A stretch of DNA of 64,000 nucleotides, taken from positions 181,529-245,528 of the forward strand of contig CAVRKE010000001.1 of NCBI GenBank assembly GCA_963722305.1. The letters are read 5' to 3'. Every line of letters starts with the position of its first letter. Position 1 is the first letter of the stretch. Shown here piece by piece: positions 1 through 64,000 of this stretch. The DNA is from Candidatus Levyibacteriota bacterium (GTDB lineage Bacteria; Patescibacteriota; Microgenomatia; Levybacterales; UBA12049). Below the pieces are notes generated by a model. The model was not told the DNA's origin and searched no databases. It saw only the letters and a list, made by a program, of their open reading frames with translations. The position numbers and the translations under genes are program-made.

Positions 1-34
1 TGGAGACGCGAGTTCGATTCTCGTATCCCGCTCT
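1..34 (+). tRNA. 3' end of a tRNA gene truncated by the window edge (T-arm GCGAG-TTCGATT-CTCGT, acceptor 3' strand ATCCCGC plus discriminator)
   Basis: Canonical T-loop TTCGATT with a 5-bp stem followed by a 7-nt acceptor strand. The 5' half lies outside the window, so the identity is unknown. Confidence 0.45.
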
Positions 35-147
35 GAAGGTCGTCATGATTGGAATTCGGATTTCGTATTCACATTATTGACAAGTGTCTAACCATCACTA
101 TTGCATTTTCTTATTGACGATTTGTAAAACTTTTGATAATATAAGTC

Positions 148-1827
148 GTGCCCACTAATAAATCGAATACACAGTCTACGAAATACATCTTTGTCTCCGG
201 AGGAGTCATTTCAGGCATCGGTAAAGGCACCACATCGGCTTCTATCGCGTTTTTACTTCAATCTGCCGGGTATAACGTGGTCCCATTAAAATTTGAAAAT
301 TACCTCAATTTGGACGCCGGTACCATTAACCCAATCGAGCATGGCGATCCATTCCTTTGTGAAGATGGCACCGAAGCCGACATGGATATTGGGACTTACG
401 AAAAATTTTTAGATGAGAACATGGGCAAAGATAATTTTGTCACTATGGGAAACATCTATCAAACCGTTATTGACCGAGAAAGAAGATTTGAGTATAACGG
501 CGAAGACGTTGAGGCAATTCCTTATATTACCGATGAGATCATTTCCCGTGTCGAGGGTTTAGGCAGAAAAACCGGAGCCGATATTGTGATGATTGAGCTG
601 GGCGGAACAGCCGGGGAATACCAAAATGTATTTTATTATGAAGCCTCGCGCATGATGACATTAAAAAAACCGCACGACGTACTACATGTACATGTCAGCT
701 ACGTTCCGACCCCCGGACATTTGGGTGAACCAAAAACTAAACCGGCGCAGCTTTCGGTGAGAACCTTAAACTCGATGGGAATTCAACCCGATTTTGTCAT
801 TACCCGCGGTGAGAAATATTTGGACCAAAGAAGAAAAGACAGACTCGCCCTTTTCTGCAATATGCATAAAGAAGATATTATTTCCAGCCCGGATTTACCA
901 TCCGTTTACGAAATCCCTATGGTATTACATAAACAGGAATTAGAAAAGAAAATTATGGTTAAACTGGGACTGGAAGTAAGGGAACCAAATCTTAAGGACT
1001 GGGAGAAGTTTGTCGAAAGCACCAGGAGTACTGCAAAAACAGTCGAAATTGCTATTGTCGGTAAATACTTCGGAACGGGCGAATATCAATTGCGCGATTC
1101 CTACGCCGCTTTGTTTGATGCTATTGACCACGCCGCTTGGAAAATCGGTGTTAATGTTAAAACCAAATGGGTTGATGCCGAAAAAGTCGAAGCAGAAGGA
1201 GCGGAAAAAGTAATTGGAAAACCCTGCGGCATAATTGTGCCAATCGGGTGGGGCGAAAGGGGCGCCGAAGGGATGATTGCAGCTGCCTCTTATGCCAGAA
1301 AAAATAAAATTCCGTATCTAGGACTTTGCTATGGAATGCAGATGGCAACGATTGCTTTTGCCAGGGACGTTATCGGATTTAAAGATGCCAATACCGAAGA
1401 GAACGATAAGAATACCAAACATCCCGTTGTCCATCTTATCCCAAGTCAAAAAGCCTTAATCGAAAGAAGAGCCTATGGCGGCACAATGCGGCTTGGCAAC
1501 TGGGATGCTAAAGTCAAACCGGGGACAAGAGCTTATGAAATTTATAAAAAATACCACAGTTTTAAGAATGAAAAAGATGGCTTAACCGGCGAAAGACACA
1601 GGCATAGGTATGAATTTAATGACGACTATGCTAAGGATTTCGAAAAAAATGGAATGTCGATTTCCGCACGGTCGGTCATCGAAAATTTAGCGGAGATTGT
1701 TGAGCTGGGAAAAGATGTTCACCCCTTTTATCTGGGCACTCAGGGACATCCGGAATATAAAAGCAGGCCCTTACATCCCCACCCCATTTTCTTGGAATTT
1801 ATTAATGCCTGCAAAAGTAATTCTTGA
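148..1827 (+). CDS. pyrG: CTP synthase
   Basis: 559 aa. The N-terminal synthetase motif YIFVSGGVISGIGKG and the C-terminal glutamine amidotransferase domain (GLCYGMQ, HRHRYE) are both present. The ORF starts with GTG. Confidence 0.95.
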   Translation: MPTNKSNTQSTKYIFVSGGVISGIGKGTTSASIAFLLQSAGYNVVPLKFENYLNLDAGTINPIEHGDPFLCEDGTEADMDIGTYEKFLDENMGKDNFVTMGNIYQTVIDRERRFEYNGEDVEAIPYITDEIISRVEGLGRKTGADIVMIELGGTAGEYQNVFYYEASRMMTLKKPHDVLHVHVSYVPTPGHLGEPKTKPAQLSVRTLNSMGIQPDFVITRGEKYLDQRRKDRLALFCNMHKEDIISSPDLPSVYEIPMVLHKQELEKKIMVKLGLEVREPNLKDWEKFVESTRSTAKTVEIAIVGKYFGTGEYQLRDSYAALFDAIDHAAWKIGVNVKTKWVDAEKVEAEGAEKVIGKPCGIIVPIGWGERGAEGMIAAASYARKNKIPYLGLCYGMQMATIAFARDVIGFKDANTEENDKNTKHPVVHLIPSQKALIERRAYGGTMRLGNWDAKVKPGTRAYEIYKKYHSFKNEKDGLTGERHRHRYEFNDDYAKDFEKNGMSISARSVIENLAEIVELGKDVHPFYLGTQGHPEYKSRPLHPHPIFLEFINACKSNS

Positions 1828-1860
1828 GTAATTCTTACTGTTACGCTATAATAGTTAGCT

Positions 1861-2145
1861 ATGATTTCATTAATTGATTTTGTTCCTGGAGACGTGGTTA
1901 AGGTCTACCAAAAAATTCAAGAAGGAGAAAAAACCAGAACTCAAATTTATGAAGGGATTGTCCTCGGAATTAAAGGACGGGGAGAAAACAAAATGTTCAC
2001 CGTCAGAAAATTGGTTGGGGACGTGGCAGTCGAAAGAATCTTTCCGCTTAATTCTCCGAGTATCGAAAAAGTAGCAATAAAAACCCACTCAAAGAAAAAA
2101 ATCCGACAAGCAAAACTGTATTATCTTCGCAAAACCCAAAATTAG
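1861..2145 (+). CDS. rplS: 50S ribosomal protein L19
   Basis: 94 aa with the L19 signature FxxGDxVxV...EGxxxRxQxxEGxV...FTVRK...GVERxFPxxSP...AKLYYLR. Confidence 0.85.
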   Translation: MISLIDFVPGDVVKVYQKIQEGEKTRTQIYEGIVLGIKGRGENKMFTVRKLVGDVAVERIFPLNSPSIEKVAIKTHSKKKIRQAKLYYLRKTQN

Positions 2146-2148
2146 AGT

Positions 2149-2511
2149 ATGATAATTTCTAATCCGACTGCCAAATTCGGAGAGGATGTTGCTACAAATT
2201 ACCTCCAAAAAAAGGGCTATCAGATTATTGAAAGAAATTTTCGCAAAGGTTACGGCGAAATTGATATTGTATCGATATACGGAAACATTTTAGTGTTTAT
2301 TGAGGTCAAAACAAGGACGACCGCACTTTACGGCGGGGCAATTGAAGCCATCAGTTATGGGAAAATGCAAAAACTAATCAGAACCTGCCAGTACTACAGA
2401 ATGCTACATCCGAAACTACCTGCTGCAATGCGGATCGATGCAATTCTGATTGACCTAGAAAACAATGATGCCAAAAACATCGAACACATTGAAAATATCA
2501 GCGGATTTTAA
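2149..2511 (+). CDS. YraN-family (UPF0102) endonuclease
   Basis: 120 aa with GEDxAxxYLxxKGYxIxxRNxR...GEIDIV...FIEVKTR, typical of YraN-type PD-(D/E)xK proteins. It sits downstream of rplS, as is common. Confidence 0.7.
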   Translation: MIISNPTAKFGEDVATNYLQKKGYQIIERNFRKGYGEIDIVSIYGNILVFIEVKTRTTALYGGAIEAISYGKMQKLIRTCQYYRMLHPKLPAAMRIDAILIDLENNDAKNIEHIENISGF

Positions 2512-2524
2512 TAGAATTGACGTA

Positions 2525-3046
2525 ATGGAACTGATTGAGGTTTTAAAAAAAAGAAGATCTGTCAGAAAATATTTAGATAAGGATGTCCCTGCTGCATTGA
2601 TAAGGGAAATTATTGAACAAGCTAATTTGGCTCCATCGGCCGGCAACATTCAGGCGCGCAGTGTGGTAATTGTGAAAGACCAATTTATAATTGAAAAAAT
2701 AAGAAGTGTTGCGAAAGGTTTTAGTCGCTTTGAAGGGAAAATTCCCGTAATTTTAATTATTTTGGCAAAGCTTGATGAATCTGCCCAAAGGTACGCGGAA
2801 CGTGGCCGAAGTCTTTATGCATTACAAGACGCAACAATCTTTGCGGCCTATCTTCAGTTGGTCGCAACAGAAAAAGGTTTGTCAACAGGTTGGGTAGGCA
2901 ATCTCGATGAAAAAAAATTGGCAAAAATCGTAGATCTTTCAAAAGAGGTCTTACCAGTAGCGATAATTCCTTTGGGATATGCTACGCTTGAACCAAGCGT
3001 AAGAGAAAGAAAAAGCTTAAACGAAATTATCCTCAAACAGATATAA
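2525..3046 (+). CDS. nitroreductase-family protein
   Basis: The RRSVRKY motif opens a nitroreductase fold. The start is moved to an internal ATG (MELIEVLKKRRSVRKY) to avoid overlap with the upstream gene. Confidence 0.65.
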   Translation: MELIEVLKKRRSVRKYLDKDVPAALIREIIEQANLAPSAGNIQARSVVIVKDQFIIEKIRSVAKGFSRFEGKIPVILIILAKLDESAQRYAERGRSLYALQDATIFAAYLQLVATEKGLSTGWVGNLDEKKLAKIVDLSKEVLPVAIIPLGYATLEPSVRERKSLNEIILKQI

Positions 3047-5032
3047 TTAATGCTTCAACAGTTTGATTTGGTCGCGTAAAATTGTGGCTGTTTCAAAATC
3101 AAGTTCTTTGGCGGCTTCACGCATTTCCTTAGTTAATCTTTTGATTATTTTTTCCTTTTCATCCGGGAGAATAACCTCTTTTTTGCTTAAAGTCAAAAGA
3201 TAATTAATCTCCTCTGCCTTTTGTTGATTTGCAATCAGCTTTGCCCGGATGCTCTTTTCAATCGAGCGGGGTGTGATATCGTGTTTCTGATTGTAAGCGA
3301 GTTGAACTTCCCGGCGTCTTTCAACTTCGTCTATGGCTGCTTTCATTGAACCGGTAACAACATCTGCATACATTATCACCTCTGCATCAATATTTCTGGC
3401 GGCTCTTCCCATCGTCTGAATTAGCGATGTCCGGCTTCGCAAAAATCCCTCTTTATCCGCATCTAAAATTACCACTAAGGAGACTTCAGGCAAATCCAAT
3501 CCTTCTCGCAAAAGATTTATCCCGACCAAAACATCAAATTCTCCGCTCCTTAAACTATCCAAGACATCCTGCCTTTTCAAGGTTTCAATATCCGAATGCA
3601 AATAGGAAATTTTAATCTCTCTTTCTTCCAAATAGCTCGAAAGGTCCTCAGCCATTCTTTTGGTCAGTGTCGTCACCAAAACTCTTTGTTTTTTTGCAAC
3701 TCTTTTTTCAATTTCCTTAATTAAATCCTCTATTTGTCCCTGCGTTGGCCGCACAGAAACCCTTGGGTCAACCAATCCGGTCGGTCTGATTAGCTGTTCC
3801 GTGACCGCATTGTTTTGTTTGGCAAGGCTTATTTCATATTCATCCGGAGTCGCACTAACATAAACCGCCTGGTTTATCCGGCGCATAAACTCTGCAAACC
3901 TTAATGGACGATTATCCAAAGCGGAAGGCAATCGAAATCCGTAATCAATTAAAGTTTCCTTTCTGGCTCGGTCACCGTTATACATCCCCCGAATTTGCGG
4001 AATAGTGATGTGAGATTCATCAATAATGGTCAAAAAATCTGCAGAGCACTCCTTTAGGTAATTCACGAGTGTGTAGGGAGGCTGTCCCGGCTCTCTGCCG
4101 TCAAAATAGCGAGAATAATTTTCAATGCCGTTAACATAACCAATTTCCTGAATCATTTCCAAATCAAAATTGGTGCGTTGATTAAGCCGGTGTGCCTCCA
4201 GAACTTTTCCTTGTAGTTTTAACTCGTTGACCCGAATTGCCAGGTCTTTTCTAATTTGCGGAAAAACATCTTTGTAGGTTTGCGGATTAGTCATATAGTG
4301 CTTTGCCGGGTAAATGACAGTTGAAGGCAAAACTTTAATCACATCACCGGTGAGCGGGTCAAACTCCAGCAGTTTTTCCAGATAACCGTTTTTGACAATC
4401 ATTCTTATCCCCTGATCCAAATAAGCCGGAAATAAATCGATATCTTCGCCCCTGACCCGGAAGCTACCTCTGGTAAAGCCGTAGTCGTTTCTTTCGTACT
4501 GTAAATCGGTCAGTCTGGTTAGGATACTTCTTTGGTCAAGTTTGACTCCTTCGGCCAGCTCCATCACGAATTTGCCGTACTCGATAGGTGACCCAAGATT
4601 ATAAATACAGGAAACAGAAGCCACCACAATTACATCTTTTCTCGTCAAAAGGTTAGTGGTAGCCGCCAGCCTTAATTTGTCGATTTCTTCATTAATTTCC
4701 ACTTCTTTTTCAATATAAGTATCGCTTTGTGGAATATATGCTTCGGGTTGGTAGTAATCGTAATACGAAACAAAGTAGGAGACTGCGTTGTTTGGGAAAA
4801 AATCCCGAAATTCCTGATAAAGTTGAGCCGCTAAGGTTTTATTGTGGGAAATAATTAAAGTTGGCTTTTGGATTTTTTCAATCACGTTTGCCATGGTAAA
4901 AGTTTTTCCACTACCGGTTACGCCAACTAACACCTGGTGGTCATACTTTTTGAGAACCCCTTCTGTCAATTTCTCGATTGCCTGCGGTTGGTCTCCGGTT
5001 GGCTTAAAATCAGATTTAAGTTTAAATTTCAT
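3047..5032 (-). CDS. uvrB: excinuclease ABC subunit B
   Basis: 661 aa with the helicase motif GVTGSGKTF, the UvrB beta-hairpin region and a C-terminal UVR domain (ATILRDQIKLLK). Confidence 0.95.
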   Translation of the reverse strand: MKFKLKSDFKPTGDQPQAIEKLTEGVLKKYDHQVLVGVTGSGKTFTMANVIEKIQKPTLIISHNKTLAAQLYQEFRDFFPNNAVSYFVSYYDYYQPEAYIPQSDTYIEKEVEINEEIDKLRLAATTNLLTRKDVIVVASVSCIYNLGSPIEYGKFVMELAEGVKLDQRSILTRLTDLQYERNDYGFTRGSFRVRGEDIDLFPAYLDQGIRMIVKNGYLEKLLEFDPLTGDVIKVLPSTVIYPAKHYMTNPQTYKDVFPQIRKDLAIRVNELKLQGKVLEAHRLNQRTNFDLEMIQEIGYVNGIENYSRYFDGREPGQPPYTLVNYLKECSADFLTIIDESHITIPQIRGMYNGDRARKETLIDYGFRLPSALDNRPLRFAEFMRRINQAVYVSATPDEYEISLAKQNNAVTEQLIRPTGLVDPRVSVRPTQGQIEDLIKEIEKRVAKKQRVLVTTLTKRMAEDLSSYLEEREIKISYLHSDIETLKRQDVLDSLRSGEFDVLVGINLLREGLDLPEVSLVVILDADKEGFLRSRTSLIQTMGRAARNIDAEVIMYADVVTGSMKAAIDEVERRREVQLAYNQKHDITPRSIEKSIRAKLIANQQKAEEINYLLTLSKKEVILPDEKEKIIKRLTKEMREAAKELDFETATILRDQIKLLKH

Positions 5033-5077
5033 GTAAGTAATTTTACCACAATTCGGATTTTGATACAGTTTGTGGTC

Positions 5078-5119
5078 TTGACAAAGTTCTAATTTTTTTC
5101 GTATAAAATAATAGTATAC
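5078..5119 (+). promoter_or_regulatory. lexA promoter (TTGACA, 18-nt spacer, TATAAAAT) overlapped by the palindrome GTATA-N9-TATAC, a candidate LexA operator in the uvrB/lexA divergent region
   Basis: Read directly: sigma70-like -35 and -10 hexamers about 35 nt upstream of lexA. A perfect 5+5 inverted repeat (gtataaaataatagtatac) spans the -10 element. Confidence 0.35.
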
Positions 5120-5153
5120 CGATTTTTGTCAAAATGGCTGATCGGAGTGAATT

Positions 5154-5783
5154 ATGGCAGGAGTTTTATACCGAAAAGAAAGAGAAGTACTGGAGTTTTT
5201 AGCCCAATTTCAAAGGCAGTATGGTTACTCACCGACTTTGTCCGAAATTGCCCAGGGAACAGGACATAAAAGTAATTCTACCGTTCATACCTTAATTAGG
5301 TCTTTAGTTGAGAAAGGTTATGTCCAAAAAGTTGACGGCAACACCCGAGTGCTTAAAATCGTCGATGAAAAAGTAACTCTGTCCTTGATGGGGAGTAAAC
5401 CGGCCATTGAGCTACCCCTGATGGGCTTTATTGCTGCAGGGCAACCCTTAGAACCGTACACCGACCCAAACGCCACTTTCTTCGTCTCCGCCTCGCTGTT
5501 ATCGGGCAAAAATACTGCTTATGTTTTGCAGGTAAAAGGCCGCTCAATGATTGAGGATGGAATTTTGGACGGAGATTATGTGGTGATTGAAAAAATAGCC
5601 GAGCCGGTTAATGGCGACATTGTCGTGGCGATTGTTGATGATAACCTGGCAACGCTTAAAAAGTATTTTCATGAAAACGGTCGGGTAGTTTTAAAACCGG
5701 CCAATGCCGAAATGTCACCGATATACCCGGAGCATTTGGTGGTACAAGGAAAAGTGGTGGGACTAGTGCGCAAATTCCAGTAG
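5154..5783 (+). CDS. lexA: LexA repressor (S24 peptidase)
   Basis: 209 aa with an N-terminal winged HTH, an Ala-Gly cleavage region (FIAAGQP) and the S24 catalytic Ser/Lys region (VKGRSMIEDGILDGDYVV...LKKY). It is divergent from uvrB. Confidence 0.85.
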   Translation: MAGVLYRKEREVLEFLAQFQRQYGYSPTLSEIAQGTGHKSNSTVHTLIRSLVEKGYVQKVDGNTRVLKIVDEKVTLSLMGSKPAIELPLMGFIAAGQPLEPYTDPNATFFVSASLLSGKNTAYVLQVKGRSMIEDGILDGDYVVIEKIAEPVNGDIVVAIVDDNLATLKKYFHENGRVVLKPANAEMSPIYPEHLVVQGKVVGLVRKFQ

Positions 5784-5786
5784 CAG

Positions 5787-6410
5787 CTATTTTTTAAATT
5801 TAACAATCTTCAATTTGTAGTTAATATACAGCAAGCCCGCTAGAACAAGCAAAATAATAATTATCAGTTCGAATTTTCTAAAATAGCCACCAAGAACATT
5901 CCATTTGCTCCCCAAATAATAACCGACATAGGTAACAAATGAAACGTAAATAATTGCCGCTAAAACATTACTAATAATAAATTTTTTGAATTTTACCTCG
6001 GTGATTCCGGCGGCCACCGCCACAAACGATTTTACTCCCGGGAACATTTTTCCAACAAAAACAAACGGGATACCGTACTTTTTAATCAAGCCGGTTATCT
6101 TTTGGTAATCGTCTTCTGTGACTAAAATAAATTTTCCAAATTGTTTAATTAGACCCAGTAATAAATTCTCTTCAAGTAAAAATCCGATTGCGTAACCGAT
6201 TATAGAGCCGACAAAGTCGCCTAAAATTCCGGTGATAATTATCAGTATCAATGAAAGCAAACCCTGGCTGGCTAGAAACCCGGAGAACGGAAGCGTTACT
6301 TCTGAAGGAATTGGGATAGCCGTGGCGTTTAATATCATTAGTCCGAATATCCCTAAATATCCCGAAGATTGAATTAAATGAATGACTAATCCGGAAAGCT
6401 GTTCTAGCAT
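5787..6410 (-). CDS. DedA/SNARE-associated family membrane protein
   Basis: 207 aa polytopic membrane protein with the DedA core (YGIPFVFVGKMFPGVKSFVAVAAG). Confidence 0.7.
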   Translation of the reverse strand: MLEQLSGLVIHLIQSSGYLGIFGLMILNATAIPIPSEVTLPFSGFLASQGLLSLILIIITGILGDFVGSIIGYAIGFLLEENLLLGLIKQFGKFILVTEDDYQKITGLIKKYGIPFVFVGKMFPGVKSFVAVAAGITEVKFKKFIISNVLAAIIYVSFVTYVGYYLGSKWNVLGGYFRKFELIIIILLVLAGLLYINYKLKIVKFKK

Positions 6411-6441
6411 TTTTACATTGTAGCAGATATTAAATAATTAT

Positions 6442-7701
6442 TTAAAGAGATTTTATTTGCCTTTGGATCTGCGAAAGCCGATTGTATTTGGCCACTCTTT
6501 CACCTCTGGCCGGAGCACCGAATTTAACGTAATCAGCCGAAGCGGCCACGGCAAAGTCAGCAATAAAATCGTCATTGGTTTCACCGGAGCGGTGTGAAAC
6601 GGTAATTTTTAGTCCGGCATCCCTAGCCATTTCAACCACTGCCAACGCTTCCATCACCGTACCGATTTGGTTTGGCTTAATAATAATTCCGGTGATAGTT
6701 TTTTTGTCCAACGCCATCTGCAATCTGTAAGGATTTGTCACCGTTAAATCGTCTCCGATAATCAGGGTTTGCTGAGAAAGCTCGCTACAAAGATTTGTCC
6801 AGCCGTCCCAATCATCCTCGGAGAGCCCGTCTTCAAGATACAAAAAATGAAAATCATTGTTTAAAGTTTTATAAAAAGCAATTAAATCTTTCGACGATAA
6901 TCCGACTGCTTTATCATGAATATGATACTGCTGGTTGTTATAAAAATTACTGGCGGCGGCGTCCATGCCCAAAAATACGTCAAAACCAAGTCTTAAATTA
7001 ATTCCCTCGATTACTTCCTTTAGTATCAAAAGCGCATCTTGATTTGAGGACACTTTAGGCGAATACCCACCTTCGTCACCGATTAAAGTCGAAAGATTGT
7101 TTGTTTCCAAATGTTTTTTCAGCGCAGCATAAACGTTTGTACCGATTTGTAAATCTTCGTCGTATTTTTTGGATGTTGCCGGAATTACCAGAAACTCCTG
7201 AAAATCAAGTGAACCTTCCGCATGCAGACCGCCATTAATGAGGTTAAAAGCCGGGGTAGGCAGTTTAAGTGGTAGATTTTCCCTTTTGACAAACTCTCGC
7301 AGGTATAAAAATAGCGGCAAAACCGAACTTTTTGCGGCCGCTTTGGCAACGGCCATCGAAACCGAGAGAATCGCATTAGCACCAAGCCTGGATTTGTTGT
7401 TGGTTCCGTCAAGGGCAATCATTTTTTTATCAATATCCTGTTGTCTGCTTGCTTCCATTCCCAACAGGTTCGGGGCGATTATTTCTTCAATATTCATAAT
7501 CGCGTTTAATACTCCCAAACCCTGAAATCTTTTTTCGTCTTTATCTCTAACTTCAATTGCCTCATATTTTCCGGCAGAAGTGCCGGTTGGGCAGGAAGCA
7601 ATTCCCACCGCACCGTCGGTTAAGATAACAGCGGTTTCAATTGTCGGATGACCTTTGGAGTTTAAAATTTCTGTGGCTGAGATTTGTTTAATTTTTGCCA
7701 T
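6442..7701 (-). CDS. eno: enolase
   Basis: 419 aa with the enolase N-terminal (EILNSKGHPTIE) and C-terminal TIM-barrel signatures (SHRSGETNDDFIADFAVA). Confidence 0.95.
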   Translation of the reverse strand: MAKIKQISATEILNSKGHPTIETAVILTDGAVGIASCPTGTSAGKYEAIEVRDKDEKRFQGLGVLNAIMNIEEIIAPNLLGMEASRQQDIDKKMIALDGTNNKSRLGANAILSVSMAVAKAAAKSSVLPLFLYLREFVKRENLPLKLPTPAFNLINGGLHAEGSLDFQEFLVIPATSKKYDEDLQIGTNVYAALKKHLETNNLSTLIGDEGGYSPKVSSNQDALLILKEVIEGINLRLGFDVFLGMDAAASNFYNNQQYHIHDKAVGLSSKDLIAFYKTLNNDFHFLYLEDGLSEDDWDGWTNLCSELSQQTLIIGDDLTVTNPYRLQMALDKKTITGIIIKPNQIGTVMEALAVVEMARDAGLKITVSHRSGETNDDFIADFAVAASADYVKFGAPARGERVAKYNRLSQIQRQIKSL

Positions 7702-7706
7702 AGTAC

Positions 7707-9686
7707 TTATCTATTTAACAATTCTTTTTCCGATTGTGCAAGTAGTTTCCTTGTGCGTTCAATCAAAGCGGGTGGTACCGAAATACTCGATACCCCCCAG
7801 GATATTAAATTTCTTACCAGTTCGGGATAATCAGATACAGTTTGTCCAAAGATTGAGGAACTAATTCCGTGTTTATCCGCAGTTTTGACAACATGTTCAA
7901 ACGCCCACATAACCGGGGGGTACATCTCATTAAATTCACTGGTTACTTCGGGATTTTCCCGATCCGCACCCATAATTAAAGTCACTAATTCATCCGCAGC
8001 AATTGCTAATCCGTCAAGACCTGCCCCGATAAAGTTTTCCAGCATAATTAAGTTAGAAGGAATGCCTACGCTCATCCATAATTTAAAGTTTGGAGACTTT
8101 TCCAGTCCTATTTGCGCAAGGATTTGTTTTAGCTGAGTCAACTCCTCAACCGTTCTGACAAACGGTAGCATTAACGATAAATTCTGATAACCATAGTCGT
8201 TTCTGACAATTTTGATGGCTTCCAATTCTAAACGAAAAACTTCAGGGTCGTGAATGTGGCGTAAAGCCCCTCTAAAACCCAGTGCCGGATTTTGCTCCAA
8301 GGCTTCGAATTGTTTTCCACCGGCAAGTTTTCGGTACTCATCCGTTTTCAAATCCGAAATTCTGTAAACAACCGGCAGATCTTTAAAGTCTTTACTCACC
8401 TTAGCTAAATAGTAAACCAGTTTAGAAATATATTCGTTGGATTTTCGGTCATGGATTATTTGTTTCGGGTGAATTCCAATTCTTTCGATTATCAATTCCG
8501 AACGTAGTGGTAAAACTCCGTCGACATTTTGCTCAGCAATCTTTTCTGCCAACTCGGTCTCGGCAAAGTTAACATACAACTTAGTGGCGGTTTTTAAATT
8601 TGCTTTTGCATCCTGATTAATGTTTTCTTGAAGCGTAGTTTTGTAATATTGCTGCACAATATTTGTTTGGGAAATGTTCGCTGTGTTTATCCCCGAATTC
8701 TCGATAGAAAGCGGCTTTGTCTGAATAAGGTAAATTTGGCCGTCTGCTATGGACCATTCCGCGCCTTGCGGAAAATAATAATGTTTTTCTAAAGTGTTAG
8801 CCAGTTTAGCCAGTGCAATTATCTCTGCATCGCTTATTTTTTGTTTTTTTCCAAGACCATTTGGCAGCTTGACCGGTTTTTCACGGTAACCTGTTTTTTT
8901 AAACATTACCTTTTGCAAAGAAATTTTCTTGTTTAAGATTAAAAGGCTGCTTTTGCTAACTTCATAACGGTCCGGAATTTCCTTACCTTGGGCAATGACG
9001 CTGCTTAGTCCGTAAACTGCTTCAACCACTGTTTTGCCTTTATCATTGGTTAAGGTATCAAATGTCAATATGACCCCGGATTTTTCCGGTTCGAGGATTT
9101 TTTGGACAACCAAAGCTATTCTCGCCTTTGCGTGGTCAAATTTTCGCTGCTGCCGGTAAAGAATTGCCTCATGGTCAAAAAGAGACGCCCAGACCTGTTT
9201 GATTTTTTCCAAAAGGGCCGCATCGCCTTTGACGTTTAGAACGCTTTCTTTATTTCCGGCAAAAGCAGTAATCAAATCTTGAACAGTTACCGATGCTCTG
9301 ACTGCTACCAGCGGGTATTCAATTAAACCGCCCAGTTTGTTATAAGCAGTTGTAATTTCTTTAATCAACTTTTCGGACATTTGGCTTTCTTGAATGTGTT
9401 TCTGAATGTGTCTTGAAACATCCGAGACGGATTTTTCACTGTCAAAATTTACGGTCGAGAGTAAATGTTTAATTTTTATATCCAGCTTATTTTCCTTAAC
9501 AAAATCAAAGTAAGCATGGGAGGTAATTACAAATCCGTCGGGAATAGGAAAGCCGGCATTAGCCATTTCGCCAAGGTTTGCCGCTTTTTCGCCAACCAGC
9601 TGAATGTCATTTTTATCAATTTCCTCAAAACCAACAACAAATTTAGGCATTAAGCTTATTATGGAAGGATTTTCCCAAATTATCAA
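7707..9686 (-). CDS. PEP synthase / pyruvate,water dikinase-like protein that appears to lack the central phosphohistidine swivel domain
   Basis: 659 aa. An N-terminal PPDK_N-type ATP-grasp domain (GEKAANLGEMANAGFPIPDGF) and a C-terminal PEP-utilising TIM barrel are present. No GGxTSHAAI-like phosphohistidine motif occurs between them. Confidence 0.65.
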   Translation of the reverse strand: MIIWENPSIISLMPKFVVGFEEIDKNDIQLVGEKAANLGEMANAGFPIPDGFVITSHAYFDFVKENKLDIKIKHLLSTVNFDSEKSVSDVSRHIQKHIQESQMSEKLIKEITTAYNKLGGLIEYPLVAVRASVTVQDLITAFAGNKESVLNVKGDAALLEKIKQVWASLFDHEAILYRQQRKFDHAKARIALVVQKILEPEKSGVILTFDTLTNDKGKTVVEAVYGLSSVIAQGKEIPDRYEVSKSSLLILNKKISLQKVMFKKTGYREKPVKLPNGLGKKQKISDAEIIALAKLANTLEKHYYFPQGAEWSIADGQIYLIQTKPLSIENSGINTANISQTNIVQQYYKTTLQENINQDAKANLKTATKLYVNFAETELAEKIAEQNVDGVLPLRSELIIERIGIHPKQIIHDRKSNEYISKLVYYLAKVSKDFKDLPVVYRISDLKTDEYRKLAGGKQFEALEQNPALGFRGALRHIHDPEVFRLELEAIKIVRNDYGYQNLSLMLPFVRTVEELTQLKQILAQIGLEKSPNFKLWMSVGIPSNLIMLENFIGAGLDGLAIAADELVTLIMGADRENPEVTSEFNEMYPPVMWAFEHVVKTADKHGISSSIFGQTVSDYPELVRNLISWGVSSISVPPALIERTRKLLAQSEKELLNR

Positions 9687-9691
9687 GCAGA

Positions 9692-10735
9692 CTATTTTTT
9701 AAGTTCTTGTTTGAAGTAGTCGACCCAGGGGTTGACTGCCGGGTTTTGGCCATAAATGAGTCCAAGATAAAGAGTGAGATAGCTTCCAAAAACCATCACG
9801 TTTAGAAAATCTTCGTAAACATTTGCGCCGTTAGCCTCGTATTCAAAAACTTCGCGTTTATTCTGTTCGATAACTGTTTTTGTCAACACCATTCTTTTTT
9901 TAATCTTGTCCGAATAGTTAGCGGAGTTTAATAAAATAAAAATCAGGTTACTTTCGCTAGGGAATTGTAAGCCTTCCATCAAGTGGTGGTTTAAATCCGG
10001 TACGAGATAAAGCGCGGAAAACGTTTTGCTGGTTTCGTTAAACTGGTTTCTTAAAATCTGGGCATTGCCGGCCAAATGCTCGGCCGCAATCACAATCGGG
10101 ATTTTGTTTTCAAACTGTTTGACTGTGTCCAAGGCTTGTTTTTTAATGGTTGTTTTATTGTTGATGATATTTTCCAGCGCGGCTTTTAACTTCACTTCGT
10201 CAATATCAACGATTCCGGCTTTAAAAAGCAATCCTAATAATCCTAAGACCGAATAGCCATTGCCGAGTCTTGGTACTCCGGCCGGGTTTAACTTGGCATC
10301 AAAAATATAAGCAGGGATATTGTTTGTTTTGGCAAATTCGGCTAAGTCTCCGCCTTTAGTCAAGACTAACATCTTCGCGTTTTTTTCTTTAGCTTCTTTG
10401 GCGCACGATAGAACTTCTTCGGTTGTTCCGGAATAGCTAGTGAGAATAACTAATGTTTTCTCGTTAACATATTTTGGCAAATGGTAATCGCTGACCAGTT
10501 CAAACGGGTATTTCATTTCCGGGCCGACCAACGCACGCGTGACCAAAGCTCCGTAAATTGAAGCGCCCATGCCGCAGCAAACAATATTGGCAATTTGCTT
10601 ATAGTCGTTTGGGACATTTATAAGATTTACTTGCTTCCACGCTTCCTGACATTGTTTGGCTAAAAGTTCGGTTGAACCGAGGGTGTCACGGGGATCAAGC
10701 TTTTTAATCGCGTCAATATTGGTTAAATCAATCAT
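9692..10735 (-). CDS. bifunctional phosphoglucose/phosphomannose isomerase (archaeal-type SIS-domain PGI/PMI)
   Basis: 347 aa with two SIS-like halves (CCGMGASIYGA...SYSGTTEE) and a length typical of PGI/PMI. Confidence 0.65.
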   Translation of the reverse strand: MIDLTNIDAIKKLDPRDTLGSTELLAKQCQEAWKQVNLINVPNDYKQIANIVCCGMGASIYGALVTRALVGPEMKYPFELVSDYHLPKYVNEKTLVILTSYSGTTEEVLSCAKEAKEKNAKMLVLTKGGDLAEFAKTNNIPAYIFDAKLNPAGVPRLGNGYSVLGLLGLLFKAGIVDIDEVKLKAALENIINNKTTIKKQALDTVKQFENKIPIVIAAEHLAGNAQILRNQFNETSKTFSALYLVPDLNHHLMEGLQFPSESNLIFILLNSANYSDKIKKRMVLTKTVIEQNKREVFEYEANGANVYEDFLNVMVFGSYLTLYLGLIYGQNPAVNPWVDYFKQELKK

Positions 10736-11169
10736 TCTTCTCCTCTTTCGATTTTCCTTTGTTCGGGTGTTTCATCCGGACGTTTATAATCGTCTTCGAG
10801 CCGCAGTGTTGTTCCGGCTTCCGGACTGGAAACTTCCACAATATCGCAATCCGTAACCGCTTGATGGCGGTGCTTCTGCCCAACATGTGTCATATAGCCC
10901 AATCCTTTCTGCATCTGCACTGTTTCTATTTCACCATGCTTATTTTCGATAAGTAGATTACATTCACCGCTAAGTAACCAATAAGATTCTTGTTTTTGAT
11001 CATGAACTTGAAGCGAAAGTCTTTGTCCGGCATTGATATGTAAAATTTTGCCCATATATGACATCCCTTCAGGTACCCAATGTAATTCGTAACCCCAAGG
11101 TTTTTCAACTTTTTTAACGTAACCATCATTATTAAATTTTGACCTATCAATATTTTTTAAATCAATCAT
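10732..11169 (-). CDS. cupin-domain protein (mannose-6-phosphate isomerase type II C-terminal-like)
   Basis: Cupin motifs (KPWGYELHW...LHINAGQRLSLQVHDQKQESYWLL) are present. It overlaps the PGI/PMI stop by 4 nt (ATGA), consistent with an operon. The start is trimmed to an internal Met to remove overlap with pgm. Confidence 0.5.
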   Translation of the reverse strand: MIDLKNIDRSKFNNDGYVKKVEKPWGYELHWVPEGMSYMGKILHINAGQRLSLQVHDQKQESYWLLSGECNLLIENKHGEIETVQMQKGLGYMTHVGQKHRHQAVTDCDIVEVSSPEAGTTLRLEDDYKRPDETPEQRKIERGEE

Positions 11170-11173
11170 TTTA

Positions 11174-12568
11174 TTAACGGCCGGATGTGTCCCAGTCTTT
11201 GCTGACAACCTCGAATTTATTAAGCTTCTGTTTAAATAAAGCCTCTAATTTTTCCAGTCCTACTTGAGTTTTTGATTCAAATCTTAACACCAACGTAGGG
11301 GTGTTTGAAGAGGCACGTACAAGACCCCAACCGTCACCCGTATAAACACGAGCCCCATTGATGTCAATGACTTTGTAGCCTTCGTCTTTAAACTGCTTGG
11401 TAAGCGCGTCAACAACTTTATATTTGTCCTCGTCGGTTGTTTTGACCTGAATAGTCGGAGTTGAAATATAGTAAGGGGTGGTTGCGATGACTTGTGATAA
11501 AGTTTTATCCTGGGTTGAAAGGTATTCAAGCATTTTAAGCGCCGCAAATAATCCGTCATCAAATCCGTAAAAGTCGTCAACAAAAAAGATATGTCCGCTC
11601 ATTTCTCCGGCCATAGCCGCTTTCTCTTCTGCCAGCTTCGATTTTATGTATGAGTGTCCTGTTTTCCACATAATTGGAATTCCGCCATGTGCTTTAATAT
11701 CTTCGGGCAAAGCTTCAGAAACCTTGACATCAAAAACTATTTTGGCACCCGGGTGTTTTTGCAGAACCAATCTTGATAATAAGATTATGTATCTGTCCGG
11801 CCAAATCGTATTACCTTTCTCATCAACTAATCCCAGTCTATCGCCATCTCCATCAAAGGCAAATCCAAAATCACATTTGTTTAAAACTGTCTGTTTTCCG
11901 GTATCTTCCATCATTGCTGTCCCGTCGGGATTAGGCGTATAGTTTGGATACGAGGAATCAACGTTGGTAAAATGTTCAACAATCTCAGAACCGGTTTGTT
12001 TTAAAGCCTTAACGTAGACCGGACCAGCCGTTCCATTGCCTGAATTAACGAGAATTTTAAATTTCCGGGTTATTTTGGCCCGTGACAATAAATCTTTAAT
12101 GTAGGCATCTGTAATTTCTGCTTTTTTCACAGAACCGCTACCAACAGCAAATTCATCCTTGGCGATTAGGTCATACACTTCTTGCAGTTCAGCAGTTAAG
12201 AGTGTATAGGATAAATCGGAACCTAACTTAACACCGTTCCAACCGACCGGATTATGCGAAGCAGTTACGGTTAACAAACCTTTAACCTTTAGATAATATT
12301 GCGCCCAATAGCCCATCGGAGTTGTCACTGTCCCAATATCTACGACATTAATACCGCACTCGATAAGGCCTTTGATAGCGTTGGCATGAAAACTTTCTGA
12401 GGTGCGACGCGCGTCATGTCCGACGACTGCTGTATCAATTTTACGCTTGCGAAGAAATGTGCCAAATCCCCGGCCAATGTAATACATCGAAGTGTCATTG
12501 AGTTCGTCATCTGCTTCGCGACCGCGGAGATCATATTCACGAAACATGGTTTTTTTAAGAATTGGCAT
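11174..12568 (-). CDS. phosphoglucomutase/phosphomannomutase
   Basis: The active-site loop TASHNPVGWNGVK and the Mg-binding FDGDGDR are present. The start is taken at MPILKK.. because the upstream extension is low-complexity. Confidence 0.85.
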   Translation of the reverse strand: MPILKKTMFREYDLRGREADDELNDTSMYYIGRGFGTFLRKRKIDTAVVGHDARRTSESFHANAIKGLIECGINVVDIGTVTTPMGYWAQYYLKVKGLLTVTASHNPVGWNGVKLGSDLSYTLLTAELQEVYDLIAKDEFAVGSGSVKKAEITDAYIKDLLSRAKITRKFKILVNSGNGTAGPVYVKALKQTGSEIVEHFTNVDSSYPNYTPNPDGTAMMEDTGKQTVLNKCDFGFAFDGDGDRLGLVDEKGNTIWPDRYIILLSRLVLQKHPGAKIVFDVKVSEALPEDIKAHGGIPIMWKTGHSYIKSKLAEEKAAMAGEMSGHIFFVDDFYGFDDGLFAALKMLEYLSTQDKTLSQVIATTPYYISTPTIQVKTTDEDKYKVVDALTKQFKDEGYKVIDINGARVYTGDGWGLVRASSNTPTLVLRFESKTQVGLEKLEALFKQKLNKFEVVSKDWDTSGR

Positions 12569-12581
12569 AATACATTTAATC

Positions 12582-13271
12582 TTATAGACACAACAGAAAA
12601 AAGTCAATTGACTTTTCCATCGAGTAGGGAACCTTGCCTGTTTTTTGGTTGATTTCAATTTCGAACAACTGGTTATATGTCGCCAGTAGCTTTGCTTTGC
12701 CAAAAGCAGCCGCTTGGCTTCTAAATTTTGACAGCTGCCACGGAGCCAATCTTTTTACCTCGTCAATTTGCATCTCGCCGTTTCCCAGACTCAACATAAT
12801 CCGCAGCTGCCGGGTAATCATGAAAAAAACCAATTCCGGTGCCATGGTTTTTAAAAGTTGATGGAAAAGTTTAATCAAATTTTGTCCGTTTCTCGGCTTA
12901 ATGTTATCTAAAAAGGTAAACAAACCTTGTGGATAAGAAAAAACCTTGACTGTTGCATTTTTAAATGGATTTAGGGATGTTTTTGAAATTTCATCATCTT
13001 CCCAAAAAATAACGTCAATCGTTTTATTAGAATCCAAATATGAGATAATTTTTTTGAATTCAGCGTTATTGGTTTTATTTTTGGAAAAGAAATTTTCAAT
13101 CAGAATTACTATCTTTTCTTCAAAAAAAGTCTTATTTTCCGCTGTCTGAAAAATCTGGTCAAAGGTTATTCCGTCGCCACTAATAAAAACCGGATTCTGC
13201 AATTTATTCTTTTCGGCGAAGTAAAAATTTCGTGAAGACTCAATATCATTTCCGTGAATAATTGTAATCAT
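12582..13271 (-). CDS. DNA polymerase III delta subunit-like protein (short HolA)
   Basis: 229 aa. The N-terminus (MITIIHGND..S) and a C-terminal helical region resemble minimal HolA. Similarity is weak. Confidence 0.4.
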   Translation of the reverse strand: MITIIHGNDIESSRNFYFAEKNKLQNPVFISGDGITFDQIFQTAENKTFFEEKIVILIENFFSKNKTNNAEFKKIISYLDSNKTIDVIFWEDDEISKTSLNPFKNATVKVFSYPQGLFTFLDNIKPRNGQNLIKLFHQLLKTMAPELVFFMITRQLRIMLSLGNGEMQIDEVKRLAPWQLSKFRSQAAAFGKAKLLATYNQLFEIEINQKTGKVPYSMEKSIDFFLLCL

Positions 13272-13744
13272 AGTTTTTTCGTCAAACGTTTGTAATCGTT
13301 AAAAAGTACGTTGGCTGTTCTTCCCAAGTGCCTACTCCGTGTGACATGCGGAACCAAAGCTCCGGAAAAATTTTTGGGAATATGCAGTAGTTCGTGGATT
13401 AAGACTTTTATTTTTTCTTCATCATTTAATTTGTCATAGTGGCGGGATAAAACCTCGATTACATAGGCCGGTTCCAAACTCAGAGCGTCCTGAAAAATTT
13501 TAGGAAAAGACCAAATCCGGGCATATGACCTTGATTTTGAAGCTTGGGTACGGTAACAAAATATTCTTGCTGATTTTACATGTGGCATCTCCAAAACCCG
13601 AAGAATCTTATTAATATCTTTCTTGACATCCGGTGCCTTTTCCCAACCAAGTCCTGAGATTTGATTTTTAATTTTAGTTGTCTTTGGTCTTTGTTGCCTG
13701 TTTTTATAATTGTGAATTGTGAATTGTGAATTGTGAATTATCAT
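13268..13744 (-). CDS. hypothetical HExxH protein (putative metallopeptidase-like)
   Basis: HELLH motif in a 158-aa protein. The first 50 codons run through an (AATTGTG)n tandem repeat, so the real start is probably at MPHVKSARIF. Confidence 0.3.
   Translation of the reverse strand: MIIHNSQFTIHNYKNRQQRPKTTKIKNQISGLGWEKAPDVKKDINKILRVLEMPHVKSARIFCYRTQASKSRSYARIWSFPKIFQDALSLEPAYVIEVLSRHYDKLNDEEKIKVLIHELLHIPKNFSGALVPHVTRSRHLGRTANVLFNDYKRLTKKL
13708..13740. repeat. heptanucleotide tandem repeat (AATTGTG), about 4.5 copies
   Basis: Read directly: ataattgtgaattgtgaattgtgaattgtgaatta, between two minus-strand genes. Confidence 0.8.
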
Positions 13745-14271
13745 TAGGTGTGTTTATCCGCAACGTAAGAGGCAGCATAGGCATCAGGCTTGGTTTTAGC
13801 GACGAAGCCGTTTCCCGTCACCATACCGACCACTTCCTTAATCATCTCCCTGGTATCACCGTGCTCGCCGACATCAACATGGATTTCCAAATTATAATGA
13901 GGAGATTTACCGTTTAAATGTTTTTTAAACATCGGCACAAAACCGGTCGCGAAATTCAAGGAGGTCATCGTTTCAGCATAAATTTTTTCTCGCAGCGAAT
14001 GGATATTCCCAACGCTGACTCTTCGCCAAAAATATTTTCCGCCGAAACCTTTGCGGTGGATTAGAACCGCCGTCACCAAATTAATCTCCCTGGTGCCTTT
14101 TTTAATTTTGGTGCTGTCCGTCTTTTCGTGTGAATCCGTACCAATCACCAAACTATACTCGGCTTTGGAATCTTCTTCCAAAAATTCCTGAATCTTGACG
14201 ATTATTTCATCAACTTTCAGATTTCCGTGGGTTAGGCTATGGAATATTTCGTCCTCTAAGTCGCTATTCAT
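13744..14271 (-). CDS. DUF458/YkuK-like RNase-H-fold protein
   Basis: 175 aa with an IGTDS motif and overall YkuK-like pattern. Low certainty. Confidence 0.35.
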   Translation of the reverse strand: MNSDLEDEIFHSLTHGNLKVDEIIVKIQEFLEEDSKAEYSLVIGTDSHEKTDSTKIKKGTREINLVTAVLIHRKGFGGKYFWRRVSVGNIHSLREKIYAETMTSLNFATGFVPMFKKHLNGKSPHYNLEIHVDVGEHGDTREMIKEVVGMVTGNGFVAKTKPDAYAASYVADKHT

Positions 14272-14350
14272 AAACTGATACGCAGGTTTAGATTATACCA
14301 TAATTTGTCACGCTCTCAGCTTTTCGATCTCAAGCTTCAAATCTTGCTTC

Positions 14351-15523
14351 TCAAGCTTTGAGCAGCCACTTGAAAAAGCCGGTCGTTGATTTATTCAATT
14401 GCTCAAAAATTGTCTGAATCGCTTCATTGGCTTTAAATTTTTTGGTCGGAAGAGAGAGATTTTGATTTTGGATTGAAACGGCAAAGTCTTTAGCCAACAA
14501 CGGGGCTCCTTTAACTTTTGGAAAATTTTTATAACCGGTATAAAGCGGCGTCTGGTTGCCGTTTTGTAAAAAAGACAAATTGTTAAATGACCCCGTGCCG
14601 GCATTCAAAAGAAAAGGCGTAATCGCCACAATGTTTGCATCATTCCAGTAATTGTTGAGAGCCTGATTATAATAGCTGACCTGTAAATTATAGGGAACTT
14701 GGTCGGACGACCAGCCTGTTTCGGTAATAAACACCGGCAACTCCTTGCCCGTCAACTCGTAAACAAGATTATTCTGATAATAAAAACTGTCAATCCCTTC
14801 CCGAAAATCCGACGGGGGAGCGGAAAATCCCGGATTTGGATATGAGTGGCTGCCTAACCCGTCGATTTCGGAAAATATACCGGGCACCGCATCATTCATT
14901 TGTTGCATATAGGTAAATTCGTCGATTGCCAAGGCGTTTAGTTGGTTAATCGAAGCATTATCCAAGCCCGCCGAAATGATAAAAAAGTCAGGGTTCTCCT
15001 GCTTAAAACGGTGGACTGCGTAATCAAGAATTTGGGCATAAGAAGTAGCATCGGGTGTTCCGCCCCATTCGTCACCGCGGTTTGGTTCGTTGTAGACAAC
15101 AATGTAACGGTTTTGCGTTGGCCAGCTAAGCGAATCCAAAAAATTGGCAAAATCAACTATATCGTTGTCGGACGGCTCCGACCACGAAGCGGTGCTAAAA
15201 TAATCTCCGTCGGTTGCCAAGCGAATGATTGGAATAAGATGGTATCGTTTGCAATCGTCCATAAATTTTTGCCATTTATCAAGGTTTTTATCGGAAGCCT
15301 GAATCGGGATGGTCACATATCCCCAGTCGCCGCCTGAAGAATTAACCAAATCGGCCGCCTTACTTAACTCTTCCGGAAAGAGAATGTGGATGCCGAATTT
15401 GTTGTTGGCCACCGATAGCGGAGCGTAAGCGGCAAGTGCTTGTGCTGAAAGAACTTTTGGTGAAAACAACAGTAACGCCGTACTAATAATTACCGCGAAG
15501 CAAACAACTTTTACAATTTTCAT
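14351..15523 (-). CDS. secreted clan GH-A (GH5-like) glycoside hydrolase
   Basis: N-terminal signal peptide (MKIVKVVCFAVIISTALLLFSPKVLSAQA). Acid/base NEP (VVYNEPNRG) and nucleophile ITETGW are typical of (beta/alpha)8 clan GH-A enzymes. Confidence 0.5.
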   Translation of the reverse strand: MKIVKVVCFAVIISTALLLFSPKVLSAQALAAYAPLSVANNKFGIHILFPEELSKAADLVNSSGGDWGYVTIPIQASDKNLDKWQKFMDDCKRYHLIPIIRLATDGDYFSTASWSEPSDNDIVDFANFLDSLSWPTQNRYIVVYNEPNRGDEWGGTPDATSYAQILDYAVHRFKQENPDFFIISAGLDNASINQLNALAIDEFTYMQQMNDAVPGIFSEIDGLGSHSYPNPGFSAPPSDFREGIDSFYYQNNLVYELTGKELPVFITETGWSSDQVPYNLQVSYYNQALNNYWNDANIVAITPFLLNAGTGSFNNLSFLQNGNQTPLYTGYKNFPKVKGAPLLAKDFAVSIQNQNLSLPTKKFKANEAIQTIFEQLNKSTTGFFKWLLKA

Positions 15524-15552
15524 ATCTTTCTATTTTACACCAAACAGCAAAG

Positions 15553-16425
15553 CTAAATCGAGGAAAACCTGGCGAAGATACCGGTGGAGAGTAGTCTTGA
15601 ATTGGATTTTTCCTGTAAAGCCAATTCTCCGTATTCGATTTGTTCGCTATTGAAGTCCAAATAATCTTCCAGCACATTTTTGAGCATTAAGGCTGAAGCG
15701 GAAATTGCATAAGCATTGACAATCACAAACACCGGACGCGGGTTGAGGATTTTTCGGCAGTTTTCTAACAGCTGAGGAAAACTTTGGTTAAAATCCCAAA
15801 TTTCGCCGTTTGGCCCATGGCCGTAAACCGGCGGGTCCATAATAATGGCATCATAAACGTTGCCCCGCCTTGATTCACGGGCAGTGAATTCAACCGCATC
15901 ATCCAAAATCCAGCGAATTTGTTTGTCAGACAGTCCTGAAAGTTCTTGATTTTCTCTGGCCCAGGCAATTGCCGGTTTTGATCCATCCAAATGGGTAACT
16001 TTTGCCCCGTTTGCCGCACAGACAAGACTAGCAATACCTGTATAACCGAACAAATTGAGTACATTGATTTGTTTTTCGCCATCTTTTTTTTGTTTTTTGT
16101 TTATTGTCTTTTGAATAAATTCCCAATTTAACATCTGTTCGGGAAAAACTCCGGTATGTTTAAAAGGAGTCAGTTTGGCATAGAATTTAAGGTTTTGATA
16201 ACTTAACTGCCATTTATCCGGCATATTCGACTTTTTCTTCCAGGCTTCGTTCTCAAAAATTCCATCCGCCATTTGCCATTTGCTATCAACCAATGATGGT
16301 TTCCAGATGGCCTGCGGGTCGGGCCGTGAGATAACATATTTTCCGAATCTTTCCAAGCGCCGTCCGCTACCACTGTCCAGCAGTTCGTAATCTTCAAAAC
16401 CTGATGTTGATAAAATTATCATCAT
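15553..16425 (-). CDS. class I SAM-dependent methyltransferase (RlmI/RlmL-like RNA methyltransferase)
   Basis: GYTG SAM-binding motif (LNLFGYTGIASL) and IIMDPPVYG. Confidence 0.55.
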   Translation of the reverse strand: MMIILSTSGFEDYELLDSGSGRRLERFGKYVISRPDPQAIWKPSLVDSKWQMADGIFENEAWKKKSNMPDKWQLSYQNLKFYAKLTPFKHTGVFPEQMLNWEFIQKTINKKQKKDGEKQINVLNLFGYTGIASLVCAANGAKVTHLDGSKPAIAWARENQELSGLSDKQIRWILDDAVEFTARESRRGNVYDAIIMDPPVYGHGPNGEIWDFNQSFPQLLENCRKILNPRPVFVIVNAYAISASALMLKNVLEDYLDFNSEQIEYGELALQEKSNSRLLSTGIFARFSSI

Positions 16426-16433
16426 TGTCTTTT

Positions 16434-16470
16434 TGAATCATAAATCATAAATCATAAATCTTCAATCATT
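16434..16470. repeat. heptanucleotide tandem repeat (AAATCAT), 3 copies with degenerate flanks, in the divergent promoter region between the methyltransferase gene and obg
   Basis: Read directly: gaatcataaatcataaatcataaatcttcaatcatt. Confidence 0.75.
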
Positions 16471-16490
16471 AGATTTGATAGAATATAAAC

Positions 16491-17456
16491 ATGTTAATCG
16501 ACGAAGCCACAATTACGGTCAAGGCCGGCAACGGCGGAAAAGGTGCGGTCAGCTTTAAAAGGAATGCCCAAACCGCCAAAGGCGGTCCTGACGGAGGGAA
16601 CGCGGGTAATGGCGGAAATGTTTATGTCGTGGGAATTAATGATTTTACCACGCTGACTGAGTTTCGTTATAAAAAAAACGTCAGGGCGGAAGACGGAGTA
16701 AATGGCGGCAGACAAAACCTGTATGGCAGAAACGGCAAAGATTTGACGATACAAATTCCTGTTGGTACCCAAGTCACCAATCTGGATACTCATGAAAGTT
16801 TTGAGGTTACGGATACTGTTTCCAAGATTTTAATCGCCAGTGGCGGTAAAGGCGGAAGAGGCAACAACGAATTTAAATCTGCTACCAATCAAACGCCTTT
16901 TTACGCCGAAAAAGGCGAACCGGGGGAGCAAAAAAGATTTTTTCTTGAGTTGAAACTAATTGCCGACGTTGGCTTAATTGGCCTGCCAAACTCGGGAAAG
17001 AGTTCGCTGTTGAGTGTTTTGACCAACGCCCACCCTAAAATCGGTGATTATCCGTTTACTACTCTTGAACCCAATTTAGGAGTGCTCTCGGGATTGGTAA
17101 TTGCCGATATTCCGGGACTGATAGAGGGCGCATCACAGGGCAGGGGATTGGGAGACAAATTTTTAAAGCACGTTGAGAAAACCCGGATTCTCATCCACTG
17201 CCTTGACTGCCTATCAGATGATTTAAAAAAGGATTACCAAACTATCCGTAATGAATTAGGAGTTTACAACCCGGATTTACTGAATAAGCAAGAACTATTG
17301 GTTTTGACAAAATCCGATTTGGTTGATGAAAAAATTCTCAAAAAAAACATAAAGATTGCGGAAAAATTCAATCAAAATTATTTGACAGTTTCTATTTATG
17401 ACGACCAAAGTCTGGAAACACTCAAAACTAAAATCCTCGCACTGGCTGAAAAATAA
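16491..17456 (+). CDS. obg: GTPase Obg (short form without the C-terminal domain)
   Basis: 321 aa with a glycine-rich N-terminal Obg fold and G1-G4 motifs (GLPNSGKSS, DIPGLIEGA). Confidence 0.9.
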   Translation: MLIDEATITVKAGNGGKGAVSFKRNAQTAKGGPDGGNAGNGGNVYVVGINDFTTLTEFRYKKNVRAEDGVNGGRQNLYGRNGKDLTIQIPVGTQVTNLDTHESFEVTDTVSKILIASGGKGGRGNNEFKSATNQTPFYAEKGEPGEQKRFFLELKLIADVGLIGLPNSGKSSLLSVLTNAHPKIGDYPFTTLEPNLGVLSGLVIADIPGLIEGASQGRGLGDKFLKHVEKTRILIHCLDCLSDDLKKDYQTIRNELGVYNPDLLNKQELLVLTKSDLVDEKILKKNIKIAEKFNQNYLTVSIYDDQSLETLKTKILALAEK

Positions 17457-17460
17457 ACGC

Positions 17461-17486
17461 AAAAAAACCCCTTACGGGGTCTTTTC
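17461..17486 (+). terminator. rho-independent terminator after obg
   Basis: Hairpin CCCC-TTAC-GGGG followed by TCTTTT, immediately after the obg stop. Confidence 0.7.
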
Positions 17487-17649
17487 GGGGTGACTTTCTT
17501 ACGAAGGTCTCCTGCCTTTTTAATACTTGCGTATCTGAAGGTAAAAATTAGTATATACTCCTATACGGTCTATGTCAACTGGGACAATGTGGTACAAACT
17601 AGACCAATATTGGCATATATGTAGTTTGAGCACGTAACGAATGACTCAC

Positions 17650-17988
17650 TTACTCTCTTTCGGAAGAACGCATCATTTCTCCAAAGTCTAAGTCCATATG
17701 ATAGTCCGGATGTAATCTTTGTAGGATTTTCCCCGTTTCTATTCTTGCCAACATGCTATCAGGATCTCCTAAGACCGCGATAGCCTTATACTGTCTGTCA
17801 GCAACGAACCGTCCGTGATCAATAGTACTTGAAGCATGTATTCTCCCATATGTTTCCAGTGGGGGAATTAAGTCATGCTTTGTAGCAAGAGTCACATCGG
17901 TCACCTCATAATCGTCGTTCCTACCAATCGCTACCAGATCTCCGATTCTTACAAATGGAACATCATTGATAACATTTATTTGTCCCAC
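17650..17988 (-). CDS. hypothetical protein (orphan, GC-richer than its surroundings)
   Basis: 112-aa ORF with no recognised motif. It lies between the obg terminator and the IS30 left end, and its composition differs from flanking DNA. Confidence 0.25.
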   Translation of the reverse strand: MGQINVINDVPFVRIGDLVAIGRNDDYEVTDVTLATKHDLIPPLETYGRIHASSTIDHGRFVADRQYKAIAVLGDPDSMLARIETGKILQRLHPDYHMDLDFGEMMRSSERE

Positions 17989-18010
17989 ATAAATTGGGTA
18001 GGTTCTAAAA

Positions 18011-19087
18011 CGAAGTGCAACACTTGAGGTAAAATCAATTACCGAAAGGAGGTGTTGCGCTATGTATAATCATTTAACTCTTGTAGAGCGGGAAGAGCTT
18101 TATGCGCTTAAGCATGCAGGACTAAGTCTGGGAGATATTGCAGATAAATTAGGACGAAACAAAGGCACTCTGTCTCGTGAACTCAAAAGAAACAGAACAT
18201 ATACCAAGGGATTGGAGAAAACTTCAGCCGTATATATTCCCTGCCGTGCACAACAAAAAGCTGATAAGAGAGCAGCTATTCAACGCTCTCAAGCATCCTG
18301 GAAAGGACCGGAGGTCTACTCTTATGTTAAAAAGAAACTAATAGAGAAACAGTGGTCTCCTGAAACAATTGCCGGAAGATTGTCAAAAGATCATCCCGAT
18401 CTTTCAATTGTCCATGAAACTATTTATCAGGCAATCTACAAACCACAGAACAAGCAATTTAAGCTCTGGCAATATCTAACAGTAAAACGCAAGAAAAGAA
18501 TGAAAAAGCTGGGAAGAAGGGTTAATAGAGATAGCCGTATTCCTGAAGCTATTTCGATTGATAGTAGACCCAAATCGATTGACACAAGATTACAACTTGG
18601 CCATTGGGAGACAGATAATGTGATAGGCCGCCAAACTGACAAGACTGCCCTGTCAGTAACGGTTGAAAGAAAACTAAGGCTTACTGTTATGTCAAAGCTA
18701 GCTGCTAAAACAGCAGATGAAAAAACTAAGAAACTGTTTGCTAGAATGAGTCGTTTTCCTGACAAAATCAGAAAAACTCTGACTGCTGACAATGGAGCTG
18801 AAAATACCAAACATAAACAAATTACGGAGAGCTTAGACATGTCTGTATATTTCTGTCATGCATATCACTCCTGGGAAAAAGGAACGGTTGAAAATATGAA
18901 TGGAAGAATCAGGCGTTTTATTCCTAAAGGCATAAGCATGGATCTAATTACCGAAAGAGACGTTGCTTTAATTGAATGGGAACTGAATAATACGCCCAGA
19001 AAATGTTTGGATTGGAAAACACCACTTGAAGTTTTAGGAGAAATCATGCAGAATACAAAAACCTCAAATCGTTGCACTTCGAGCTAG
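18011..19087 (+). mobile_element. IS30-family insertion sequence (about 1.07 kb) with imperfect terminal inverted repeats
   Basis: IRL cgaagtgcaacacttgaggt (18011-18030) matches IRR acctcaaatcgttgcacttcg (19052-19072) in 18 of 20 positions with one indel. A single DDE transposase ORF lies between them. Confidence 0.8.
18062..19087 (+). CDS. IS30-family DDE transposase
   Basis: 341 aa with an N-terminal HTH (LSLGDIADKLGRNKGTLSRELKRN) and an IS30-type catalytic region (HWETD...ADNGAENT...YFCHAYHSWEKG). Confidence 0.85.
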   Translation: MYNHLTLVEREELYALKHAGLSLGDIADKLGRNKGTLSRELKRNRTYTKGLEKTSAVYIPCRAQQKADKRAAIQRSQASWKGPEVYSYVKKKLIEKQWSPETIAGRLSKDHPDLSIVHETIYQAIYKPQNKQFKLWQYLTVKRKKRMKKLGRRVNRDSRIPEAISIDSRPKSIDTRLQLGHWETDNVIGRQTDKTALSVTVERKLRLTVMSKLAAKTADEKTKKLFARMSRFPDKIRKTLTADNGAENTKHKQITESLDMSVYFCHAYHSWEKGTVENMNGRIRRFIPKGISMDLITERDVALIEWELNNTPRKCLDWKTPLEVLGEIMQNTKTSNRCTSS

Positions 19088-19223
19088 AATGTACCTTGAC
19101 ATATGTTGAAGCAAAGTATAATCTTATAGTGAATTAAAGTCAACCCATTACTTGCTTAAACTACATAAGAGCCACAATATTGCATCTTTCAAATTGATTG
19201 CAAATAATGCTATTATATTTTTT

Positions 19224-19760
19224 ATGACAGAAGATGTTTGTCCGAAGTGCGGATCACCACTGGCGCCGGTTACCGAAACATCCAGTGGACGAAAATTACA
19301 GCGTTGTTCAACCGGCAGTTGGGATCCTAAAACCAGAACTAATGAAGGCTGCGACTACGTTAAATGGCTTCCGTTTGAACCGCAGGAGTTGGACGAAAAA
19401 TGCCCCAAATGCGGCGCTCCTTTGGTAATGCAGATGACCCGTTTTGGCAAAAAAATGAAAAAGTGCAGCGCTGGCACCTGGAATAAGGAAACCAAAAAAG
19501 CCGAAGGCTGCGACTACGTCGAATGGATTAACGGCACTACCCAAGCCACCGACGAGCTATGCCCACAATGTAAAAGTCCGCTGGTTTTATTTACCACTAA
19601 TGCCGGAAAGCGGATGAAAAAGTGTTCAACTGCCGGCTGGGACAGGGAAAAAAGAGTCGCCACCGGTTGTACGTACATAGAATGGCTTAAACCGGAAGCA
19701 AAAGCCAAAGAAGACAGTGGCGGCGAAGAATTTTTACCCCCTGAACCACAAGGTGAATAA
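19224..19760 (+). CDS. stand-alone protein made of three tandem topoisomerase-type C4 zinc-ribbon repeats
   Basis: Three repeats of about 45 aa with the pattern CP(K/Q)C-x-PL-x8-12-K(K/R)MKKCS-x-W-x9-GC-Y(V/I)EW, resembling the Zn-ribbon repeats at the C-terminus of topoisomerase I. The start is moved to MTEDVCPKCG. Confidence 0.5.
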   Translation: MTEDVCPKCGSPLAPVTETSSGRKLQRCSTGSWDPKTRTNEGCDYVKWLPFEPQELDEKCPKCGAPLVMQMTRFGKKMKKCSAGTWNKETKKAEGCDYVEWINGTTQATDELCPQCKSPLVLFTTNAGKRMKKCSTAGWDREKRVATGCTYIEWLKPEAKAKEDSGGEEFLPPEPQGE

Positions 19761-19825
19761 AACCCTGATATTGATTTGTAAGTTAGCTCACCGATTATTA
19801 GTATTGGCTATTCGATAATTAATCT

Positions 19826-21565
19826 ATGTTTTTACTATTGGCGTTTGCTTTTTTATCCGGTTTTGTCACTATCTTAACCCCCTGCATTTGGCCGCTCCTG
19901 CCGATTGTCTTATCCTCAAGCGTTACCGGAACCAGCCATCAGCGACCGCTGGGGGTGACCCTCGGTATTATGCTGAGCTTTGGCATTTTTACCTTAGTTA
20001 TTTCTTCATTGGTCAAACTACTAAATTTCGACCCGAATATTTTGCGCTTAATCTCGGTGGTTGTCATCGCAGTTTTAGGCATTAGCTTAATTATTCCGGC
20101 CGCCGGTGCCAAATTGGAATTGCTTATCAGCCGCTTATCCGCCATGTTTGGCGTTAAAACTCAACAGCAGGGAAACGGTTTTTGGCCGGGATTTATCACC
20201 GGTGTGGCTTTGGGAATTGTCTGGTCTCCATGTGCCGGACCGATATTGGCTGCCATCGCCGCGCTGGCCGCTACCGGAAAAATTACTTTTGACGCCGTTT
20301 TGGTAATTATTTTTTATGTTTTCGGTATTGGCTTACCGTTGTTTGTTTTTGCCTACGGCGGCCAGCAATTATTTGTCAGAACCAGATTTATCTCCCGTTA
20401 TACCGGCCGTATTCAACAAGTTTTCGGCGTAATTATGCTGTTAACTGCCTTGGCAATTTATACCAACTATGATGTGGCTTTTGAAACAAAACTCCTTGAT
20501 GCTTTCCCGGGGCTAAATACGACCTTAAACAACTTTGAAAATAACTCAACTGTTACTAATCAGCTGAATGTTTTAAAAGGCACAAGCCAATCAACGCCGC
20601 AAGCGACAAATAACAATACAGACCTATTTAACAGTAACTTACCTGCTCCGGATTTTTCGGGAGGCACAAATTGGCTTAATTCAAAACCGCTCACTATCGC
20701 CGAATTAAAAGGGAAAGTAGTGCTGGTTGATTTTTGGACTTACACCTGTATTAATTGTATCCGCACTTTGCCGCACATTACAGCTTGGTACGAAAAATAT
20801 AAAAATTTAGGGTTTGTGGTCATCGGAGTGCATACTCCGGAATTTCAGTTTGAACACGACACCGGCAACGTCCAAAATGCCATAAAAATGTTTGGCATTA
20901 ACTATCCGGTTGTTCAGGACAACAATTACGCTATTTGGAACGCTTACAATAACCAGTACTGGCCGGCCGAATATTTAATTGATTCAAACGGCAACATTCG
21001 CCGGGAAAATTTTGGCGAAGGAGATTACGACCAGACCGAAACTGCAATCCAAACGCTATTACAACAAGCGGGGAAAACCGTTCCGAAATCGATACTGAAA
21101 ATTCCTGACCAGACGCCGCAGGAACAAATCTCGCCGGAAACATATCTAAATTCCCAGCGTATGCAATATTATTATCCCGGTGGCAACACCGGTAACACCA
21201 GTGCCAATTTTACCTTATCCAATAATTTGCCGGTTAATGCTTTTAGTTTCGGTGGGAAATGGACAATCGATGCTAATAGCGCTACTGCCGGGAATAATGC
21301 AAGTTTAAATTATAATTTTTATGCTAACAAAGTGTTTTTAGTCTTAAATCGGGGTTCAACAAACCAGGCTAAAATAAAAATATTTTTGGATGGCCATTTG
21401 GTCGATAAAACCTTTGCAGGAGGAGATGTCGTCAATGGGGAAGTTGTAATTGATTCGGATCGTCTTTATAATTTAATCGATTTAAAAGGCAATCCCGGCA
21501 ACCATATTTTAGAGATTCAATTTGAAACTCAGGGAATAAAAGCTTTTGCCTTTACTTTTGGCTAG
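19826..21565 (+). CDS. fused CcdA/DsbD-type membrane domain and TlpA/ResA-like thioredoxin domain, with a C-terminal extension of unknown function
   Basis: 579 aa. N-terminal polytopic region with paired Cys (LTPCIWP, WSPCAGP). Redoxin domain with CxxC (FWTYTCINCIRTLP). About 150 aa of unassigned C-terminus. Confidence 0.7.
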   Translation: MFLLLAFAFLSGFVTILTPCIWPLLPIVLSSSVTGTSHQRPLGVTLGIMLSFGIFTLVISSLVKLLNFDPNILRLISVVVIAVLGISLIIPAAGAKLELLISRLSAMFGVKTQQQGNGFWPGFITGVALGIVWSPCAGPILAAIAALAATGKITFDAVLVIIFYVFGIGLPLFVFAYGGQQLFVRTRFISRYTGRIQQVFGVIMLLTALAIYTNYDVAFETKLLDAFPGLNTTLNNFENNSTVTNQLNVLKGTSQSTPQATNNNTDLFNSNLPAPDFSGGTNWLNSKPLTIAELKGKVVLVDFWTYTCINCIRTLPHITAWYEKYKNLGFVVIGVHTPEFQFEHDTGNVQNAIKMFGINYPVVQDNNYAIWNAYNNQYWPAEYLIDSNGNIRRENFGEGDYDQTETAIQTLLQQAGKTVPKSILKIPDQTPQEQISPETYLNSQRMQYYYPGGNTGNTSANFTLSNNLPVNAFSFGGKWTIDANSATAGNNASLNYNFYANKVFLVLNRGSTNQAKIKIFLDGHLVDKTFAGGDVVNGEVVIDSDRLYNLIDLKGNPGNHILEIQFETQGIKAFAFTFG

Positions 21566-21646
21566 TACCGCAAACGTTTCCGCCTAGCCTTGGAACAGCT
21601 CTCCAGCTTAAATGCCATTGGAGAATAAAAAAACAATCAGTTCGAA

Positions 21647-21850
21647 TTACTTTTGTGCAATTTCATCAATAATCAAATAAAGATCATTGATTTTATCCGC
21701 TAACATTTTCTCTATAACTGCCCTTTTTGTATCGAGATCGGGATAACGTATACTTTCGTAGTCATCAAAAGAAATCTTAAAATTATTAAAATAACTATTG
21801 GCTGATTGTTTGGCTTTTGCTGATTTCGGTTTGAAATTTTTTATCTTCAA
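21647..21850 (-). CDS. hypothetical small protein
   Basis: 67-aa ORF with no motif, at the island boundary. Confidence 0.2.
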   Translation of the reverse strand: MKIKNFKPKSAKAKQSANSYFNNFKISFDDYESIRYPDLDTKRAVIEKMLADKINDLYLIIDEIAQK

Positions 21851-22004
21851 GTGTATACACCTCTTTTCGCAGATAAATTTAGTTAAATTTAATCTTGCCG
21901 ATTATTAGTGGGAAAGTATAGCAGAAATGTGCAAATTTGTCAACTATAGGTCTTTGCACTCGAGGTTTCAGATAATGATCCTTAGGTTAAACCAGTTTTT
22001 CAGC

Positions 22005-22256
22005 TTAATTGCTAGTAGGGAGTGGAGTTTCTTCCGTTAAGTCAGAGATTGCAATCTCCATCCTTGCCATTATTTCATCTGGTTCGTTAGGGTCACAAAA
22101 TCCATTATATTGAATTTCAACGGATGCTATACCATTATATCCATGAGTATGTCTTGTTGCTGGTCTTTTAAAAGTATCATAAAAGATATCACCATCAGGT
22201 TCTATGAAAGCATGGGATGGACCTATTTTGTAGGGACGTTTTTCGTATTCTGGCAT
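22005..22256 (-). CDS. hypothetical small protein (weak resemblance to the UPF0150/HicB-like antitoxin fold)
   Basis: 83 aa. FIEPDGDIFY...DPNEPDEIMARMEIAISDLTEE loosely resembles the HicB N-domain pattern. It is flanked by two copies of the motif TTGTCAACTATRGG. Confidence 0.25.
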   Translation of the reverse strand: MPEYEKRPYKIGPSHAFIEPDGDIFYDTFKRPATRHTHGYNGIASVEIQYNGFCDPNEPDEIMARMEIAISDLTEETPLPTSN

Positions 22257-22334
22257 AAGTGGATTATAATTACGAGTGTAAGAATTGTCAACTATGGGAC
22301 TTAGTACCGCGTGCGCACTTTATCAAGTACGTCG

Positions 22335-22380
22335 CTCCGATGAGCTCCGGGAGTCGAACCCACGATCTTCTCAGGATTCT
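22335..22380 (-). pseudogene. degenerate tRNA fragment (T-arm region identical over 18 nt to tRNA-Glu at 27582-27655)
   Basis: The minus strand reads ATCGTGGGTTCGACTCCC, identical to the tRNA-Glu T-arm. The T-stem 3' strand is mutated (CCCGG instead of CCCAC) and there is no intact acceptor or 5' half. Confidence 0.4.
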
Positions 22381-22434
22381 CCTACCATTCCGATAAGAAA
22401 CTTTTTCAAAGCAAAAAGCCAATGGGATTTTTCA

Positions 22435-22545
22435 GTGAGCTATATGGTTCCAGCCTGGAACCCCTGTTTAAAAGTCTCACAAAAATATACTTTAAATTAC
22501 TTGAACTAGGCTTAGTATATCATGAAAAGGAGGTAAAATGAACCC
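22435..22545 (+). repeat. 111-bp repeat, copy 1: promoter/RBS/start-codon cassette with the internal palindrome GGTTCCAG-N-CTGGAACC; an inverted copy lies at 45691-45802
   Basis: About 95% identical to the reverse complement of 45691-45802. Contains TTTAAA-16nt-TAGTAT, GGAGG and ATGAACCC, the start of the PLD-like gene. Confidence 0.85.
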
Positions 22546-22987
22546 TTTCCCCTCATCAAGGTTATATGACGAAAAGACGTTTTACCAAGCCTTCTTAAGA
22601 GACCTAGAGGGTTGTAGGAGTGAGGTAATCATCGAAAGCCCGTATATTACCAGTAAAAGAGCTGAAATGTTAATTCCTATATTCGACGACCTTTTAACTA
22701 AAGGTGTCAAAATCTATGTCATTACCAGGGATCCTCAAGAACATGAGGAAAATATGGAATATCAGTCCGAAGAGGCTATATCGTTATTTGAACATATGGG
22801 AATACAAGTCTTACTTTGTATTGGCAATCATCACCGAAAACTGGCCATATTAGACAGAAAAATACTTTGGGAAGGAAGTTTAAATATTCTTTCGCAGAAT
22901 CACAGTCGGGAAATAATGAGAAGGATTGAGAGCAAACAGTTGGCAATAGAGATGTTTGAGTTTTTGAGACTTTATAGATTTATATAG
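22538..22987 (+). CDS. phospholipase D (HKD) superfamily nuclease-like protein
   Basis: 149 aa with a single HxK(x)4D motif (NHHRKLAILD) plus the downstream GSxN (EGSLNI), typical of small Nuc-type PLD nucleases that act as dimers. Confidence 0.65.
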   Translation: MNPFPSSRLYDEKTFYQAFLRDLEGCRSEVIIESPYITSKRAEMLIPIFDDLLTKGVKIYVITRDPQEHEENMEYQSEEAISLFEHMGIQVLLCIGNHHRKLAILDRKILWEGSLNILSQNHSREIMRRIESKQLAIEMFEFLRLYRFI

Positions 22988-23003
22988 GAACTCAAGATGT
23001 ACG

Positions 23004-23477
23004 CTACCTGAGAGGTAGTTCATGTGGTAGTTTCAGTTCCTTAGCAATTACGCTAGCTTGTTTTTTTGTTTCCTCAATCCGTTGTTTGTTATCTGACGCA
23101 ATTGCTTTCCAGTAAGCAATTTTTATGTCAACATATCTTTGTCGAAGCTCTTCATAGTGTACCTTTTCAACGAGGTGTATTTTTTGCTTTTCAAGTAATT
23201 TTATTTGTTCATCTGCAGCATCTGGACCTATGCTGCGATTCTTGAGGTATGTTCGCATATCTTCAATTGATAATCCTGTCGCATTAAGGCAGGCGACAGA
23301 AATTACAAGGTTAACATCGTCTTCCGTGTATGTTCTGTGTTTGCTGCTTTCGTCACGATGGATTGGGTGAATTAATCCTATTGTTTCGTAATAACGAAGA
23401 GTGCTTTCAGGAAGCCCACTTAACTTGGCAGCTTCTCTAATTGTATATGTTTGTGAATTATTTCTTTGCATGTTCAC
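23004..23477 (-). CDS. MerR-family transcriptional regulator
   Basis: N-terminal MerR HTH (YTIREAAKLSGLPESTLRYYETIGLI) and a C-terminal coiled-coil dimerisation helix. Confidence 0.8.
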   Translation of the reverse strand: MNMQRNNSQTYTIREAAKLSGLPESTLRYYETIGLIHPIHRDESSKHRTYTEDDVNLVISVACLNATGLSIEDMRTYLKNRSIGPDAADEQIKLLEKQKIHLVEKVHYEELRQRYVDIKIAYWKAIASDNKQRIEETKKQASVIAKELKLPHELPLR

Positions 23478-23480
23478 TTA

Positions 23481-24137
23481 TTATACATCCGCTTTAAGTT
23501 TCTCAAATGCTTCGCTCCAATTATCAATTTGATTATCTCCGCTATACAGTTCGAAAGTTTTTCCTAGTGATTGTGGGTTTTCTAATGCGGCCACAATGAC
23601 TTTACCAAGTGTAACCCCGGATATATCATTTCTTCTGCCGGTATACTGATCACCCTGTTCTAAAGATATACCTTCCCCATTTTCTTCATCTCCAATAACC
23701 CATGCAGGACGGATAATAGTGTATAAGAATCCTGATTGCCGTATTAGTTCTTCTGCTTTAAGTTTTGCCTTGTTATAATCTGGCATTCTTTCAATTTCTG
23801 TAATTCCAATATGACCCATAAAAATAATATGAGCATTTCGCGGTGCTACCTTTAGGACATTTTTTACACCTTCAACGTAAACTTCATTAAGCTGTTCTGG
23901 ATCCCGGCTTGATTCGACGCTAATTACGATTCCCATTGCGTTTTGAAGTGCTGGTTTTAAAGATTCAATATTAGTAATACTTCCTATAACATACGAAATA
24001 TTACCTTCATCCGGTTGAGTATGTCTTGCCAATACTGTAACAAGTGCTCCTTTTTTAGCTGCCTGCCTAACTGAATTATGTCCAAGCCATCCGGTACCTC
24101 CTATGACGACGATTTTTTCGCCTTTAATAGATTTCAT
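23481..24137 (-). CDS. NAD(P)H-binding oxidoreductase (NmrA/atypical SDR-like)
   Basis: Rossmann motif IVVIGGTGWLGHN at the N-terminus. 218 aa. Confidence 0.6.
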   Translation of the reverse strand: MKSIKGEKIVVIGGTGWLGHNSVRQAAKKGALVTVLARHTQPDEGNISYVIGSITNIESLKPALQNAMGIVISVESSRDPEQLNEVYVEGVKNVLKVAPRNAHIIFMGHIGITEIERMPDYNKAKLKAEELIRQSGFLYTIIRPAWVIGDEENGEGISLEQGDQYTGRRNDISGVTLGKVIVAALENPQSLGKTFELYSGDNQIDNWSEAFEKLKADV

Positions 24138-24155
24138 ATTTATAAATGATTTGAG

Positions 24156-25001
24156 TTATTTTTTAGGATTAAGTTCTCCAAACCAATATGAAGCTGTAAC
24201 ACCGCCATCAATTAAAAAGTCGCTTCCTGTAATAAATCCTCCCTCAGGCCCCATGATAAAAGCTGCAAGACTAGCTACTTCTTCCGGAGTGCCACTTCGT
24301 TTTGCGGATGATAATTCAATCATTCTTCGGTATCCTTCTCCCCTTGGCCCTTTTAGTTCATCATTAGCAAGTGGCGTCATAATGATTCCCGGGCTAATAG
24401 TATTTACTCTGGCTCCACGCTTTCCCCAGAGGACCGCTTCTGCCATTACTCTAAGCGAGTTTCCTCGTTTTGAGATTTGATAAGCATGAAGTGAGTCAGT
24501 AATTTTATCTAACTGAAGAAAGGGAAGCGAAAGTAATTCTTCAATTGGGGTTGTTGCCAAGGCCTTATCCTCTTCTGGTGTTAGTGCGGGAAGACGATGT
24601 CCTGACATTGAAGAGATAACAACACCACTACCACCATTTGCTATAATTTTTCCAAATTCTTCAAGAACAACAGCGGTTCCATACAAATCAACATGTAATA
24701 TTGCTTCGGGTGATGCTTGAGACGGAGAAACTCCAGCAGCATGGATAACATGAGTAATTTCACCAATTTTTTTTGCGGTTTCAACAAGTTGGCGTACTGA
24801 GTCACGGGAAGAGACATCTACTGTTGCTGTGCTTACTTCAAATCCTGTATCACTAAATTCCTTTGCTGCCTTTTCAACACTTTCCTGACGTCTGCTAGCC
24901 AGTAATACATGTTTACCCGCACCAACTCTTCTTGCAATTGCTTGCCCAATTACTCCTGCTCCAACAACAACTACTACATTTTTTAAATCTGGATTTTTCA
25001 T
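24156..25001 (-). CDS. short-chain dehydrogenase/reductase (SDR) family oxidoreductase
   Basis: Glycine-rich cofactor site (VVVVGAGVIGQAIA) and a YxxxK catalytic motif (YQISKRG). Confidence 0.75.
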   Translation of the reverse strand: MKNPDLKNVVVVVGAGVIGQAIARRVGAGKHVLLASRRQESVEKAAKEFSDTGFEVSTATVDVSSRDSVRQLVETAKKIGEITHVIHAAGVSPSQASPEAILHVDLYGTAVVLEEFGKIIANGGSGVVISSMSGHRLPALTPEEDKALATTPIEELLSLPFLQLDKITDSLHAYQISKRGNSLRVMAEAVLWGKRGARVNTISPGIIMTPLANDELKGPRGEGYRRMIELSSAKRSGTPEEVASLAAFIMGPEGGFITGSDFLIDGGVTASYWFGELNPKK

Positions 25002-25005
25002 ACAC

Positions 25006-26037
25006 CTAATTTTTAATTTGTACTTTTATAGCTTTACGTTTGTCCATTGCCTCATATCCTTTTGCCAAATCAGAAAGCGGCAGCGTCAAATCAAATATTG
25101 GAGATGGGTCAAGTTTGCCTGAAAGAACATCTTTCAATAATTCTGGCGTATACGATGCGGTTGGTGCAATGCCGCCTCCGATTGTAACGTTTCTCCAAAA
25201 TATATCATTTACTTTTATATCAGGTACATCTTCAGGGATTCCTACGCATCCGATTCTTCCACCGGGTCTTACCATGCCCATTGCCATACTTCGAGCATCT
25301 TTTCCTCCCACACATTCCAAAACACAATCAGCACCAACCTCTGTTAGCTCTTTGACTTTGTCTATGCCTTCTTGTCCACGTAATGCGACAATATCTGTTG
25401 CGCCGAAGAGTTTTCCTACCTTTTGACGATCTTTGTGTCTACTCATCAAAATTATCTTTTTGGCGCCAAGTCTTTTACTCGCAAGTACTCCACAAAGACC
25501 AACCGCTCCATCTCCAACAACTGCAACAGTTTTTCCTTTTGAAACTCCTGCTGAAACAGCTGCATGATGACCGGTTCCCATCACATCAGATAACGCGAGA
25601 ATTGCCGGTATTAGTTTTTTATTTGTTTTTTTGGGAAAAGTGAAGAGATTAGCATCTGCAAAGGGAACCCTTAGTTTTTCTGCTTGGCAACCGGTTGTGC
25701 CTTTATTACCCCAATTACTTCCGTTGATACATTGACTGCTCATCCCTTTTTGACACAAAATGCATTTTCCGTCACACCATGAGAATGGACCAACAGCTAA
25801 ATCTCCAACCTTAACATTTTTAACGTCTTTTCCAACTTCAATAACCTCTCCCATGAACTCATGACCGATTCTCGTACCTGCTTCTCTTTTGAGAATGCCA
25901 CGATACCACCATAGATCAGACCCGCAAATGCAGGTATTAGTTATCTTAATAACCGCATCAGTTGAATTTTCAATTTTTGGGTCCGGTACCTCTTCTACTC
26001 GAATGTCATGGGGTCCGTAAAATATCCCTGCTTTCAT
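25006..26037 (-). CDS. zinc-dependent alcohol dehydrogenase (MDR superfamily)
   Basis: GHEFMGEVIEVG zinc-binding signature, a structural-Zn Cys cluster (CDGKCILCQKG...C) and the GxGxxG motif (VVGDGAVGL). Confidence 0.8.
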   Translation of the reverse strand: MKAGIFYGPHDIRVEEVPDPKIENSTDAVIKITNTCICGSDLWWYRGILKREAGTRIGHEFMGEVIEVGKDVKNVKVGDLAVGPFSWCDGKCILCQKGMSSQCINGSNWGNKGTTGCQAEKLRVPFADANLFTFPKKTNKKLIPAILALSDVMGTGHHAAVSAGVSKGKTVAVVGDGAVGLCGVLASKRLGAKKIILMSRHKDRQKVGKLFGATDIVALRGQEGIDKVKELTEVGADCVLECVGGKDARSMAMGMVRPGGRIGCVGIPEDVPDIKVNDIFWRNVTIGGGIAPTASYTPELLKDVLSGKLDPSPIFDLTLPLSDLAKGYEAMDKRKAIKVQIKN

Positions 26038-26423
26038 GATCGGTATACCTCCTCAGATACTGGTTCTAGCCAGGTAACATCTCCATAAGTAATTGCTAAG
26101 TGACACATTTTATTTTGCTCGTCGGGATGTGCTCCATGCCAGTGTTCTGTGTTAGCGGGAATATATACGACATCACCCGGATCAGCATTGACTATTTCTT
26201 GCCCCTTTAATTGAACTCGTCCTAGCCCCTCAAGAAAATAGAGTACTTGCTCTCCACTATGTTTATGCCATACCGTACGTGCGCCCTTTTCAAAAGTTAC
26301 CCGTCCTACCATTGATGATCCGGAATCTGCTTTAGTAACGTATTGAATATGAGTTGTACCGGTAAAATTTTCCAGCGCTCCTTGTTGTTCTGGAATATCT
26401 GTAGCGTGAATATGTTTTGTCAT
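26034..26423 (-). CDS. cupin-domain protein
   Basis: 129 aa with two cupin motifs (HKHSGEQVLYFLEG ... GDVVYIPANTEHWHGA). It overlaps the ADH gene by 4 nt, suggesting an operon. Confidence 0.65.
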   Translation of the reverse strand: MTKHIHATDIPEQQGALENFTGTTHIQYVTKADSGSSMVGRVTFEKGARTVWHKHSGEQVLYFLEGLGRVQLKGQEIVNADPGDVVYIPANTEHWHGAHPDEQNKMCHLAITYGDVTWLEPVSEEVYRS

Positions 26424-26496
26424 AAGGTTATACTAACAACTTAAAGTACTTTAAGTCAAGTACTCAATACACTCTAACTTTTTTATAATGTCTCAT

Positions 26497-26540
26497 TATT
26501 GGGTTCGAATCCCAAACGGCGTGAGGCTAGAAATATAGGA
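26497..26540 (+). repeat. tRNA-3'-end-like fragment (TTGGG-TTCGAAT-CCCAA-ACGGCGTG plus 18 nt); an inverted near-identical copy lies at 43171-43211
   Basis: About 39 of 41 nt identical to the reverse complement of 43171-43211. It contains a perfect T-arm but has no tRNA 5' half upstream. Confidence 0.8.
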
Positions 26541-26617
26541 TGCGATAGGATTTTAAGGCAATATCTGGAACTTGTTTTAGCTTCAATTCTGAGGATAATA
26601 CCAAGATGCGTAAAAAG

Positions 26618-26689
26618 TGAGCCGGGTGGGATTCGAACCCACGACCAAGAGCTTAAAAGGCTCCTGCTCTACCGCTGAGCTACCGGCCC
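26618..26689 (-). tRNA. tRNA-Lys (anticodon TTT)
   Basis: Hand-folded cloverleaf: acceptor GGGCCGG/CCGGCTC with one G-U pair, D-arm GCTC-AGCGGTA-GAGC, anticodon loop CTTTTAA, T-arm GTGGG-TTCGAAT-CCCAC, discriminator A. Confidence 0.8.
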
Positions 26690-26864
26690 CAAATGGGATA
26701 AACCTCACGGTTTTTCCCAACGATTTCCCTCTAGGGATAGCAAAATCGGCACTCACAATCCAACAATTTTGCTCGTCTTATTATAGCAACCCATGTTCTC
26801 CTTGACAAGCGAAAGGTAGCGGGTATAGACTGACGTTAGTTTAAAAAAAGAGGGGAGGTGAAAA

Positions 26865-27527
26865 ATGCCTAACATTGGAGTTACTCTAACTGCCTCCTTT
26901 AACAGCGCTTTCTACGCGGTTGTAAATTTTATCCCCAAATTCCTGGCCGGTGCAATTATCTTAATTGTTGGAATAATAATTGCTTCGATATTAAGACAAC
27001 TGATTGTCACTTTATTTAAAGTGTTAAAAGTTGAAAAATATCTGAAAAAATATGGCGTGCCGGAAGCAGGGGAAGCATTTACCTGGACAAACATTCTGGC
27101 GGAATTAGTGAGGTGGTTTGTCATTATTCTTTTCTTAATTCCGACAGCAGATGTTTGGGGTTTGCCGCAAATAATCGCTGTTTTAAATGAATTCCTGACC
27201 TATCTGCCAAATGTTTTTGTCGCTGCGGTGATTGCGATGGTCGGTTTTGCTTTTGCCAGGCTCGCCCATGACATAATTTTGGCGTCGGCAAAAGGAGTTG
27301 ATAATCAAACGGCCGGAACAATTGCAAACGTTACCCGCTGGGCAATCAGCGTTTTTGTCGTTTTGGCAGTTTTAAGCCAACTCGGAGTAGCAACAGACCT
27401 GATTAGAATCTTATTCACAGGATTAGTTGCGATGTTGGCGATTGCCGGAGGAATCGCGTTTGGCTTTGGCGGTCAAAAAACCGCTCAGGATATTGTTGAA
27501 GGAATCAGAAAAAGACTGACCAAATAA
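26865..27527 (+). CDS. membrane protein with repeated conserved TM-helix modules (MscS-N-terminal-like)
   Basis: 220 aa made of two similar halves, each with paired TM helices. A GGAGG ribosome-binding site lies upstream. Confidence 0.4.
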   Translation: MPNIGVTLTASFNSAFYAVVNFIPKFLAGAIILIVGIIIASILRQLIVTLFKVLKVEKYLKKYGVPEAGEAFTWTNILAELVRWFVIILFLIPTADVWGLPQIIAVLNEFLTYLPNVFVAAVIAMVGFAFARLAHDIILASAKGVDNQTAGTIANVTRWAISVFVVLAVLSQLGVATDLIRILFTGLVAMLAIAGGIAFGFGGQKTAQDIVEGIRKRLTK

Positions 27528-27581
27528 GGTTTGCCCTAAGAATGGGTTTAAGGTATAATATTGGTGCTGTTACTAACTAAT

Positions 27582-27655
27582 GGCGCCATCGTCTAGTGGT
27601 CTAGGACACAGGGTTTTCATCCCTGGAATCGTGGGTTCGACTCCCACTGGCGTCA
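27582..27655 (+). tRNA. tRNA-Glu (anticodon TTC)
   Basis: Hand-folded: acceptor GGCGCCA/TGGCGTC with one G-U pair, anticodon stem CAGGG/CCCTG with loop TTTTCAT, T-arm GTGGG-TTCGACT-CCCAC, discriminator A. Confidence 0.8.
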
Positions 27656-27705
27656 CATAATCCTATAGTTGAACTTCTCCCAATTTTCTGCTAGACTCTC
27701 CAATT

Positions 27706-28578
27706 ATGAATTACGAAAATACTCCCACACCTGCTTCCACATGTGAACATACTGAACGTAACTTCCGACATTTTACGCTTTATAAGGATAAACCGCTAGA
27801 TTCAATAAGACATCCTATTCCAGTATTGATTGTGCCCGGCTTTGCCAGCAGCGCAGAATCTTTCGCATTACTGGCTAAAACACTCAATGAGCACGGTTTT
27901 ACAACAATCCGGATTGAGTATGAATTTGGGAGACCCGGTGAACCTAAGAAATGGTTAGTGCTTCCTGATGTTGATAGATTAAAACGAGAGTCAATTATTG
28001 CCGCAATTCAGGCCGAGGGAAAATCTCTTAATGAAGACGGACCAAAACAAGTGATTACGCTTACCCATTCCAAGGGGGCCATGGATGTAGCTCAAGTAGC
28101 AGCTGATAATCCTGAGTTTTTCCAAGGTCAAATCATTTTTATGGATGCTCCCAGTAATTTACGCCCGAGACCTAGTCTAGTAGACGCAATAAGAATGTTA
28201 AGAAACAGTAACTGTCAAGACAAATTAGATAAAGCGAAATTAGCGGCCGAGCGCGGCGAAATAGTCGCCGAGCTGGTACGAGCAAACGATGCTTACGCGC
28301 ACCGGTACGGAGGAATACACCGTCTAATGGACATCGCATCTTCGGCTTGGGGATCAGTGTATGATATTCTTCCCAAACTAACTGAAAAGCGTATTGGGAC
28401 TATCGTTATTGCCCATACGGAAGATGCCTTCAATTCTGTAAAATCTTTTACAGTTGTGCAGAAGCGCGTGGGTGGAATCATTGCGTATCCGGGTATCCAT
28501 AGTGCAATAAAATTTTCACCTGAAGAATGCGAAAGAATTGCCCAATTATTGGAACAACACGAGCCAGTGGCGGCTTAA
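27706..28578 (+). CDS. alpha/beta-hydrolase (lipase-like) protein
   Basis: PVLIVPGFASS is typical of lipase class 2 or PGAP1-like alpha/beta hydrolases. The candidate nucleophile is in LTHSKGA. Confidence 0.45.
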   Translation: MNYENTPTPASTCEHTERNFRHFTLYKDKPLDSIRHPIPVLIVPGFASSAESFALLAKTLNEHGFTTIRIEYEFGRPGEPKKWLVLPDVDRLKRESIIAAIQAEGKSLNEDGPKQVITLTHSKGAMDVAQVAADNPEFFQGQIIFMDAPSNLRPRPSLVDAIRMLRNSNCQDKLDKAKLAAERGEIVAELVRANDAYAHRYGGIHRLMDIASSAWGSVYDILPKLTEKRIGTIVIAHTEDAFNSVKSFTVVQKRVGGIIAYPGIHSAIKFSPEECERIAQLLEQHEPVAA

Positions 28579-28623
28579 TTGATGGTAAAACGTTGGATAT
28601 TCCAGTATAATTAGAATTACCTT

Positions 28624-30381
28624 ATGTGCGGAATTTTTGGTTACATCGGGGAAAAACAAAATGCGGCGGAAATTGTTTTTGAGGGACTAAAGCTTCTTGA
28701 CTATAGAGGTTACGATTCTTGGGGAGTAGCAGTTAAAGTCGGCAGTAAAATTGCCATTGAGAAAAAGACCGGCAAAATCGGAGACAATCAGATTTCCTTG
28801 CCATCAAGTTCACTTGGCATCGGACATACCCGCTGGGCAACCCACGGAGGTGTCACTACCACTAATGCCCACCCGCATTTGGATTGCAGCGGAGAAATTG
28901 CGGTCCTGCATAACGGCATTATTGAAAACTTTCAGGAACTTAAAGATAAACTATCAAAAAACGGTCATAAATTTATATCAGAAACCGATACGGAAGTTGT
29001 AGCCCACTTGGTAGAAGATTTCCTCAAGAAAGAAGACTTCGTCAATTCCGTTAAGGACGCCTTCGGCCTTCTTAAAGGTTTAAGTGCAATTGTGGTTATT
29101 CATACACAGTCTAACCAAATAGTGGTGGCCAAAAATGGCTCGCCGATTGTGATTGGAAAAGGAGAGAACGAATTTTTTGTCGCCTCGGACACCGCCGGAA
29201 TACTGCCTTATACAAAAGACATTCTGTTTCTAAAAGATAACGAGCTGGCCAGTCTTTCCAGCGTTATTGAACTTTATTCTCTGCCTGATTTTAGAAAGAT
29301 TTCTCCGATTTTTGAAAAAATTAACTGGAAAATCGAACAGGCGCAAAAAGGAAATTATCAGCACTTTATGCTTAAGGAAATTCATGAACAGCCAACGGTC
29401 CTCAGAAACCTGGCGACTACTTATGCCGACCAGATTAGCGATCTGGCCGACGCCATTAAACAATCCAAAGGCGTATTTCTGATCGGCAGCGGCAGTGCTT
29501 CGTATGCTTGTCTGGCCGGCACATATTTATTCTCTAAAATTGCCAAAAGACATGTTAACACCGCTGTTGCTTCCGAATTTAATTATCTTGAAGATTTCTT
29601 AAACAAGGATAGTCTGATTATTCCGCTTTCGCAATCCGGAGAGACAATTGATGTTATCGAACCCTTAACCCGCGCCAAGAAAAAGGGAAGTAAGATTATG
29701 GCCTTGGTCAACGTTTTGGGCTCAACTATTTATCGCATGGCAGACTACAAATTGCTGCTGGGTGCCGGGCCGGAAAAAGCAGTCGCCTCGACCAAGGCTT
29801 ACCTCGCCAAAATCGGCATTTTGGTGATGCTCGCTTTTGCTCTGGACGAAAAAATAGAAATCGCCCGCGACATTTTACTCAAAAGCGCGGATGAAATCGA
29901 TAGGTTATTGACGTCTGATAATTTACAAACAATTCAAACCATCGCCCAAAAATTGTCTCAACAAGAACATATCTATCTGATTGGTAGGGGAATGTCTTAT
30001 CCGACCGCTTTAGAAGGAGCAATGAAAATAAAGGAAGTCAGTTACATGCACGCCGAAGGCCTGGCCGGAGGGGAAATCAAGCATGGTCCGATTGCCCTGA
30101 TTGACAAGGGGACTCCCTGTATTGTGTTGGCGCCCAGCGATGAGACCTTTGACGCAATTATGTCTAACGCCATCGAAATTAAATCACGCGGAGGTTATAT
30201 TATCGGCATTTCCTCAAAAGAATCTGCGGTTTTTGATGCATGGATAGAGGTTAAAGAAACCGGCTTACCGCTTTTAACTCATGTTGTACCGATGCAACTT
30301 TTGGGCTACTATCTGGCACTGGTCAAAAATTTTGACCCGGATAAACCCCGCAACCTGGCCAAAAGCGTCACGGTAAAATAA
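28624..30381 (+). CDS. glmS: glutamine--fructose-6-phosphate aminotransferase
   Basis: 585 aa starting MCGIFGY, with an N-terminal Ntn amidotransferase domain and two SIS domains. Confidence 0.95.
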   Translation: MCGIFGYIGEKQNAAEIVFEGLKLLDYRGYDSWGVAVKVGSKIAIEKKTGKIGDNQISLPSSSLGIGHTRWATHGGVTTTNAHPHLDCSGEIAVLHNGIIENFQELKDKLSKNGHKFISETDTEVVAHLVEDFLKKEDFVNSVKDAFGLLKGLSAIVVIHTQSNQIVVAKNGSPIVIGKGENEFFVASDTAGILPYTKDILFLKDNELASLSSVIELYSLPDFRKISPIFEKINWKIEQAQKGNYQHFMLKEIHEQPTVLRNLATTYADQISDLADAIKQSKGVFLIGSGSASYACLAGTYLFSKIAKRHVNTAVASEFNYLEDFLNKDSLIIPLSQSGETIDVIEPLTRAKKKGSKIMALVNVLGSTIYRMADYKLLLGAGPEKAVASTKAYLAKIGILVMLAFALDEKIEIARDILLKSADEIDRLLTSDNLQTIQTIAQKLSQQEHIYLIGRGMSYPTALEGAMKIKEVSYMHAEGLAGGEIKHGPIALIDKGTPCIVLAPSDETFDAIMSNAIEIKSRGGYIIGISSKESAVFDAWIEVKETGLPLLTHVVPMQLLGYYLALVKNFDPDKPRNLAKSVTVK

Positions 30382-30382
30382 A

Positions 30383-31078
30383 TCAGATTTGAGTTAAACC
30401 AGTCAGTATCCCATCTAGCTTAGGAGGTAAGGGTCCAGGACTTCTTGTAAAGATCGTCCTTAAACCAGTTTCTCGCATTACATCTTGAATCATTAGTTCT
30501 CTTGCTGGGTCTAGCAAAAGCCAGTAGGCGTTTACTAGCTCAGGATCCGATTCAGGGTGCTCTCTTAATTGTTGTAGATGTTCAAGATGATGTTTAAGCC
30601 CAATAACTAGTCCTTCTGCGTTTAGATATGAATAAGGTGACTGTATTCGCAGGATGTCATAAAAGTACGCTGGCTTTGATTCAAATGGAACTCCATGAGG
30701 ATTTTGAACCGTATAAGAGGCAGGGGCAACTAGTTTTCCGGTTTCACAATCTACCCATACACTATATGCACCTTGGTGATTTTGAACAGCTGTGATTTCT
30801 ACTGGATAGTAACCGAAAATATATGGAGGAAGTCTGTAGCCTACGGCTTTATCTTCCTCGGTTAGTGGTCTAACTCTATCGTCTGTTAGTAATTTTAAGT
30901 AAGGATATTGTCGCCAATAGTCAACTCTACTTACCGAATACTCCTCAACCATTCTGGCATAGACTATAGCTGGTTCATGCCAGTCTAAAAATGCGTGGTC
31001 TAATCCGATTTCAACAGGGCTTCTCACCATATTTGTAGGCAGTTTTGCTATTCTACTTTTGCTAGGCTTAATTGTCAA
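30383..31078 (-). CDS. hypothetical protein
   Basis: 231-aa ORF with no recognisable motif. It abuts the glmS stop on the opposite strand. Confidence 0.3.
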   Translation of the reverse strand: MTIKPSKSRIAKLPTNMVRSPVEIGLDHAFLDWHEPAIVYARMVEEYSVSRVDYWRQYPYLKLLTDDRVRPLTEEDKAVGYRLPPYIFGYYPVEITAVQNHQGAYSVWVDCETGKLVAPASYTVQNPHGVPFESKPAYFYDILRIQSPYSYLNAEGLVIGLKHHLEHLQQLREHPESDPELVNAYWLLLDPARELMIQDVMRETGLRTIFTRSPGPLPPKLDGILTGLTQI

Positions 31079-31145
31079 ACTAACTCTCTTCCTAACGGTT
31101 GCTATCTCTTGAAAATCGAACTATAATATATTGCTAAAAAAATCT

Positions 31146-34049
31146 ATGGATAAGATTATTATTAAAGGTGCCAGGGAAAATAACCTGAAAAATATTGATA
31201 TTGAGATACCTAAAAATAAACTGGTAGTTTTTACCGGACTGTCCGGCAGCGGTAAATCATCGCTGGCTTTTGACACCATTTACGCCGAAGGACAGCGCAG
31301 GTATGTGGAAAGTTTGTCTTCTTACGCCCGGCAATTTTTGGGGATTATGAAAAAGCCGGATGTCGACTTAATCGAGGGATTGTCGCCGGCAATTTCGATT
31401 GACCAAAAATCGGCCTCGCATAATCCGCGCTCAACTGTCGGCACGGTGACGGAAATTTATGACTATCTCCGACTGCTTTTTGCCAGAATCGGCCATCCGC
31501 ATTGTCCGAAATGCGGCCGGGAAATAAGCAGGATGACCAAAGAGCAGATTACCAATTCCGTCTTCGAGCTTTTGGACAGACAAACTGCCAAAAACCTAAA
31601 AATTCTAATCTTAGCGCCGATTGTTAAAGACCGAAAAGGCGAATACAGCGAACTGTTTGTGGACCTAAAAAAGCGCGGCTACAAAAAAGCCAGGATTGAC
31701 GGCCAGGTTTTTGATTTTGACGATAATTTTGTTTTGATTAAAACCAACAAACATACCATCGAAACCATTATTGACCAAGTAGTCTTAACTAAAGACACCG
31801 ACAGGGGAAGAATTGCCGCGGATATTGAACAAGGATTGAAATTAGGCAGCGGCGAAATAATTATTTCTATCATTAAAGATAGCGGCTTTACCATTCCCGA
31901 CAAACCGAAAAAAATGGAGGACGAGTTTTTTTCCGAAAAGTTTGCCTGTCCGGTCTGCAATATATTTTTACCGGAAGTAGAACCGCGTATTTTTTCGTTT
32001 AACACACCCCACGGCGCTTGCCCCACCTGCGACGGTTTGGGCACCATCTTAACGGTTGACAGGGATTTGGTGTTTAATAAAAATTTGACAATTAATGAAG
32101 GCGGGATTATGCCGTTGGAAACCGCTTTATCCCACGAAACCTGGTTTTCGCGAACTTTTAAGACTTTTTGCGAAGAAAACGGCATTTCCCTGCAACAGAG
32201 GTTTTCCGACATGCCCGAAGAAAAAAAGGAACTGCTCTTAAACGGAACTGGGGAACAACTCTATTATGTCGAAGGTCAAAACAGGTGGGGCAGAGACACC
32301 GCCATCCAAGAACCATTCAAAGGCGTCCTCTCTTACCTTAAAGAAAAGTATCAGTCAACCGACTCGATGTTTTTAAGATCACAAATTGAAAAATACATGC
32401 GCTACGAAACCTGCAGTGAATGTAAGGGCGCAAGACTTAAAAAAGAAGCCTTGTCGATCACTATTAACAACCAATCGATTGTCGGAGTTTCGGATATGTC
32501 TATTACTGATACCTATCAGTTTTTTAATAACTTAACAAAATTTATCTCCGAGCGGGAAACTAAAATCGGCAATTTAATTTTGAAAGAAATTAAACAAAGG
32601 CTGTCGTTTTTACTGGATGTCGGATTGGATTATCTGACCCTTTCCAGAGGAGCACAAACGCTGGCCGGCGGGGAAGCACAAAGAATACGCTTAGCTTCAC
32701 AAATCGGCAGCGGTTTGACCGGTGTGTTATACGTTTTGGATGAACCCTCAATCGGACTGCACCAAAGAGATAACCAAAAACTAATCGACACTTTAAAAAA
32801 GTTAAGGGATTTGGGTAACACGGTTTTAGTGGTCGAACATGACGAGGAGACCATGAAACAAGCAGACTATATTATCGATTTCGGACCGGGAGCCGGAGAA
32901 AACGGCGGAAAAATAGTTTTTAAGGGAGAGCTTAATGAAATTAAGCATGACTCTTCGTCTCTTACCGGACAATATTTGTCCGGCAAAAAACAGATCAGAT
33001 TAATCGGCAGCGGTCAGGAGAAAATTACTGCCGCCAGTGCCAACGGTAGGGTGTTAAGAATTGAAGGGGCAAGACAACATAACCTTAAAAACATTAATGT
33101 CAACTTTCCCCTTAATAATTTAATCGTTGTGACCGGCGTCTCCGGTTCGGGCAAATCGACCCTCGTCAACGATATTTTATATCACGCGTTGATGCAAAAA
33201 AATAATCCGTACCACCGGCAAAAACCCGGTAAATATACCAACCTCAACGGCTTTGAACACATTAAAAACATTTTTATGATTGACCAATCACCGATTGGCA
33301 GAACTCCACGCAGTAATCCGGCCACCTACATCGGCGCCTTCAGCTATATTCGGGACTTATTTGCCAATACCAAAGATGCCAAAATAAAAGGCTACGGACC
33401 GGGAAGGTTTTCGTTTAACGTCAAGGGCGGGCGGTGTGAAGCCTGTGAAGGAGAAGGCAGAATTAAAATCGAAATGCAATTTCTACCGGACGTTTATATC
33501 ACTTGCGAGGTTTGTAACGGGCTGCAGTATAACCACGAAGCTTTGGAGGTTGAATTTAACCATAAAAATATCGCCGACGTTTTAGACATGAGCGTTTCGG
33601 AAGCGGTTAATTTTTTTGAGTTTGTTCCCGGACTTTCGCATAAGCTCCAAACTTTAAATGACGTCGGGCTTTCCTATATCAAACTTGGCCAGCCCGCACC
33701 GACCCTCTCCGGTGGGGAAGCACAACGCGTCAAACTGGCTGCCGAACTTTCCAAAAAAGGCTCCAATGCCTTATACCTTTTGGACGAGCCGACCACCGGG
33801 CTGCACTTTGCGGACCTGGAGAAACTACTGCATGTGTTAAGAAGACTGGTAGACCTAGGTAATACCGTCATTGTGATTGAGCATAATTTGGATGTGATTA
33901 AAAATGCCGATTACATTATTGACCTAGGCCCTGAAGGCGGAGAAAAAGGCGGAGAGCTGGTGGCCACCGGAACACCAACTGAAATTTCCAAATATGCCAA
34001 TTCTTACACCGGGCAGTTTTTGAAAAAAAGGCTTTACCCTGTTAAATAA
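31146..34049 (+). CDS. uvrA: excinuclease ABC subunit A
   Basis: Two ABC ATPase modules ([18 protein letters not shown]) and Zn-finger Cys clusters. The start is taken at [12 protein letters not shown]. Confidence 0.95.
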
Positions 34050-34111
34050 CCGAGGGTCAATCCCGCTAAACGGGATTATTTAACAGAGTTAAAATACGCT
34101 ATAATGTTTTA

Positions 34112-35956
34112 ATGAGAAAGACATTACTTGCACTTTTCGTCTTTGTCTTATTTTACTTATTTCCTAAACAAACAACTTTTGCTGACTCAAGTTTTTCCAC
34201 CGCTTACAACGTTACTTATACGGTTAACAGCAATGCTGTCACCCGCGTCAACATTGACGCCACCCTGACAAACCTTACCACCAATTATTACGCCTCTTCC
34301 TACAGTATTGAAGTTGGCTTTACCGACCTTAAAAACATCTCCGCTCACGATTCAGATGGCTCGATTACTCCAACCATTACGAGAACAGCTAAGGGCAGTG
34401 ACATTACGCTTAAATTTAATGAACAATCGGTTGGGTTGAACAATAAATTACAGTTCAGTGTGGCTTTTGATACCAGCCAAGTAGCGGAAAACCTTAACAG
34501 TACTTGGAATATTAATATTCCCGGCATTTCCAACCAACAAGATTTTTCGGTGTTTAACAGTACAGTTATCTATCCTTCGTTTTTAGGTAAACCGACTTAC
34601 ATCAAACCGACGCTTTTAAACAAGACTATTTCGACCAACGGGAACAGTTTGTTATTTACCAAAGATGACATGGGCGGTTCGGGTATCTCCATCGCCTTCG
34701 GAAATTTTCAAATTTATAATCTTAATCTGACCTACCATCTGGAAAATAATAATCTTTTTCCGATTTCAACCGAAATAGCCCTTCCGCCGTCAACTAATTA
34801 TCAGGATGTGGAAATTAATAATATTAACCCAAAACCAACCAATGTCACAATGGACGGTGACGGTAACTGGTTAGCGCAATATATTCTGACTGCCCACCAA
34901 AAAATGGACATCACGGTTTTAGGTAAAATAAAAGTTTATTTAAGCCCCAAACAAGATAACCTCGATAATAATTCCCTCCAAACCTACTTAAAGCCCCAAA
35001 CCTATTGGGAATCGAATAATCCAAAAATAATTAGTCTGGCCCAAGATTTAAAAACTCCTTACGCTATTTACCAGTATGTTGTCAAAACTTTAAGTTATGA
35101 TTTTAGCCGGGTGGAATCGGATAGTCCGAGATTAGGTGCATTAAAAGCCTTAAGTGACCCCAATTCCGCCGTCTGCCTTGAATTTACGGATTTATTTATC
35201 GCCCTATCCAGAGCCGCCGGAATTCCCGCCAGGGAAATTGACGGTTACGGGTATACCAATAACACTAACCAAAGGCCGCTATCATTAACCGAAGACGTTT
35301 TGCACGCCTGGCCCGAATATTATGATTTTGACAAGCAGGCCTGGATAATGGTCGACCCGACTTGGGGCAATACTACCGATGGCATTGATTATTTCAATGC
35401 TTTGGATTTTGATCATATAGCTTTTGTCGTAAAAGGCTTAAGCAGTACTTACCCTGTTCCGGCCGGCGGATATAAATTATCCAAAGACCAGAAAACAAAA
35501 GACGTCGATGTAACCATGGGCACAGCCTTTGGTGAAACTGCGGATAAACTCACCACGACTGTTTCTCTTCCAAATGAAATTATTGCCGGGCTGCCAATCG
35601 ATGGTCAAATTAAACTGTCTAACCTTGGTCCGTCACTTTCGGGAAAACAGGCAATCACCGTTTCAACCAATTCTCTTGCGCCGAATAACCAATCCCTTGT
35701 GGACCAGGACATACCTCCTTACGGTTTTGTACTTGTTCCTGTTTCATTTAATAAAACTTCGCTTTTGACAAATGAACAGGATACAATTAAAATTACCGTT
35801 GGCAATAACACTGTTTACAAAAACATTAAGCTAATGCCGTTTTTTATAAACAGGTTTTTTGTCTTTGGAGGAATAACAATTGTTAGTTTCGGTATCATCC
35901 TATCGCTTACTGCCTACTTATTCAGGCGTCTATCTCTTTCTAAACAAGAAGAGTGA
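34112..35956 (+). CDS. secreted/membrane-anchored transglutaminase-like domain protein
   Basis: Signal peptide and a C-terminal TM helix. The transglutaminase-like core has a Cys-His-Asp arrangement (AVCLEFTDLF ... HAWPEYYD ... MVDPTW). Confidence 0.6.
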   Translation: MRKTLLALFVFVLFYLFPKQTTFADSSFSTAYNVTYTVNSNAVTRVNIDATLTNLTTNYYASSYSIEVGFTDLKNISAHDSDGSITPTITRTAKGSDITLKFNEQSVGLNNKLQFSVAFDTSQVAENLNSTWNINIPGISNQQDFSVFNSTVIYPSFLGKPTYIKPTLLNKTISTNGNSLLFTKDDMGGSGISIAFGNFQIYNLNLTYHLENNNLFPISTEIALPPSTNYQDVEINNINPKPTNVTMDGDGNWLAQYILTAHQKMDITVLGKIKVYLSPKQDNLDNNSLQTYLKPQTYWESNNPKIISLAQDLKTPYAIYQYVVKTLSYDFSRVESDSPRLGALKALSDPNSAVCLEFTDLFIALSRAAGIPAREIDGYGYTNNTNQRPLSLTEDVLHAWPEYYDFDKQAWIMVDPTWGNTTDGIDYFNALDFDHIAFVVKGLSSTYPVPAGGYKLSKDQKTKDVDVTMGTAFGETADKLTTTVSLPNEIIAGLPIDGQIKLSNLGPSLSGKQAITVSTNSLAPNNQSLVDQDIPPYGFVLVPVSFNKTSLLTNEQDTIKITVGNNTVYKNIKLMPFFINRFFVFGGITIVSFGIILSLTAYLFRRLSLSKQEE

Positions 35957-37151
35957 CGTCATTTATGTTGGCAAAGCCAAGAACCTTCGAAGCCGTGTTT
36001 CCTCATATTTTTCCAACAAAGATTTGGGTGAAAAAACCCGGATTCTTGTTTCCCAAATTGCCAAAATCAAAACCCTCGGTGTTACTTCGGAAATTGAGGC
36101 ATTTTTGTTGGAAGAAAGATTAATTAAAAAGTATAAGCCCCATTACAACCTGAAATTAATTGACGATAAGCGTTACCCGAGCTTAAAAATTACCGTCAAA
36201 GATGAATATCCAAAAGTGCTTTTGATAAGAAAACAGTCCGAAGGCGACGGGTCCTTGTATTTTGGCCCGTTCACCAGCACGCAATCACTCAGAAGTGTTT
36301 TAAAAATACTGAGGAGAATTTTTCCTTATCAGGCAGTTGCAAATCATCCTCACAAGCTTTGTTTGTATTATCATTTGGGCCTTTGTCCGTGTCCTTCGGT
36401 GACAAAAGACAAAACTTACAAACAAACAATTAGCCACATTATTGATTTTCTAAACGGCAATACCAAAAAAGTTATCAAAGACTTGGAAAAAGAAAGAAAT
36501 GCCTTTAGTAAAGAGGAGCTCTACGAAGAAGCAAAGGGCAGACAAAGAAAAATCGATGCCATCAAATTAATTACCAGTACTGTTTATCAGCCGTTTGAAT
36601 ACGAGTTAAATCCAAATTTGCGTTTCGACGTTATTCAAAAGAACTTAAATGAACTCAAAGATATTTTAAATAATCATGGCGTTGGAGTTAAGGACTTAAA
36701 ACGGATTGAATGCTACGATATTTCAAATACCTCCGGGCTAAACGCCACCGGCTCGATGGTAGTGTTTAGTAACGGCGAAAAAGATTCTTCCGCTTACCGC
36801 AGATTTAAAATCCGCAAGGACTATGCTAAAAAACCAAACGATTTTGCCATGCTACAGGAAGTGCTGCAAAGAAGGTTAAAACACGCCGAGTGGCCAACCC
36901 CTTCCTTAATTATCGTTGACGGCGGAAAAGGACAAGTTTCATCGGCCAGAGAGGTGATTGCCCAAAACGGAAAAATTCCTTTAATCGGCCTGGCCAAAAG
37001 AGAAGAAACGATTATCACCGAAGATTTACAGGAAATAAGCATCCCGAAAAGTTCAAAGGCTCTGCGCTTAATCATGCAGCTTCGGGATGAGGCGCACCGT
37101 TTCGCCATTACTTACCACAAGAAATTAAGAGCCAGTTTCATTTTCTCGTAA
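35880..37151 (+). CDS. uvrC: excinuclease ABC subunit C (short form)
   Basis: 423 aa with the GIY-YIG domain (GVYLFLNKKSDVIYVGKAKNLRSR), a Cys-rich region and an RNase-H-like endonuclease domain (GLAKREE...DEAHRFA). The C-terminal (HhH)2 domain is absent. It uses an alternative TTG/GTG start and overlaps the preceding gene. Confidence 0.8.
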   Translation: MLVSVSSYRLLPTYSGVYLFLNKKSDVIYVGKAKNLRSRVSSYFSNKDLGEKTRILVSQIAKIKTLGVTSEIEAFLLEERLIKKYKPHYNLKLIDDKRYPSLKITVKDEYPKVLLIRKQSEGDGSLYFGPFTSTQSLRSVLKILRRIFPYQAVANHPHKLCLYYHLGLCPCPSVTKDKTYKQTISHIIDFLNGNTKKVIKDLEKERNAFSKEELYEEAKGRQRKIDAIKLITSTVYQPFEYELNPNLRFDVIQKNLNELKDILNNHGVGVKDLKRIECYDISNTSGLNATGSMVVFSNGEKDSSAYRRFKIRKDYAKKPNDFAMLQEVLQRRLKHAEWPTPSLIIVDGGKGQVSSAREVIAQNGKIPLIGLAKREETIITEDLQEISIPKSSKALRLIMQLRDEAHRFAITYHKKLRASFIFS

Positions 37152-38505
37152 CGTCATATTCGTAAGGAAAGTAGAGGAAAGTGGCAGGTGAATCATCAAG
37201 CAAGTATTTTTGAAAATCCGCATAGATTTGCTTTCGTTCACCAATATCAGTCGTTTGTCTGCCGTCCTCTAGCAATTTATCGATCCTTAAATTTTTGTAA
37301 TTGGTGATATTGTTCATGTTTATCTGCGAAGAGTGCCAAAGAGTATACTGGTCGGGATCGTTGGCCACATTAAATTCCCCCAAATAAACTTGAAAATTAG
37401 CAGGAAAAGAATCAACTATCTTGACGTTGGTTTCTATCCCGACTTTTTTCCATAAAGCTTTTATTTGGTAAGCAAGATTTCGATATTTTCGCAAAGCTTT
37501 CATTTCCAAGACGATTCCGCCGCTTTGTGTAGAACTTTCCGACTCACTAAGTAACAGCTTTGCATGATCAAAATCCTGCTGGTAAGTAGTTAGACCATCT
37601 TCAGAGACCCAAGATAGAGGCGAAAACGGACCGTAATTCCGTTGACCGCTTACAAAGCTATCCGGCATGGTATACGACATTGCTTCCCTTAAGCGCTTAT
37701 CGGACAACATTTTGTCTTGGATGTTATAGAAAATAGTTACTAAATCAGAGTAATTAGTATTTTTAGTAATGCCTGCATTGGCAAAAGAAGCTAAATTACT
37801 ATTCATTACTTTTAAGTCTTTTACTCCGACAATTTTATCAACTTCACCCAGAGCAAAGGCCGTTTTTAAAGACTCTTCCGTCGGGTAGAACTGATAAACA
37901 ATTTCGTTACTTTTTCCCTTGACTGAAACGAGGCTGATTGACTGAACAAAATTGCCGTTAAGATTAACCGACTGTACGCGGTAATCGCCAATTCCGACAA
38001 AACCGTTTTTAAATATCGGCCTCGAAACGGTTACTAAAAAAGGCGAGTAAGCTTCTTTTAAGTTAAAAACGATGGTATAAGCGTTGGGTTTTTCTACCGA
38101 AACATCTAAGAAATTATACCTGACCTGATCGGAATTAAAAGCAGTACCGTCGCTAAACACCACACCCTTTTTCAAGTGGAACACGTAAGTTTTGCCATTG
38201 TTCTCTATTTCCCAGGACGAAGCCAGATCGGGCTTAACAGTATCATCCTTGGCAATAGAAGTTAACCCTTGAGAAACTTCGCTCAGAATTGATGAGGGTA
38301 AAGTATCAATGGTATAGGCGCCGGTCATCCCAACCGTTCTTTGCTGCGTAAACGGAATTAGGGGAATAAAGTAATTTACCCCAAATCTCAAAATAAAAAA
38401 AACCGCCAGTCCCAAGACAAAAGAAATGAAAATGGTTTTTCGCCATTTCTTTAAATATGCTTTTAAAAGCCACGTTATTAAACGCCTTCTTTTCAGAAAA
38501 ATCAT
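37138..38505 (-). CDS. solute-binding protein family 5-like (peptide/nickel ABC-type SBP), membrane-anchored
   Basis: 455 aa with an N-terminal TM anchor and SBP_bac_5-like pattern. No cognate permease or ATPase lies adjacent. Confidence 0.45.
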   Translation of the reverse strand: MIFLKRRRLITWLLKAYLKKWRKTIFISFVLGLAVFFILRFGVNYFIPLIPFTQQRTVGMTGAYTIDTLPSSILSEVSQGLTSIAKDDTVKPDLASSWEIENNGKTYVFHLKKGVVFSDGTAFNSDQVRYNFLDVSVEKPNAYTIVFNLKEAYSPFLVTVSRPIFKNGFVGIGDYRVQSVNLNGNFVQSISLVSVKGKSNEIVYQFYPTEESLKTAFALGEVDKIVGVKDLKVMNSNLASFANAGITKNTNYSDLVTIFYNIQDKMLSDKRLREAMSYTMPDSFVSGQRNYGPFSPLSWVSEDGLTTYQQDFDHAKLLLSESESSTQSGGIVLEMKALRKYRNLAYQIKALWKKVGIETNVKIVDSFPANFQVYLGEFNVANDPDQYTLWHSSQINMNNITNYKNLRIDKLLEDGRQTTDIGERKQIYADFQKYLLDDSPATFLYFPYEYDVTRK

Positions 38506-38508
38506 AAT

Positions 38509-38727
38509 CTACTTTAAGGGGAGAAGAAGAAGCAGAGAAATCAAGGCAAAAATTACAGCCGTTGCAACCGTTGCCCACATCAGTAATTTCTCTAAACTTC
38601 TTTTGCTTCGGTAAAACTCGCCTGTTCCGCCAAAAGCACCGGACAATCCGCTTCCCTGCATTTGCAATAAAATAAGAGTGATAAGTATAACTGCGGCAAC
38701 AATTTCAAGAATATTGAGAATTATCAT
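38509..38727 (-). CDS. secG: preprotein translocase subunit SecG
   Basis: 72 aa with two TM helices flanking the Gly-rich loop LLQMQGSGLSGAFGG. Confidence 0.6.
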   Translation of the reverse strand: MIILNILEIVAAVILITLILLQMQGSGLSGAFGGTGEFYRSKRSLEKLLMWATVATAVIFALISLLLLLPLK

Positions 38728-38869
38728 TAAGCTTAATTATAACTTTTTTAGCACGGCTTTTGCAAGTTGAGCGAGCTTAAAGCGAAGCGAAATGGTTTGG
38801 CGAAGCCAAATCCATATTTAATAAAGTTTTTAGAAGAGTAAATAATAAGCCAAAGAGTTTCGAAATGTC

Positions 38870-39271
38870 TTATTTAATTAGCCAACCAAGTAGCGTTACA
38901 ATCAGCGACTGGAGAAGTGATACCAAGACAAAAGCAAAAAAAGTATTAAAGTAAATTTTGGGTACTACAAATCCGGCAAAAGAAATTCCGGAAAAAGTGA
39001 ATGAAGAAATCACTATCCCGACCACCAAAACAGTCAAAACGTAAAAAATTATGACATTAATCACAAAAGAAAATAAACCCAAAGTAATAATATTCAAAGG
39101 TAAAGAAAGAAGACTTAAAACCGGCTTTAGGATTTTTAGAAGCAGGGTCAAGACAAAACCGGCAACCAGCAATGTGATTAAACCACCATAAATCTTCATG
39201 CCGGAAATGAACTGTGAGATTAAAAATATCGAAAAAGCATTGAACAGGGTATTCCTTAAAAGTCCTTTCAC
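38870..39271 (-). CDS. DUF360 / phage-holin-4-like small membrane protein
   Basis: 133 aa with four predicted TM helices and a size and topology typical of the family. Low certainty. Confidence 0.35.
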   Translation of the reverse strand: MKGLLRNTLFNAFSIFLISQFISGMKIYGGLITLLVAGFVLTLLLKILKPVLSLLSLPLNIITLGLFSFVINVIIFYVLTVLVVGIVISSFTFSGISFAGFVVPKIYFNTFFAFVLVSLLQSLIVTLLGWLIK

Positions 39272-39357
39272 TCTAAATTCATGCTAGCAGATGAAGAAAA
39301 TAGTGTCAATTATTTGTGGGTTGCATTGAATCGCTTTTGAGCGTATATTATTGTCTT

Positions 39358-40464
39358 ATGAACGATATCAAATGCCCTTATTGTCACAAAACTTTTGAAT
39401 TGTCTGCGGCGTTAAAGCACGCATTTGAAGAAAAAGCGAGAAATGAAGAAAAAGCAAAAGCAAAAGAAGAAATTGAAAAAATTAGAATTCAAACGCAACA
39501 AGATTTAGAGAAAAAGCTACGTGTAGAATTCGAAAATAGAAATAAATCATCAAAGTTACTTCTCGAAGAGGCAGAAAAAAAGCGCAAAGCAGCCGAGGAA
39601 AAACTAATAGAAAGCGAAAAGGAAAGATTAGGAAGAGAAGAAAAAATAAAACTAGAAGCTGAAAAAAATGTATCTGATAAGGCTAGGTTGGAAAAGCTTG
39701 AGTATGAAAAGAAACTTAACGACATGCAAAAAGCTTTAGAGGTTGCTCAAAGCAAGGGTAAGCAAGGATCACAACAACTTCAAGGAGATGTGTTAGAAAA
39801 AGACCTCGAAGAACGATTGAGAACTGCGTTTCCAAATGATGATTTCAGGCCTGTTCCTACCGGAATAAGAGGAGGAGATATTATCCAAGAAGTAAAGAAT
39901 AAACACGGTAACAGCGCAGGCCTTATTCTTTGGGAGGCAAAAAGAACTAAAGCCTGGCAAAAAGATTGGTTAGCAAAACTTAAGGAAGATATGAGGAATA
40001 TAAATGCCAGTGATTGCATTCTAGTATCTGATGTCTTACCAACGGGCGTTAAAATTTACGATAGAATAGAAAATGCTTGGGTAACATCTTATGAATATGC
40101 AATAAAACTTGCCTCAGTTGTTCGTTTCGGTTTGTTGAACGTTGCAATCGCAAAATCATCTGCTTCCCACACGGATGAACAGCTAAAAGAACTTTATGAC
40201 GTCATCACCAGTGACTCTTTCAGGCAGATGTTTGAGGCAAGAGACGAGATCATTGATGCTTTAAAGCAAGAGCTCGATGCAGACAAAAGAAGCGCGGAAA
40301 AACGTTGGAAAAGACAGGGAGCATATATAGAGAAACTTGCAAGAAATAATAGTCAACTATATGGAGAGCTAGAAGCTCACATACCATCTCTTAAACCCCT
40401 GAAAGAACCTAACAATCTAAGAATCGAAAGCGGAAATGAAGAAGAACAGGAAACCCTCGTATAA
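39358..40464 (+). CDS. DUF2130-like protein: N-terminal zinc ribbon, long coiled coil and a C-terminal PD-(D/E)xK-like module
   Basis: CPYCHKTF opens a Zn ribbon. Residues 30-170 form an E/K-rich coiled coil. The C-terminus has GGDIIQEV...ILWEAKRTK, compatible with a D...ExK nuclease core (inference). The start is taken at MNDIKCPYC. Confidence 0.45.
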   Translation: MNDIKCPYCHKTFELSAALKHAFEEKARNEEKAKAKEEIEKIRIQTQQDLEKKLRVEFENRNKSSKLLLEEAEKKRKAAEEKLIESEKERLGREEKIKLEAEKNVSDKARLEKLEYEKKLNDMQKALEVAQSKGKQGSQQLQGDVLEKDLEERLRTAFPNDDFRPVPTGIRGGDIIQEVKNKHGNSAGLILWEAKRTKAWQKDWLAKLKEDMRNINASDCILVSDVLPTGVKIYDRIENAWVTSYEYAIKLASVVRFGLLNVAIAKSSASHTDEQLKELYDVITSDSFRQMFEARDEIIDALKQELDADKRSAEKRWKRQGAYIEKLARNNSQLYGELEAHIPSLKPLKEPNNLRIESGNEEEQETLV

Positions 40465-41065
40465 GTTTGAACGCGAACTTCTGGAAAGCGGTTATGATTT
40501 GGTTTTTGGTCTGGATGAAGTGGGCAGGGGCAGTTTTGCCGGACCGTTGGTGGCTTCGGCTGTTGCTTTTGAAAAGGAGTTTCGAACAACATGGTTTAAA
40601 GAATTGAATGACTCAAAACTTTTGACAGCCAAAAAGCGCGAGCATTTGTCAAAATTGATCTTGAACAACGCCAAATGCTTTACGGAAATTATTGAGGTTG
40701 AAACAATTAATAAAATCGGAGTAGGGGAGTGTAATCGGTTAATTTTTGAAAGACTGATAAAAAGGGTATTAAGTGAACATAAAGGGAATATTCACTTTTT
40801 AATTGACGGTAATCGAAAAAAAATCAGCAGAAAGAATTTACATTTTATTGTCAAAGGGGACCGAAAAATTATTTCCATTGCCGCTGCTTCAATCGTTGCC
40901 AAAGTTCATCGGGATAAATTGATGAGAAAGTTAGGTAAAGAATTTCCGGGCTACAATTTTGCCAAAAATAAGGGCTACGGCACCAAATTCCACCGTGAAG
41001 CAATCAAAAAACTGGGGTTATGCGAAATGCATAGGAAGTCGTTTAACCTCACAAAATTTACCTAA
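40436..41065 (+). CDS. rnhB: ribonuclease HII
   Basis: The DLVFGLDEVGRGSFAGPLVASAV catalytic N-terminus is present. 209 aa. Confidence 0.9.
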   Translation: MKKNRKPSYKFERELLESGYDLVFGLDEVGRGSFAGPLVASAVAFEKEFRTTWFKELNDSKLLTAKKREHLSKLILNNAKCFTEIIEVETINKIGVGECNRLIFERLIKRVLSEHKGNIHFLIDGNRKKISRKNLHFIVKGDRKIISIAAASIVAKVHRDKLMRKLGKEFPGYNFAKNKGYGTKFHREAIKKLGLCEMHRKSFNLTKFT

Positions 41066-41071
41066 AATTAA

Positions 41072-42670
41072 TTACCTAACGTTCGGACTTTCAAACTTTA
41101 CCCTAGGAATAACAAGATGTATTGTTTCTTTGGTTTTGGGATTTGTGTACTCAACTATTTCAAGTATCTTCTTTGCATCTTTTGCGTAGCCGTTAATGAG
41201 CGCGTCCATATCCCAAATTCTAATTAGAACCTTTCCACTGGATGGCATAGTATCCAAAGCCTGCTGTAATCCATATTGAAAATTATGAATTCCAAAATTT
41301 GGATTTTTCCATCCCTTGCCCTGAAGCTCCGTGTACTCAACCCCGATACCATATTTCTTTCTAAATTCATCAACTTTTGCAAATTTTCCACCAATGGGAG
41401 CAAACATTCCGAACGGGCTAAGTATTTCATCCCAGGTCTCCGGCCCCATTTGCCCAACTACGGGAGCATTCAACAAATCAGCTTTACCAACCAGTGTATT
41501 TACTGAAGCAATGTCCGTATAAATGTCCCAACCAAAAATAAGTTTCTTTGGATCTACGCCTTCGTTTATCAACTCTTCAAACAAATTCAAAACTGCATCA
41601 ACGTTAAGAGGACCGGCGGAATTTACTAATACCTTTGCGTTAGGGAATGTTTCCATTCCTTGGTATATCAATTCTTTCATATACTCCTTATCTATTGTCC
41701 AACCACGGTTCCCAAAGCTTTGGAACGGTTCGTTTTCTGGCTGGATAATTTTTATTGCGTTTAATTGTTCCTGAGTATAATTTTGCTTCAAATAACTAAA
41801 TAGTTTTTTAGTGTAATCGATTCCGGCTTTTGCTAATGCACTGTCTTTTGTAATAACACCGCCGTCAGGCGGAACATCAACGCTTTCCAGTACTTCATCC
41901 GGTTGAAAAGTCTCGGGATTATTCGGATTTTTATCTGGACCGTAAGCTAAAGCAATATTAATATTATTGGCAATCATGTAATCGAAAAACGGTTTGTAAT
42001 AACCGAAGTCTATATTTCCGTTTGCATCAACTGCATTTTGCCAACGAATTCCAATACGAATATCGTTGAAGTTATATTGCTCATGCATTTTCCGCAGCAT
42101 TACCATTGCTTTTTCCGGAGTTGCGAATATTTCCGGAATGAAGGTCGTACCGAAATCTACTCTAGAAAGAGCTTCCTGGTTTTCCTTTATGAAATCCTGC
42201 GTAAAAAGTTGCGATGTCCTCAGCTCCTGACTGTTCTTATCTAAGGCCGGTTTTACAATACCAAATGTATAAGTAAGCGCCAAGCCGACGCTGGCAAGTG
42301 TCGCAATAACTTTTTTCGTTTTTAACTTATTTTTAAGGAATTCGACTACTGTGTTTACTTTTGTTTCAAAAACGTTATTATCGATGCTTTTGTCTGCAAC
42401 ATATAGAACTTCTTCTCCCGCCTCCCAGGGTATCGGTTTTTCCCGTAGATCTTGTTGGGGATTAGATGGCAATTCCACAATAACAACTTCCGAAAAATCG
42501 CCTGCTATCCGCGCCAAAGCTGCTTCTCCAGTTTGGCCAAAAGAAACGTCCGAACTGTTACGCCAACGAAAAGGAAATATTCTTGCGGATGGCGTTTCCG
42601 AAACGTTTTTTCTCGGCCCAGCATACAGATGGTGTTGGTTAAACCGGGGTAGACGAATTATGTTTGGCAA
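41072..42670 (-). CDS. clan GH-A glycoside-hydrolase-like protein with an N-terminal membrane anchor (paralogue-like to the gene at 14351-15523)
   Basis: ENEP acid/base-like motif (IIQPENEPFQSFGNRGW) and an N-terminal hydrophobic anchor (KKVIATLASVGLALTYTF). The annotated N-terminus is probably over-extended. Confidence 0.4.
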   Translation of the reverse strand: MPNIIRLPRFNQHHLYAGPRKNVSETPSARIFPFRWRNSSDVSFGQTGEAALARIAGDFSEVVIVELPSNPQQDLREKPIPWEAGEEVLYVADKSIDNNVFETKVNTVVEFLKNKLKTKKVIATLASVGLALTYTFGIVKPALDKNSQELRTSQLFTQDFIKENQEALSRVDFGTTFIPEIFATPEKAMVMLRKMHEQYNFNDIRIGIRWQNAVDANGNIDFGYYKPFFDYMIANNINIALAYGPDKNPNNPETFQPDEVLESVDVPPDGGVITKDSALAKAGIDYTKKLFSYLKQNYTQEQLNAIKIIQPENEPFQSFGNRGWTIDKEYMKELIYQGMETFPNAKVLVNSAGPLNVDAVLNLFEELINEGVDPKKLIFGWDIYTDIASVNTLVGKADLLNAPVVGQMGPETWDEILSPFGMFAPIGGKFAKVDEFRKKYGIGVEYTELQGKGWKNPNFGIHNFQYGLQQALDTMPSSGKVLIRIWDMDALINGYAKDAKKILEIVEYTNPKTKETIHLVIPRVKFESPNVR

Positions 42671-42829
42671 TTCTCCTTTTCCATGTACCCAGGGGACTTG
42701 TCTTCCTGCCCGTCTTTCCGCTGCTACTAGATTATTCCTCCCCGCAAAACCAATAAGTTCTTATGTTTACACATAACGTTTTGGGCAAGATAATTCGATT
42801 GGGGCAACAAATATAACCATTGGCTTTTG

Positions 42830-42903
42830 CACGCCTGAGAGGACTCGAACCCCCAACCCCTTCGTCCGAAGCGAAGTGCTCTATCCAATTGAGCTACAGG
42901 CGC
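42830..42903 (-). tRNA. tRNA-Arg (anticodon TCG)
   Basis: Hand-folded: acceptor GCGCCTG/CAGGCGT, D-arm GCTC-AATTGGATA-GAGC, anticodon stem CTTCG/CGAAG with loop CTTCGGA, T-loop TTCGAGT. The T-stem uses G-U pairs. Confidence 0.7.
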
Positions 42904-43058
42904 ATGCTGTTAGTATACTAAATTTATAATTGTTTATAAAGTTCGGTAGAAGATTTTTAAAAAGTAGGATATAATATGGTATCAATGATTTTGCAATTGC
43001 AAAGCTTGTGTGCGGGCCCGCCCGACACGCAAGACGAGCTTGTGAAGTCGTTGCGGGC

Positions 43059-43131
43059 GGGCCGCTAGCTCAACTGGCAGAGCAATTCCCTCTTAAGGAA
43101 TAGGTTCAGGGTTCGACTCCCTGGCGGCTCA
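43059..43131 (+). tRNA. tRNA-Lys (anticodon CTT)
   Basis: Hand-folded: acceptor GGGCCGC/GCGGCTC, D-arm GCTC-AACTGGCA-GAGC, anticodon stem ATTCC/GGAAT with loop CTCTTAA, T-arm CAGGG-TTCGACT-CCCTG. Confidence 0.8.
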
Positions 43132-43170
43132 CTAATTTTACCATCGTTAATTTAGCCTCGAATTGTAGCA

Positions 43171-43211
43171 AATTTATCCTATATTTCTAGCCTCACGCCG
43201 TCTGGGATTCG
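43171..43211 (-). repeat. inverted copy of the tRNA-3'-end-like repeat found at 26497-26540
   Basis: The reverse complement reads GTTCGAATCCCAGACGGCGTGAGGCTAGAAATATAGGAT, about 39 of 41 identical to the copy at 26.5 kb. It lies 40 bp downstream of tRNA-Lys-CTT. Confidence 0.8.
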
Positions 43212-43274
43212 AACACACCAAAGATATGCCCTATAGTTTGACAATACTGCACATTATGTGATAAAATTTGTCAT

Positions 43275-44228
43275 ATGTTAAATCAATCACCTGAAGGATA
43301 TAGACAAGGAATTCCAATAGAAACACCTGGTTTTAGCGGAGATGCTTCTTCGCATACAGATGGTGTTGTAACCAGAATTAATCGTAGAGATTATATGCCT
43401 GGATTTTTAGAAACTACCCCAGTCACAATAATTCAACATAATCCTAATGGACAACTTGTTTTTAGCACAGAATATGATAAACGGCAGCTTACGCCCGAAG
43501 AAAATATGGCAATTGATGAACAACTTAAAGGTCCTGATACCATAGTTGAGATACTTCCTGACGGTGAAATTAGCATAGATCGCGGTTCAGCTCTTGAAAA
43601 TGGGTCACCAGCTTGGTTCACTCAGTGTAAAGAATTAGGTGTTAAAAGAGCCTTAAAAGAAGCAGCAGTTTTAGAAGCATTAACTGGATTCCAGAACGTA
43701 TTTTGGGGACCACATATTGGAAAAATAACTCCAATTATGGTCGTAGATCCTGATTCTGGTATTGAATATCAGACAGGCATCAGATTAAGTCATGATTTTC
43801 CTTGGACTACTACTGAAAAAAGAAAATTTAGAAGACCGAAAGCTATTCCGATTGTGGGCAAAAATGTTGTAGACATTACCTATAAAGCAACTGAAGCTAC
43901 TAAAGATTCAGGAGTTTTAGATACTGGTAACATATATTATCGTGAGAAATCAGCTGTAATAAGTATTCTTGCATTTCTTGATCCAAATGAACTTGAAGGT
44001 ATAGAAAATCCAACCACTTATAACCCTGATGATTTAAGATTTTTAAGTAAATTAGGAATTGGTTTAAATTTAGCTTTTGATCCGCAGCGTTTTAAACCGG
44101 ATAAAGATTTGACCTTAAAAATAGATGGAATTTTACAACGATTCGGAGATTTTACCGTATCACTGGGAACAAATGCTCCGCAACTAATCGAAAGGGGAAC
44201 AGAAAGAGCTAAAACATCTGTTAAGTAA
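43275..44228 (+). CDS. hypothetical protein
   Basis: 317-aa ORF with no recognisable motif, immediately upstream of the Fic gene. Confidence 0.3.
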   Translation: MLNQSPEGYRQGIPIETPGFSGDASSHTDGVVTRINRRDYMPGFLETTPVTIIQHNPNGQLVFSTEYDKRQLTPEENMAIDEQLKGPDTIVEILPDGEISIDRGSALENGSPAWFTQCKELGVKRALKEAAVLEALTGFQNVFWGPHIGKITPIMVVDPDSGIEYQTGIRLSHDFPWTTTEKRKFRRPKAIPIVGKNVVDITYKATEATKDSGVLDTGNIYYREKSAVISILAFLDPNELEGIENPTTYNPDDLRFLSKLGIGLNLAFDPQRFKPDKDLTLKIDGILQRFGDFTVSLGTNAPQLIERGTERAKTSVK

Positions 44229-44455
44229 TTAAAATTTTTGTAACTAACCTATAAAAAGCTTTTTAATTTAAGAAAATCAAACATTTCCAGAGCCACTGTT
44301 TCGTTTTCAATCCTTCTCATAATCTCCCGGCTTTTGTTTTGAGAGAAGATATTTAAACTTCCTTCCCAAAGGAATTGACTTTCTCATAGCTTTTTGCTAA
44401 ACTAGATTTAGACTAATTATTAGACCAATAGCTAGACTAATAATAGACTGATTTT

Positions 44456-45664
44456 ATGAACAAAATAGCTTCAAAACCATTCGCACACACTTTTTTATCA
44501 CAGTTTGTTCTTATACAAAAGCTGCTGCCTTTTTCTGATGATGAAATCAAAAATATAGATGCAGAACTGGCAGAGTATGAACAAGTATTCTTAAATCCGG
44601 ATATAGAGAAGAACTTGATTAGCAGAAATGAGCTTTTAGCTTCTTTTGCTATCTCTAAAGCGGAAAACTCAACCCTAACGCTTCAAGAGGCGCAAGATGT
44701 TTATAACTTACTGCTTACAAATGAAGAGTACACTTTTATTTCGGATAAACTTAAAAAAAAAGAAAAATTAACGCAGAAAGATTATGACAAGCTGGAGTTT
44801 TATAATATCGCCAAAACTTTTCGTAGTCTTAATGAAACACCGTTTAGTATCGATAATATCACGGCTGACGACATACGCAGACTCCACCAAAGCTTAAGCC
44901 TTGGATTAGATGTGTTTGAAAAGTATTTACTTGATTTTACTGTTTATAAATCCGGTAAGTTTCGCGATAATGATACGATTAGAGTTGGCAGCTATATACC
45001 GGCTCCTTTTGAAGCGATAGAGAAAGGAGTTGAAGAGCTTCTTTTGTATCTTAAAACCAACAAAACCATTACCGGAGTGGCTGTTTTTCATACTGGTCTT
45101 TATGCTCTTCATCCATTTAACAATGGGAATAAGCGAGTTTGTCGAATCTTAGAACACATTTTCTTTCGGGATCTTGGTTTAAATCAGAAAAATCTTTACA
45201 GTACTTCATATTATTACCATAAGCAAAAACAAAGGTATTATAAATACTTACTCTATTCCCTTGAGCGAAGAAATCTAAACCATTTTGTTTCCTTTGTCCA
45301 AGAAGCGCTTGTATTGTCTATGATTGGAGTTTTAAAATTAAGTCTTTCAGCAAAACGAAGTGAATTTTTAAGTAATCAAACAAGCGATGAGCAAATACGT
45401 CTTGTTTTAAAATCTTTGATTAAAAGACGTGAATTACAGTTTAAAAACCTGTTTGTAGCAGTCAGGGGTAAAATGGCCAGACAAACTTTTGTAAATCAGT
45501 TACAAAAAGCCACAGATGAAAAGATTATTCTAAAACGTGAAGCAGGACGAACTACCTATTATTGTCTTAATTTTAATACGCCCGAGGAAGAAGCACTGAA
45601 TAGATGGCTTACTTTTGCCAAGAAGAAACTATCCTACATACCCGATGAGATAAAATTGTTATAG
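44456..45664 (+). CDS. Fic/Doc-family protein with a variant active-site motif
   Basis: HPFNNGNKRVCR matches the Fic core HPFx(D/E)GNGRxxR except for N at the D/E position and K at the second G. The C-terminus looks like a winged helix. Confidence 0.7.
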   Translation: MNKIASKPFAHTFLSQFVLIQKLLPFSDDEIKNIDAELAEYEQVFLNPDIEKNLISRNELLASFAISKAENSTLTLQEAQDVYNLLLTNEEYTFISDKLKKKEKLTQKDYDKLEFYNIAKTFRSLNETPFSIDNITADDIRRLHQSLSLGLDVFEKYLLDFTVYKSGKFRDNDTIRVGSYIPAPFEAIEKGVEELLLYLKTNKTITGVAVFHTGLYALHPFNNGNKRVCRILEHIFFRDLGLNQKNLYSTSYYYHKQKQRYYKYLLYSLERRNLNHFVSFVQEALVLSMIGVLKLSLSAKRSEFLSNQTSDEQIRLVLKSLIKRRELQFKNLFVAVRGKMARQTFVNQLQKATDEKIILKREAGRTTYYCLNFNTPEEEALNRWLTFAKKKLSYIPDEIKLL

Positions 45665-45690
45665 TATATATCTCATATTCGTATTTTTTA

Positions 45691-45802
45691 GGGTTCATTT
45701 TGCCTCCTTTTCATGATATACTAAGCCTAGTTCAAGTAATTTAAGATACGTTTTTGTGAGACTTTCAAATAGGGGTTCCAGGCTGGAACCATATAGCTCA
45801 CT
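45691..45802 (-). repeat. 111-bp repeat, copy 2 (inverted copy of 22435-22545), oriented to fire antisense into the 3' end of the Fic gene
   Basis: The reverse complement is about 95% identical to copy 1 and includes the palindrome GGTTCCAGNCTGGAACC, the promoter hexamers, GGAGG and ATGAACCC. The downstream minus-strand ORF is only 13 codons. Confidence 0.85.
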
Positions 45803-45807
45803 ATTTT

Positions 45808-46050
45808 ATGAAGCAAAAGTTTGACAAGGCAACACAAGTTCTACTTCCAACCCTAACTGCCACCGGATTTTTAATCACCAGTCTCAAACGGCCGGACATT
45901 GGGTTGACTGTTAGTCTTGTTTCACAAATATTCTGGATGTATACCAGTTGGCAAGCCTGGAAAAAAGCCGGACAAATTGGAATATTTATCTCCTCCATAA
46001 TCGTTACGGTCATTTTACTCTTCGGGGTTATTAACTACTGGTTCCTCTAA
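45808..46050 (+). CDS. hypothetical small membrane protein
   Basis: 80 aa with two predicted TM helices. It starts 6 nt after repeat copy 2. Confidence 0.25.
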   Translation: MKQKFDKATQVLLPTLTATGFLITSLKRPDIGLTVSLVSQIFWMYTSWQAWKKAGQIGIFISSIIVTVILLFGVINYWFL

Positions 46051-46062
46051 AAATCACTAAGG

Positions 46063-46917
46063 TTAGGCAATTTTATTTAGGTCAATTTTAATATCCGTAG
46101 CGGGATAAAATAAACATTGCCTTGCCACAGCGTTTGCAAACTTTCCTGCCTCTTTTAAATTTCCAGTTTTCTTATATTTATAAATGAATGCGGCGCTAAA
46201 AATCTCCCCTGAACCAACCGAATCAATTACCTTATTCTCCGGAACCGGAATTGTCGGCAACATAATTTCTTTGCCACCCTTAAAAGCCATTGCTCCTTTT
46301 TCTCCAAGCGTTACAATCGGAATTACATCTGTATCCAGTGACCATTTTTTTGCCTGGGCAAGCATTGTTGAAGAATCACGCTGAGAAACAATTACAATAT
46401 CCAACAAAGGCAGTATTCCTTTTGCTTCTACAAATTTCCTGACTAAAACATTATTCTTGGAATCAAATTTTCTGTAAAACCCTTGCGGAAGAATAACTGT
46501 TAAAGCTCCCTTCTTTAAATTTGCAACAACTGATTTAATATATTCTTTATTATAAATCGGTAGCAGGGGAGCAAAAAAAACAATGTCAGTCTGGCGTAAA
46601 ATAGCTATCATAGAGCTGTCTAGCTCGACTGAGAAAGCTTTGTCCCGGTTGTAAGCTTTCTGTGTCCTAACGCCGGGCTTGGAAACATTTTCGTAAACTA
46701 ACGTTTTTTCGGTATTTGGTTGAGGAGGAAAAATATTAAAGTCTGCTACGTATTGAACAAAATCCGCTCCGTAAGAGGAAATGACATTTACATCGCAATC
46801 ACTAAATTGTTTAAAAACTTTATTTAAAAATATAGCCGGACTTCCAGCCGAAATGTAAGCGGAATGTTCCGAAACGTTCTTATCGATACAAACCGTGGTA
46901 ATAATGCAAATATTCAC
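46063..46917 (-). CDS. PfkB-family carbohydrate kinase
   Basis: C-terminal anion-hole/ATP motif (VGSGEIFSAAF) in a ribokinase-like fold. 284 aa. Confidence 0.55.
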   Translation of the reverse strand: MNICIITTVCIDKNVSEHSAYISAGSPAIFLNKVFKQFSDCDVNVISSYGADFVQYVADFNIFPPQPNTEKTLVYENVSKPGVRTQKAYNRDKAFSVELDSSMIAILRQTDIVFFAPLLPIYNKEYIKSVVANLKKGALTVILPQGFYRKFDSKNNVLVRKFVEAKGILPLLDIVIVSQRDSSTMLAQAKKWSLDTDVIPIVTLGEKGAMAFKGGKEIMLPTIPVPENKVIDSVGSGEIFSAAFIYKYKKTGNLKEAGKFANAVARQCLFYPATDIKIDLNKIA

Positions 46918-47027
46918 TTAAACATTATAACAAACTAATTATTATCCTACATCGAACATCTCGACACCCCAAAACGTTCGGACTTCCCCTATTTACATCG
47001 ATTACATTATTTTAGTAGTATAGTTAT

Positions 47028-48092
47028 GTGGGGAAAATAAAAAACTTTTCTTCCAGGCTGAAAAAAATAATCCTCGAACATAAAAGGATTTCAATCGTTG
47101 TCTTTATAGTTTTACTGCTAATCGGATTCGTTGTTTGGCCAAAGGGGTCAAAACAAGTCCTCACGGAAGTAGCGAGCAAGCAGGACGTGATTAAAATGGT
47201 CTCCGTAACGGGGAACGTCGACGCTCAAAAATCTGTCAATCTAACCTTCCAAACTCCCGGAACTTTGGCGTATTTGGGGGTTAAAACCGGAGACAGCGTC
47301 AAAGCTTACCAAACTATTGCCACGCTTGACCAAAGAACTGTGCAAAAAAACCTACAAATTGCTTTAGCTAATTATGCCGAACAAAGAAATAGTTTTGACA
47401 CAACCGAAGATACTTACGGAGACGCGACCTCTCAACAGGCCACCAGCAATCAAATGCGCAGGATTTTAGAGGATAATCAGTACGACCTAAATAAAGCTGT
47501 TGCATCGGTTGAGCTCCAGGACCTGGTCAGACAACAATCTATCTTAACCACTCCGATTGCCGGAATCGTCACCCGGGCAGATGCCGTAGCCGCCGGAGTA
47601 AATGTTACACCGGCCACCACTTTTACAATCACCGATCCCAGTTCCTTGGATTTTAAAATGGAGGTTGACGAGTCGGACATCGGCCAGGTAAAAGTAGGTC
47701 AGAATGTTAACGTCTCGCTTGACTCCTTTCCCAACCACACACTTAAATTAAAAGTCAACCAAATAGACTTTGTCAGCCATGTAACCTCTTCGGGAGGAAA
47801 TGCTTTTTACGTTGAGGCGATGCTTCCTCAACCAAACAACTACAGAGTGGGAATGTCAGGCAACGCCGATATTATTATTGACGCAAGACATAATGTGTTA
47901 AGTATACAATCTACCGATATCTTTGATGATAATTATGTCTATGTCAAAACGCCTAAGGGTTTTGACAAAAGAAAACTAAGCTTGGGACTGCAAAGTGACA
48001 CGCAAGCACAAGTTCTGTCAGGTCTGTCCGCAGGAGATATTGTGGCAATTGATCCAACTTCAGTTCCTCAAAACTTAGTAGCCAAAAATTAA
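47028..48092 (+). CDS. efflux transporter periplasmic adaptor subunit (HlyD/MacA-like)
   Basis: N-terminal TM anchor, biotin-lipoyl-like and beta-barrel segments, and coiled-coil hairpin. Sits in an operon with the ABC ATPase and permease. Confidence 0.65.
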   Translation: MGKIKNFSSRLKKIILEHKRISIVVFIVLLLIGFVVWPKGSKQVLTEVASKQDVIKMVSVTGNVDAQKSVNLTFQTPGTLAYLGVKTGDSVKAYQTIATLDQRTVQKNLQIALANYAEQRNSFDTTEDTYGDATSQQATSNQMRRILEDNQYDLNKAVASVELQDLVRQQSILTTPIAGIVTRADAVAAGVNVTPATTFTITDPSSLDFKMEVDESDIGQVKVGQNVNVSLDSFPNHTLKLKVNQIDFVSHVTSSGGNAFYVEAMLPQPNNYRVGMSGNADIIIDARHNVLSIQSTDIFDDNYVYVKTPKGFDKRKLSLGLQSDTQAQVLSGLSAGDIVAIDPTSVPQNLVAKN

Positions 48093-48097
48093 CCTGG

Positions 48098-48805
48098 ATG
48101 AAAACAACAGACAACATTATAAAAATGTCCAACATCACCAAAGTTTATCGCACCGAAGAGGTGGAAACCGTTGTTTTAAGGGATATTGATTTAGTCGTTA
48201 AAAAGGGCGATTTCTTGGGAATTACCGGAAGATCCGGCTCCGGTAAATCAACTCTGATGCACATTATCGGACTTTTGGATACGCCGACATCCGGAGAATA
48301 TATTTTAAACGGAACCGATGTCTCAAAATTGAATGAGGACGAACAGGCTTTTCAAAGAAATAAAGAAATCGGTTTTGTTTTTCAACAATTTAATTTGCTG
48401 CCAAAAATTAGTGCACTTGAAAATGTCATACTACCGGCAATTTATGCGGGAACCAATAATAAAGAAAGGACCGAAAAAGCCGATATGCTGTTAACAATGT
48501 TGGGCCTGGAAGAGCACATCCACAAAAGGCCAAACCAAATGTCCGGTGGACAACAGCAAAGAGTGGCCATTGCCAGAGCCTTAATGAATGACCCCGAACT
48601 CATCCTTGCGGATGAGCCCACCGGAAATTTGGATACAAAATCCGGTGACGATGTAATGAGAACCTTAAAACAATTAAATAAAGAGGGTAAAACAATTGTC
48701 CTAATTACCCACGAACACGATATTGCGGTTCAGGCAAAAAAATTAATTCAGCTTGAAGACGGACGATTAGTCCATACCGAAAAAAAGGAGGTGGGCAACG
48801 TCTAA
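48098..48805 (+). CDS. ABC transporter ATP-binding protein (MacB/LolD-like)
   Basis: Walker [10 protein letters not shown], signature [15 protein letters not shown] and Walker [12 protein letters not shown]. Confidence 0.85.
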
Positions 48806-49993
48806 ATGAACCTTGAGGAATTAATTACTCTGGCTATTAGAGCCATCTTTGCCAACAAGCTCAGAAGCTTTCTCACTACACTCGGGATCACCATCGGTGT
48901 TTTCGCGATTATCGTTTTGGTTTCGATCGGTTCGGGTTTACAAAGTTACATCACTAACGAAATCTCCTCGCTTGGGTCAAACGTTATTTTTGTTTTACCC
49001 GGCGGATCTGGCGGTTTGGGTGCGCTTTTAAGCAATAAACTTAACCTTCAGGATTGGAAAAATATTCAAAGAAAAACAGTATTAACGGCCAAATCTACAC
49101 CTGAAATAAGACAGCTCGATACTCTAAAATATAAAAACCTAAAATCAAAAGGTGCTTTTGTGTTTGGCGTTTCTTCAAGCTATCCGGAAGTTGTAGGAAC
49201 TACCAGTAAAATAGCCGAGGGTAATTTTTTTACCGCCGGGCAAGAACAATCGGGTTCGAATGTCGTAGTTATCGGACAGACGGTTTCCACCAAGCTTTTT
49301 AAAGGCCAAAATGCGATTGGGAAAAGAATTTTTGTCGGAAATAAACTTTATACAATTGTCGGCGTTTTTGCTAAGATCGGCTCTTTTGCCGGAGTGGATG
49401 CGGATAATATTGCCGCAATCCCGGTTGAAACGGCAAGTGTGCAATATGGCACAACTTCCGTGTCAAGAATTGACGTTGCCGCAGACAACCCCGATCTGGT
49501 CCAGATTGTGCTTCGGCAGATAAACCAAACACTATTAAAAAGGCTTACCTCGGATGACTATTCCATCCAAACCGCCGACTCTCTGGAATCTACCATCTCC
49601 AGTATTACCGGTATGCTGTCTCTTGCATTGGGAGGAATTGCGGCGATCTCTCTTCTGGTTGGAGGGATTGGTGTTGCCAACATAATGCTGGTTTCTGTTA
49701 CCGAAAGAACTAAGGAAATCGGTTTGAGAAAAGCCCTAGGCGCAAAGAGAAATGACATTTTGAAACAATTTTTGTTGGAAGCGGTAATGCTTTCGGTCAC
49801 CGGCGGAATTGTCGGAATAATTTTGGGGATGGGAGTATCAATTATTATTGCCATTTTGTTAGTTTCGACTGTCACATTATGGTCGGTGGTTTTAGCCTTT
49901 GGATTTTCGGTAGCAGTTGGTATAATATTCGGCATGGCACCGGCGATTAGGGCTTCCAAACTTAGCCCCATCGACGCCTTGAGATACGAGTGA
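48806..49993 (+). CDS. ABC transporter permease (MacB_PCD plus FtsX domain)
   Basis: 395 aa with one N-terminal TM helix, a periplasmic domain and a C-terminal FtsX-like three-TM bundle. Confidence 0.8.
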   Translation: MNLEELITLAIRAIFANKLRSFLTTLGITIGVFAIIVLVSIGSGLQSYITNEISSLGSNVIFVLPGGSGGLGALLSNKLNLQDWKNIQRKTVLTAKSTPEIRQLDTLKYKNLKSKGAFVFGVSSSYPEVVGTTSKIAEGNFFTAGQEQSGSNVVVIGQTVSTKLFKGQNAIGKRIFVGNKLYTIVGVFAKIGSFAGVDADNIAAIPVETASVQYGTTSVSRIDVAADNPDLVQIVLRQINQTLLKRLTSDDYSIQTADSLESTISSITGMLSLALGGIAAISLLVGGIGVANIMLVSVTERTKEIGLRKALGAKRNDILKQFLLEAVMLSVTGGIVGIILGMGVSIIIAILLVSTVTLWSVVLAFGFSVAVGIIFGMAPAIRASKLSPIDALRYE

Positions 49994-50044
49994 CAACGAA
50001 GTCCTGAGCGAAGTCGAAGGACGAATAGTATCGAAATACTGAGC

Positions 50045-53000
50045 ATGTCGAGGTACTTCGTTATGAGTAACAAATTTTTTTCAACCTTGAAATTTTTAAT
50101 CGGCTGGCCTTTGTCGATTATTGCCCTTCTATTTATTCTGAGAATTATTACTCCGAATATAAAAGTTGTTTTTGAAAATTTATCAAGAATCAATTTTGCA
50201 TATCTATGTTTTGCTTTATTGAGTTTTTTTACGTATTTTTTACTGCGCAGTTTTTTATGGAAGAGCATCGTTGACCGGAAAGGCAATAAACTAAACTTTA
50301 AAAAAATTTCTTACCTTTGGGCGTTTTCCGAATTAAAAAGGTATATTCCCGGAAATGTTTGGTCAATATTGGCCAGAGGGACGTCGTCTTTAGAAGCCGG
50401 CTTAGACAAAAAAGCGATTGCCAATGCATTAATTATTGAGGTTGAACTAATAATCATTGCCGGTTATATCCTTTCTCTTCCGTTTATGCTTTATTTCTCT
50501 TGGGGAACTGTTTTTAACATCCTTTTTTTGCTGCTTGGAATCATTCTAATTTTATTGTTTATTTTTGGCAGCATGATTAAGATCGGTAAGCTGTCTATTC
50601 TTTTTCCCGGAATCAATTACTCCGAAAATGCAAAAATATTCCTAATTTCACTGGTAACTTTTTTTATGTTTGGTCTCGGCACATTTTTTGCCATCGTTTC
50701 TTTATTCTACTTCGACCCGAATCTTATCTGGATTATTGTCAGTCTTTCCGTTTTCTCCCTTTTGGCCGGATACGTATCATTAATAACGCCGATGGGGCTG
50801 GGCGTTAGGGAAGGAGTAATGACTTTTTATCTTTCGCGGTTTATTCTAACATCCTCAGCCGGTCTGGTTTCAATTTTTTCCAGAATAGTACTAATTATTT
50901 CCGAAATTATTTTTTTGCTGTTCGTTTTTTGCTGGAATCAAATTAAAAACAAGCTTCTAACCAACATTGAAGATTTTATCTCAACACACAAGTACGCACT
51001 TTGTTTGGGATTATTTATTCTTGCTTATATCCTTTACTTTACTGCAGCCAGCTTTTTAAGATATGACAATTTTTTTACCGGACGGTTTGACCTTGGAAAC
51101 ATGGACCAAACTGTCTGGAATACAATTCACGGAAGAATTTTTCAAACAACAGACGCAAACGGTACTGCGATTATTTCAAGACTCGCTTATCACGCCGATT
51201 TTATTTTAATTCTTATCGCACCACTATACCTTATTTGGTCAAACCCGGGAATGCTACTGCTATTACAAACCGTCGTCTTGGGATTGGGCGCGGTGTTTAT
51301 TTATTTTATTGCCACTAATCTCTTGAAGAACAAAAATCTGGCTTTGGTTTTCTCCGCCATTTATCTTTTAAATCCGTCTCTACAGTTTACCAATCTTTAT
51401 GATTTTCATGCGGTAGTTTTGGGCACAACATTGCTACTTGGAACTTTTTATTTTTTTCTCAAAAAAAACTATCTATTTTTTATTTTGTTTGCCGTTTTAT
51501 CAGGATTAACTAAAGAAGATATTTGGGCAATAATTGCAATCTTCGGTTTGGCAATAATTACACGCGCAATCATAGAAAATAAATTAAGCATAAACTTATC
51601 TAAAAAACGATTGTTGGAAGTTCTGCTTGGACTAACTGTTTTTCTATTATCAAGTTTTATTTTTTACCTTTTAATCTGGATTATAATCCCTTATTTTAAC
51701 GGCGCACAACACTTTGCAATTTCTTATTTTTCAGATTACGGTGGTACCGCTTCCGATATTTCTAAAAATATCGTTTTTATGCCTCTAAAAACTCTCTCTC
51801 TATTATTCACTGTACAAAATATTCATTATCTCTTTCAATTGTTTTTGCCATTTGGATTTATTTCTCTTATTTCTCCGCTTTACTTGATTTTTGCCGTACC
51901 GGATTTACTGATTAATCTACTGGGCACAAATTTGGGATTTCACGAAATTTATTACCAATATACTGCCGCGATAACACCGTTTATCGCAATCTCTTCTATT
52001 TATGCTGCCTTTTTTTTGAAAAAACATTTTTCGCTAATCAACAATCGGATAATAATTACTTACCTTATTATTGCGGCTTTAATTTCTGTCTATCTTTATG
52101 GGCCGCTGCCGGGAACTTTGCATGCAAATGTAGACATGTTTAAAAAGCAACTGGTTAACAGTAAGATTATTGATAATTTTATTTCAACTATTCCAACCAG
52201 GTTTAGCATTGCGGCTACCAATAATTTGGGCTCTCATCTTTCCCGAAGACAAAAAATTTATACCATTCCTGTCGGCATTGACCAAGCCGACGTGGTGCTG
52301 TTTTTGCTAAACGACCCATTCGCCCAGCCATCGCTTCAGGCTCAAAAAAACATGGCTATGCAAATGAAGAATGATAAAAGATATATCCAGGTTTTTAAAG
52401 ACGGTGATTTCATTGCTTTCGAAAAAAGAACTCTTTACACCCAGGCCAATGCAAAGCCCAAAAAAGGACTGGTTAATCTTTTCCCGTATTCCATCACTGC
52501 TCTTTCCAACCGCAGCTACCAAAAAAGTGACATTACCGTTGAACGACAGGCCCATGGTGACGGAAATTTCCAGAGTTTTGTAATTTCTTTTATTTCCGAC
52601 GGCTTAAAAGAATATGCTTTAATGAATATACCGAATTCTCCAATGCCGGCAGGCGGATTTCCGGTGTTAATTCTTGACCACGGCTATATTCAGCCCAGTG
52701 CTTATGACACCGTCAATTCTTATAAATCCGAATCCGATTACTTTGCCAATCAAGGCTTTTTAGTTTTGAAGCCTGACTACAGAGGCAACGGTAATTCGGA
52801 AAACACCGACCAAGCCCTGATGCGTTTTGCTTATCCGATAGATGTCTTAAACTTATTGTCATCTGTCGCAAATATTTCAGCTGCCAATCCTAATCAAATT
52901 TTCTTCTGGAGTCATTCCATGGGTGGGGAAGTAACACTTGAGGTTTTGGAAGCCGCAGCCAAAAATAAAGATCTGGCTGGAAAAATAAAAGGCGCAATCT

Positions 53001-53380
53001 TTTGGGCACCGGTTACGGACCCGGTAAAATGGTTTTCGAAAAGCCATCTGCCGGCTCTCCCCGAAGCAATTATCACACCCTATCCTTATACGCAAACTTT
53101 TCAAATCTTAGGTACTCCAGACAAAAACCCGCAGCTTTGGCAATCACTTTCGCCCTTAAACTATCTAAATAGTATTAACGTTCCAATCCTTCTGCAACAC
53201 GGAACCGGGGATACAACCGTTCCTTATTCATGGTCGGTTGAGTTAAACCAAGATTTACTGACACTAAAGAAAACAATCACTTTTATCTCTTATCCTAACG
53301 ACACGCATAACCTACCGCTGTTTTGGTCTAAAGCGGTTAACGACGACTTAAATTTTTTAAATCACCTTTTAGGTAAATAA
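50045..53380 (+). CDS. 1111-aa fusion: flippase-like (UPF0104/LPG-synthase TM-like) membrane domain, DUF2079 membrane domain and a C-terminal alpha/beta-hydrolase (S9/esterase-like)
   Basis: The N-terminal ~300 aa are polytopic. The middle has the DUF2079 hallmark RYDNFFTGRFDLGNMDQTVWN. The C-terminus has the nucleophile elbow SHSMGG and the LLQHGTGDTTVP acid/His region. Confidence 0.55.
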   Translation: MSRYFVMSNKFFSTLKFLIGWPLSIIALLFILRIITPNIKVVFENLSRINFAYLCFALLSFFTYFLLRSFLWKSIVDRKGNKLNFKKISYLWAFSELKRYIPGNVWSILARGTSSLEAGLDKKAIANALIIEVELIIIAGYILSLPFMLYFSWGTVFNILFLLLGIILILLFIFGSMIKIGKLSILFPGINYSENAKIFLISLVTFFMFGLGTFFAIVSLFYFDPNLIWIIVSLSVFSLLAGYVSLITPMGLGVREGVMTFYLSRFILTSSAGLVSIFSRIVLIISEIIFLLFVFCWNQIKNKLLTNIEDFISTHKYALCLGLFILAYILYFTAASFLRYDNFFTGRFDLGNMDQTVWNTIHGRIFQTTDANGTAIISRLAYHADFILILIAPLYLIWSNPGMLLLLQTVVLGLGAVFIYFIATNLLKNKNLALVFSAIYLLNPSLQFTNLYDFHAVVLGTTLLLGTFYFFLKKNYLFFILFAVLSGLTKEDIWAIIAIFGLAIITRAIIENKLSINLSKKRLLEVLLGLTVFLLSSFIFYLLIWIIIPYFNGAQHFAISYFSDYGGTASDISKNIVFMPLKTLSLLFTVQNIHYLFQLFLPFGFISLISPLYLIFAVPDLLINLLGTNLGFHEIYYQYTAAITPFIAISSIYAAFFLKKHFSLINNRIIITYLIIAALISVYLYGPLPGTLHANVDMFKKQLVNSKIIDNFISTIPTRFSIAATNNLGSHLSRRQKIYTIPVGIDQADVVLFLLNDPFAQPSLQAQKNMAMQMKNDKRYIQVFKDGDFIAFEKRTLYTQANAKPKKGLVNLFPYSITALSNRSYQKSDITVERQAHGDGNFQSFVISFISDGLKEYALMNIPNSPMPAGGFPVLILDHGYIQPSAYDTVNSYKSESDYFANQGFLVLKPDYRGNGNSENTDQALMRFAYPIDVLNLLSSVANISAANPNQIFFWSHSMGGEVTLEVLEAAAKNKDLAGKIKGAIFWAPVTDPVKWFSKSHLPALPEAIITPYPYTQTFQILGTPDKNPQLWQSLSPLNYLNSINVPILLQHGTGDTTVPYSWSVELNQDLLTLKKTITFISYPNDTHNLPLFWSKAVNDDLNFLNHLLGK

Positions 53381-53427
53381 ACTGAACATTCATTGCAAAA
53401 ACCATTGTTAAGTTTTAACATTAAATT

Positions 53428-54234
53428 ATGGTTAACGTATTAAAGGCTAACGGCAGTGTCGAACCATTCAGCGAGGAAAAACTGCGGGATTCTATCGGGC
53501 GTGCCGGCATTCCGACTAGCGTCCAAGAACAAGTTGTTTCCCAGGTCAAAGCAAAAGTTTACGAAAATATTCCCACTTCCGAAGTTTATGAGCATGTCAC
53601 TAAATCTTTGGAAAGCGAACCTCACCTGACAAAATTTCGCTACTTTTTAAAGCGGGCGCTGATGGAACTTGGTCCAACCGGCTATCCATTTGAAGATTTA
53701 GTTGCCGAAATTTTGCAGTCAAAAAGCTATACTACACAAGTCCGCTCTACTCTGATGGGCAAATGTGTCAACCATGAAATTGACGTTATCGCCCAAAAAG
53801 AGACTGAAAAACTGCTGGTCGAAGCAAAATTTCATAACGCCCCGGGCATCCACACCGATTTACACGTTTCTTTATATACCAACGCCAGATTTGAGGACCT
53901 TCGGGAAAAACATGCGTTCACTAAAGCCTGGCTCTTTACCAATACAAAAATTACCCCGGACGCACTTTCCTATGCACTTTGCGTCGGCATGCAGGTGACC
54001 GGCTGGAACTACCCGCAAAACGAAGGACTCAGAGATTTAATTGGAAAGGAGAGACTCTATCCAATCACTATTTTGGCCTCGCTTTCCCAAAGCGAAAAGC
54101 AGACGCTTTTGGAAAACCACATTGTTTTGGTAAACCAAGTTTTGAAAAACGAACAGATGCTTGATGTCTTGGGAATTCCGCCCGATAAAAAAACAAAAAT
54201 AGCTGAAGAAGCTAAGCTAATTCTAAATGAATAA
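53428..54234 (+). CDS. ATP-cone domain fused to an Mrr-like (PD-(D/E)xK) restriction-endonuclease-fold domain
   Basis: N-terminal ATP-cone (VLKANGSVEPFSEEKLRDSI). Mrr_cat-like core FEDLVAEIL...GKCVNHEIDVIA...LLVEAKFH (D...E-x-K). Confidence 0.45.
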   Translation: MVNVLKANGSVEPFSEEKLRDSIGRAGIPTSVQEQVVSQVKAKVYENIPTSEVYEHVTKSLESEPHLTKFRYFLKRALMELGPTGYPFEDLVAEILQSKSYTTQVRSTLMGKCVNHEIDVIAQKETEKLLVEAKFHNAPGIHTDLHVSLYTNARFEDLREKHAFTKAWLFTNTKITPDALSYALCVGMQVTGWNYPQNEGLRDLIGKERLYPITILASLSQSEKQTLLENHIVLVNQVLKNEQMLDVLGIPPDKKTKIAEEAKLILNE

Positions 54235-54535
54235 AAAAATTATACTTGCCCTAATTATACCTCCACTCGTTGTACTTATTTGGAATATTATTTACTTTAG
54301 CCTACAAGATCAACCAGCTATAAATGGATATTTACCTTCGATTAGCAATCATGTAGGTTTAATAATCATAATACTTTCACTTTTGTTTGACTCTCTTGCA
54401 TGCTTAAATAGTAAAAATGCAGTTAGTAATTTCTTTAAATTAGCGTTCGCATCAATGGCTGGTTTTGTAATAACGATGTTTATTTTTTTATTTCTTTTGC
54501 TACTTTATTATCCTAAGGGACAAGCTCTTTTTTAA
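54227..54535 (+). CDS. hypothetical small membrane protein
   Basis: 102 aa with three hydrophobic helices and no motif. Confidence 0.25.
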   Translation: MNKKIILALIIPPLVVLIWNIIYFSLQDQPAINGYLPSISNHVGLIIIILSLLFDSLACLNSKNAVSNFFKLAFASMAGFVITMFIFLFLLLLYYPKGQALF

Positions 54536-55782
54536 GCAAATTTTGCAGTAGTTTCTTTGGCTAATTTTGACCGTTCGAATTTGTCCGCCATAAAACCGTT
54601 CGGGACAGTCTTGAGGCTTGGGGCATTGAGCAAAAATCCGTTTCTAATAGTGTGGTCGCCGAACTTTTCGTTAATTTTATCCCTGACTTTTTTAAGCTTC
54701 TCCTGTTTATCGTCTTGTTCAAATAAAGACATGGTCAGATTTTTATTATCGTTAAGATTTCCGACGGAAATCGAAATTTGCCTAACCATTGAATGCCAGT
54801 TCCACTCATCCATCAACTGCTTACAAAGTTTGAATATCTCTGCACCGCTGTCAAAGTATTCTTGAACAGTTTTCCTGCCGTGTCCCAACCTTTCCCCACC
54901 AAGATAGAGATGAACGGTTCTGCCTTTCTTGTTTAATCTTCTAAGCTTGATTGAGATTTCCTCACAAAGCTCATAAATGTTTTGCAAGATCAAACGTTGG
55001 TCGTAAGTATTGGCAGGTAAACAATAACTCCGGCCGACCGATTTTGTTTCAGAGAGAAAATAGTAGGGGATAACCGGTGAATCATCCTGTCCCTGACCGA
55101 GATTGTAAAGAAAGTGACCTTCAACGTCCTTAAATTCACGCATGAGAACGCTTAACGAGGCTTTATGCAGCTCCATCGGCGTATGAATTCTTAAATTGTT
55201 TAATCTATTTTCAATCCTTCTGCCGATACCGCAAAAATCCGTCAGTTTGGTTTTGGCGTAAATCTCTAAAATATTTTCCGGCGTTATCTCAAGTATTCCA
55301 TTGGGTTTATTGATGCCGGATCCCAATTTGGCTAAGAGCTTGTTATACGAAATCCCAACCGAGACAGTGATGTATTCGCCGATTTCGTTTTTAATACGCT
55401 CTCTTATTTTTTCTATTAATGAATATTTTCCGCCGAATAGTCCCTCAGTTACAGTAATATCCATAAACACTTCGTCCAAAGAAAATAATTCGACATACGG
55501 TGAATAATCTTTGCAAATATCCAAAAACTTTTGGGTAATTTCCCAATACTGCTCAAAATGCGCCGGCACAAAAATCATGTTGGGAACAATTTTTAAGGCA
55601 TCAAAAGTCCGGCTCGGGGATTTTACTCCCAAGCGCTTTGCTTCACGACTGGCGGCAATAACCGCTGTCCGGCCGTTTTGCGCGGTTACACCGATCGGTT
55701 TACCACGCAGTTTAGGATTGAATTGTTGCTCGCAGGAAGCAAAATATGAGTCAAAATCGATGTGAAGAATTACCTTTTTCAT
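54532..55782 (-). CDS. dinB: Y-family DNA polymerase IV
   Basis: IMPB/MucB/SamB N-terminus (VILHIDFDSYFASCEQ) with palm, fingers and little-finger layout. The start is taken at MKKVILHID. Confidence 0.85.
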   Translation of the reverse strand: MKKVILHIDFDSYFASCEQQFNPKLRGKPIGVTAQNGRTAVIAASREAKRLGVKSPSRTFDALKIVPNMIFVPAHFEQYWEITQKFLDICKDYSPYVELFSLDEVFMDITVTEGLFGGKYSLIEKIRERIKNEIGEYITVSVGISYNKLLAKLGSGINKPNGILEITPENILEIYAKTKLTDFCGIGRRIENRLNNLRIHTPMELHKASLSVLMREFKDVEGHFLYNLGQGQDDSPVIPYYFLSETKSVGRSYCLPANTYDQRLILQNIYELCEEISIKLRRLNKKGRTVHLYLGGERLGHGRKTVQEYFDSGAEIFKLCKQLMDEWNWHSMVRQISISVGNLNDNKNLTMSLFEQDDKQEKLKKVRDKINEKFGDHTIRNGFLLNAPSLKTVPNGFMADKFERSKLAKETTAKFA

Positions 55783-55861
55783 AGGCATTATCTCTAGAAT
55801 AGTAGAAAAATAGTCGTAAATCAATAGAACAAAATACGACAATCGATGTCAGTTTTACAGC

Positions 55862-56809
55862 CTATAGTCCATAATAGGCCAAAGAAGTATTACCAACGCG
55901 GGTACGATGCAAAGTCATAATAAAACTGTCACACTGCCATTGACCGGGAATTTCGGTAAATGCCCCCAGGTAACCTTTTCGTTGCAAAGTTTGAATGGCG
56001 TTGCTATTAAATGAACCGTAAGGGTAGGTAAAAATGTTCACCGTTTGTCCTGTGTATTGTTGGATTTGGTTTTGCGCCGTAACGATTTCGCTTTCTATTT
56101 TAGCCTGAGAGCCATTCGTGATTGGCCAGTGGGACCAGGTATGGTTAGTGAGATAAACTCCGTTATTCTTTAGATCATTGACCTGCCCCCAGGTAAGCAT
56201 GTCGGAATTTGCGCCGACCAAACCCGAAGCCAGCATTAAATTTGCCTTAAAACCATACTTTTTTAATATGGGCAAGGCGTAAATATCATTATCGGCATAT
56301 CCGTCATCCATGGTAATTACAATCGGTTTTCCCGGCAGTCCCGAATGAGTAAGCAGTGCATTAACTAATTCGTTCGCCCAAACCGGAGTATAGCCGTGGG
56401 AAACCAGGTAGGCCATTTGCTGGTCAAAAATTCCGTTGTCCACCGTTAATGATGTCTGACCTAAGCTTTTAGCCGCTGCTTCCGGCTGGATATGGTGATA
56501 CATTAAAACCGGCACATGCAAGCAATAACCGACTAAAGGAGCAGGGGTTGGAGTATTGGTAATTGTCTGGTAAGGCGTAATCAAATTGACATTTTTTATC
56601 GCATCTTTTTTTAAGGAAACGTCCGCAGGCAATTGATAAGTTACTTCCTCGCTGTTGCCTTTTCCCCAAAAAAAATATCCCAAACAAATCAGAAGCAAAA
56701 CTCCAATTAGGAATATCAATGTCAAAAGTCCGCTGGGTTGTTGCTTAACATGCCGTTTTTTGATCACTTTTGACCGGCGACTTACTGTTTTACGCTTAAC
56801 TTTTACCAT
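55862..56809 (-). CDS. polysaccharide deacetylase (NodB homology domain), membrane-anchored
   Basis: N-terminal TM helix followed by the NodB motifs ITMDDGY and YGFKANL. Confidence 0.7.
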   Translation of the reverse strand: MVKVKRKTVSRRSKVIKKRHVKQQPSGLLTLIFLIGVLLLICLGYFFWGKGNSEEVTYQLPADVSLKKDAIKNVNLITPYQTITNTPTPAPLVGYCLHVPVLMYHHIQPEAAAKSLGQTSLTVDNGIFDQQMAYLVSHGYTPVWANELVNALLTHSGLPGKPIVITMDDGYADNDIYALPILKKYGFKANLMLASGLVGANSDMLTWGQVNDLKNNGVYLTNHTWSHWPITNGSQAKIESEIVTAQNQIQQYTGQTVNIFTYPYGSFNSNAIQTLQRKGYLGAFTEIPGQWQCDSFIMTLHRTRVGNTSLAYYGL

Positions 56810-56893
56810 TTTTTAAGTATACCATTAAAAATAAATTTAATGCAATTGTGCTATAATTCATAAACAGCTTCCAAAACAGGGCTGTTTTTTATT

Positions 56894-58723
56894 ATGGACC
56901 AATTCACGTCCGAAAAAATCAGGAACATTGCGGTAATTGCCCATGTTGATCATGGCAAAACTACTTTAGTTGATTTTATGCTCAAACAATCGCACACCTT
57001 TCGGGAAAATGAAGCCGAAATGCAACAAACTACTATTTTGGACTCCAATCCTCTGGAGCGGGAAAGAGGCATCACCATTTTGGCCAAAAATACCGCCATT
57101 TATTATAAAAATTATAAAATCAATATTATTGATACTCCGGGACACGCCGATTTCTCCGGTGAGGTGGAAAGAACCTTAAACATGGCCGACGGTGCACTCT
57201 TAATAATTGACGCCCAGGAAGGACCGATGCCGCAAACCAAATTTGTTTTAAAAAAAGCCTTGGAACTGGGACTGAAAATAATTGTCGTCATTAATAAAAT
57301 CGACAAACAACTGGCTAACGTCAAAACCACTCTTGAAAGGACAAACGACTTATTTTTAGAATTGGCAACGCATCATGAGCAACTGGAATTTCCTATTTTT
57401 TATGCTATCGGCAGAGAGGGGAAAGCGGCTCTCTCACTGGAAGAATTACAGCAAAGCCAAAATCTGGAACCGATTCTAAACTCCATCATTGAATTTATCC
57501 CGGCACCCAAAGTGGAGAAGGGAAGTTTTCAAATGCTGGTTTCCAATCTTGACTACGACGTCCATAAAGGCAAACATGCCATTGGCAGAATCAGAAGGGG
57601 CAATATTAAAAAAGGGCAGAACTTAATTTTAATTGACGCTTTCGGTAAAAAAATTGCGGGTAAAGCGGAAAGTATCCGTTTAAGCCACGGGTTAAAAAAG
57701 ATTGAAGTTGATGAGGCTTTTGCCGGAGACATTGTTGACATCACCGGTTTACCAAACGTTGCCATTGGCGACACCATTACGGACTCACAAAGTCCTGAAC
57801 CACTGCCAAGGATAATGCTTGAAGAACCAACTATTAAAATTGCCATCTCGGCCAACACCTCACCCTTTGCCGGTAGGGAAGGAAGATTTACCAACTCTCG
57901 GCAAATACTGGAAAGACTGACACATGAATTGGAAACAAACATCAGTTTGAAACTGGCCAAAGAAGGAGAAAAAATGGTTGTCTCGGGCAGAGGCGAGCTG
58001 CATTTATCAATTCTGATTGAAACTTTAAGGCGCGAAGGATACGAATTTCAGGTTGAAAAACCGGAAGTGATTACAAAGTCCGTAGATGGAGTCGTAATGG
58101 AACCGGTGGAAATTGCCATGATTGATGTTTCCGATCAGTTTTTGGGGATAATTACCGCCGAAATGGGCGCCAGAAAGGGAAAAATGCTTAACATGCAATC
58201 CGACGGCAAAGGCAATACCCGGTTTGAATTTAAGATTCCTTCCAAAAATTTGTTTGGCATCAGAAACGATTTACTAACCAACACCAAAGGTACGGCCATC
58301 GTCAATACTATTTTTTTCGATTACGAACCGATGAGCCCAACCATTCCGCAAATTAGGAACGGTGTTTTAATCGCTTCGGAGGCGGGTTCGGCATTAAAAT
58401 ATGGCTTGAACAACGCCCAAGGCCGGGGAATTACTTTTATTGAGCCGGGAACCATGGTTTACGAAGGGATGATTGTCGGCGAAAATACCCGGCAGGACGA
58501 CATTGAAATTAACGTCACCAAAGAAAAAAAACAAACCAATATGCGCGCCTCAACGTCAGATGTCACGCTTGGCGCTTTAACTCCGGCCACTGTTTTGAGC
58601 CTTGAGGAATGTATCGACTTTCTGGAAGATGATGAATTACTGGAAGTGACACCCAAAAGTTTAAGGCTGCGCAAAAAATTGTTAACCCATCTTGATCGAG
58701 TAAGGAAAACGCGAAGTTTATAA
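56894..58723 (+). CDS. typA: translational GTPase TypA/BipA
   Basis: 609 aa with G-domain motifs AHVDHGKTT and DTPGHADF, an EF-G-like domain layout and a BipA C-terminus. Confidence 0.95.
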   Translation: MDQFTSEKIRNIAVIAHVDHGKTTLVDFMLKQSHTFRENEAEMQQTTILDSNPLERERGITILAKNTAIYYKNYKINIIDTPGHADFSGEVERTLNMADGALLIIDAQEGPMPQTKFVLKKALELGLKIIVVINKIDKQLANVKTTLERTNDLFLELATHHEQLEFPIFYAIGREGKAALSLEELQQSQNLEPILNSIIEFIPAPKVEKGSFQMLVSNLDYDVHKGKHAIGRIRRGNIKKGQNLILIDAFGKKIAGKAESIRLSHGLKKIEVDEAFAGDIVDITGLPNVAIGDTITDSQSPEPLPRIMLEEPTIKIAISANTSPFAGREGRFTNSRQILERLTHELETNISLKLAKEGEKMVVSGRGELHLSILIETLRREGYEFQVEKPEVITKSVDGVVMEPVEIAMIDVSDQFLGIITAEMGARKGKMLNMQSDGKGNTRFEFKIPSKNLFGIRNDLLTNTKGTAIVNTIFFDYEPMSPTIPQIRNGVLIASEAGSALKYGLNNAQGRGITFIEPGTMVYEGMIVGENTRQDDIEINVTKEKKQTNMRASTSDVTLGALTPATVLSLEECIDFLEDDELLEVTPKSLRLRKKLLTHLDRVRKTRSL

Positions 58724-59395
58724 TCCCTTGAGAATTTCCCGAAGGCTTGTTAAATCCGGTATTACAAACTTTGCTCCGGCAGCAATTAATTTTTTCTTTG
58801 ACAGCGACCCGATTCTGATAATATTTACCACACTACATTCATTTGTAATTCTGATATCTTCAGGGGTATCTCCTACAAACACTAGCTCTTGAAGAAACGT
58901 TTTATAATTTACCCCAAAGTGCCCTGCCGCTGTTTTAAAATGCGTAGGACCTTTTTTAAATTCCGGCTGACCGGGACGTATACCCATAAATAGATCCAGG
59001 TATTTAATTAGGCCCGTTCTTTCTAAATCGTTTTTAACTACTGTTTCTTGGTGATTGGAGGAAACAAATATTAAATATCCTTGTTCTTTTAATTGTTTTA
59101 TAACCCCCAATACTTCCGGAAATAATTCTCCCTTAATCGCCTTGCCTAAGCGGCTGGCGATTTCATTTCCTTTCTTAAATAACTCTGCTTTTGAAAAAGA
59201 AATATTATGTCGCTTAAGCGTCAAGGCAGGTTGCAAATAAGTTGGTTGGCCCGGAGCGACTACGGCAAAAATTTTCCTCGCTTCGTTTGCATCAATGCCG
59301 AAATCTTCGTGAATAATTTTTCCCCACCATCTTCTTTTGGCCGGTTCGACATCAAATAATGTTCCATCTTTATCAAAACCAATATACTTAATCAT
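58718..59395 (-). CDS. HAD-superfamily hydrolase
   Basis: Motif I FDKDGTLFD near the N-terminus and a C-terminal GD motif (FVGDTPEDI). Confidence 0.55.
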   Translation of the reverse strand: MIKYIGFDKDGTLFDVEPAKRRWWGKIIHEDFGIDANEARKIFAVVAPGQPTYLQPALTLKRHNISFSKAELFKKGNEIASRLGKAIKGELFPEVLGVIKQLKEQGYLIFVSSNHQETVVKNDLERTGLIKYLDLFMGIRPGQPEFKKGPTHFKTAAGHFGVNYKTFLQELVFVGDTPEDIRITNECSVVNIIRIGSLSKKKLIAAGAKFVIPDLTSLREILKGL

Positions 59396-59473
59396 CGCGA
59401 TAATGATACCAAACAATTTACTTATTGCCAATCTCGCCTTGCTGTATAACGTCGACTTGTTTATAATTAAATC

Positions 59474-60292
59474 ATGACCGCTTACATCTTCGATATTGAC
59501 GGAGTAATCACCGACCCGCAGAAAAGAACAATTACACGGCCAGAATTAGTCTTACGCATTATTAAAATTCTTCAAGACCAAAGTCCGATCGCGTTTATAA
59601 GCGGGAGAGCTCTGTCTTGGCTTAAAGAACGGGTAGTGAACGAATTTTATGAATATATCAAAAATAATAATTTAGACACCGGCATTCTTGACAATGTTTT
59701 TATTTCCGGTGAGTTTGGTGGAAGCTCACTTATTTTTGACCACGGACAGGAAAAACAAACGGTTAATCCCGATATACACTTGAGCGAAGAGCTTATACAA
59801 CAATTAACGGAAGCTAGCAAAAATTATTTGGATATAGTTTTTATTGATAAACATAAACAAACACAGTTCACTGTTGAAATGCAACCGAATTTAACCGTAG
59901 ATGAATTCGTGAAAAAAGAACGAGAAATTGCTGACATTTATAGAGACCTTGTCAAAAGATTAAGCCTCGAAAATTTAATTGAAGTACATGAAGACAGAAT
60001 CGCCATCAATGTTAAATATAAAACTTCCAACAAAATGTTTGCTACCAAAGAGTTTTTAAATTTGCTTAACAAAAGAGACATTAATCCGGATAGCTTTAAA
60101 GTTTTTGGAGATAGCGCATCGGATCTTGAGATTTGCGAGCAGTTAAAACAAACCAAATCAAAATTCGATTTGATTTATGTGGGAAATCCCAACGATATAA
60201 AAAATAAAACAGATTTTCCGATTATTTTTACACTGGAAAAATTTAGCAAAGAAACCGACGAGGGAACGTTAGAGTATTTAAAAGCCGAGTAA
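59474..60292 (+). CDS. HAD-IIB-like hydrolase
   Basis: Motif I IFDIDGVITD and a C-terminal FGDSASD. Confidence 0.5.
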   Translation: MTAYIFDIDGVITDPQKRTITRPELVLRIIKILQDQSPIAFISGRALSWLKERVVNEFYEYIKNNNLDTGILDNVFISGEFGGSSLIFDHGQEKQTVNPDIHLSEELIQQLTEASKNYLDIVFIDKHKQTQFTVEMQPNLTVDEFVKKEREIADIYRDLVKRLSLENLIEVHEDRIAINVKYKTSNKMFATKEFLNLLNKRDINPDSFKVFGDSASDLEICEQLKQTKSKFDLIYVGNPNDIKNKTDFPIIFTLEKFSKETDEGTLEYLKAE

Positions 60293-60406
60293 AAGTGCTA
60301 CAATAGCTCCTGCCCGCCAGGCAATTGCTCCATGAGCCGTATTCGAATCGAGTCTGACTCGACGAATAGAATTGAAAAGGCAAATGGCAGAATGCGGCGG
60401 GACGCA

Positions 60407-61609
60407 ATGAATTTGGCATTTCGTTTAAGGCCGCAAAATTTTTCGGAGTTTGTCGGACAAGAACACTTGGCCGGAGAACAGGCTATTCTTCGCCGGATTA
60501 TTCAGTCACAAACTCCGTTTTCCTTGATTCTTTGGGGGCCGCCGGGCAGTGGCAAGACTACTCTGGCCTACATTATTGCCAATGAACTGAATGCCGATTT
60601 TCACGCCATGTCGGCAGTCGAAGCCGGTAAAGCAGACCTGCATAAAATAATTGAGCAAGCAAAAGAAAATTTGCAGAAAGATATCCGAACCATTCTATTT
60701 ATTGACGAAATCCACCGCTGGAACAAAGCCCAGCAAGACGCGCTTTTACCTTATGTGGAAAACGGCACTTTGAATTTAATCGGAGCCACCACCGAAAACC
60801 CCTCATTTGAAGTGATTTCCGCACTTTTATCGCGTTCGAAAGTGTTGATTTTGAAGAGCTTAAGTTTTGAGCAGCTGGAAATAATTTTAGATAGGGCATT
60901 AAAAGACAAAACCAACGGTTTGGGAAAGTTAAAAAAGACACTTGATAAGGATGCCAGAGAACTCTTAATTAGACTTTCCGGCGGAGATGCCAGAATTATG
61001 CTTAATGCCTTGGAAATTGCCGCCAATACTTTTAAAACCCAAAAAATTACCACTGAAATTGTTAAGGAAGTTTTTCAAACCAAGTCAGCCGGGCTTTACG
61101 ATAAGAAAGCCGACGAACATTACAACATTATTTCCGCTTTTATCAAATCGATGCGGGGCAGTGACGTTGACGCCGCGCTTTATTACATGATGCGGATGTT
61201 GGAAAACGGCGAAGACCCCAAATTTATTGCCAGAAGAATGATAATTTTTGCCGCCGAAGATATTGGCATGGCAGATAGGGGAGCCCTAATTCAGGCCGAT
61301 GAAGCTTTCGAGGCGGTCAATAAAGTCGGCATGCCGGAAGCGCAATTGATTTTAACTTATGTTGTCATTTATCTTGCCAAAGCGCCAAAGTCACGGGCAG
61401 TGCCAAATGCCATGGCTAAAGCCAGGGAAGCAGTTTATGAATTTCCTAATGAAGCGGTCCCGTTGCACCTTCGCAATGCACCGACAAAATTGATGAAGAA
61501 AATTGGTTATGCTCGTGATTATTCGTGGGGCGAAAAATACGTCGGTCCAAAATCCAATCTGCCATTCTTACCAAAAAAGCTTGCCGGCCGCAAATTCTAC
61601 GATAAATAA
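60407..61609 (+). CDS. rarA: replication-associated recombination protein A (AAA+ ATPase)
   Basis: Walker A WGPPGSGKTTLA and the MgsA/RarA C-terminal helical domains. The start is taken at MNLAFRLRPQNF. Confidence 0.85.
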   Translation: MNLAFRLRPQNFSEFVGQEHLAGEQAILRRIIQSQTPFSLILWGPPGSGKTTLAYIIANELNADFHAMSAVEAGKADLHKIIEQAKENLQKDIRTILFIDEIHRWNKAQQDALLPYVENGTLNLIGATTENPSFEVISALLSRSKVLILKSLSFEQLEIILDRALKDKTNGLGKLKKTLDKDARELLIRLSGGDARIMLNALEIAANTFKTQKITTEIVKEVFQTKSAGLYDKKADEHYNIISAFIKSMRGSDVDAALYYMMRMLENGEDPKFIARRMIIFAAEDIGMADRGALIQADEAFEAVNKVGMPEAQLILTYVVIYLAKAPKSRAVPNAMAKAREAVYEFPNEAVPLHLRNAPTKLMKKIGYARDYSWGEKYVGPKSNLPFLPKKLAGRKFYDK

Positions 61610-61624
61610 ACCATCATTTTCTTC

Positions 61625-62020
61625 TTGAAAAGCAAAAAAATGTGGAGTAATATGAATAACATGGATGATACAAAATTGTTGGGAAAAATTGGCATATTAA
61701 TTGACGAAAAGCTTCTACCCCTTAAGAAACAACTTGATACTGTAGAAACAAAAGTGGGGGCTCTAGATGAAAAAGTGGGGGCTCTAGATGAAAAAGTGGG
61801 GGCTCTAGATGAAAAAGTGGGGGCTCTAGATGAAAAAGTGGGGGCTCTAGATGAAAAAGTTGAGTCATTGGATAGAAAAATTGAAATTGTAAACAACAAA
61901 ATTGATAAAGCGCAAGAAGAAACGATTGATACCCTTTCCGAACTAATTGCATCCGGATATAATAACCATGAACGAAGAATTAAAAGAATAGAAAATCACT
62001 TAGAACTTCCCCAAATTTAA
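61625..62020 (+). CDS. small coiled-coil protein containing a perfect heptad (VGALDEK) tandem repeat
   Basis: 131 aa with heptad periodicity throughout (LDTVETK, VGALDEK x5, VESLDRK, IEIVNNK). Confidence 0.4.
   Translation: MKSKKMWSNMNNMDDTKLLGKIGILIDEKLLPLKKQLDTVETKVGALDEKVGALDEKVGALDEKVGALDEKVGALDEKVESLDRKIEIVNNKIDKAQEETIDTLSELIASGYNNHERRIKRIENHLELPQI
61751..61876 (+). repeat. 21-bp tandem repeat (AAAGTGGGGGCTCTAGATGAA): 5 perfect copies plus 1 degenerate, in-frame within a coding region
   Basis: Read directly. Each unit carries an XbaI-like TCTAGA. Confidence 0.9.
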
Positions 62021-62093
62021 TAAGTAAAATTAGCGGGCCGTAAATTTTACGAAAAATAGGCTATAATTCCATGTCATGTTAAAATGAACTATT

Positions 62094-62432
62094 TTATCCA
62101 AGAATTCGTCCATGTAACCGAAGGCCTAATAATGCTCTTAATTCTACTGCTCTTAAAACTTTTGCTCCTAGTAATGTTCTGTATGCTACTCTTGCTGCCA
62201 GCGGATTGTTTATCGCTAATATAGCAAATGCTTCCGTAACTCCCGTTAGTTCGTGCTGTGGCGCATTAAGTATTTCAACTGCTAATTTTACAGACTCTCT
62301 TTGTACTTCTCTTCTCTGTCCTAAATCCTGTAAGCGTTCTGCTTTGGACATCATTCGTAACATATCATAAAAATTACCCTCCGCAATTGGATCATGATGT
62401 TCGGCTTTTATCCAACGTTCATTTCTGTACAT
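62094..62432 (-). CDS. hypothetical protein (GC-richer, Arg/Leu-rich)
   Basis: 112-aa ORF with composition atypical for this genome and no firm motif. Confidence 0.25.
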   Translation of the reverse strand: MYRNERWIKAEHHDPIAEGNFYDMLRMMSKAERLQDLGQRREVQRESVKLAVEILNAPQHELTGVTEAFAILAINNPLAARVAYRTLLGAKVLRAVELRALLGLRLHGRILG

Positions 62433-62568
62433 ATGGGTTGTATTATATATCCTTGAGGCAAGTTTTGTGGGTATTTTGGGTAGTTTAGCACACGATGTCA
62501 GGAGTTACTATAGCTCGCTCCAACTTCAGGAATTAGTATTTTACAGAACGGCGTTTGCGACTTTATAG

Positions 62569-63072
62569 TTACTCAGAAATCGCATTTACATAATTAACAC
62601 ATTTTTTCATTATTGGAAGAACATTTAATGCGTCATATTTCTTCTTTCCAGCAAACCACATATGTGGATTTTCTGTAACTGGAAACTTTTCTATTCTTTT
62701 AACTTCTTCCTTAAGAATATTTACAGATGTTACATCCAATGTCATGCCCTTCGTTAATTCATAAATATTTATATGCATATAGGGATTGCGAATGTTTTCA
62801 TTAAATTCAATAATATCTTCTTTCTGCGTTTTAGTTATAACCTTAGATTTTTCAAGTGCCCCAGCGAGAGGTCTGATTAGTAGTCCGGCAATGGGCTCCC
62901 ATTTTGCGTTTGGATCTGTTTTTTTACGCTCCTTATATACCCTTATTCTCATTGCATATTCTAAAAGCAGGATCGAGTGCATTATCGCGGATGAAAATAT
63001 TCCAAGCGTTAAACTATCTCTCATTTCTTCGTAAATTGACTGAAGTATAGCGCTACCTAAATCGTCCCTCAT
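62569..63072 (-). CDS. hypothetical protein with a HEPN-like R-x4-H motif
   Basis: 167 aa. IRNPYMH fits the HEPN Rx4-6H RNase motif inside a predicted all-helical protein. It lies downstream of an ImmA/IrrE-like gene. Confidence 0.3.
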   Translation of the reverse strand: MRDDLGSAILQSIYEEMRDSLTLGIFSSAIMHSILLLEYAMRIRVYKERKKTDPNAKWEPIAGLLIRPLAGALEKSKVITKTQKEDIIEFNENIRNPYMHINIYELTKGMTLDVTSVNILKEEVKRIEKFPVTENPHMWFAGKKKYDALNVLPIMKKCVNYVNAISE

Positions 63073-63086
63073 TTTTGGGATTGGTG

Positions 63087-63281
63087 TTACAGTTGAAGCG
63101 CGACTGCTCTTTTCCTTTTAAACAAATCCTCAATATATTCTTCATAGGTAATAAATCTTTCCTTTACCTTTTCTCCTTTATCATTCATTGTCTTAATCAT
63201 ATTTGGGTTTGCAACTATTACAGTCGCAATTTTTGTGGCTTCCGCAAGGTCTTTTTTAAATTTTATCGATTTGTTGTTCAT
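63087..63281 (-). CDS. hypothetical small protein
   Basis: 64-aa charged ORF between the ImmA-like gene and the HEPN-like gene. Confidence 0.2.
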   Translation of the reverse strand: MNNKSIKFKKDLAEATKIATVIVANPNMIKTMNDKGEKVKERFITYEEYIEDLFKRKRAVALQL

Positions 63282-63314
63282 TTTACTATTGAACGAGCCT
63301 CACAACTTTATAAA

Positions 63315-64000
63315 TTATCGCGAATACTTTTCATAAAATCTGAGCGTTTTAAGCCTTATATCCATTGCCTGCTCGCTCACTTGATATAGTTCTACAAGTT
63401 TTTGAATATTCAACCCAATCGTTGATAAATCTCTCTTTAAAAAATCTGCGGGCATTAATAATTCCGCAGAAAAAGCATCTGCCTCTCTTTCTTGTTGAAA
63501 GTGATGATTATAATATCTTGACTCGTCTTCAATGAATAGATTGTCTTCGTGTTGGTGTCCGTTAACAAAATGTCCAAATTCGTGTCCAATAGTATAACGC
63601 TGCAAGGCTAATGGATGATTTCTCATTGATACCAATTGCTCTTACTCCGGCTTCTATAAACACCATGCCTTTACGCTTATCTGGGAAGGGATAAGGGATT
63701 ATTGTAAAACCTAATAGTTTCGCGATTTTATTTAAGTCTACCGGGGCTTGCTTTATGGCTGTTGCTTTAAGGAGACTTTGAGCTTTTTCCCTGGTTCTGA
63801 AGCTGACATTTTCATTTGTCTTTTTGTTCTTTAGCAAGGTTGCGGGCAAGTGTTATAAAATCATTTGCAACTTTATCAGCTGCTTCTTTTTCTTTTGGAG
63901 TAATATCTTTTGCGTCTCTGCTCTGAACAAAGTAAGGCACATTTTTCGTTTCCGAATTTAGAAATTCCGTGATAGGCACACTAAAAAAAGCTGCAATAAC
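63315..64000 (-). pseudogene. XRE-linker plus ImmA/IrrE (DUF955) zinc-metallopeptidase gene disrupted by at least two frameshifts, continuing past the window edge
   Basis: Three consecutive minus-strand frames carry an XRE-type linker (...ITPKEKEAADKVANDFITLARNLAKEQKDK*), the ImmA N-part (VDLNKIAKLLGFTIIPYPFPDKRKGMVFIE) and the ImmA C-part with HExxH (YTIGHEFGHFVNGH). The frames overlap at 63562-63635 and around 63840. Confidence 0.55.

Follow-up and report, generated by a model that had tools for sequence, protein, structure and literature searches.

Multi-component transmembrane glycosylation is carried out by a cytoplasmic GT2 enzyme (e.g. GtrB/CsbB), a small flippase (e.g. GtrA/GtcA) and a GT-C enzyme (e.g. 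YfhO or a serotype-specific Gtr). The MprF-type PplT/UPF0104 flippase domains are nearly ubiquitous and, to our knowledge, their substrates have not been established outside MprF itself; phospholipids are the only cargo we know of for MprF-type domains and we know of no demonstration that they transport polyprenyl-phosphate sugars. In the GtrB/GtrA/GT-C systems a lipid-linked sugar is flipped and a GT-C enzyme on the outer face then decorates an envelope molecule, and the glycosylation of lipoteichoic acid by three components is established (PMC7389260, PMC8035078). Makarova et al. (2015) described archaeal neighbourhoods in which UPF0104 flippase genes (arCOG00899) adjoin genes for PMT/STT3-like GT-C enzymes (arCOG00563) and for AglD-like GT2 enzymes, an arrangement read as flipping for glycosylation (PMC5898192). 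The gpgSDF and hexSDF operons (GT4 enzyme, deacetylase and UPF0104 flippase) combine transfer, hydrolytic trimming and flipping to give a surface-exposed glycolipid (PMC12713373). MprF possesses a central Glu-Arg gate (E280-R304 in RtMprF) and a Subdomain 2 that helps to build the outer cavity (PMC8131360), and PaMprF is a scramblase that needs no energy input and is promiscuous, moving lipids even of very large size (PMC11980842). Lastly, UshA (YqjL) of B. subtilis is an alpha/beta-hydrolase tied to polyprenyl-phosphate-sugar metabolism, freeing undecaprenyl-phosphate from UndP-linked sugars (PMC11898649).

The window, meaning the whole 64-kb stretch of DNA analysed here, comes from an uncultured bacterium of the Levyibacteria (candidate phyla radiation, CPR) and contains one uninterrupted open reading frame (50045..53380, + strand, 1111 codons plus stop) in which a flippase-like domain, a DUF2079 domain and an alpha/beta-hydrolase follow one another. 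We hold with moderate confidence that its product unites a transmembrane glycosylation system for the cell envelope in one polypeptide, and we propose that it would work like the three-component systems without being a canonical member of them. Where those systems use a GtrA-family flippase, this protein has a PplT domain of the MprF type, joined covalently to the GT-C enzyme; the GT-C family is DUF2079, no GT2 partner lies nearby and an esterase has been added as a third module. The archaeal arCOG00899 case is alike in coupling a UPF0104 flippase genomically to a GT-C enzyme, but there the coupling is a gene neighbourhood with PMT-family GT-Cs whereas in these CPR bacteria the flippase is covalently joined to DUF2079, with an esterase besides. 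The gpgSDF and hexSDF operons transfer from a nucleotide sugar with a GT-B/GT4 enzyme in the cytoplasm and trim with a deacetylase, whereas here a GT-C enzyme would act on the outer face with a lipid-linked donor and the trimming enzyme would be an alpha/beta-hydrolase. UshA is soluble and cytoplasmic while the module here is predicted to be tethered outside; the likeness is functional and homology is not implied. Other systems are already known to flip first and transfer outside afterwards, so the fusion protein is an informative variant and not a new principle.

The three modules and their conserved residues

The reading frame, the three folds and the conserved catalytic and gate residues were computed, and all the features described below lie on the + strand. 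A home-made Kyte-Doolittle hydropathy scan gave overlapping and unusable segments, and the helices of an AF2 model of residues 1-800 (pLDDT 89, pTM 0.88) were used instead together with family-wide loop charges.

The first module (residues 7-300; 50063..50944) resembles PplT, UPF0104 and Subdomain 1 of the MprF flippase. It has six long transmembrane helices and two inverted half-membrane hairpins, which is the TM1-8 fold of that subdomain. The Pfam match of the query to LPG_synthase_TM (PF03706) covers nearly the full profile (residues 27-285) and scores 26.7 bits, below the cut-off of 33.4; the isolated N domain scores 30.8 bits, still below this gathering cut-off. The match is firmed up by the relatives, PF03706 being the sole family matched by 19 of the 24 aligned N-modules (best E 3.1e-16), and by Foldseek, which pairs the N module with MprF at a probability of 1.00. 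When the N-module profile was compared with PDB sequences the only match was MprF, at E=3. The tip of the first hairpin, equivalent to TM3a/3b, is ELKRYIPGNVW (residues 96-106; 50330..50362), flanked in the AF2 model by helices 85-100 and 104-117; R99, P102 and G103 are invariant in family alignments A1, A2 and A4. The stretch from the second hairpin tip, TPMGLGVRE (residues 248-256), to Arg280 (50786..50884) was placed by HMM alignment to MprF 9w50, in which the aligned segment reads GVFE...YR. Glu256 and Arg280, conserved in 77/77 sequences, align with the gate pair E280/R304 of RtMprF and the spacing is 24 residues in both.

The protein is not an MprF but only a PplT-domain protein. Subdomain 2 (TM9-14) is absent, DUF2079 following directly on residue 300, and neither Pfam nor NCBIfam matched an aminoacyl-PG synthase domain (C-terminal tandem-GNAT) in the protein; in both respects it differs from MprF/PplT/UPF0104/YbhN proteins. 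From MprF it differs further in its sub-threshold PF03706 score and in carrying Ser279 where MprF has a Tyr before the gate Arg, and its fusion partner DUF2079 is missing from the architectures given in the text of the PplT preprint. A short, Lys-rich amphipathic helix in the AF2 model (residues 303-314; 50951..50986) links the flippase to the GT-C module and coincides exactly with the gene boundary in split versions.

The second module (residues 316-800; 50990..52444) consists of about 11 TM helices (316-685) and then a small soluble alpha/beta subdomain (686-800). Pfam assigns residues 339-782 to DUF2079 (PF09852) with 209.4 bits, the cut-off being 28.2 (E 1.5e-61; profile positions 1-450 of 459), and structure comparison with Foldseek shows the polytopic GT-C fold of solved members. 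The identity of DUF2079 to the solved GT-C enzymes (ALG12/ALG9, PMT1/2/4, PglB/STT3/AglB, ArnT, AftA/B/D, PimE) is just 9-14%, and the DUF2079 profile matched no PDB sequence even at E<=10, the solved GT-C chains included. DUF2079 is the best conserved part of the protein and has invariant acidic and basic residues of the GT-C type. Catalytic Asp or Glu residues of GT-C enzymes are located in EL1. The motif RFDLGNMDQ (residues 347-355; 51083..51109) directly follows TM1 in what would be the first extracytoplasmic loop, as judged from the positive-inside rule and the termini of the split proteins, and the K/R-rich loops 428-431, 473-475, 512-522 and 659-668 are consistent with an 11-TM, N-in/C-out model. 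Asp349 and Asp354, which fall within the stretch 6-13 residues past helix 316-341, are invariant (77/77 sequences) and are candidate catalytic or metal-binding acids. The analysis gives DUF2079 a GT-C fold and names candidates for its catalytic residues, and we regard it as a putative transferase using a polyprenyl-phosphate-linked sugar donor. The family is large, with 8,891 matching clusters (50% identity; E<=1e-3), and a full-text search for DUF2079, PF09852 and COG3463 found no useful paper in the searchable library. Ten other DUF2079 proteins were scanned: one carried the same esterase module and nine had no Pfam match outside DUF2079. Equating DUF2079 with arCOG00563, the archaeal GT-C partner, was considered and rejected as the paper assigns arCOG00563 to the PMT family (PMC5898192).

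The third module (residues 813-1111; 52481..53377) is an esterase-like alpha/beta-hydrolase predicted to lie outside the membrane. Residues 892-1109 match Peptidase_S9 (PF00326) in Pfam with 51.3 bits against a cut-off of 22.6, and Hydrolase_4 and BD-FAE are likewise above their own cut-offs. The nucleophile elbow SHSMG (residues 956-960; 52910..52924) contains Ser958 (codon 52916-52918; conserved in 71/77 sequences), and Asp1056 (53210-53212) and His1088 (53306-53308), each conserved in 77/77, complete a triad in the intact Ser-Asp-His order of S9 catalytic domains. An HG oxyanion motif, His879-Gly880 (52679-52684), is conserved in 68-70/77. The N-terminal beta-propeller of S9 enzymes, or an equivalent gating domain, is absent from the protein. 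Searching the whole protein against PDB sequences returned esterases only, the best being carboxyl and carbohydrate esterases. The nearest structures are feruloyl and acetyl-xylan esterases, lipases (including monoacylglycerol lipases) and S9 peptidase domains, and as these several classes appear at similar Z the substrate class of the hydrolase is not fixed. NCBIfam gave only far-sub-threshold matches, to the lactonase UilS and the phospholipase BipL (E 1.3e-4 for BipL), which are unusable for function. Among 19 stand-alone esterase homologs inspected, all but one carry either a hydrophobic segment at the N-terminus or a signal of the lipoprotein type, the sole exception being an apparently N-truncated sequence. 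These signal anchors suggest that the hydrolase module probably faces outward.

The earlier note had described a UPF0104/LPG-synthase-TM-like domain, a DUF2079 domain and a C-terminal esterase/peptidase S9-like domain with SHSMGG. The first two descriptions agree with the Pfam boundaries and the Foldseek result given above; for the third the elbow, the triad and the PF00326 match stand, but "S9-like" was overstated as there is no propeller.

Fusion, fission and the upstream exporter genes

The same note held that the three modules are usually separate proteins. This is untrue in Levyibacteria, where the fusion forms a conserved and syntenic gene family with members in 484 or more species genomes. 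With P for flippase, D for DUF2079 and H for hydrolase, 185 family proteins include 85 of architecture PDH, 67 of PD- and 32 of -DH, and among the forms sampled the P-D fusion is seen most often, at 54 of 80 species loci. One syntenic locus shows four arrangements, namely P-D-H fused, P and D-H as two genes with a 4-nt overlap, P-D fused, and H separate; at locus L064, H is its own gene just upstream. The split versions that had been suggested as a check are therefore present. In them the upstream flippase gene ends ...KIKNK, the DUF2079 protein begins MINFIKKHKY and the overlap is ATGA. On a similarity dendrogram of the family these forms are mixed among one another; the dendrograms are UPGMA on identities and not phylogenies. 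Fused, overlapping-gene and neighbouring forms at one syntenic locus are classic evidence of functional coupling, and coupling of the modules is therefore supported. The suggestion of a coupled machine for modifying and remodelling envelope lipid or glycan accordingly gains support, as regards a putative function, from the folds, the conserved residues and this pattern of fusion, fission and neighbourhood. The esterase is an accessory module that can be lost or sit in a separate neighbouring gene. Most relatives have no esterase and many no MacAB genes, and the core function can therefore do without either.

The ORF does lie directly downstream of a MacAB-like exporter, as had been claimed. 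Genes for an HlyD-like adaptor (47028-48092; Pfam HlyD_D23/HlyD_3), an ABC ATPase (48098-48805; ABC_tran) and a permease with MacB core and FtsX domains (48806-49993; MacB_PCD+FtsX) together make up a MacAB-type tripartite exporter at 47028..49993. No convincing terminator was found in the 51-nt gap between the MacB permease gene and the ORF, and a scan for promoters and terminators around the gene gave results at chance level only. The MacB gene of relatives shares 8 nt with the gene that follows it. MacAB genes are directly upstream at 17/21 loci with the esterase versus 7/58 without it (Fisher p 1.6e-8, uncorrected for phylogeny). The link to MacAB is not obligatory; it tracks the gain and loss of the outward esterase module.

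A proposed flip, transfer and trim device, and the alternatives

In the reading we prefer, the N module would move a lipid across the membrane, most likely a polyprenyl-phosphate sugar from a cytoplasmic GT2 enzyme elsewhere. The adjoining DUF2079 GT-C domain, with its invariant Asp349/Asp354 loop on the outer face, would then use the flipped lipid-linked sugar as donor, the acceptor being an extracytoplasmic membrane lipid, wall polymer or surface protein. The C-terminal Ser-Asp-His hydrolase, outside and tethered to the last helix, may trim that same glycoconjugate; its most likely activity is that of a carbohydrate or lipid esterase, performing de-O-acylation or releasing product or carrier, and it would probably work with the adjacent MacAB-type pump, which may expel outer-leaflet material. 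The proposed topology draws on the positive-inside rule, on where the split proteins begin and end, on the precedents of MprF and of GT-C enzymes, and on the signal anchors that stand-alone esterases carry; the donor, acceptor, substrate and chemical role of the esterase are as we infer them. Neither the window nor the annotated related loci L001-L007 yielded a gene for a GT2 polyprenyl-phosphate-sugar synthase, and the donor pathway is therefore not visible here. Conservation of the fusion between PplT/UPF0104 and a GT-C enzyme speaks for a cargo that is either a lipid-linked sugar donor or the lipid that accepts the sugar, and a conserved envelope enzyme of Levyibacteria bears on how CPR bacteria build their surface.

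A more specific version is doubtful and is offered tentatively. Here the MprF-type Subdomain 1 would dock on the GT-C bundle, which replaces Subdomain 2, so that the outer cavity of the flippase opens into the donor site and a covalent flip-and-transfer channel for polyprenyl-phosphate sugars is formed. PplT/UPF0104 domains would then be flippases of carrier-lipid sugars rather than of phospholipids, and in esterase-bearing lineages release of the completed glycolipid or glycan and its expulsion to the cell surface would fall to the hydrolase and MacAB. If true, the coupled channel would be the first evidence for PplT/UPF0104 as carrier-lipid-sugar flippases. The Levyibacteria are spoken of in this version as wall-bound, lipid-auxotrophic symbionts.

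Keeping the flippase-transferase core of the preferred reading, one could instead assign the outer esterase to carrier-lipid housekeeping, in which it would hydrolyse unused polyprenyl-phosphate-sugar or a dead-end intermediate and free scarce carrier as an outward analogue of UshA. The activity of UshA is a precedent (PMC11898649), the esterase is tethered beside a GT-C site expected to bind such donors, and its dispensability in many relatives would fit a housekeeping accessory. However, UshA is cytoplasmic and its reported functionally important residues are histidines (PMC11898649), whereas the hydrolase family here has export signals and cleavage of a sugar-phosphate would be unusual chemistry for a Ser-Asp-His esterase. 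We consider this explanation unlikely.

An MprF-type homeostasis of phospholipid head groups is rather improbable. The flippase would expose aminoacyl- or aminosugar-PG, the outer hydrolase would strip the modification, and DUF2079 would modify a lipid head group and not a polymer. Periplasmic aminoacyl-PG hydrolases of Pseudomonas and Enterococcus are encoded beside mprF and carry out such a removal. The L-PG hydrolases AcvB and VirJ occur alongside MprF-type systems (PMC13135905), UPF0104 flippases also belong to gpgSDF and hexSDF, the GlcN-PG and aminohexosyl-glycolipid operons (PMC12713373), and the N module has both the fold and the gate pair of MprF. Against this, no aminoacyl-PG synthase domain occurs in the protein and no such gene was found near the ORF, the hydrolase has no VirJ-type Pfam match, and Ser279 replaces the MprF Tyr before the gate Arg. 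A CE4 polysaccharide deacetylase gene three genes downstream (55862-56809), kept at a similar position in relatives, speaks for this reading, but it is on the opposite strand to the ORF with unrelated genes between, in a region that is generally collinear.

It is very unlikely that the protein serves lipid scavenging by a symbiont, with the outward esterase attacking lipids of the host or the environment as a (lyso)phospholipase or lipase, the scramblase importing the products into the membrane, MacAB engaged in lipid traffic and DUF2079 mainly a scaffold. CPR bacteria are generally without lipid synthesis, which would favour such a role, as would the lipases and monoacylglycerol lipases among the structural neighbours, the weak BipL match far under its cut-off and the co-occurrence of esterase and MacAB. 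A scaffold is a poor fit to the best conserved module with its invariant GT-C-type residues, and most relatives have the flippase-DUF2079 pair without any esterase. Just as improbable is protein O-glycosylation with a processing peptidase, where DUF2079 would act on secreted proteins in the manner of PMT or PglB and the S9-like module would clip the substrate peptide; the protein has no propeller or other substrate-gating domain of S9 enzymes and its best PDB sequence matches are the carboxyl and carbohydrate esterases.

Reading frame and start codon

That a missed frameshift or stop joined separate genes during assembly or annotation can be dismissed: a single-base error could indeed fuse the separate flippase gene of close relatives to the next, which it overlaps by 4 nt, but the frame 50045..53380 encodes the three modules with no internal stop codon, a public 608-kb contig carries the very same 1105-aa product, and the three-module frame recurs in 85 independent relatives with identity to the query down to 43%. 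The fusion is neither an artefact nor unique.

The single 1111-aa ORF of the earlier note holds as an uninterrupted frame but its length probably does not, since an exact-product look-up found no 1111-aa version in public collections. The true start is probably the ATG at 50063 (Met7), giving 1105 aa. This start is favoured by a GAGG at 50050-50053, 9 nt 5' of the ATG, by the N-termini of relatives, MSKNFLSTLKF, which match a start at Met7, and by the public 1105-aa product.

The reading frame and its relatives

As the earlier note had proposed, window positions 50045-53380 (+) hold a single open frame of 1111 codons, whose numbering is used for residues here. Translation probably begins at the ATG at 50063, given a GAGG 9 nt upstream of it, relatives that begin MSKNFLSTLKF and a record of a 1105-aa product. 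That exact product is recorded, from a 608-kb contig, in NCBI, ENA and Logan, and no exact record of the 1111-aa version was found in the three. Pfam bears out the DUF2079 domain named at first reading (residues 339-782, 209 bits against a cut-off of 28), and places an alpha/beta-hydrolase region at residues ~870-1109. The quoted motifs RFDLGNMDQ and SHSMG were located at residues 347-355 and 956-960. The N-terminal domain had been called LPG-synthase-TM-like; the match to LPG_synthase_TM (residues 27-285) does cover nearly the whole profile but its score, 26.7 bits, is below the cut-off of 33.4.

A search of 5.8 billion proteins gave 732 relatives. The best 120 of these fall into two kinds: three-module proteins of ~1100 aa, down to 43% identical to the query, and proteins of ~800 aa that begin exactly at the DUF2079 boundary. 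The three-module fusion is a conserved gene family and no accident. When one genome per species was scanned, relatives were found in at least 484 species, and the best 80 of these species loci are nearly all from Levyibacteriota or Patescibacteria. Public databases label the family proteins only as 'DUF2079 domain-containing protein' or 'alpha/beta fold hydrolase'. Many MAG records with a Levyibacteria-type locus (L013, L020, L026, L029, L037 and others) are titled 'uncultured Gammaproteobacteria bacterium', and single ones Methylomirabilota, Lysobacterales or Pacearchaeota; from the gene content and synteny of the loci these are probably mislabelled or contaminated bins.

Split versions, the existence of which had been left to be checked, are present at the same locus. 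In relatives L001-L004 the N module is a separate gene of 311-312 aa, overlapping the DUF2079-hydrolase gene by 4 nt (ATGA), and is 39-44% identical to query residues 9-303, the remainder of the protein being 68-71% identical. The earlier suggestion that the three modules are usually separate proteins fails in Levyibacteria, where a flippase-DUF2079 fusion without the hydrolase is the majority form (54 of the best 80 species loci, at the same syntenic position). All three modules are fused at 9 of these loci (11 if two ambiguous calls are counted), the flippase stands apart from DUF2079-hydrolase at 4, and DUF2079 is alone, with or without a separate upstream flippase gene, at 11. At locus L064 a hydrolase homolog (39% identity) is a gene of its own directly upstream of the flippase-DUF2079 gene. 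Among 185 family proteins, 85 carry all three modules, 67 the flippase and DUF2079, 32 DUF2079 and the hydrolase, and one DUF2079 only. These forms are interspersed on a dendrogram of DUF2079-module similarity, indicating that the hydrolase was lost or gained, and the flippase split off, more than once. The core unit is thus flippase plus DUF2079, with the hydrolase as an accessory.

Fold and topology of the membrane modules

PF03706 is the only family matched by 19 of the 24 aligned N modules (best E 3.1e-16), and MprF was the sole match of the N-module profile in the PDB (E=3). The profile alignment sets TPMGLGVRE on P-GGVGVFE of MprF. Subdomain 1 of MprF consists of TM1, 2, 3a/3b, 4-6, 7a/7b and 8, with two half-membrane hairpins and a central gate formed by the Arg304-Glu280 salt bridge (Song et al., PMC8131360). 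In the query, TM3a/3b is matched by helices 85-100/104-117, TM7a/7b by 225-244/254-263 and TM8 by 269-299. All 77 sequences compared have Glu256 and Arg280, which lie 24 residues apart, the same spacing as in MprF. The N module is thus MprF flippase Subdomain 1 with the gate preserved. The query is not itself an MprF but a PplT-domain protein, since it lacks MprF's Subdomain 2 and synthase domain.

The profile of DUF2079 found no relative by sequence among solved structures, and the sole mention of DUF2079, PF09852 or COG3463 in the full-text literature searched was in an unrelated membrane-protein motif study; no discussion of the fusion family was found there. By its modelled fold, DUF2079 is assigned to the GT-C glycosyltransferases. 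Scores against solved GT-C enzymes were 17.1 for ALG12, 17.0 for Pmt2, 16.8 for both Pmt4 and PglB, 16.4 for ArnT, 16.3 for ALG9, 15.3 for STT3B, 15.1 for GPI mannosyltransferase I, 14.6 for AglB, 14.2 for AftB, 12.6 for both DPY19 and ALG3, 10.8 for PimE, 10.6 for AftA, 10.3 for AftD, 10.1 for ALG6 and 8.3 for EmbA. In GT-C enzymes the loop that immediately follows the first helix carries the catalytic acids, and the candidate acids of DUF2079, the invariant Asp349 and Asp354, occupy the same place, straight after its first helix. Other invariant polar residues are His383, Asp385, Asp453, His455, Lys490, Glu491, His556, Asn726 and Arg735. The DUF2079 family is large, with 8,891 clusters at 50% identity (E<=1e-3), among them stand-alone proteins of ~480 aa, N-terminally extended ones of ~790 aa and others that have C-terminal extensions of unknown kind.

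Six long helices and two hairpins from an N-in start bring the end of the N module to the cytoplasmic side, which fits the Lys-rich linker at 300-316. Split DUF2079 proteins begin MINFIKKHKY and split flippases end ...KIKNK, and by the positive-inside rule these Lys-rich ends place both termini in the cytoplasm. For the DUF2079 part a model of 11 helices, N-in/C-out, is proposed, which the K/R-rich loops at 428-431, 473-475, 512-522 and 659-668 fit. In this model RFDLGNMDQ, the 686-800 subdomain and the hydrolase would all be outside, a placement that matches solved GT-C enzymes.

The hydrolase and the neighbouring genes

Of 77 sequences compared over the C module, 71 retain Ser958, all retain Asp1056 and His1088, and 68-70 retain the His-Gly oxyanion motif. 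The description of this module as esterase/peptidase S9-like holds in that the alpha/beta-hydrolase is intact and Peptidase_S9 scores 51 bits, Hydrolase_4 and BD-FAE likewise exceeding their cut-offs, but the C module has no beta-propeller. Given this absence it is a generic alpha/beta-hydrolase that most resembles esterases; in the PDB its sequence matches small esterases of the carboxyl and carbohydrate types (E~1e-6). Nineteen stand-alone homologs from other Patescibacteria and Anaerolineae (289-375 aa, 30-57% identical) were inspected, and 18 of them have an N-terminal hydrophobic segment or lipoprotein-type signal, the exception being apparently N-truncated. The hydrolase family is thus extracytoplasmic, and the C module probably faces outward.

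The MacAB-like exporter expected upstream was found as a HlyD-type adaptor, an ABC ATPase and a MacB_PCD/FtsX permease. The conserved gene order is MFP-ABC-MacB, (flippase)-DUF2079-(hydrolase), ATP-cone/Mrr, then DinB (-) and, further on, a CE4 deacetylase (-) and BipA. Relatives at 51-71% identity retain it from MacAB to BipA; one at 45% lacks MacAB but retains the downstream order. Much of this conservation may be mere general collinearity. MacAB lies directly upstream at 17 of 21 hydrolase-bearing loci versus 7 of 58 without the hydrolase (Fisher p 1.6e-8, which ignores phylogeny), and the MacAB-positive loci are scattered over several separate parts of the dendrogram. In relatives MacB shares 8 nt with the gene that follows; in the window a gap of 51 nt (49994-50044) contains a short inverted repeat, GTCCT...AGGAC, instead, and a terminator scan of this gap gave nothing above chance.

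The gene 48 nt downstream (53428-54234 (+), 268 aa) has ATP-cone, Mrr_cat (restriction-endonuclease fold) and AF1548-like C domains, and in 53 of 76 related loci the DUF2079 gene is directly followed by a homolog, which may reflect gene order alone or a functional link. The CE4 polysaccharide deacetylase (55862-56809 (-)) is three genes downstream, with a similar position in relatives. In archaea and in the gpgSDF/hexSDF operons, UPF0104 flippases have deacetylases as neighbours (PMC5898192, PMC12713373), and a link between the deacetylase and the fusion protein is possible. Between a tRNA cluster (42829-43132) and the MacAB genes lies a gene for a 402-aa Fic/DOC-domain protein (44456-45664 (+)); it is absent at the corresponding position in L001, L003, L005 and L007 and so may be a lineage-specific insertion.

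Proposed mechanism and other genes of the window

Moderate confidence attaches to the best-supported reading of the core, that of a transmembrane glycosylation device fused into one protein: the PplT module would carry a lipid-linked substrate to the outer leaflet and the GT-C module would then use it on the outer face. MprF of P. aeruginosa is reported to be an energy-independent, promiscuous scramblase that handles even very large lipids (PMC11980842), and by analogy transport of a bulky lipid-linked sugar by the N module is plausible. The principle of flipping followed by outside transfer is already known. Precedents are the three-component glycosylation of lipoteichoic acid (PMC7389260, PMC8035078), archaeal UPF0104 genes adjoining PMT-like GT-C and AglD genes (PMC5898192), the GT/deacetylase/UPF0104 content of the gpgSDF and hexSDF operons (PMC12713373) and the many enzymes to which PplT domains are fused (bioRxiv 10.1101/2022.03.11.483950). 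New here are the assignment of DUF2079 to GT-C from its fold, the recognition of its N-terminal partner as an MprF Subdomain 1 that keeps the gate, the charting of fusions, fissions and losses within Levyibacteria, and the link between esterase and MacAB.

Confidence in the exact role of the esterase is far lower than in the core mechanism. Where present, it would process the same glycoconjugate, possibly jointly with the MacAB pump. Among rival roles, none of which the data favour, it might liberate the carrier lipid, in analogy to UshA (PMC11898649), strip a phospholipid head-group modification, serve lipid scavenging or process peptides.

No GT2 polyprenyl-phosphate-sugar synthase was found in the window or in the annotated loci L001-L007. 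In L003 the gene next to MacAB, upstream and on the opposite strand, encodes 551 aa and matches PMT_2 (GT-C) weakly. In the window a 532-aa ORF (41072-42670 (-)), separated from MacAB by three other ORFs and two tRNA genes, matches no Pfam family and might be another divergent GT-C enzyme. A VTT/DedA-domain membrane protein is encoded at 5787-6410 (-); DedA-family proteins are implicated in the recycling of polyprenyl-phosphate carriers, which would matter for whatever GT-C pathway the genome has. A second, small alpha/beta-hydrolase-like ORF of 290 aa (27706-28578 (+)) has only sub-threshold Pfam matches (Hydrolase_4, 23 bits). By its GC content (33-44% in the part profiled, 44000-58000) and its housekeeping genes the window looks like a small CPR genome. 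One mobile element, an IS30-like transposase ORF with HTH_38 and a sub-threshold rve integrase core (18062-19087 (+)), lies among what are otherwise housekeeping genes.

Follow-up and report, generated by a model that had tools for sequence, protein, structure and literature searches.

An XRE/ImmA switch and a HEPN-type cargo gene at the putative end of an integrative element, with frame breaks that are more probably consensus errors

Introduction

The last stretch (62094-64000) of the window, i.e., of the whole 64,000 nucleotides analyzed here, carries on its minus strand a zinc peptidase gene with an interrupted reading frame, followed by several small ORFs. The question raised by this locus is whether these are the remains of a decayed toxin-antitoxin (TA) or abortive-infection module, as a preliminary description had proposed, or genes of another kind whose frames have been broken in some other way. 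The reading preferred here, to which a probability of about 0.6 is given, is that positions 62481-64000 form the end of an inserted element carrying an XRE/ImmA switch and a HEPN cargo gene, the indels within them being more probably consensus errors.

Boundary of the Inserted Element

Two contigs from other assemblies, namely the element-free sister contig L001 and the element contig L015, delimit the region.

62480..62482, no strand: junction between core DNA and inserted element (the L001 match stops at 62481, the L015 match at 62480)
62094..62432, minus strand: 112-aa ORF, a core-genome gene with no assigned function (339/339 identical in the element-free L001)

L001 is 95% identical to the window up to the junction, beyond which it has a tRNA and further genes (a CTP_transf_like gene is seen in this contig), and L015 is 98.3% identical to the window from 64000 down to the junction. 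The tRNA, found at 9877-9948 on the minus strand of L001 (Rfam, 44.2 bits), is His by anticodon; the gene is intact in L001, and the junction lies approximately 3 nt inside its 3' end. The GC content is 35.4% in the element vs. 40.1% in the core, for 40.0% over the whole window. L015 is an independent assembly of the same element, whose length is at least 10.5 kb, and it serves as a stand-in for the window's own copy beyond position 64000. Farther along, this contig encodes DUF3892 together with fragments of a C5 methylase and of a large serine recombinase, the latter with Recombinase and Zn_ribbon_recom domains.

For an element of the large-serine-recombinase type, the features on record are the empty site in L001, the junction at 62481 and the recombinase fragments of L015, with one element end covered. 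The junction bears no tRNA-derived direct repeat, as would suit a serine recombinase. Judging from these sequence comparisons, the best explanation is that 62481-64000 corresponds to the terminal 1.5 kb of a putative integrative element that would rely on a large serine recombinase, measures at least 10.5 kb and is inserted at the extreme 3' end of the tRNA gene, in a small genome of low GC content that probably belongs to a Patescibacteria/CPR bacterium. The element is polymorphic between near-identical genomes, being present in the window and absent from L001, which suggests recent mobility. The broad setting proposed earlier, that of mobile elements and phage immunity, is right. Scans for promoters, terminators and inverted repeats around the junction gave nothing above chance, and an exact 40-mer from the window end had no match in genome_contigs or metagenome_contigs. 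An exact-product look-up of the 400-aa RarA form likewise returned no record.

The 112-aa ORF had been counted as a GC-rich member of the module. It lies outside the element, and its GC content is 38.9%, as compared with 40.0% for the window. Its homologues fall into three clusters at approximately 70% identity, it has no Pfam match, and L001 was the only return of an exact-product look-up.

The Repressor and Peptidase Genes

The two genes nearest to the window edge are the following.

63812..64000, minus strand: last 62 codons of a gene for an XRE-family repressor (90% identity with the C-terminal half of its 114-aa HTH_3/HTH_31 counterpart in locus L016)
63315..63815, minus strand: stand-alone ImmA/IrrE-type M78 zinc peptidase gene (PF06114), 166 codons once repaired

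The XRE gene ends with a TGA at 63812-63814 and runs off the window, its HTH domain lying beyond the edge; its length is approximately 114 aa by the L016 counterpart, and relatives have approximately 111-121 aa. It directly adjoins the co-oriented peptidase gene in both the window and L016, and in both its TGA overlaps the ATG of the peptidase gene in an ATGA arrangement. Instead of the XRE-ImmA fusion described earlier, two coupled genes are present, and all 49 ImmA homologues are stand-alone proteins with PF06114 (160-174 aa in 44 of them). The peptidase had also been seen as spread over three frames by two frameshifts: its frame is indeed broken twice, by one-base indels, but the third-frame piece at 63812-64000 is the separate XRE gene. 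An alternative genetic code was considered and rejected, as stop codons abound in the same frame past the TGA at 63812.

The identification of a minus-strand ImmA/IrrE zinc peptidase with a HEFGH motif is confirmed, the C-terminal fragment matching PF06114 with 53.7 bits for a cut-off of 22. The window copy retains HEFGH and the conserved Glu downstream of it: H78, E79, H82, and E109, invariant in the ImmA alignment (A2), are all present. The best 12 matches have 68-85% identity and span 98-100% of the peptidase sequence as repaired. Among viral contigs of IMG/VR, no close relatives of the peptidase were found, with just two matches at approximately 30% identity.

Regarding the surroundings of the pair, the order DUF3892 or DUF2188 (minus strand), XRE, ImmA recurs in L015-L020, L027-L030, L034, L036, and L037. 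A divergent DUF3892 gene stands opposite XRE-ImmA in L015, which carries the same element, and in relatives, with DUF2188 in its place in others; the DUF3892 gene of the present element is located just outside the window and is seen in L015 only. The same arrangement, i.e., HTH and PF06114 genes opposite DUF3892 or DUF2188, has been described for CapH/CapP-like regulators (Lau et al., bioRxiv 10.1101/2022.04.27.489752), where the ImmR/ImmA mechanism is also summarized. To judge from gene order and similarity, the XRE and ImmA genes are a translationally coupled pair, predicted to act as a switch of the ImmR/ImmA or CapH/CapP type.

The best PADLOC match of the peptidase is capP (8.9e-19), restricted to profile positions 66-152 of 242. 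Unlike CapP proper, which has a C-terminal GAF domain (bioRxiv 10.1101/2022.04.27.489752), the 166-aa protein lacks this domain, so that its sensing mechanism need not match that of CapP. As in ImmR/ImmA from ICEBs1 of B. subtilis and phage phi105, a small XRE gene precedes a stand-alone HExxH peptidase of approximately 165-170 aa without a GAF domain, on an integrative element and beside the attachment site. In contrast to these systems, where a tyrosine integrase is found in the same operon, the candidate recombinase here, of the large serine type, is located at the other end of the element, a HEPN gene follows immA, and the host is Patescibacteria-like.

The HEPN Gene

On the same strand, 33 nt downstream of ImmA, a further gene can be found.

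62569..63281, minus strand: 237-codon gene, with an N-terminal helical domain of approximately 70 aa and a HEPN domain, split into ORFs of 64 and 167 aa

HEPN domains are recognized by an Rx4-6H motif located where helix 3 ends, the R being followed by a polar residue, and by a conserved acidic residue in helix 2, typically within Ex3[KR] (PMC3710099). With residues numbered as in the modeled homologue P0001, both features are present. In R165-N166-P-Y-M-H170, the R and the H do not vary among 60 sequences and the N shows at least 90% conservation, and E108-R112 (E-Y-A-M-R) provides the Ex3R motif, R112 being invariant among close homologues. E108, R165, and H170 are the sole invariant residues across the 60 relatives (alignment A4, down to approximately 20% identity). 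The high-confidence model of P0001 has a four-helix up-and-down fold, and its top structural matches are HEPN folds. On this model and these alignments, the assignment of the C-terminal domain of the 237-aa protein as HEPN with a complete predicted RNase site holds up.

The RNPYMH (Rx4H) motif reported earlier in the 167-aa ORF is thus present, and the guess of a HEPN protein is backed by the fold, by the invariance of residues in Ex3R and Rx4H and by distant members, which match Pfam HEPN models weakly. As to the search with HEPN/Abi profiles that had been proposed, only these distant members respond: PF18736 (pEK499_p136) matches 4 of the 60 distant relatives, with a best E-value of 3.9e-5, but has no match to P0001 or to the fragments from the window. 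No match in Pfam, PADLOC or PHROG was obtained for the window protein or its close relatives, and PADLOC run over the family gave nothing besides one stray mad1 match. Likewise, nothing meaningful was obtained with the family profile against PDB sequences, no significant match in the BFVD viral structures, no family member in IMG/VR viral contigs and no record by exact-product look-up of the 167-aa ORF. The family comprises approximately 117 clusters at 50% identity, and its close members are from Patescibacteria.

Origin of the Frame Breaks

Three one-base indels interrupt the ImmA and HEPN genes.

63794..63798, minus strand: ImmA indel 1, a one-base deletion with an adjacent A>C difference (L015 intact here)
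63618..63621, minus strand: ImmA indel 2, one extra base in AATGAGAAATCATCC (homologues encode I-N-E-x-H-P)
63090..63091, minus strand: one-base deletion in the HEPN gene (window CAACT-GTAACA; L015 CAACTCGTAACA, i.e., QLVTP, intact)

At the first site the window reads TCA-GAACCAGG and L015 reads TCAGGAAACAGG, where the homologues encode MKMSASGNREKAQ. The two ImmA indels are -1 and +1, leaving the first 7 and last approximately 100 codons in one frame and approximately 58 codons between them out of frame. Frameshifts had been announced at 63630 and 63840; two do exist, at 63618-63621 and near 63798 and not at 63840. At 63090/63091 the HEPN homologues encode ...ALQLVTPMPKMRDD..., and the ORFs of 64 and 167 aa, previously taken as separate, are halves of a single gene parted by the one-base deletion. 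The gene models given here are based on homologues of full length.

Errors of the consensus, in a strain-variable and insufficiently polished part of a long-read assembly, are a more probable origin of the three indels than true pseudogenization. Assembly error is the likelier cause because two of the three frameshifts are absent from the independent copy L015, which has the homologue-consensus state at 63798 and 63091, with different indels of its own. L001 and L015 are both indel-rich "contig_N" assemblies from a common ENA accession series. The earlier idea of decay, according to which the indels would be real and the ImmA and HEPN genes pseudogenes in the remnant of a decaying, domesticated element, retains a substantial though lesser probability. 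Ends of mobile elements commonly decay, and all three indels occur in 1.5 kb of element DNA vs. none detected in the 62.5-kb core, which is 93% coding, with a mean ORF of 321 aa and no split genes. Candidate split genes in the core (ORF pairs at 2.1-3.0, 10.7-13.3, 34.1-37.2, and 37.1-38.6 kb) were rejected, each pair consisting of different genes. A core devoid of split genes implies a generally clean assembly, so that three indels in 1.5 kb are a sharp local excess, which decay can also explain. In addition, the extra base near 63620 could be real, since it is common to the window and L015, the latter being scrambled at that spot. Against decay, beyond the intact state of L015 at two sites and the visible errors of the sister assemblies, it can be held that the window copies are, apart from the indels, 85-90% identical to intact homologues without nonsense changes, that the ratio of indels to substitutions relative to L015 is far above the expectation for neutral decay, and that recent mobility is suggested by the absence of the element from L001.

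Programmed frameshifting, by which ribosomal slippage in A-runs would yield full-length ImmA and HEPN proteins, had also been suggested and is hardly credible. One of the sites is indeed located in a short A run; however, no slippery heptamer is present at the sites, two of the shifts are missing in L015, and the aligned full-length homologues of both families are single uninterrupted proteins, none of which requires a frameshift.

Association of the Peptidase and HEPN Genes

A dedicated TA or abortive-infection module, made up of XRE-ImmA, the HEPN protein and the small ORFs and with the HEPN toxin under the control of the protease or repressor, is a distinctly unlikely explanation of the locus. 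It would agree with the co-directionality of the genes and their short spacing, with the prediction of Xre-COG2856 pairs as TA-like modules (PMC2701414) and with the need of HEPN toxins, in the normal case, for a controlling partner (PMC3710099). However, apart from L015, this HEPN family is missing from all 84 other loci that were retrieved for ImmA, and tblastn found no ImmA in any of the 13 HEPN loci L002-L014. The gene conserved as the partner of XRE-ImmA is the divergent one (DUF3892 or DUF2188); the ORF of 64 aa, a supposed partner, belongs to the HEPN gene, and the one of 112 aa to core DNA.

The genes downstream of ImmA differ among relatives and, as the two families do not co-occur elsewhere either, the HEPN gene is regarded as cargo. 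On these locus comparisons, the pairing of ImmA with the HEPN gene is not conserved and is apparently an accident of cargo. The 216-aa proteins encoded upstream of HEPN in L010 and upstream of DUF3892 in L016 were tried as a link between the two contexts and rejected, being mutually unrelated.

Proposed Mechanism and Closest Known Effectors

In the mechanism proposed for the element, the XRE repressor would keep the divergent promoter region silent until the peptidase, in response to infection or DNA damage, cuts the repressor. The HEPN gene would be co-transcribed with the switch, as exchangeable cargo rather than as an obligate partner of it, and its product may be a stand-alone, metal-independent endoribonuclease with a role, like that of HepS or AbiV-like proteins, in abortive infection or in maintaining the element. 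A more specific version, in which the 237-aa protein would belong to an undescribed two-domain HEPN family and be a HepS-like RNase made only upon repressor cleavage in a CapH/CapP-like operon, i.e., a single-gene abortive-infection RNase of CPR mobile elements under a damage-responsive switch, is speculative and, taken as a whole, rather unlikely.

A repressor/protease switch on a mobile element is textbook material. Few defense functions of Patescibacteria have been experimentally tested, and their mobile elements have received little study; the cargo gene establishes, within these elements, a HEPN family that lacks annotation and has a complete predicted RNase site. If the protein is active, the stand-alone HEPN effectors would gain a further member, which could be taken up in studies of CPR-phage conflict. 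The locus is also a cautionary example, as three apparent pseudogenes and two "small ORFs" vanish once homologues and a second assembly are compared.

With regard to known effectors, the nearest named family is pEK499_p136 (PF18736), and the HEPN fold, the Ex3R of helix 2 and the R-N-x3-H at the end of helix 3 are shared with the superfamily. Unlike the named HEPN families, the window protein has the additional N-terminal helical domain and a beta-hairpin after the RNPYMH motif. HepS from prophage Gifsy-1, a single-protein, prophage-encoded HEPN anticodon nuclease (PMC13043305), and AbiV are functional analogues in that the protein stands alone and the family is found on mobile elements and in defense islands. 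In contrast to the MNT-HEPN (HepT/MntA) type II/VII TA systems, no nucleotidyltransferase is encoded beside the window HEPN gene, which is flanked by ImmA on one side and by the element end on the other. Within the family, an NTP_transf_2 gene can be found upstream of HEPN in 1 of about 8 distinct contexts (L014).

The XRE and ImmA Genes

The genes discussed below, as they stand once repaired, and the positions at which they are interrupted are as follows.

63812-64000, minus strand: C-terminal part of the XRE repressor gene
63815-63315, minus strand: ImmA gene, with its ATG at 63815-63813 and its end at 63315; 166 aa once repaired
near 63798, minus strand: one-base deletion in the ImmA gene
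63618-63621, minus strand: one extra base in the ImmA gene
62569-63281, minus strand: HEPN gene of 237 codons, in which the 64-aa and 167-aa ORFs are joined

Reading of the frames between 63300 and 64000 gave protein-like pieces in three frames of the minus strand. With a score of 53.7 bits (cut-off 22) of its HEFGH-containing piece against Pfam Peptidase_M78 (PF06114) and a match to the PADLOC capP model at 8.9e-19, the disrupted ImmA/IrrE peptidase of the preliminary description is real. The repaired product (MKMSAS...INENHPLALQRYTIGHEFGH...EKYSR, 166 aa) retrieved 49 homologues from 5.8 billion proteins, 49/49 with PF06114 and mostly stand-alone (160-174 aa), the closest sharing 68-85% identity across 98-100% of the query. 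The third frame, formerly assigned to the peptidase as part of an XRE-ImmA fusion, belongs to a separate gene: it shares 90% identity with the C-terminal half of a 114-aa HTH_3/HTH_31 protein whose gene immediately precedes that of the closest ImmA homologue (contig L016), and its stop codon TGA overlaps the ImmA ATG (ATGA), an identical arrangement being found in L016. The HTH itself lies beyond the window edge. On this sequence basis, XRE and ImmA are two translationally coupled genes.

One frameshift had been placed at 63840; the true site is near 63798, with TCA-GAACCAGG in the window against codons for SASGNREK in homologues. The other, placed at 63630, was close to the site found at 63618-63621, where the window reads AATGAGAAATCATCC and homologues encode INExHP.

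The HEPN Gene and Its Family

Homologues of the 167-aa ORF (28) are mostly 232-241 aa long and 64-90% identical to it, and the 64-aa ORF corresponds to the first 70 residues of these proteins. At 63090/63091 one base is absent from the window, which reads CAA CTG TAA where relatives have QLVTP; the two ORFs, previously regarded as separate proteins, therefore form a single split gene. The Met that starts the 167-aa ORF (63070-63072, PKMRDD) marks the boundary of the N-terminal and HEPN domains and is kept in most close relatives aligned; the HEPN domain alone could still be expressed from it.

When 1.84 billion cluster representatives were searched with a profile, 117 relatives were recovered; 60 of them were aligned, their identity to the first sequence falling to about 20%. 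Across these 60, E108, R165, and H170 are the only invariant positions (numbering of the close homologue P0001), N166 being conserved at ≥90%, and the resulting motifs are E-x3-R (E108 to R112) and R-N-x3-H. Two hallmarks are listed for catalytically competent HEPN domains (PMC3710099), and the family has both: an Rx4-6H motif that closes helix 3, its R followed by a polar residue, and an Ex3[KR] motif in helix 2. Pfam PF18736 (HEPN pEK499_p136) matches 4/60 members, all distant (best E-value 3.9e-5), and PHROGs phrog_1305 matches 13/60. No match was obtained for the window fragments in Pfam or PADLOC, nor for P0001 in Pfam, PADLOC, or PHROGs. Hence the earlier HEPN guess is borne out at the superfamily level by the invariant residues and the weak PF18736 matches of distant members: the 237-aa protein has the HEPN fold and catalytic residues, together with ~70 N-terminal residues that form a helical domain and a beta-hairpin directly following the catalytic motif. 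RNase activity is predicted. The family is small and unannotated; the superfamily to which it belongs is very large and well known. Broken copies recur in public assemblies; P0203 (161 aa, on a 70.7-kb contig of a different ENA assembly) has a frameshifted C-terminus.

Insertion Site and Mobile Element

Looking up the neighboring RarA protein led to contig L001 (ENA ERZ25039473), which matches the window at 95% identity over 52679-62481 and diverges afterwards. The 112-aa ORF (window 62094-62432, L001 9492-9830) is identical at 339/339 positions in this element-free contig and is a core gene outside the module in which it had been included. Nor is it GC-rich, as had been stated: its GC content is 38.9%, and that of the window 40.0%. 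It matched no family, and its homologues fall into only three clusters. Differences between the window and L001 are very unevenly spread: this stretch has none, whereas overall identity is only 95% and there are 54 gap openings. The tandem repeat at 61750-61860 (in ORF 61625-62020, plus strand) is perfect, with a 21-bp unit in 5.3 copies, the same number as in L001; it codes for the VGALDEK heptads of a 131-aa coiled-coil protein.

Immediately past the breakpoint, L001 carries a tRNA (9877-9948, minus strand; Rfam 44.2 bits, full-length model) with the anticodon GTG (His) read by eye; it was not detected by ARAGORN. Unrelated housekeeping genes follow. The last ~3 nt of this tRNA gene are retained in the window (62479-62481), after which the element starts, and no tRNA-His was found across the whole 64-kb window. 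The insertion point thus lies ~3 nt inside the 3' end of the gene.

An independent contig of the same element, L015 (ENA ERZ25039480, 10,575 bp), was reached through a 93-aa protein sharing 99% identity with the C-terminus of ImmA; the contig is 98.3% identical to the window from 64000 down to 62480 and stops exactly there. Outward from the window end, it contains the remainder of the XRE gene, a DUF3892 gene in divergent orientation, C5 DNA-methylase fragments, a further HTH gene, and fragments of a large serine recombinase with Recombinase and Zn_ribbon_recom domains. The GC content is 35.4% in the element part of the window, 35.1% in L015, and 40.1% in the core. Considering the L001 breakpoint, the match and content of L015, and the GC contrast, 62481-64000 appears to be the terminal part of an integrative element, at least 10.5 kb long and seen at one junction. 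There is no tRNA-derived direct repeat at this junction, which is more in keeping with a serine recombinase than with a tyrosine integrase. Beside the methylase fragments, a gene of ~280 codons lies in three fragments (L015 5957-6794 and 7238-8027), and the two may form a restriction-modification pair.

Origin of the Frameshifts

Programmed slippage in A-runs, as initially proposed, is rejected since aligned full-length homologues are uninterrupted and the sites are not slippery. We estimate at about 60% the probability that the three indels are assembly or polishing errors. At 63798 and 63091, L015, assembled independently, has the homologue-consensus state; it has different indels of its own elsewhere in this 1.5-kb stretch, at four or five positions for which the window keeps the homologue state. 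Indels aside, the element genes of the window are free of nonsense changes, and their identity to intact relatives is 85-90%. L001 and L015 belong to the same ENA accession series, bear names of the form 'contig_N', and are indel-rich; in L001, TypA is in three pieces and 54 gap openings occur in 6.7 kb. The element, present in the window's genome and absent from L001, is polymorphic among near-identical genomes, which speaks for recent mobility; it also means that coverage at the site is likely to be low or mixed.

Real decay is somewhat less probable, the intact sites in L015 and the lack of nonsense changes speaking against it. In its favor, the 62.5-kb core of the window is clean (93% coding, mean ORF 321 aa), each suspicious ORF pair there being two different genes, and three indels within 1.5 kb are a sharp local excess; moreover, the extra base near 63620 is common to the window and L015, although the latter is scrambled over the adjacent 30 nt. 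Error nevertheless remains our preferred reading.

Gene Neighborhoods and Proposed Function

The conserved order around the ImmA subfamily starts with DUF3892 or DUF2188, divergently oriented, and continues with XRE and ImmA. DUF2188 (E-values 4e-25 to 9e-17) replaces DUF3892 in some relatives (L027 721-963, L034 562-801, and L036 1237-1482, minus strand). The genes 3' of ImmA are variable or oppositely directed (a 297-aa unknown, Eco57I-type methylase, C5 methylase, core genes). This layout of HTH, metallopeptidase, and DUF3892/DUF2188 has already been described for CapH/CapP-like regulators (bioRxiv 10.1101/2022.04.27.489752). Unlike CapP, the window peptidase is ImmA-sized and has no GAF domain. 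Among switches of the ImmR/ImmA or CapH/CapP class, that formed by XRE and ImmA is an ordinary one, and the value of the locus lies mainly in the corrected gene models and the unannotated HEPN family.

Gene order, XRE-ImmA coupling, the divergent DUF3892 in the element and its relatives, and the mobile-element context are established. By analogy with CapH/CapP and with ImmR/ImmA and DdrO/IrrE, in which the repressor is cleaved on DNA damage (summarized in bioRxiv 10.1101/2022.04.27.489752), the XRE protein would repress the shared promoter region and, once DNA damage or infection occurs, would be cleaved by the peptidase. Co-transcription of the HEPN gene with the switch is probable, as the gene lies on the same strand, 33 nt from ImmA, with no promoter-like site in this spacer. 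Its product may be a metal-independent endoribonuclease acting alone in abortive infection or element maintenance, as suggested by other HEPN proteins (PMC3710099) and HepS (PMC13043305).

The ImmA-HEPN adjacency, previously seen as a recurrent pairing, is fortuitous: 13 further loci with HEPN-family genes, representing about 8 distinct contexts, encode no ImmA relative, and the HEPN-family HMM had no match in 84 other ImmA-relative loci, L015 being set aside as the same element. Elsewhere, the neighbors of HEPN-family genes include a serine recombinase and rve integrase, SLFN_AlbA_2 and GmrSD_N with a methylase, NTP_transf_2 in one case, and ordinary housekeeping genes in another. The settings with NTP_transf_2, SLFN_AlbA_2, and GmrSD_N (L014 7065-7880, L012 6684-7988, L010 3592-7154) are defence-island-like; in one lineage the NTP_transf_2 (MNT-like) gene lies 120 nt upstream of the HEPN-family gene.
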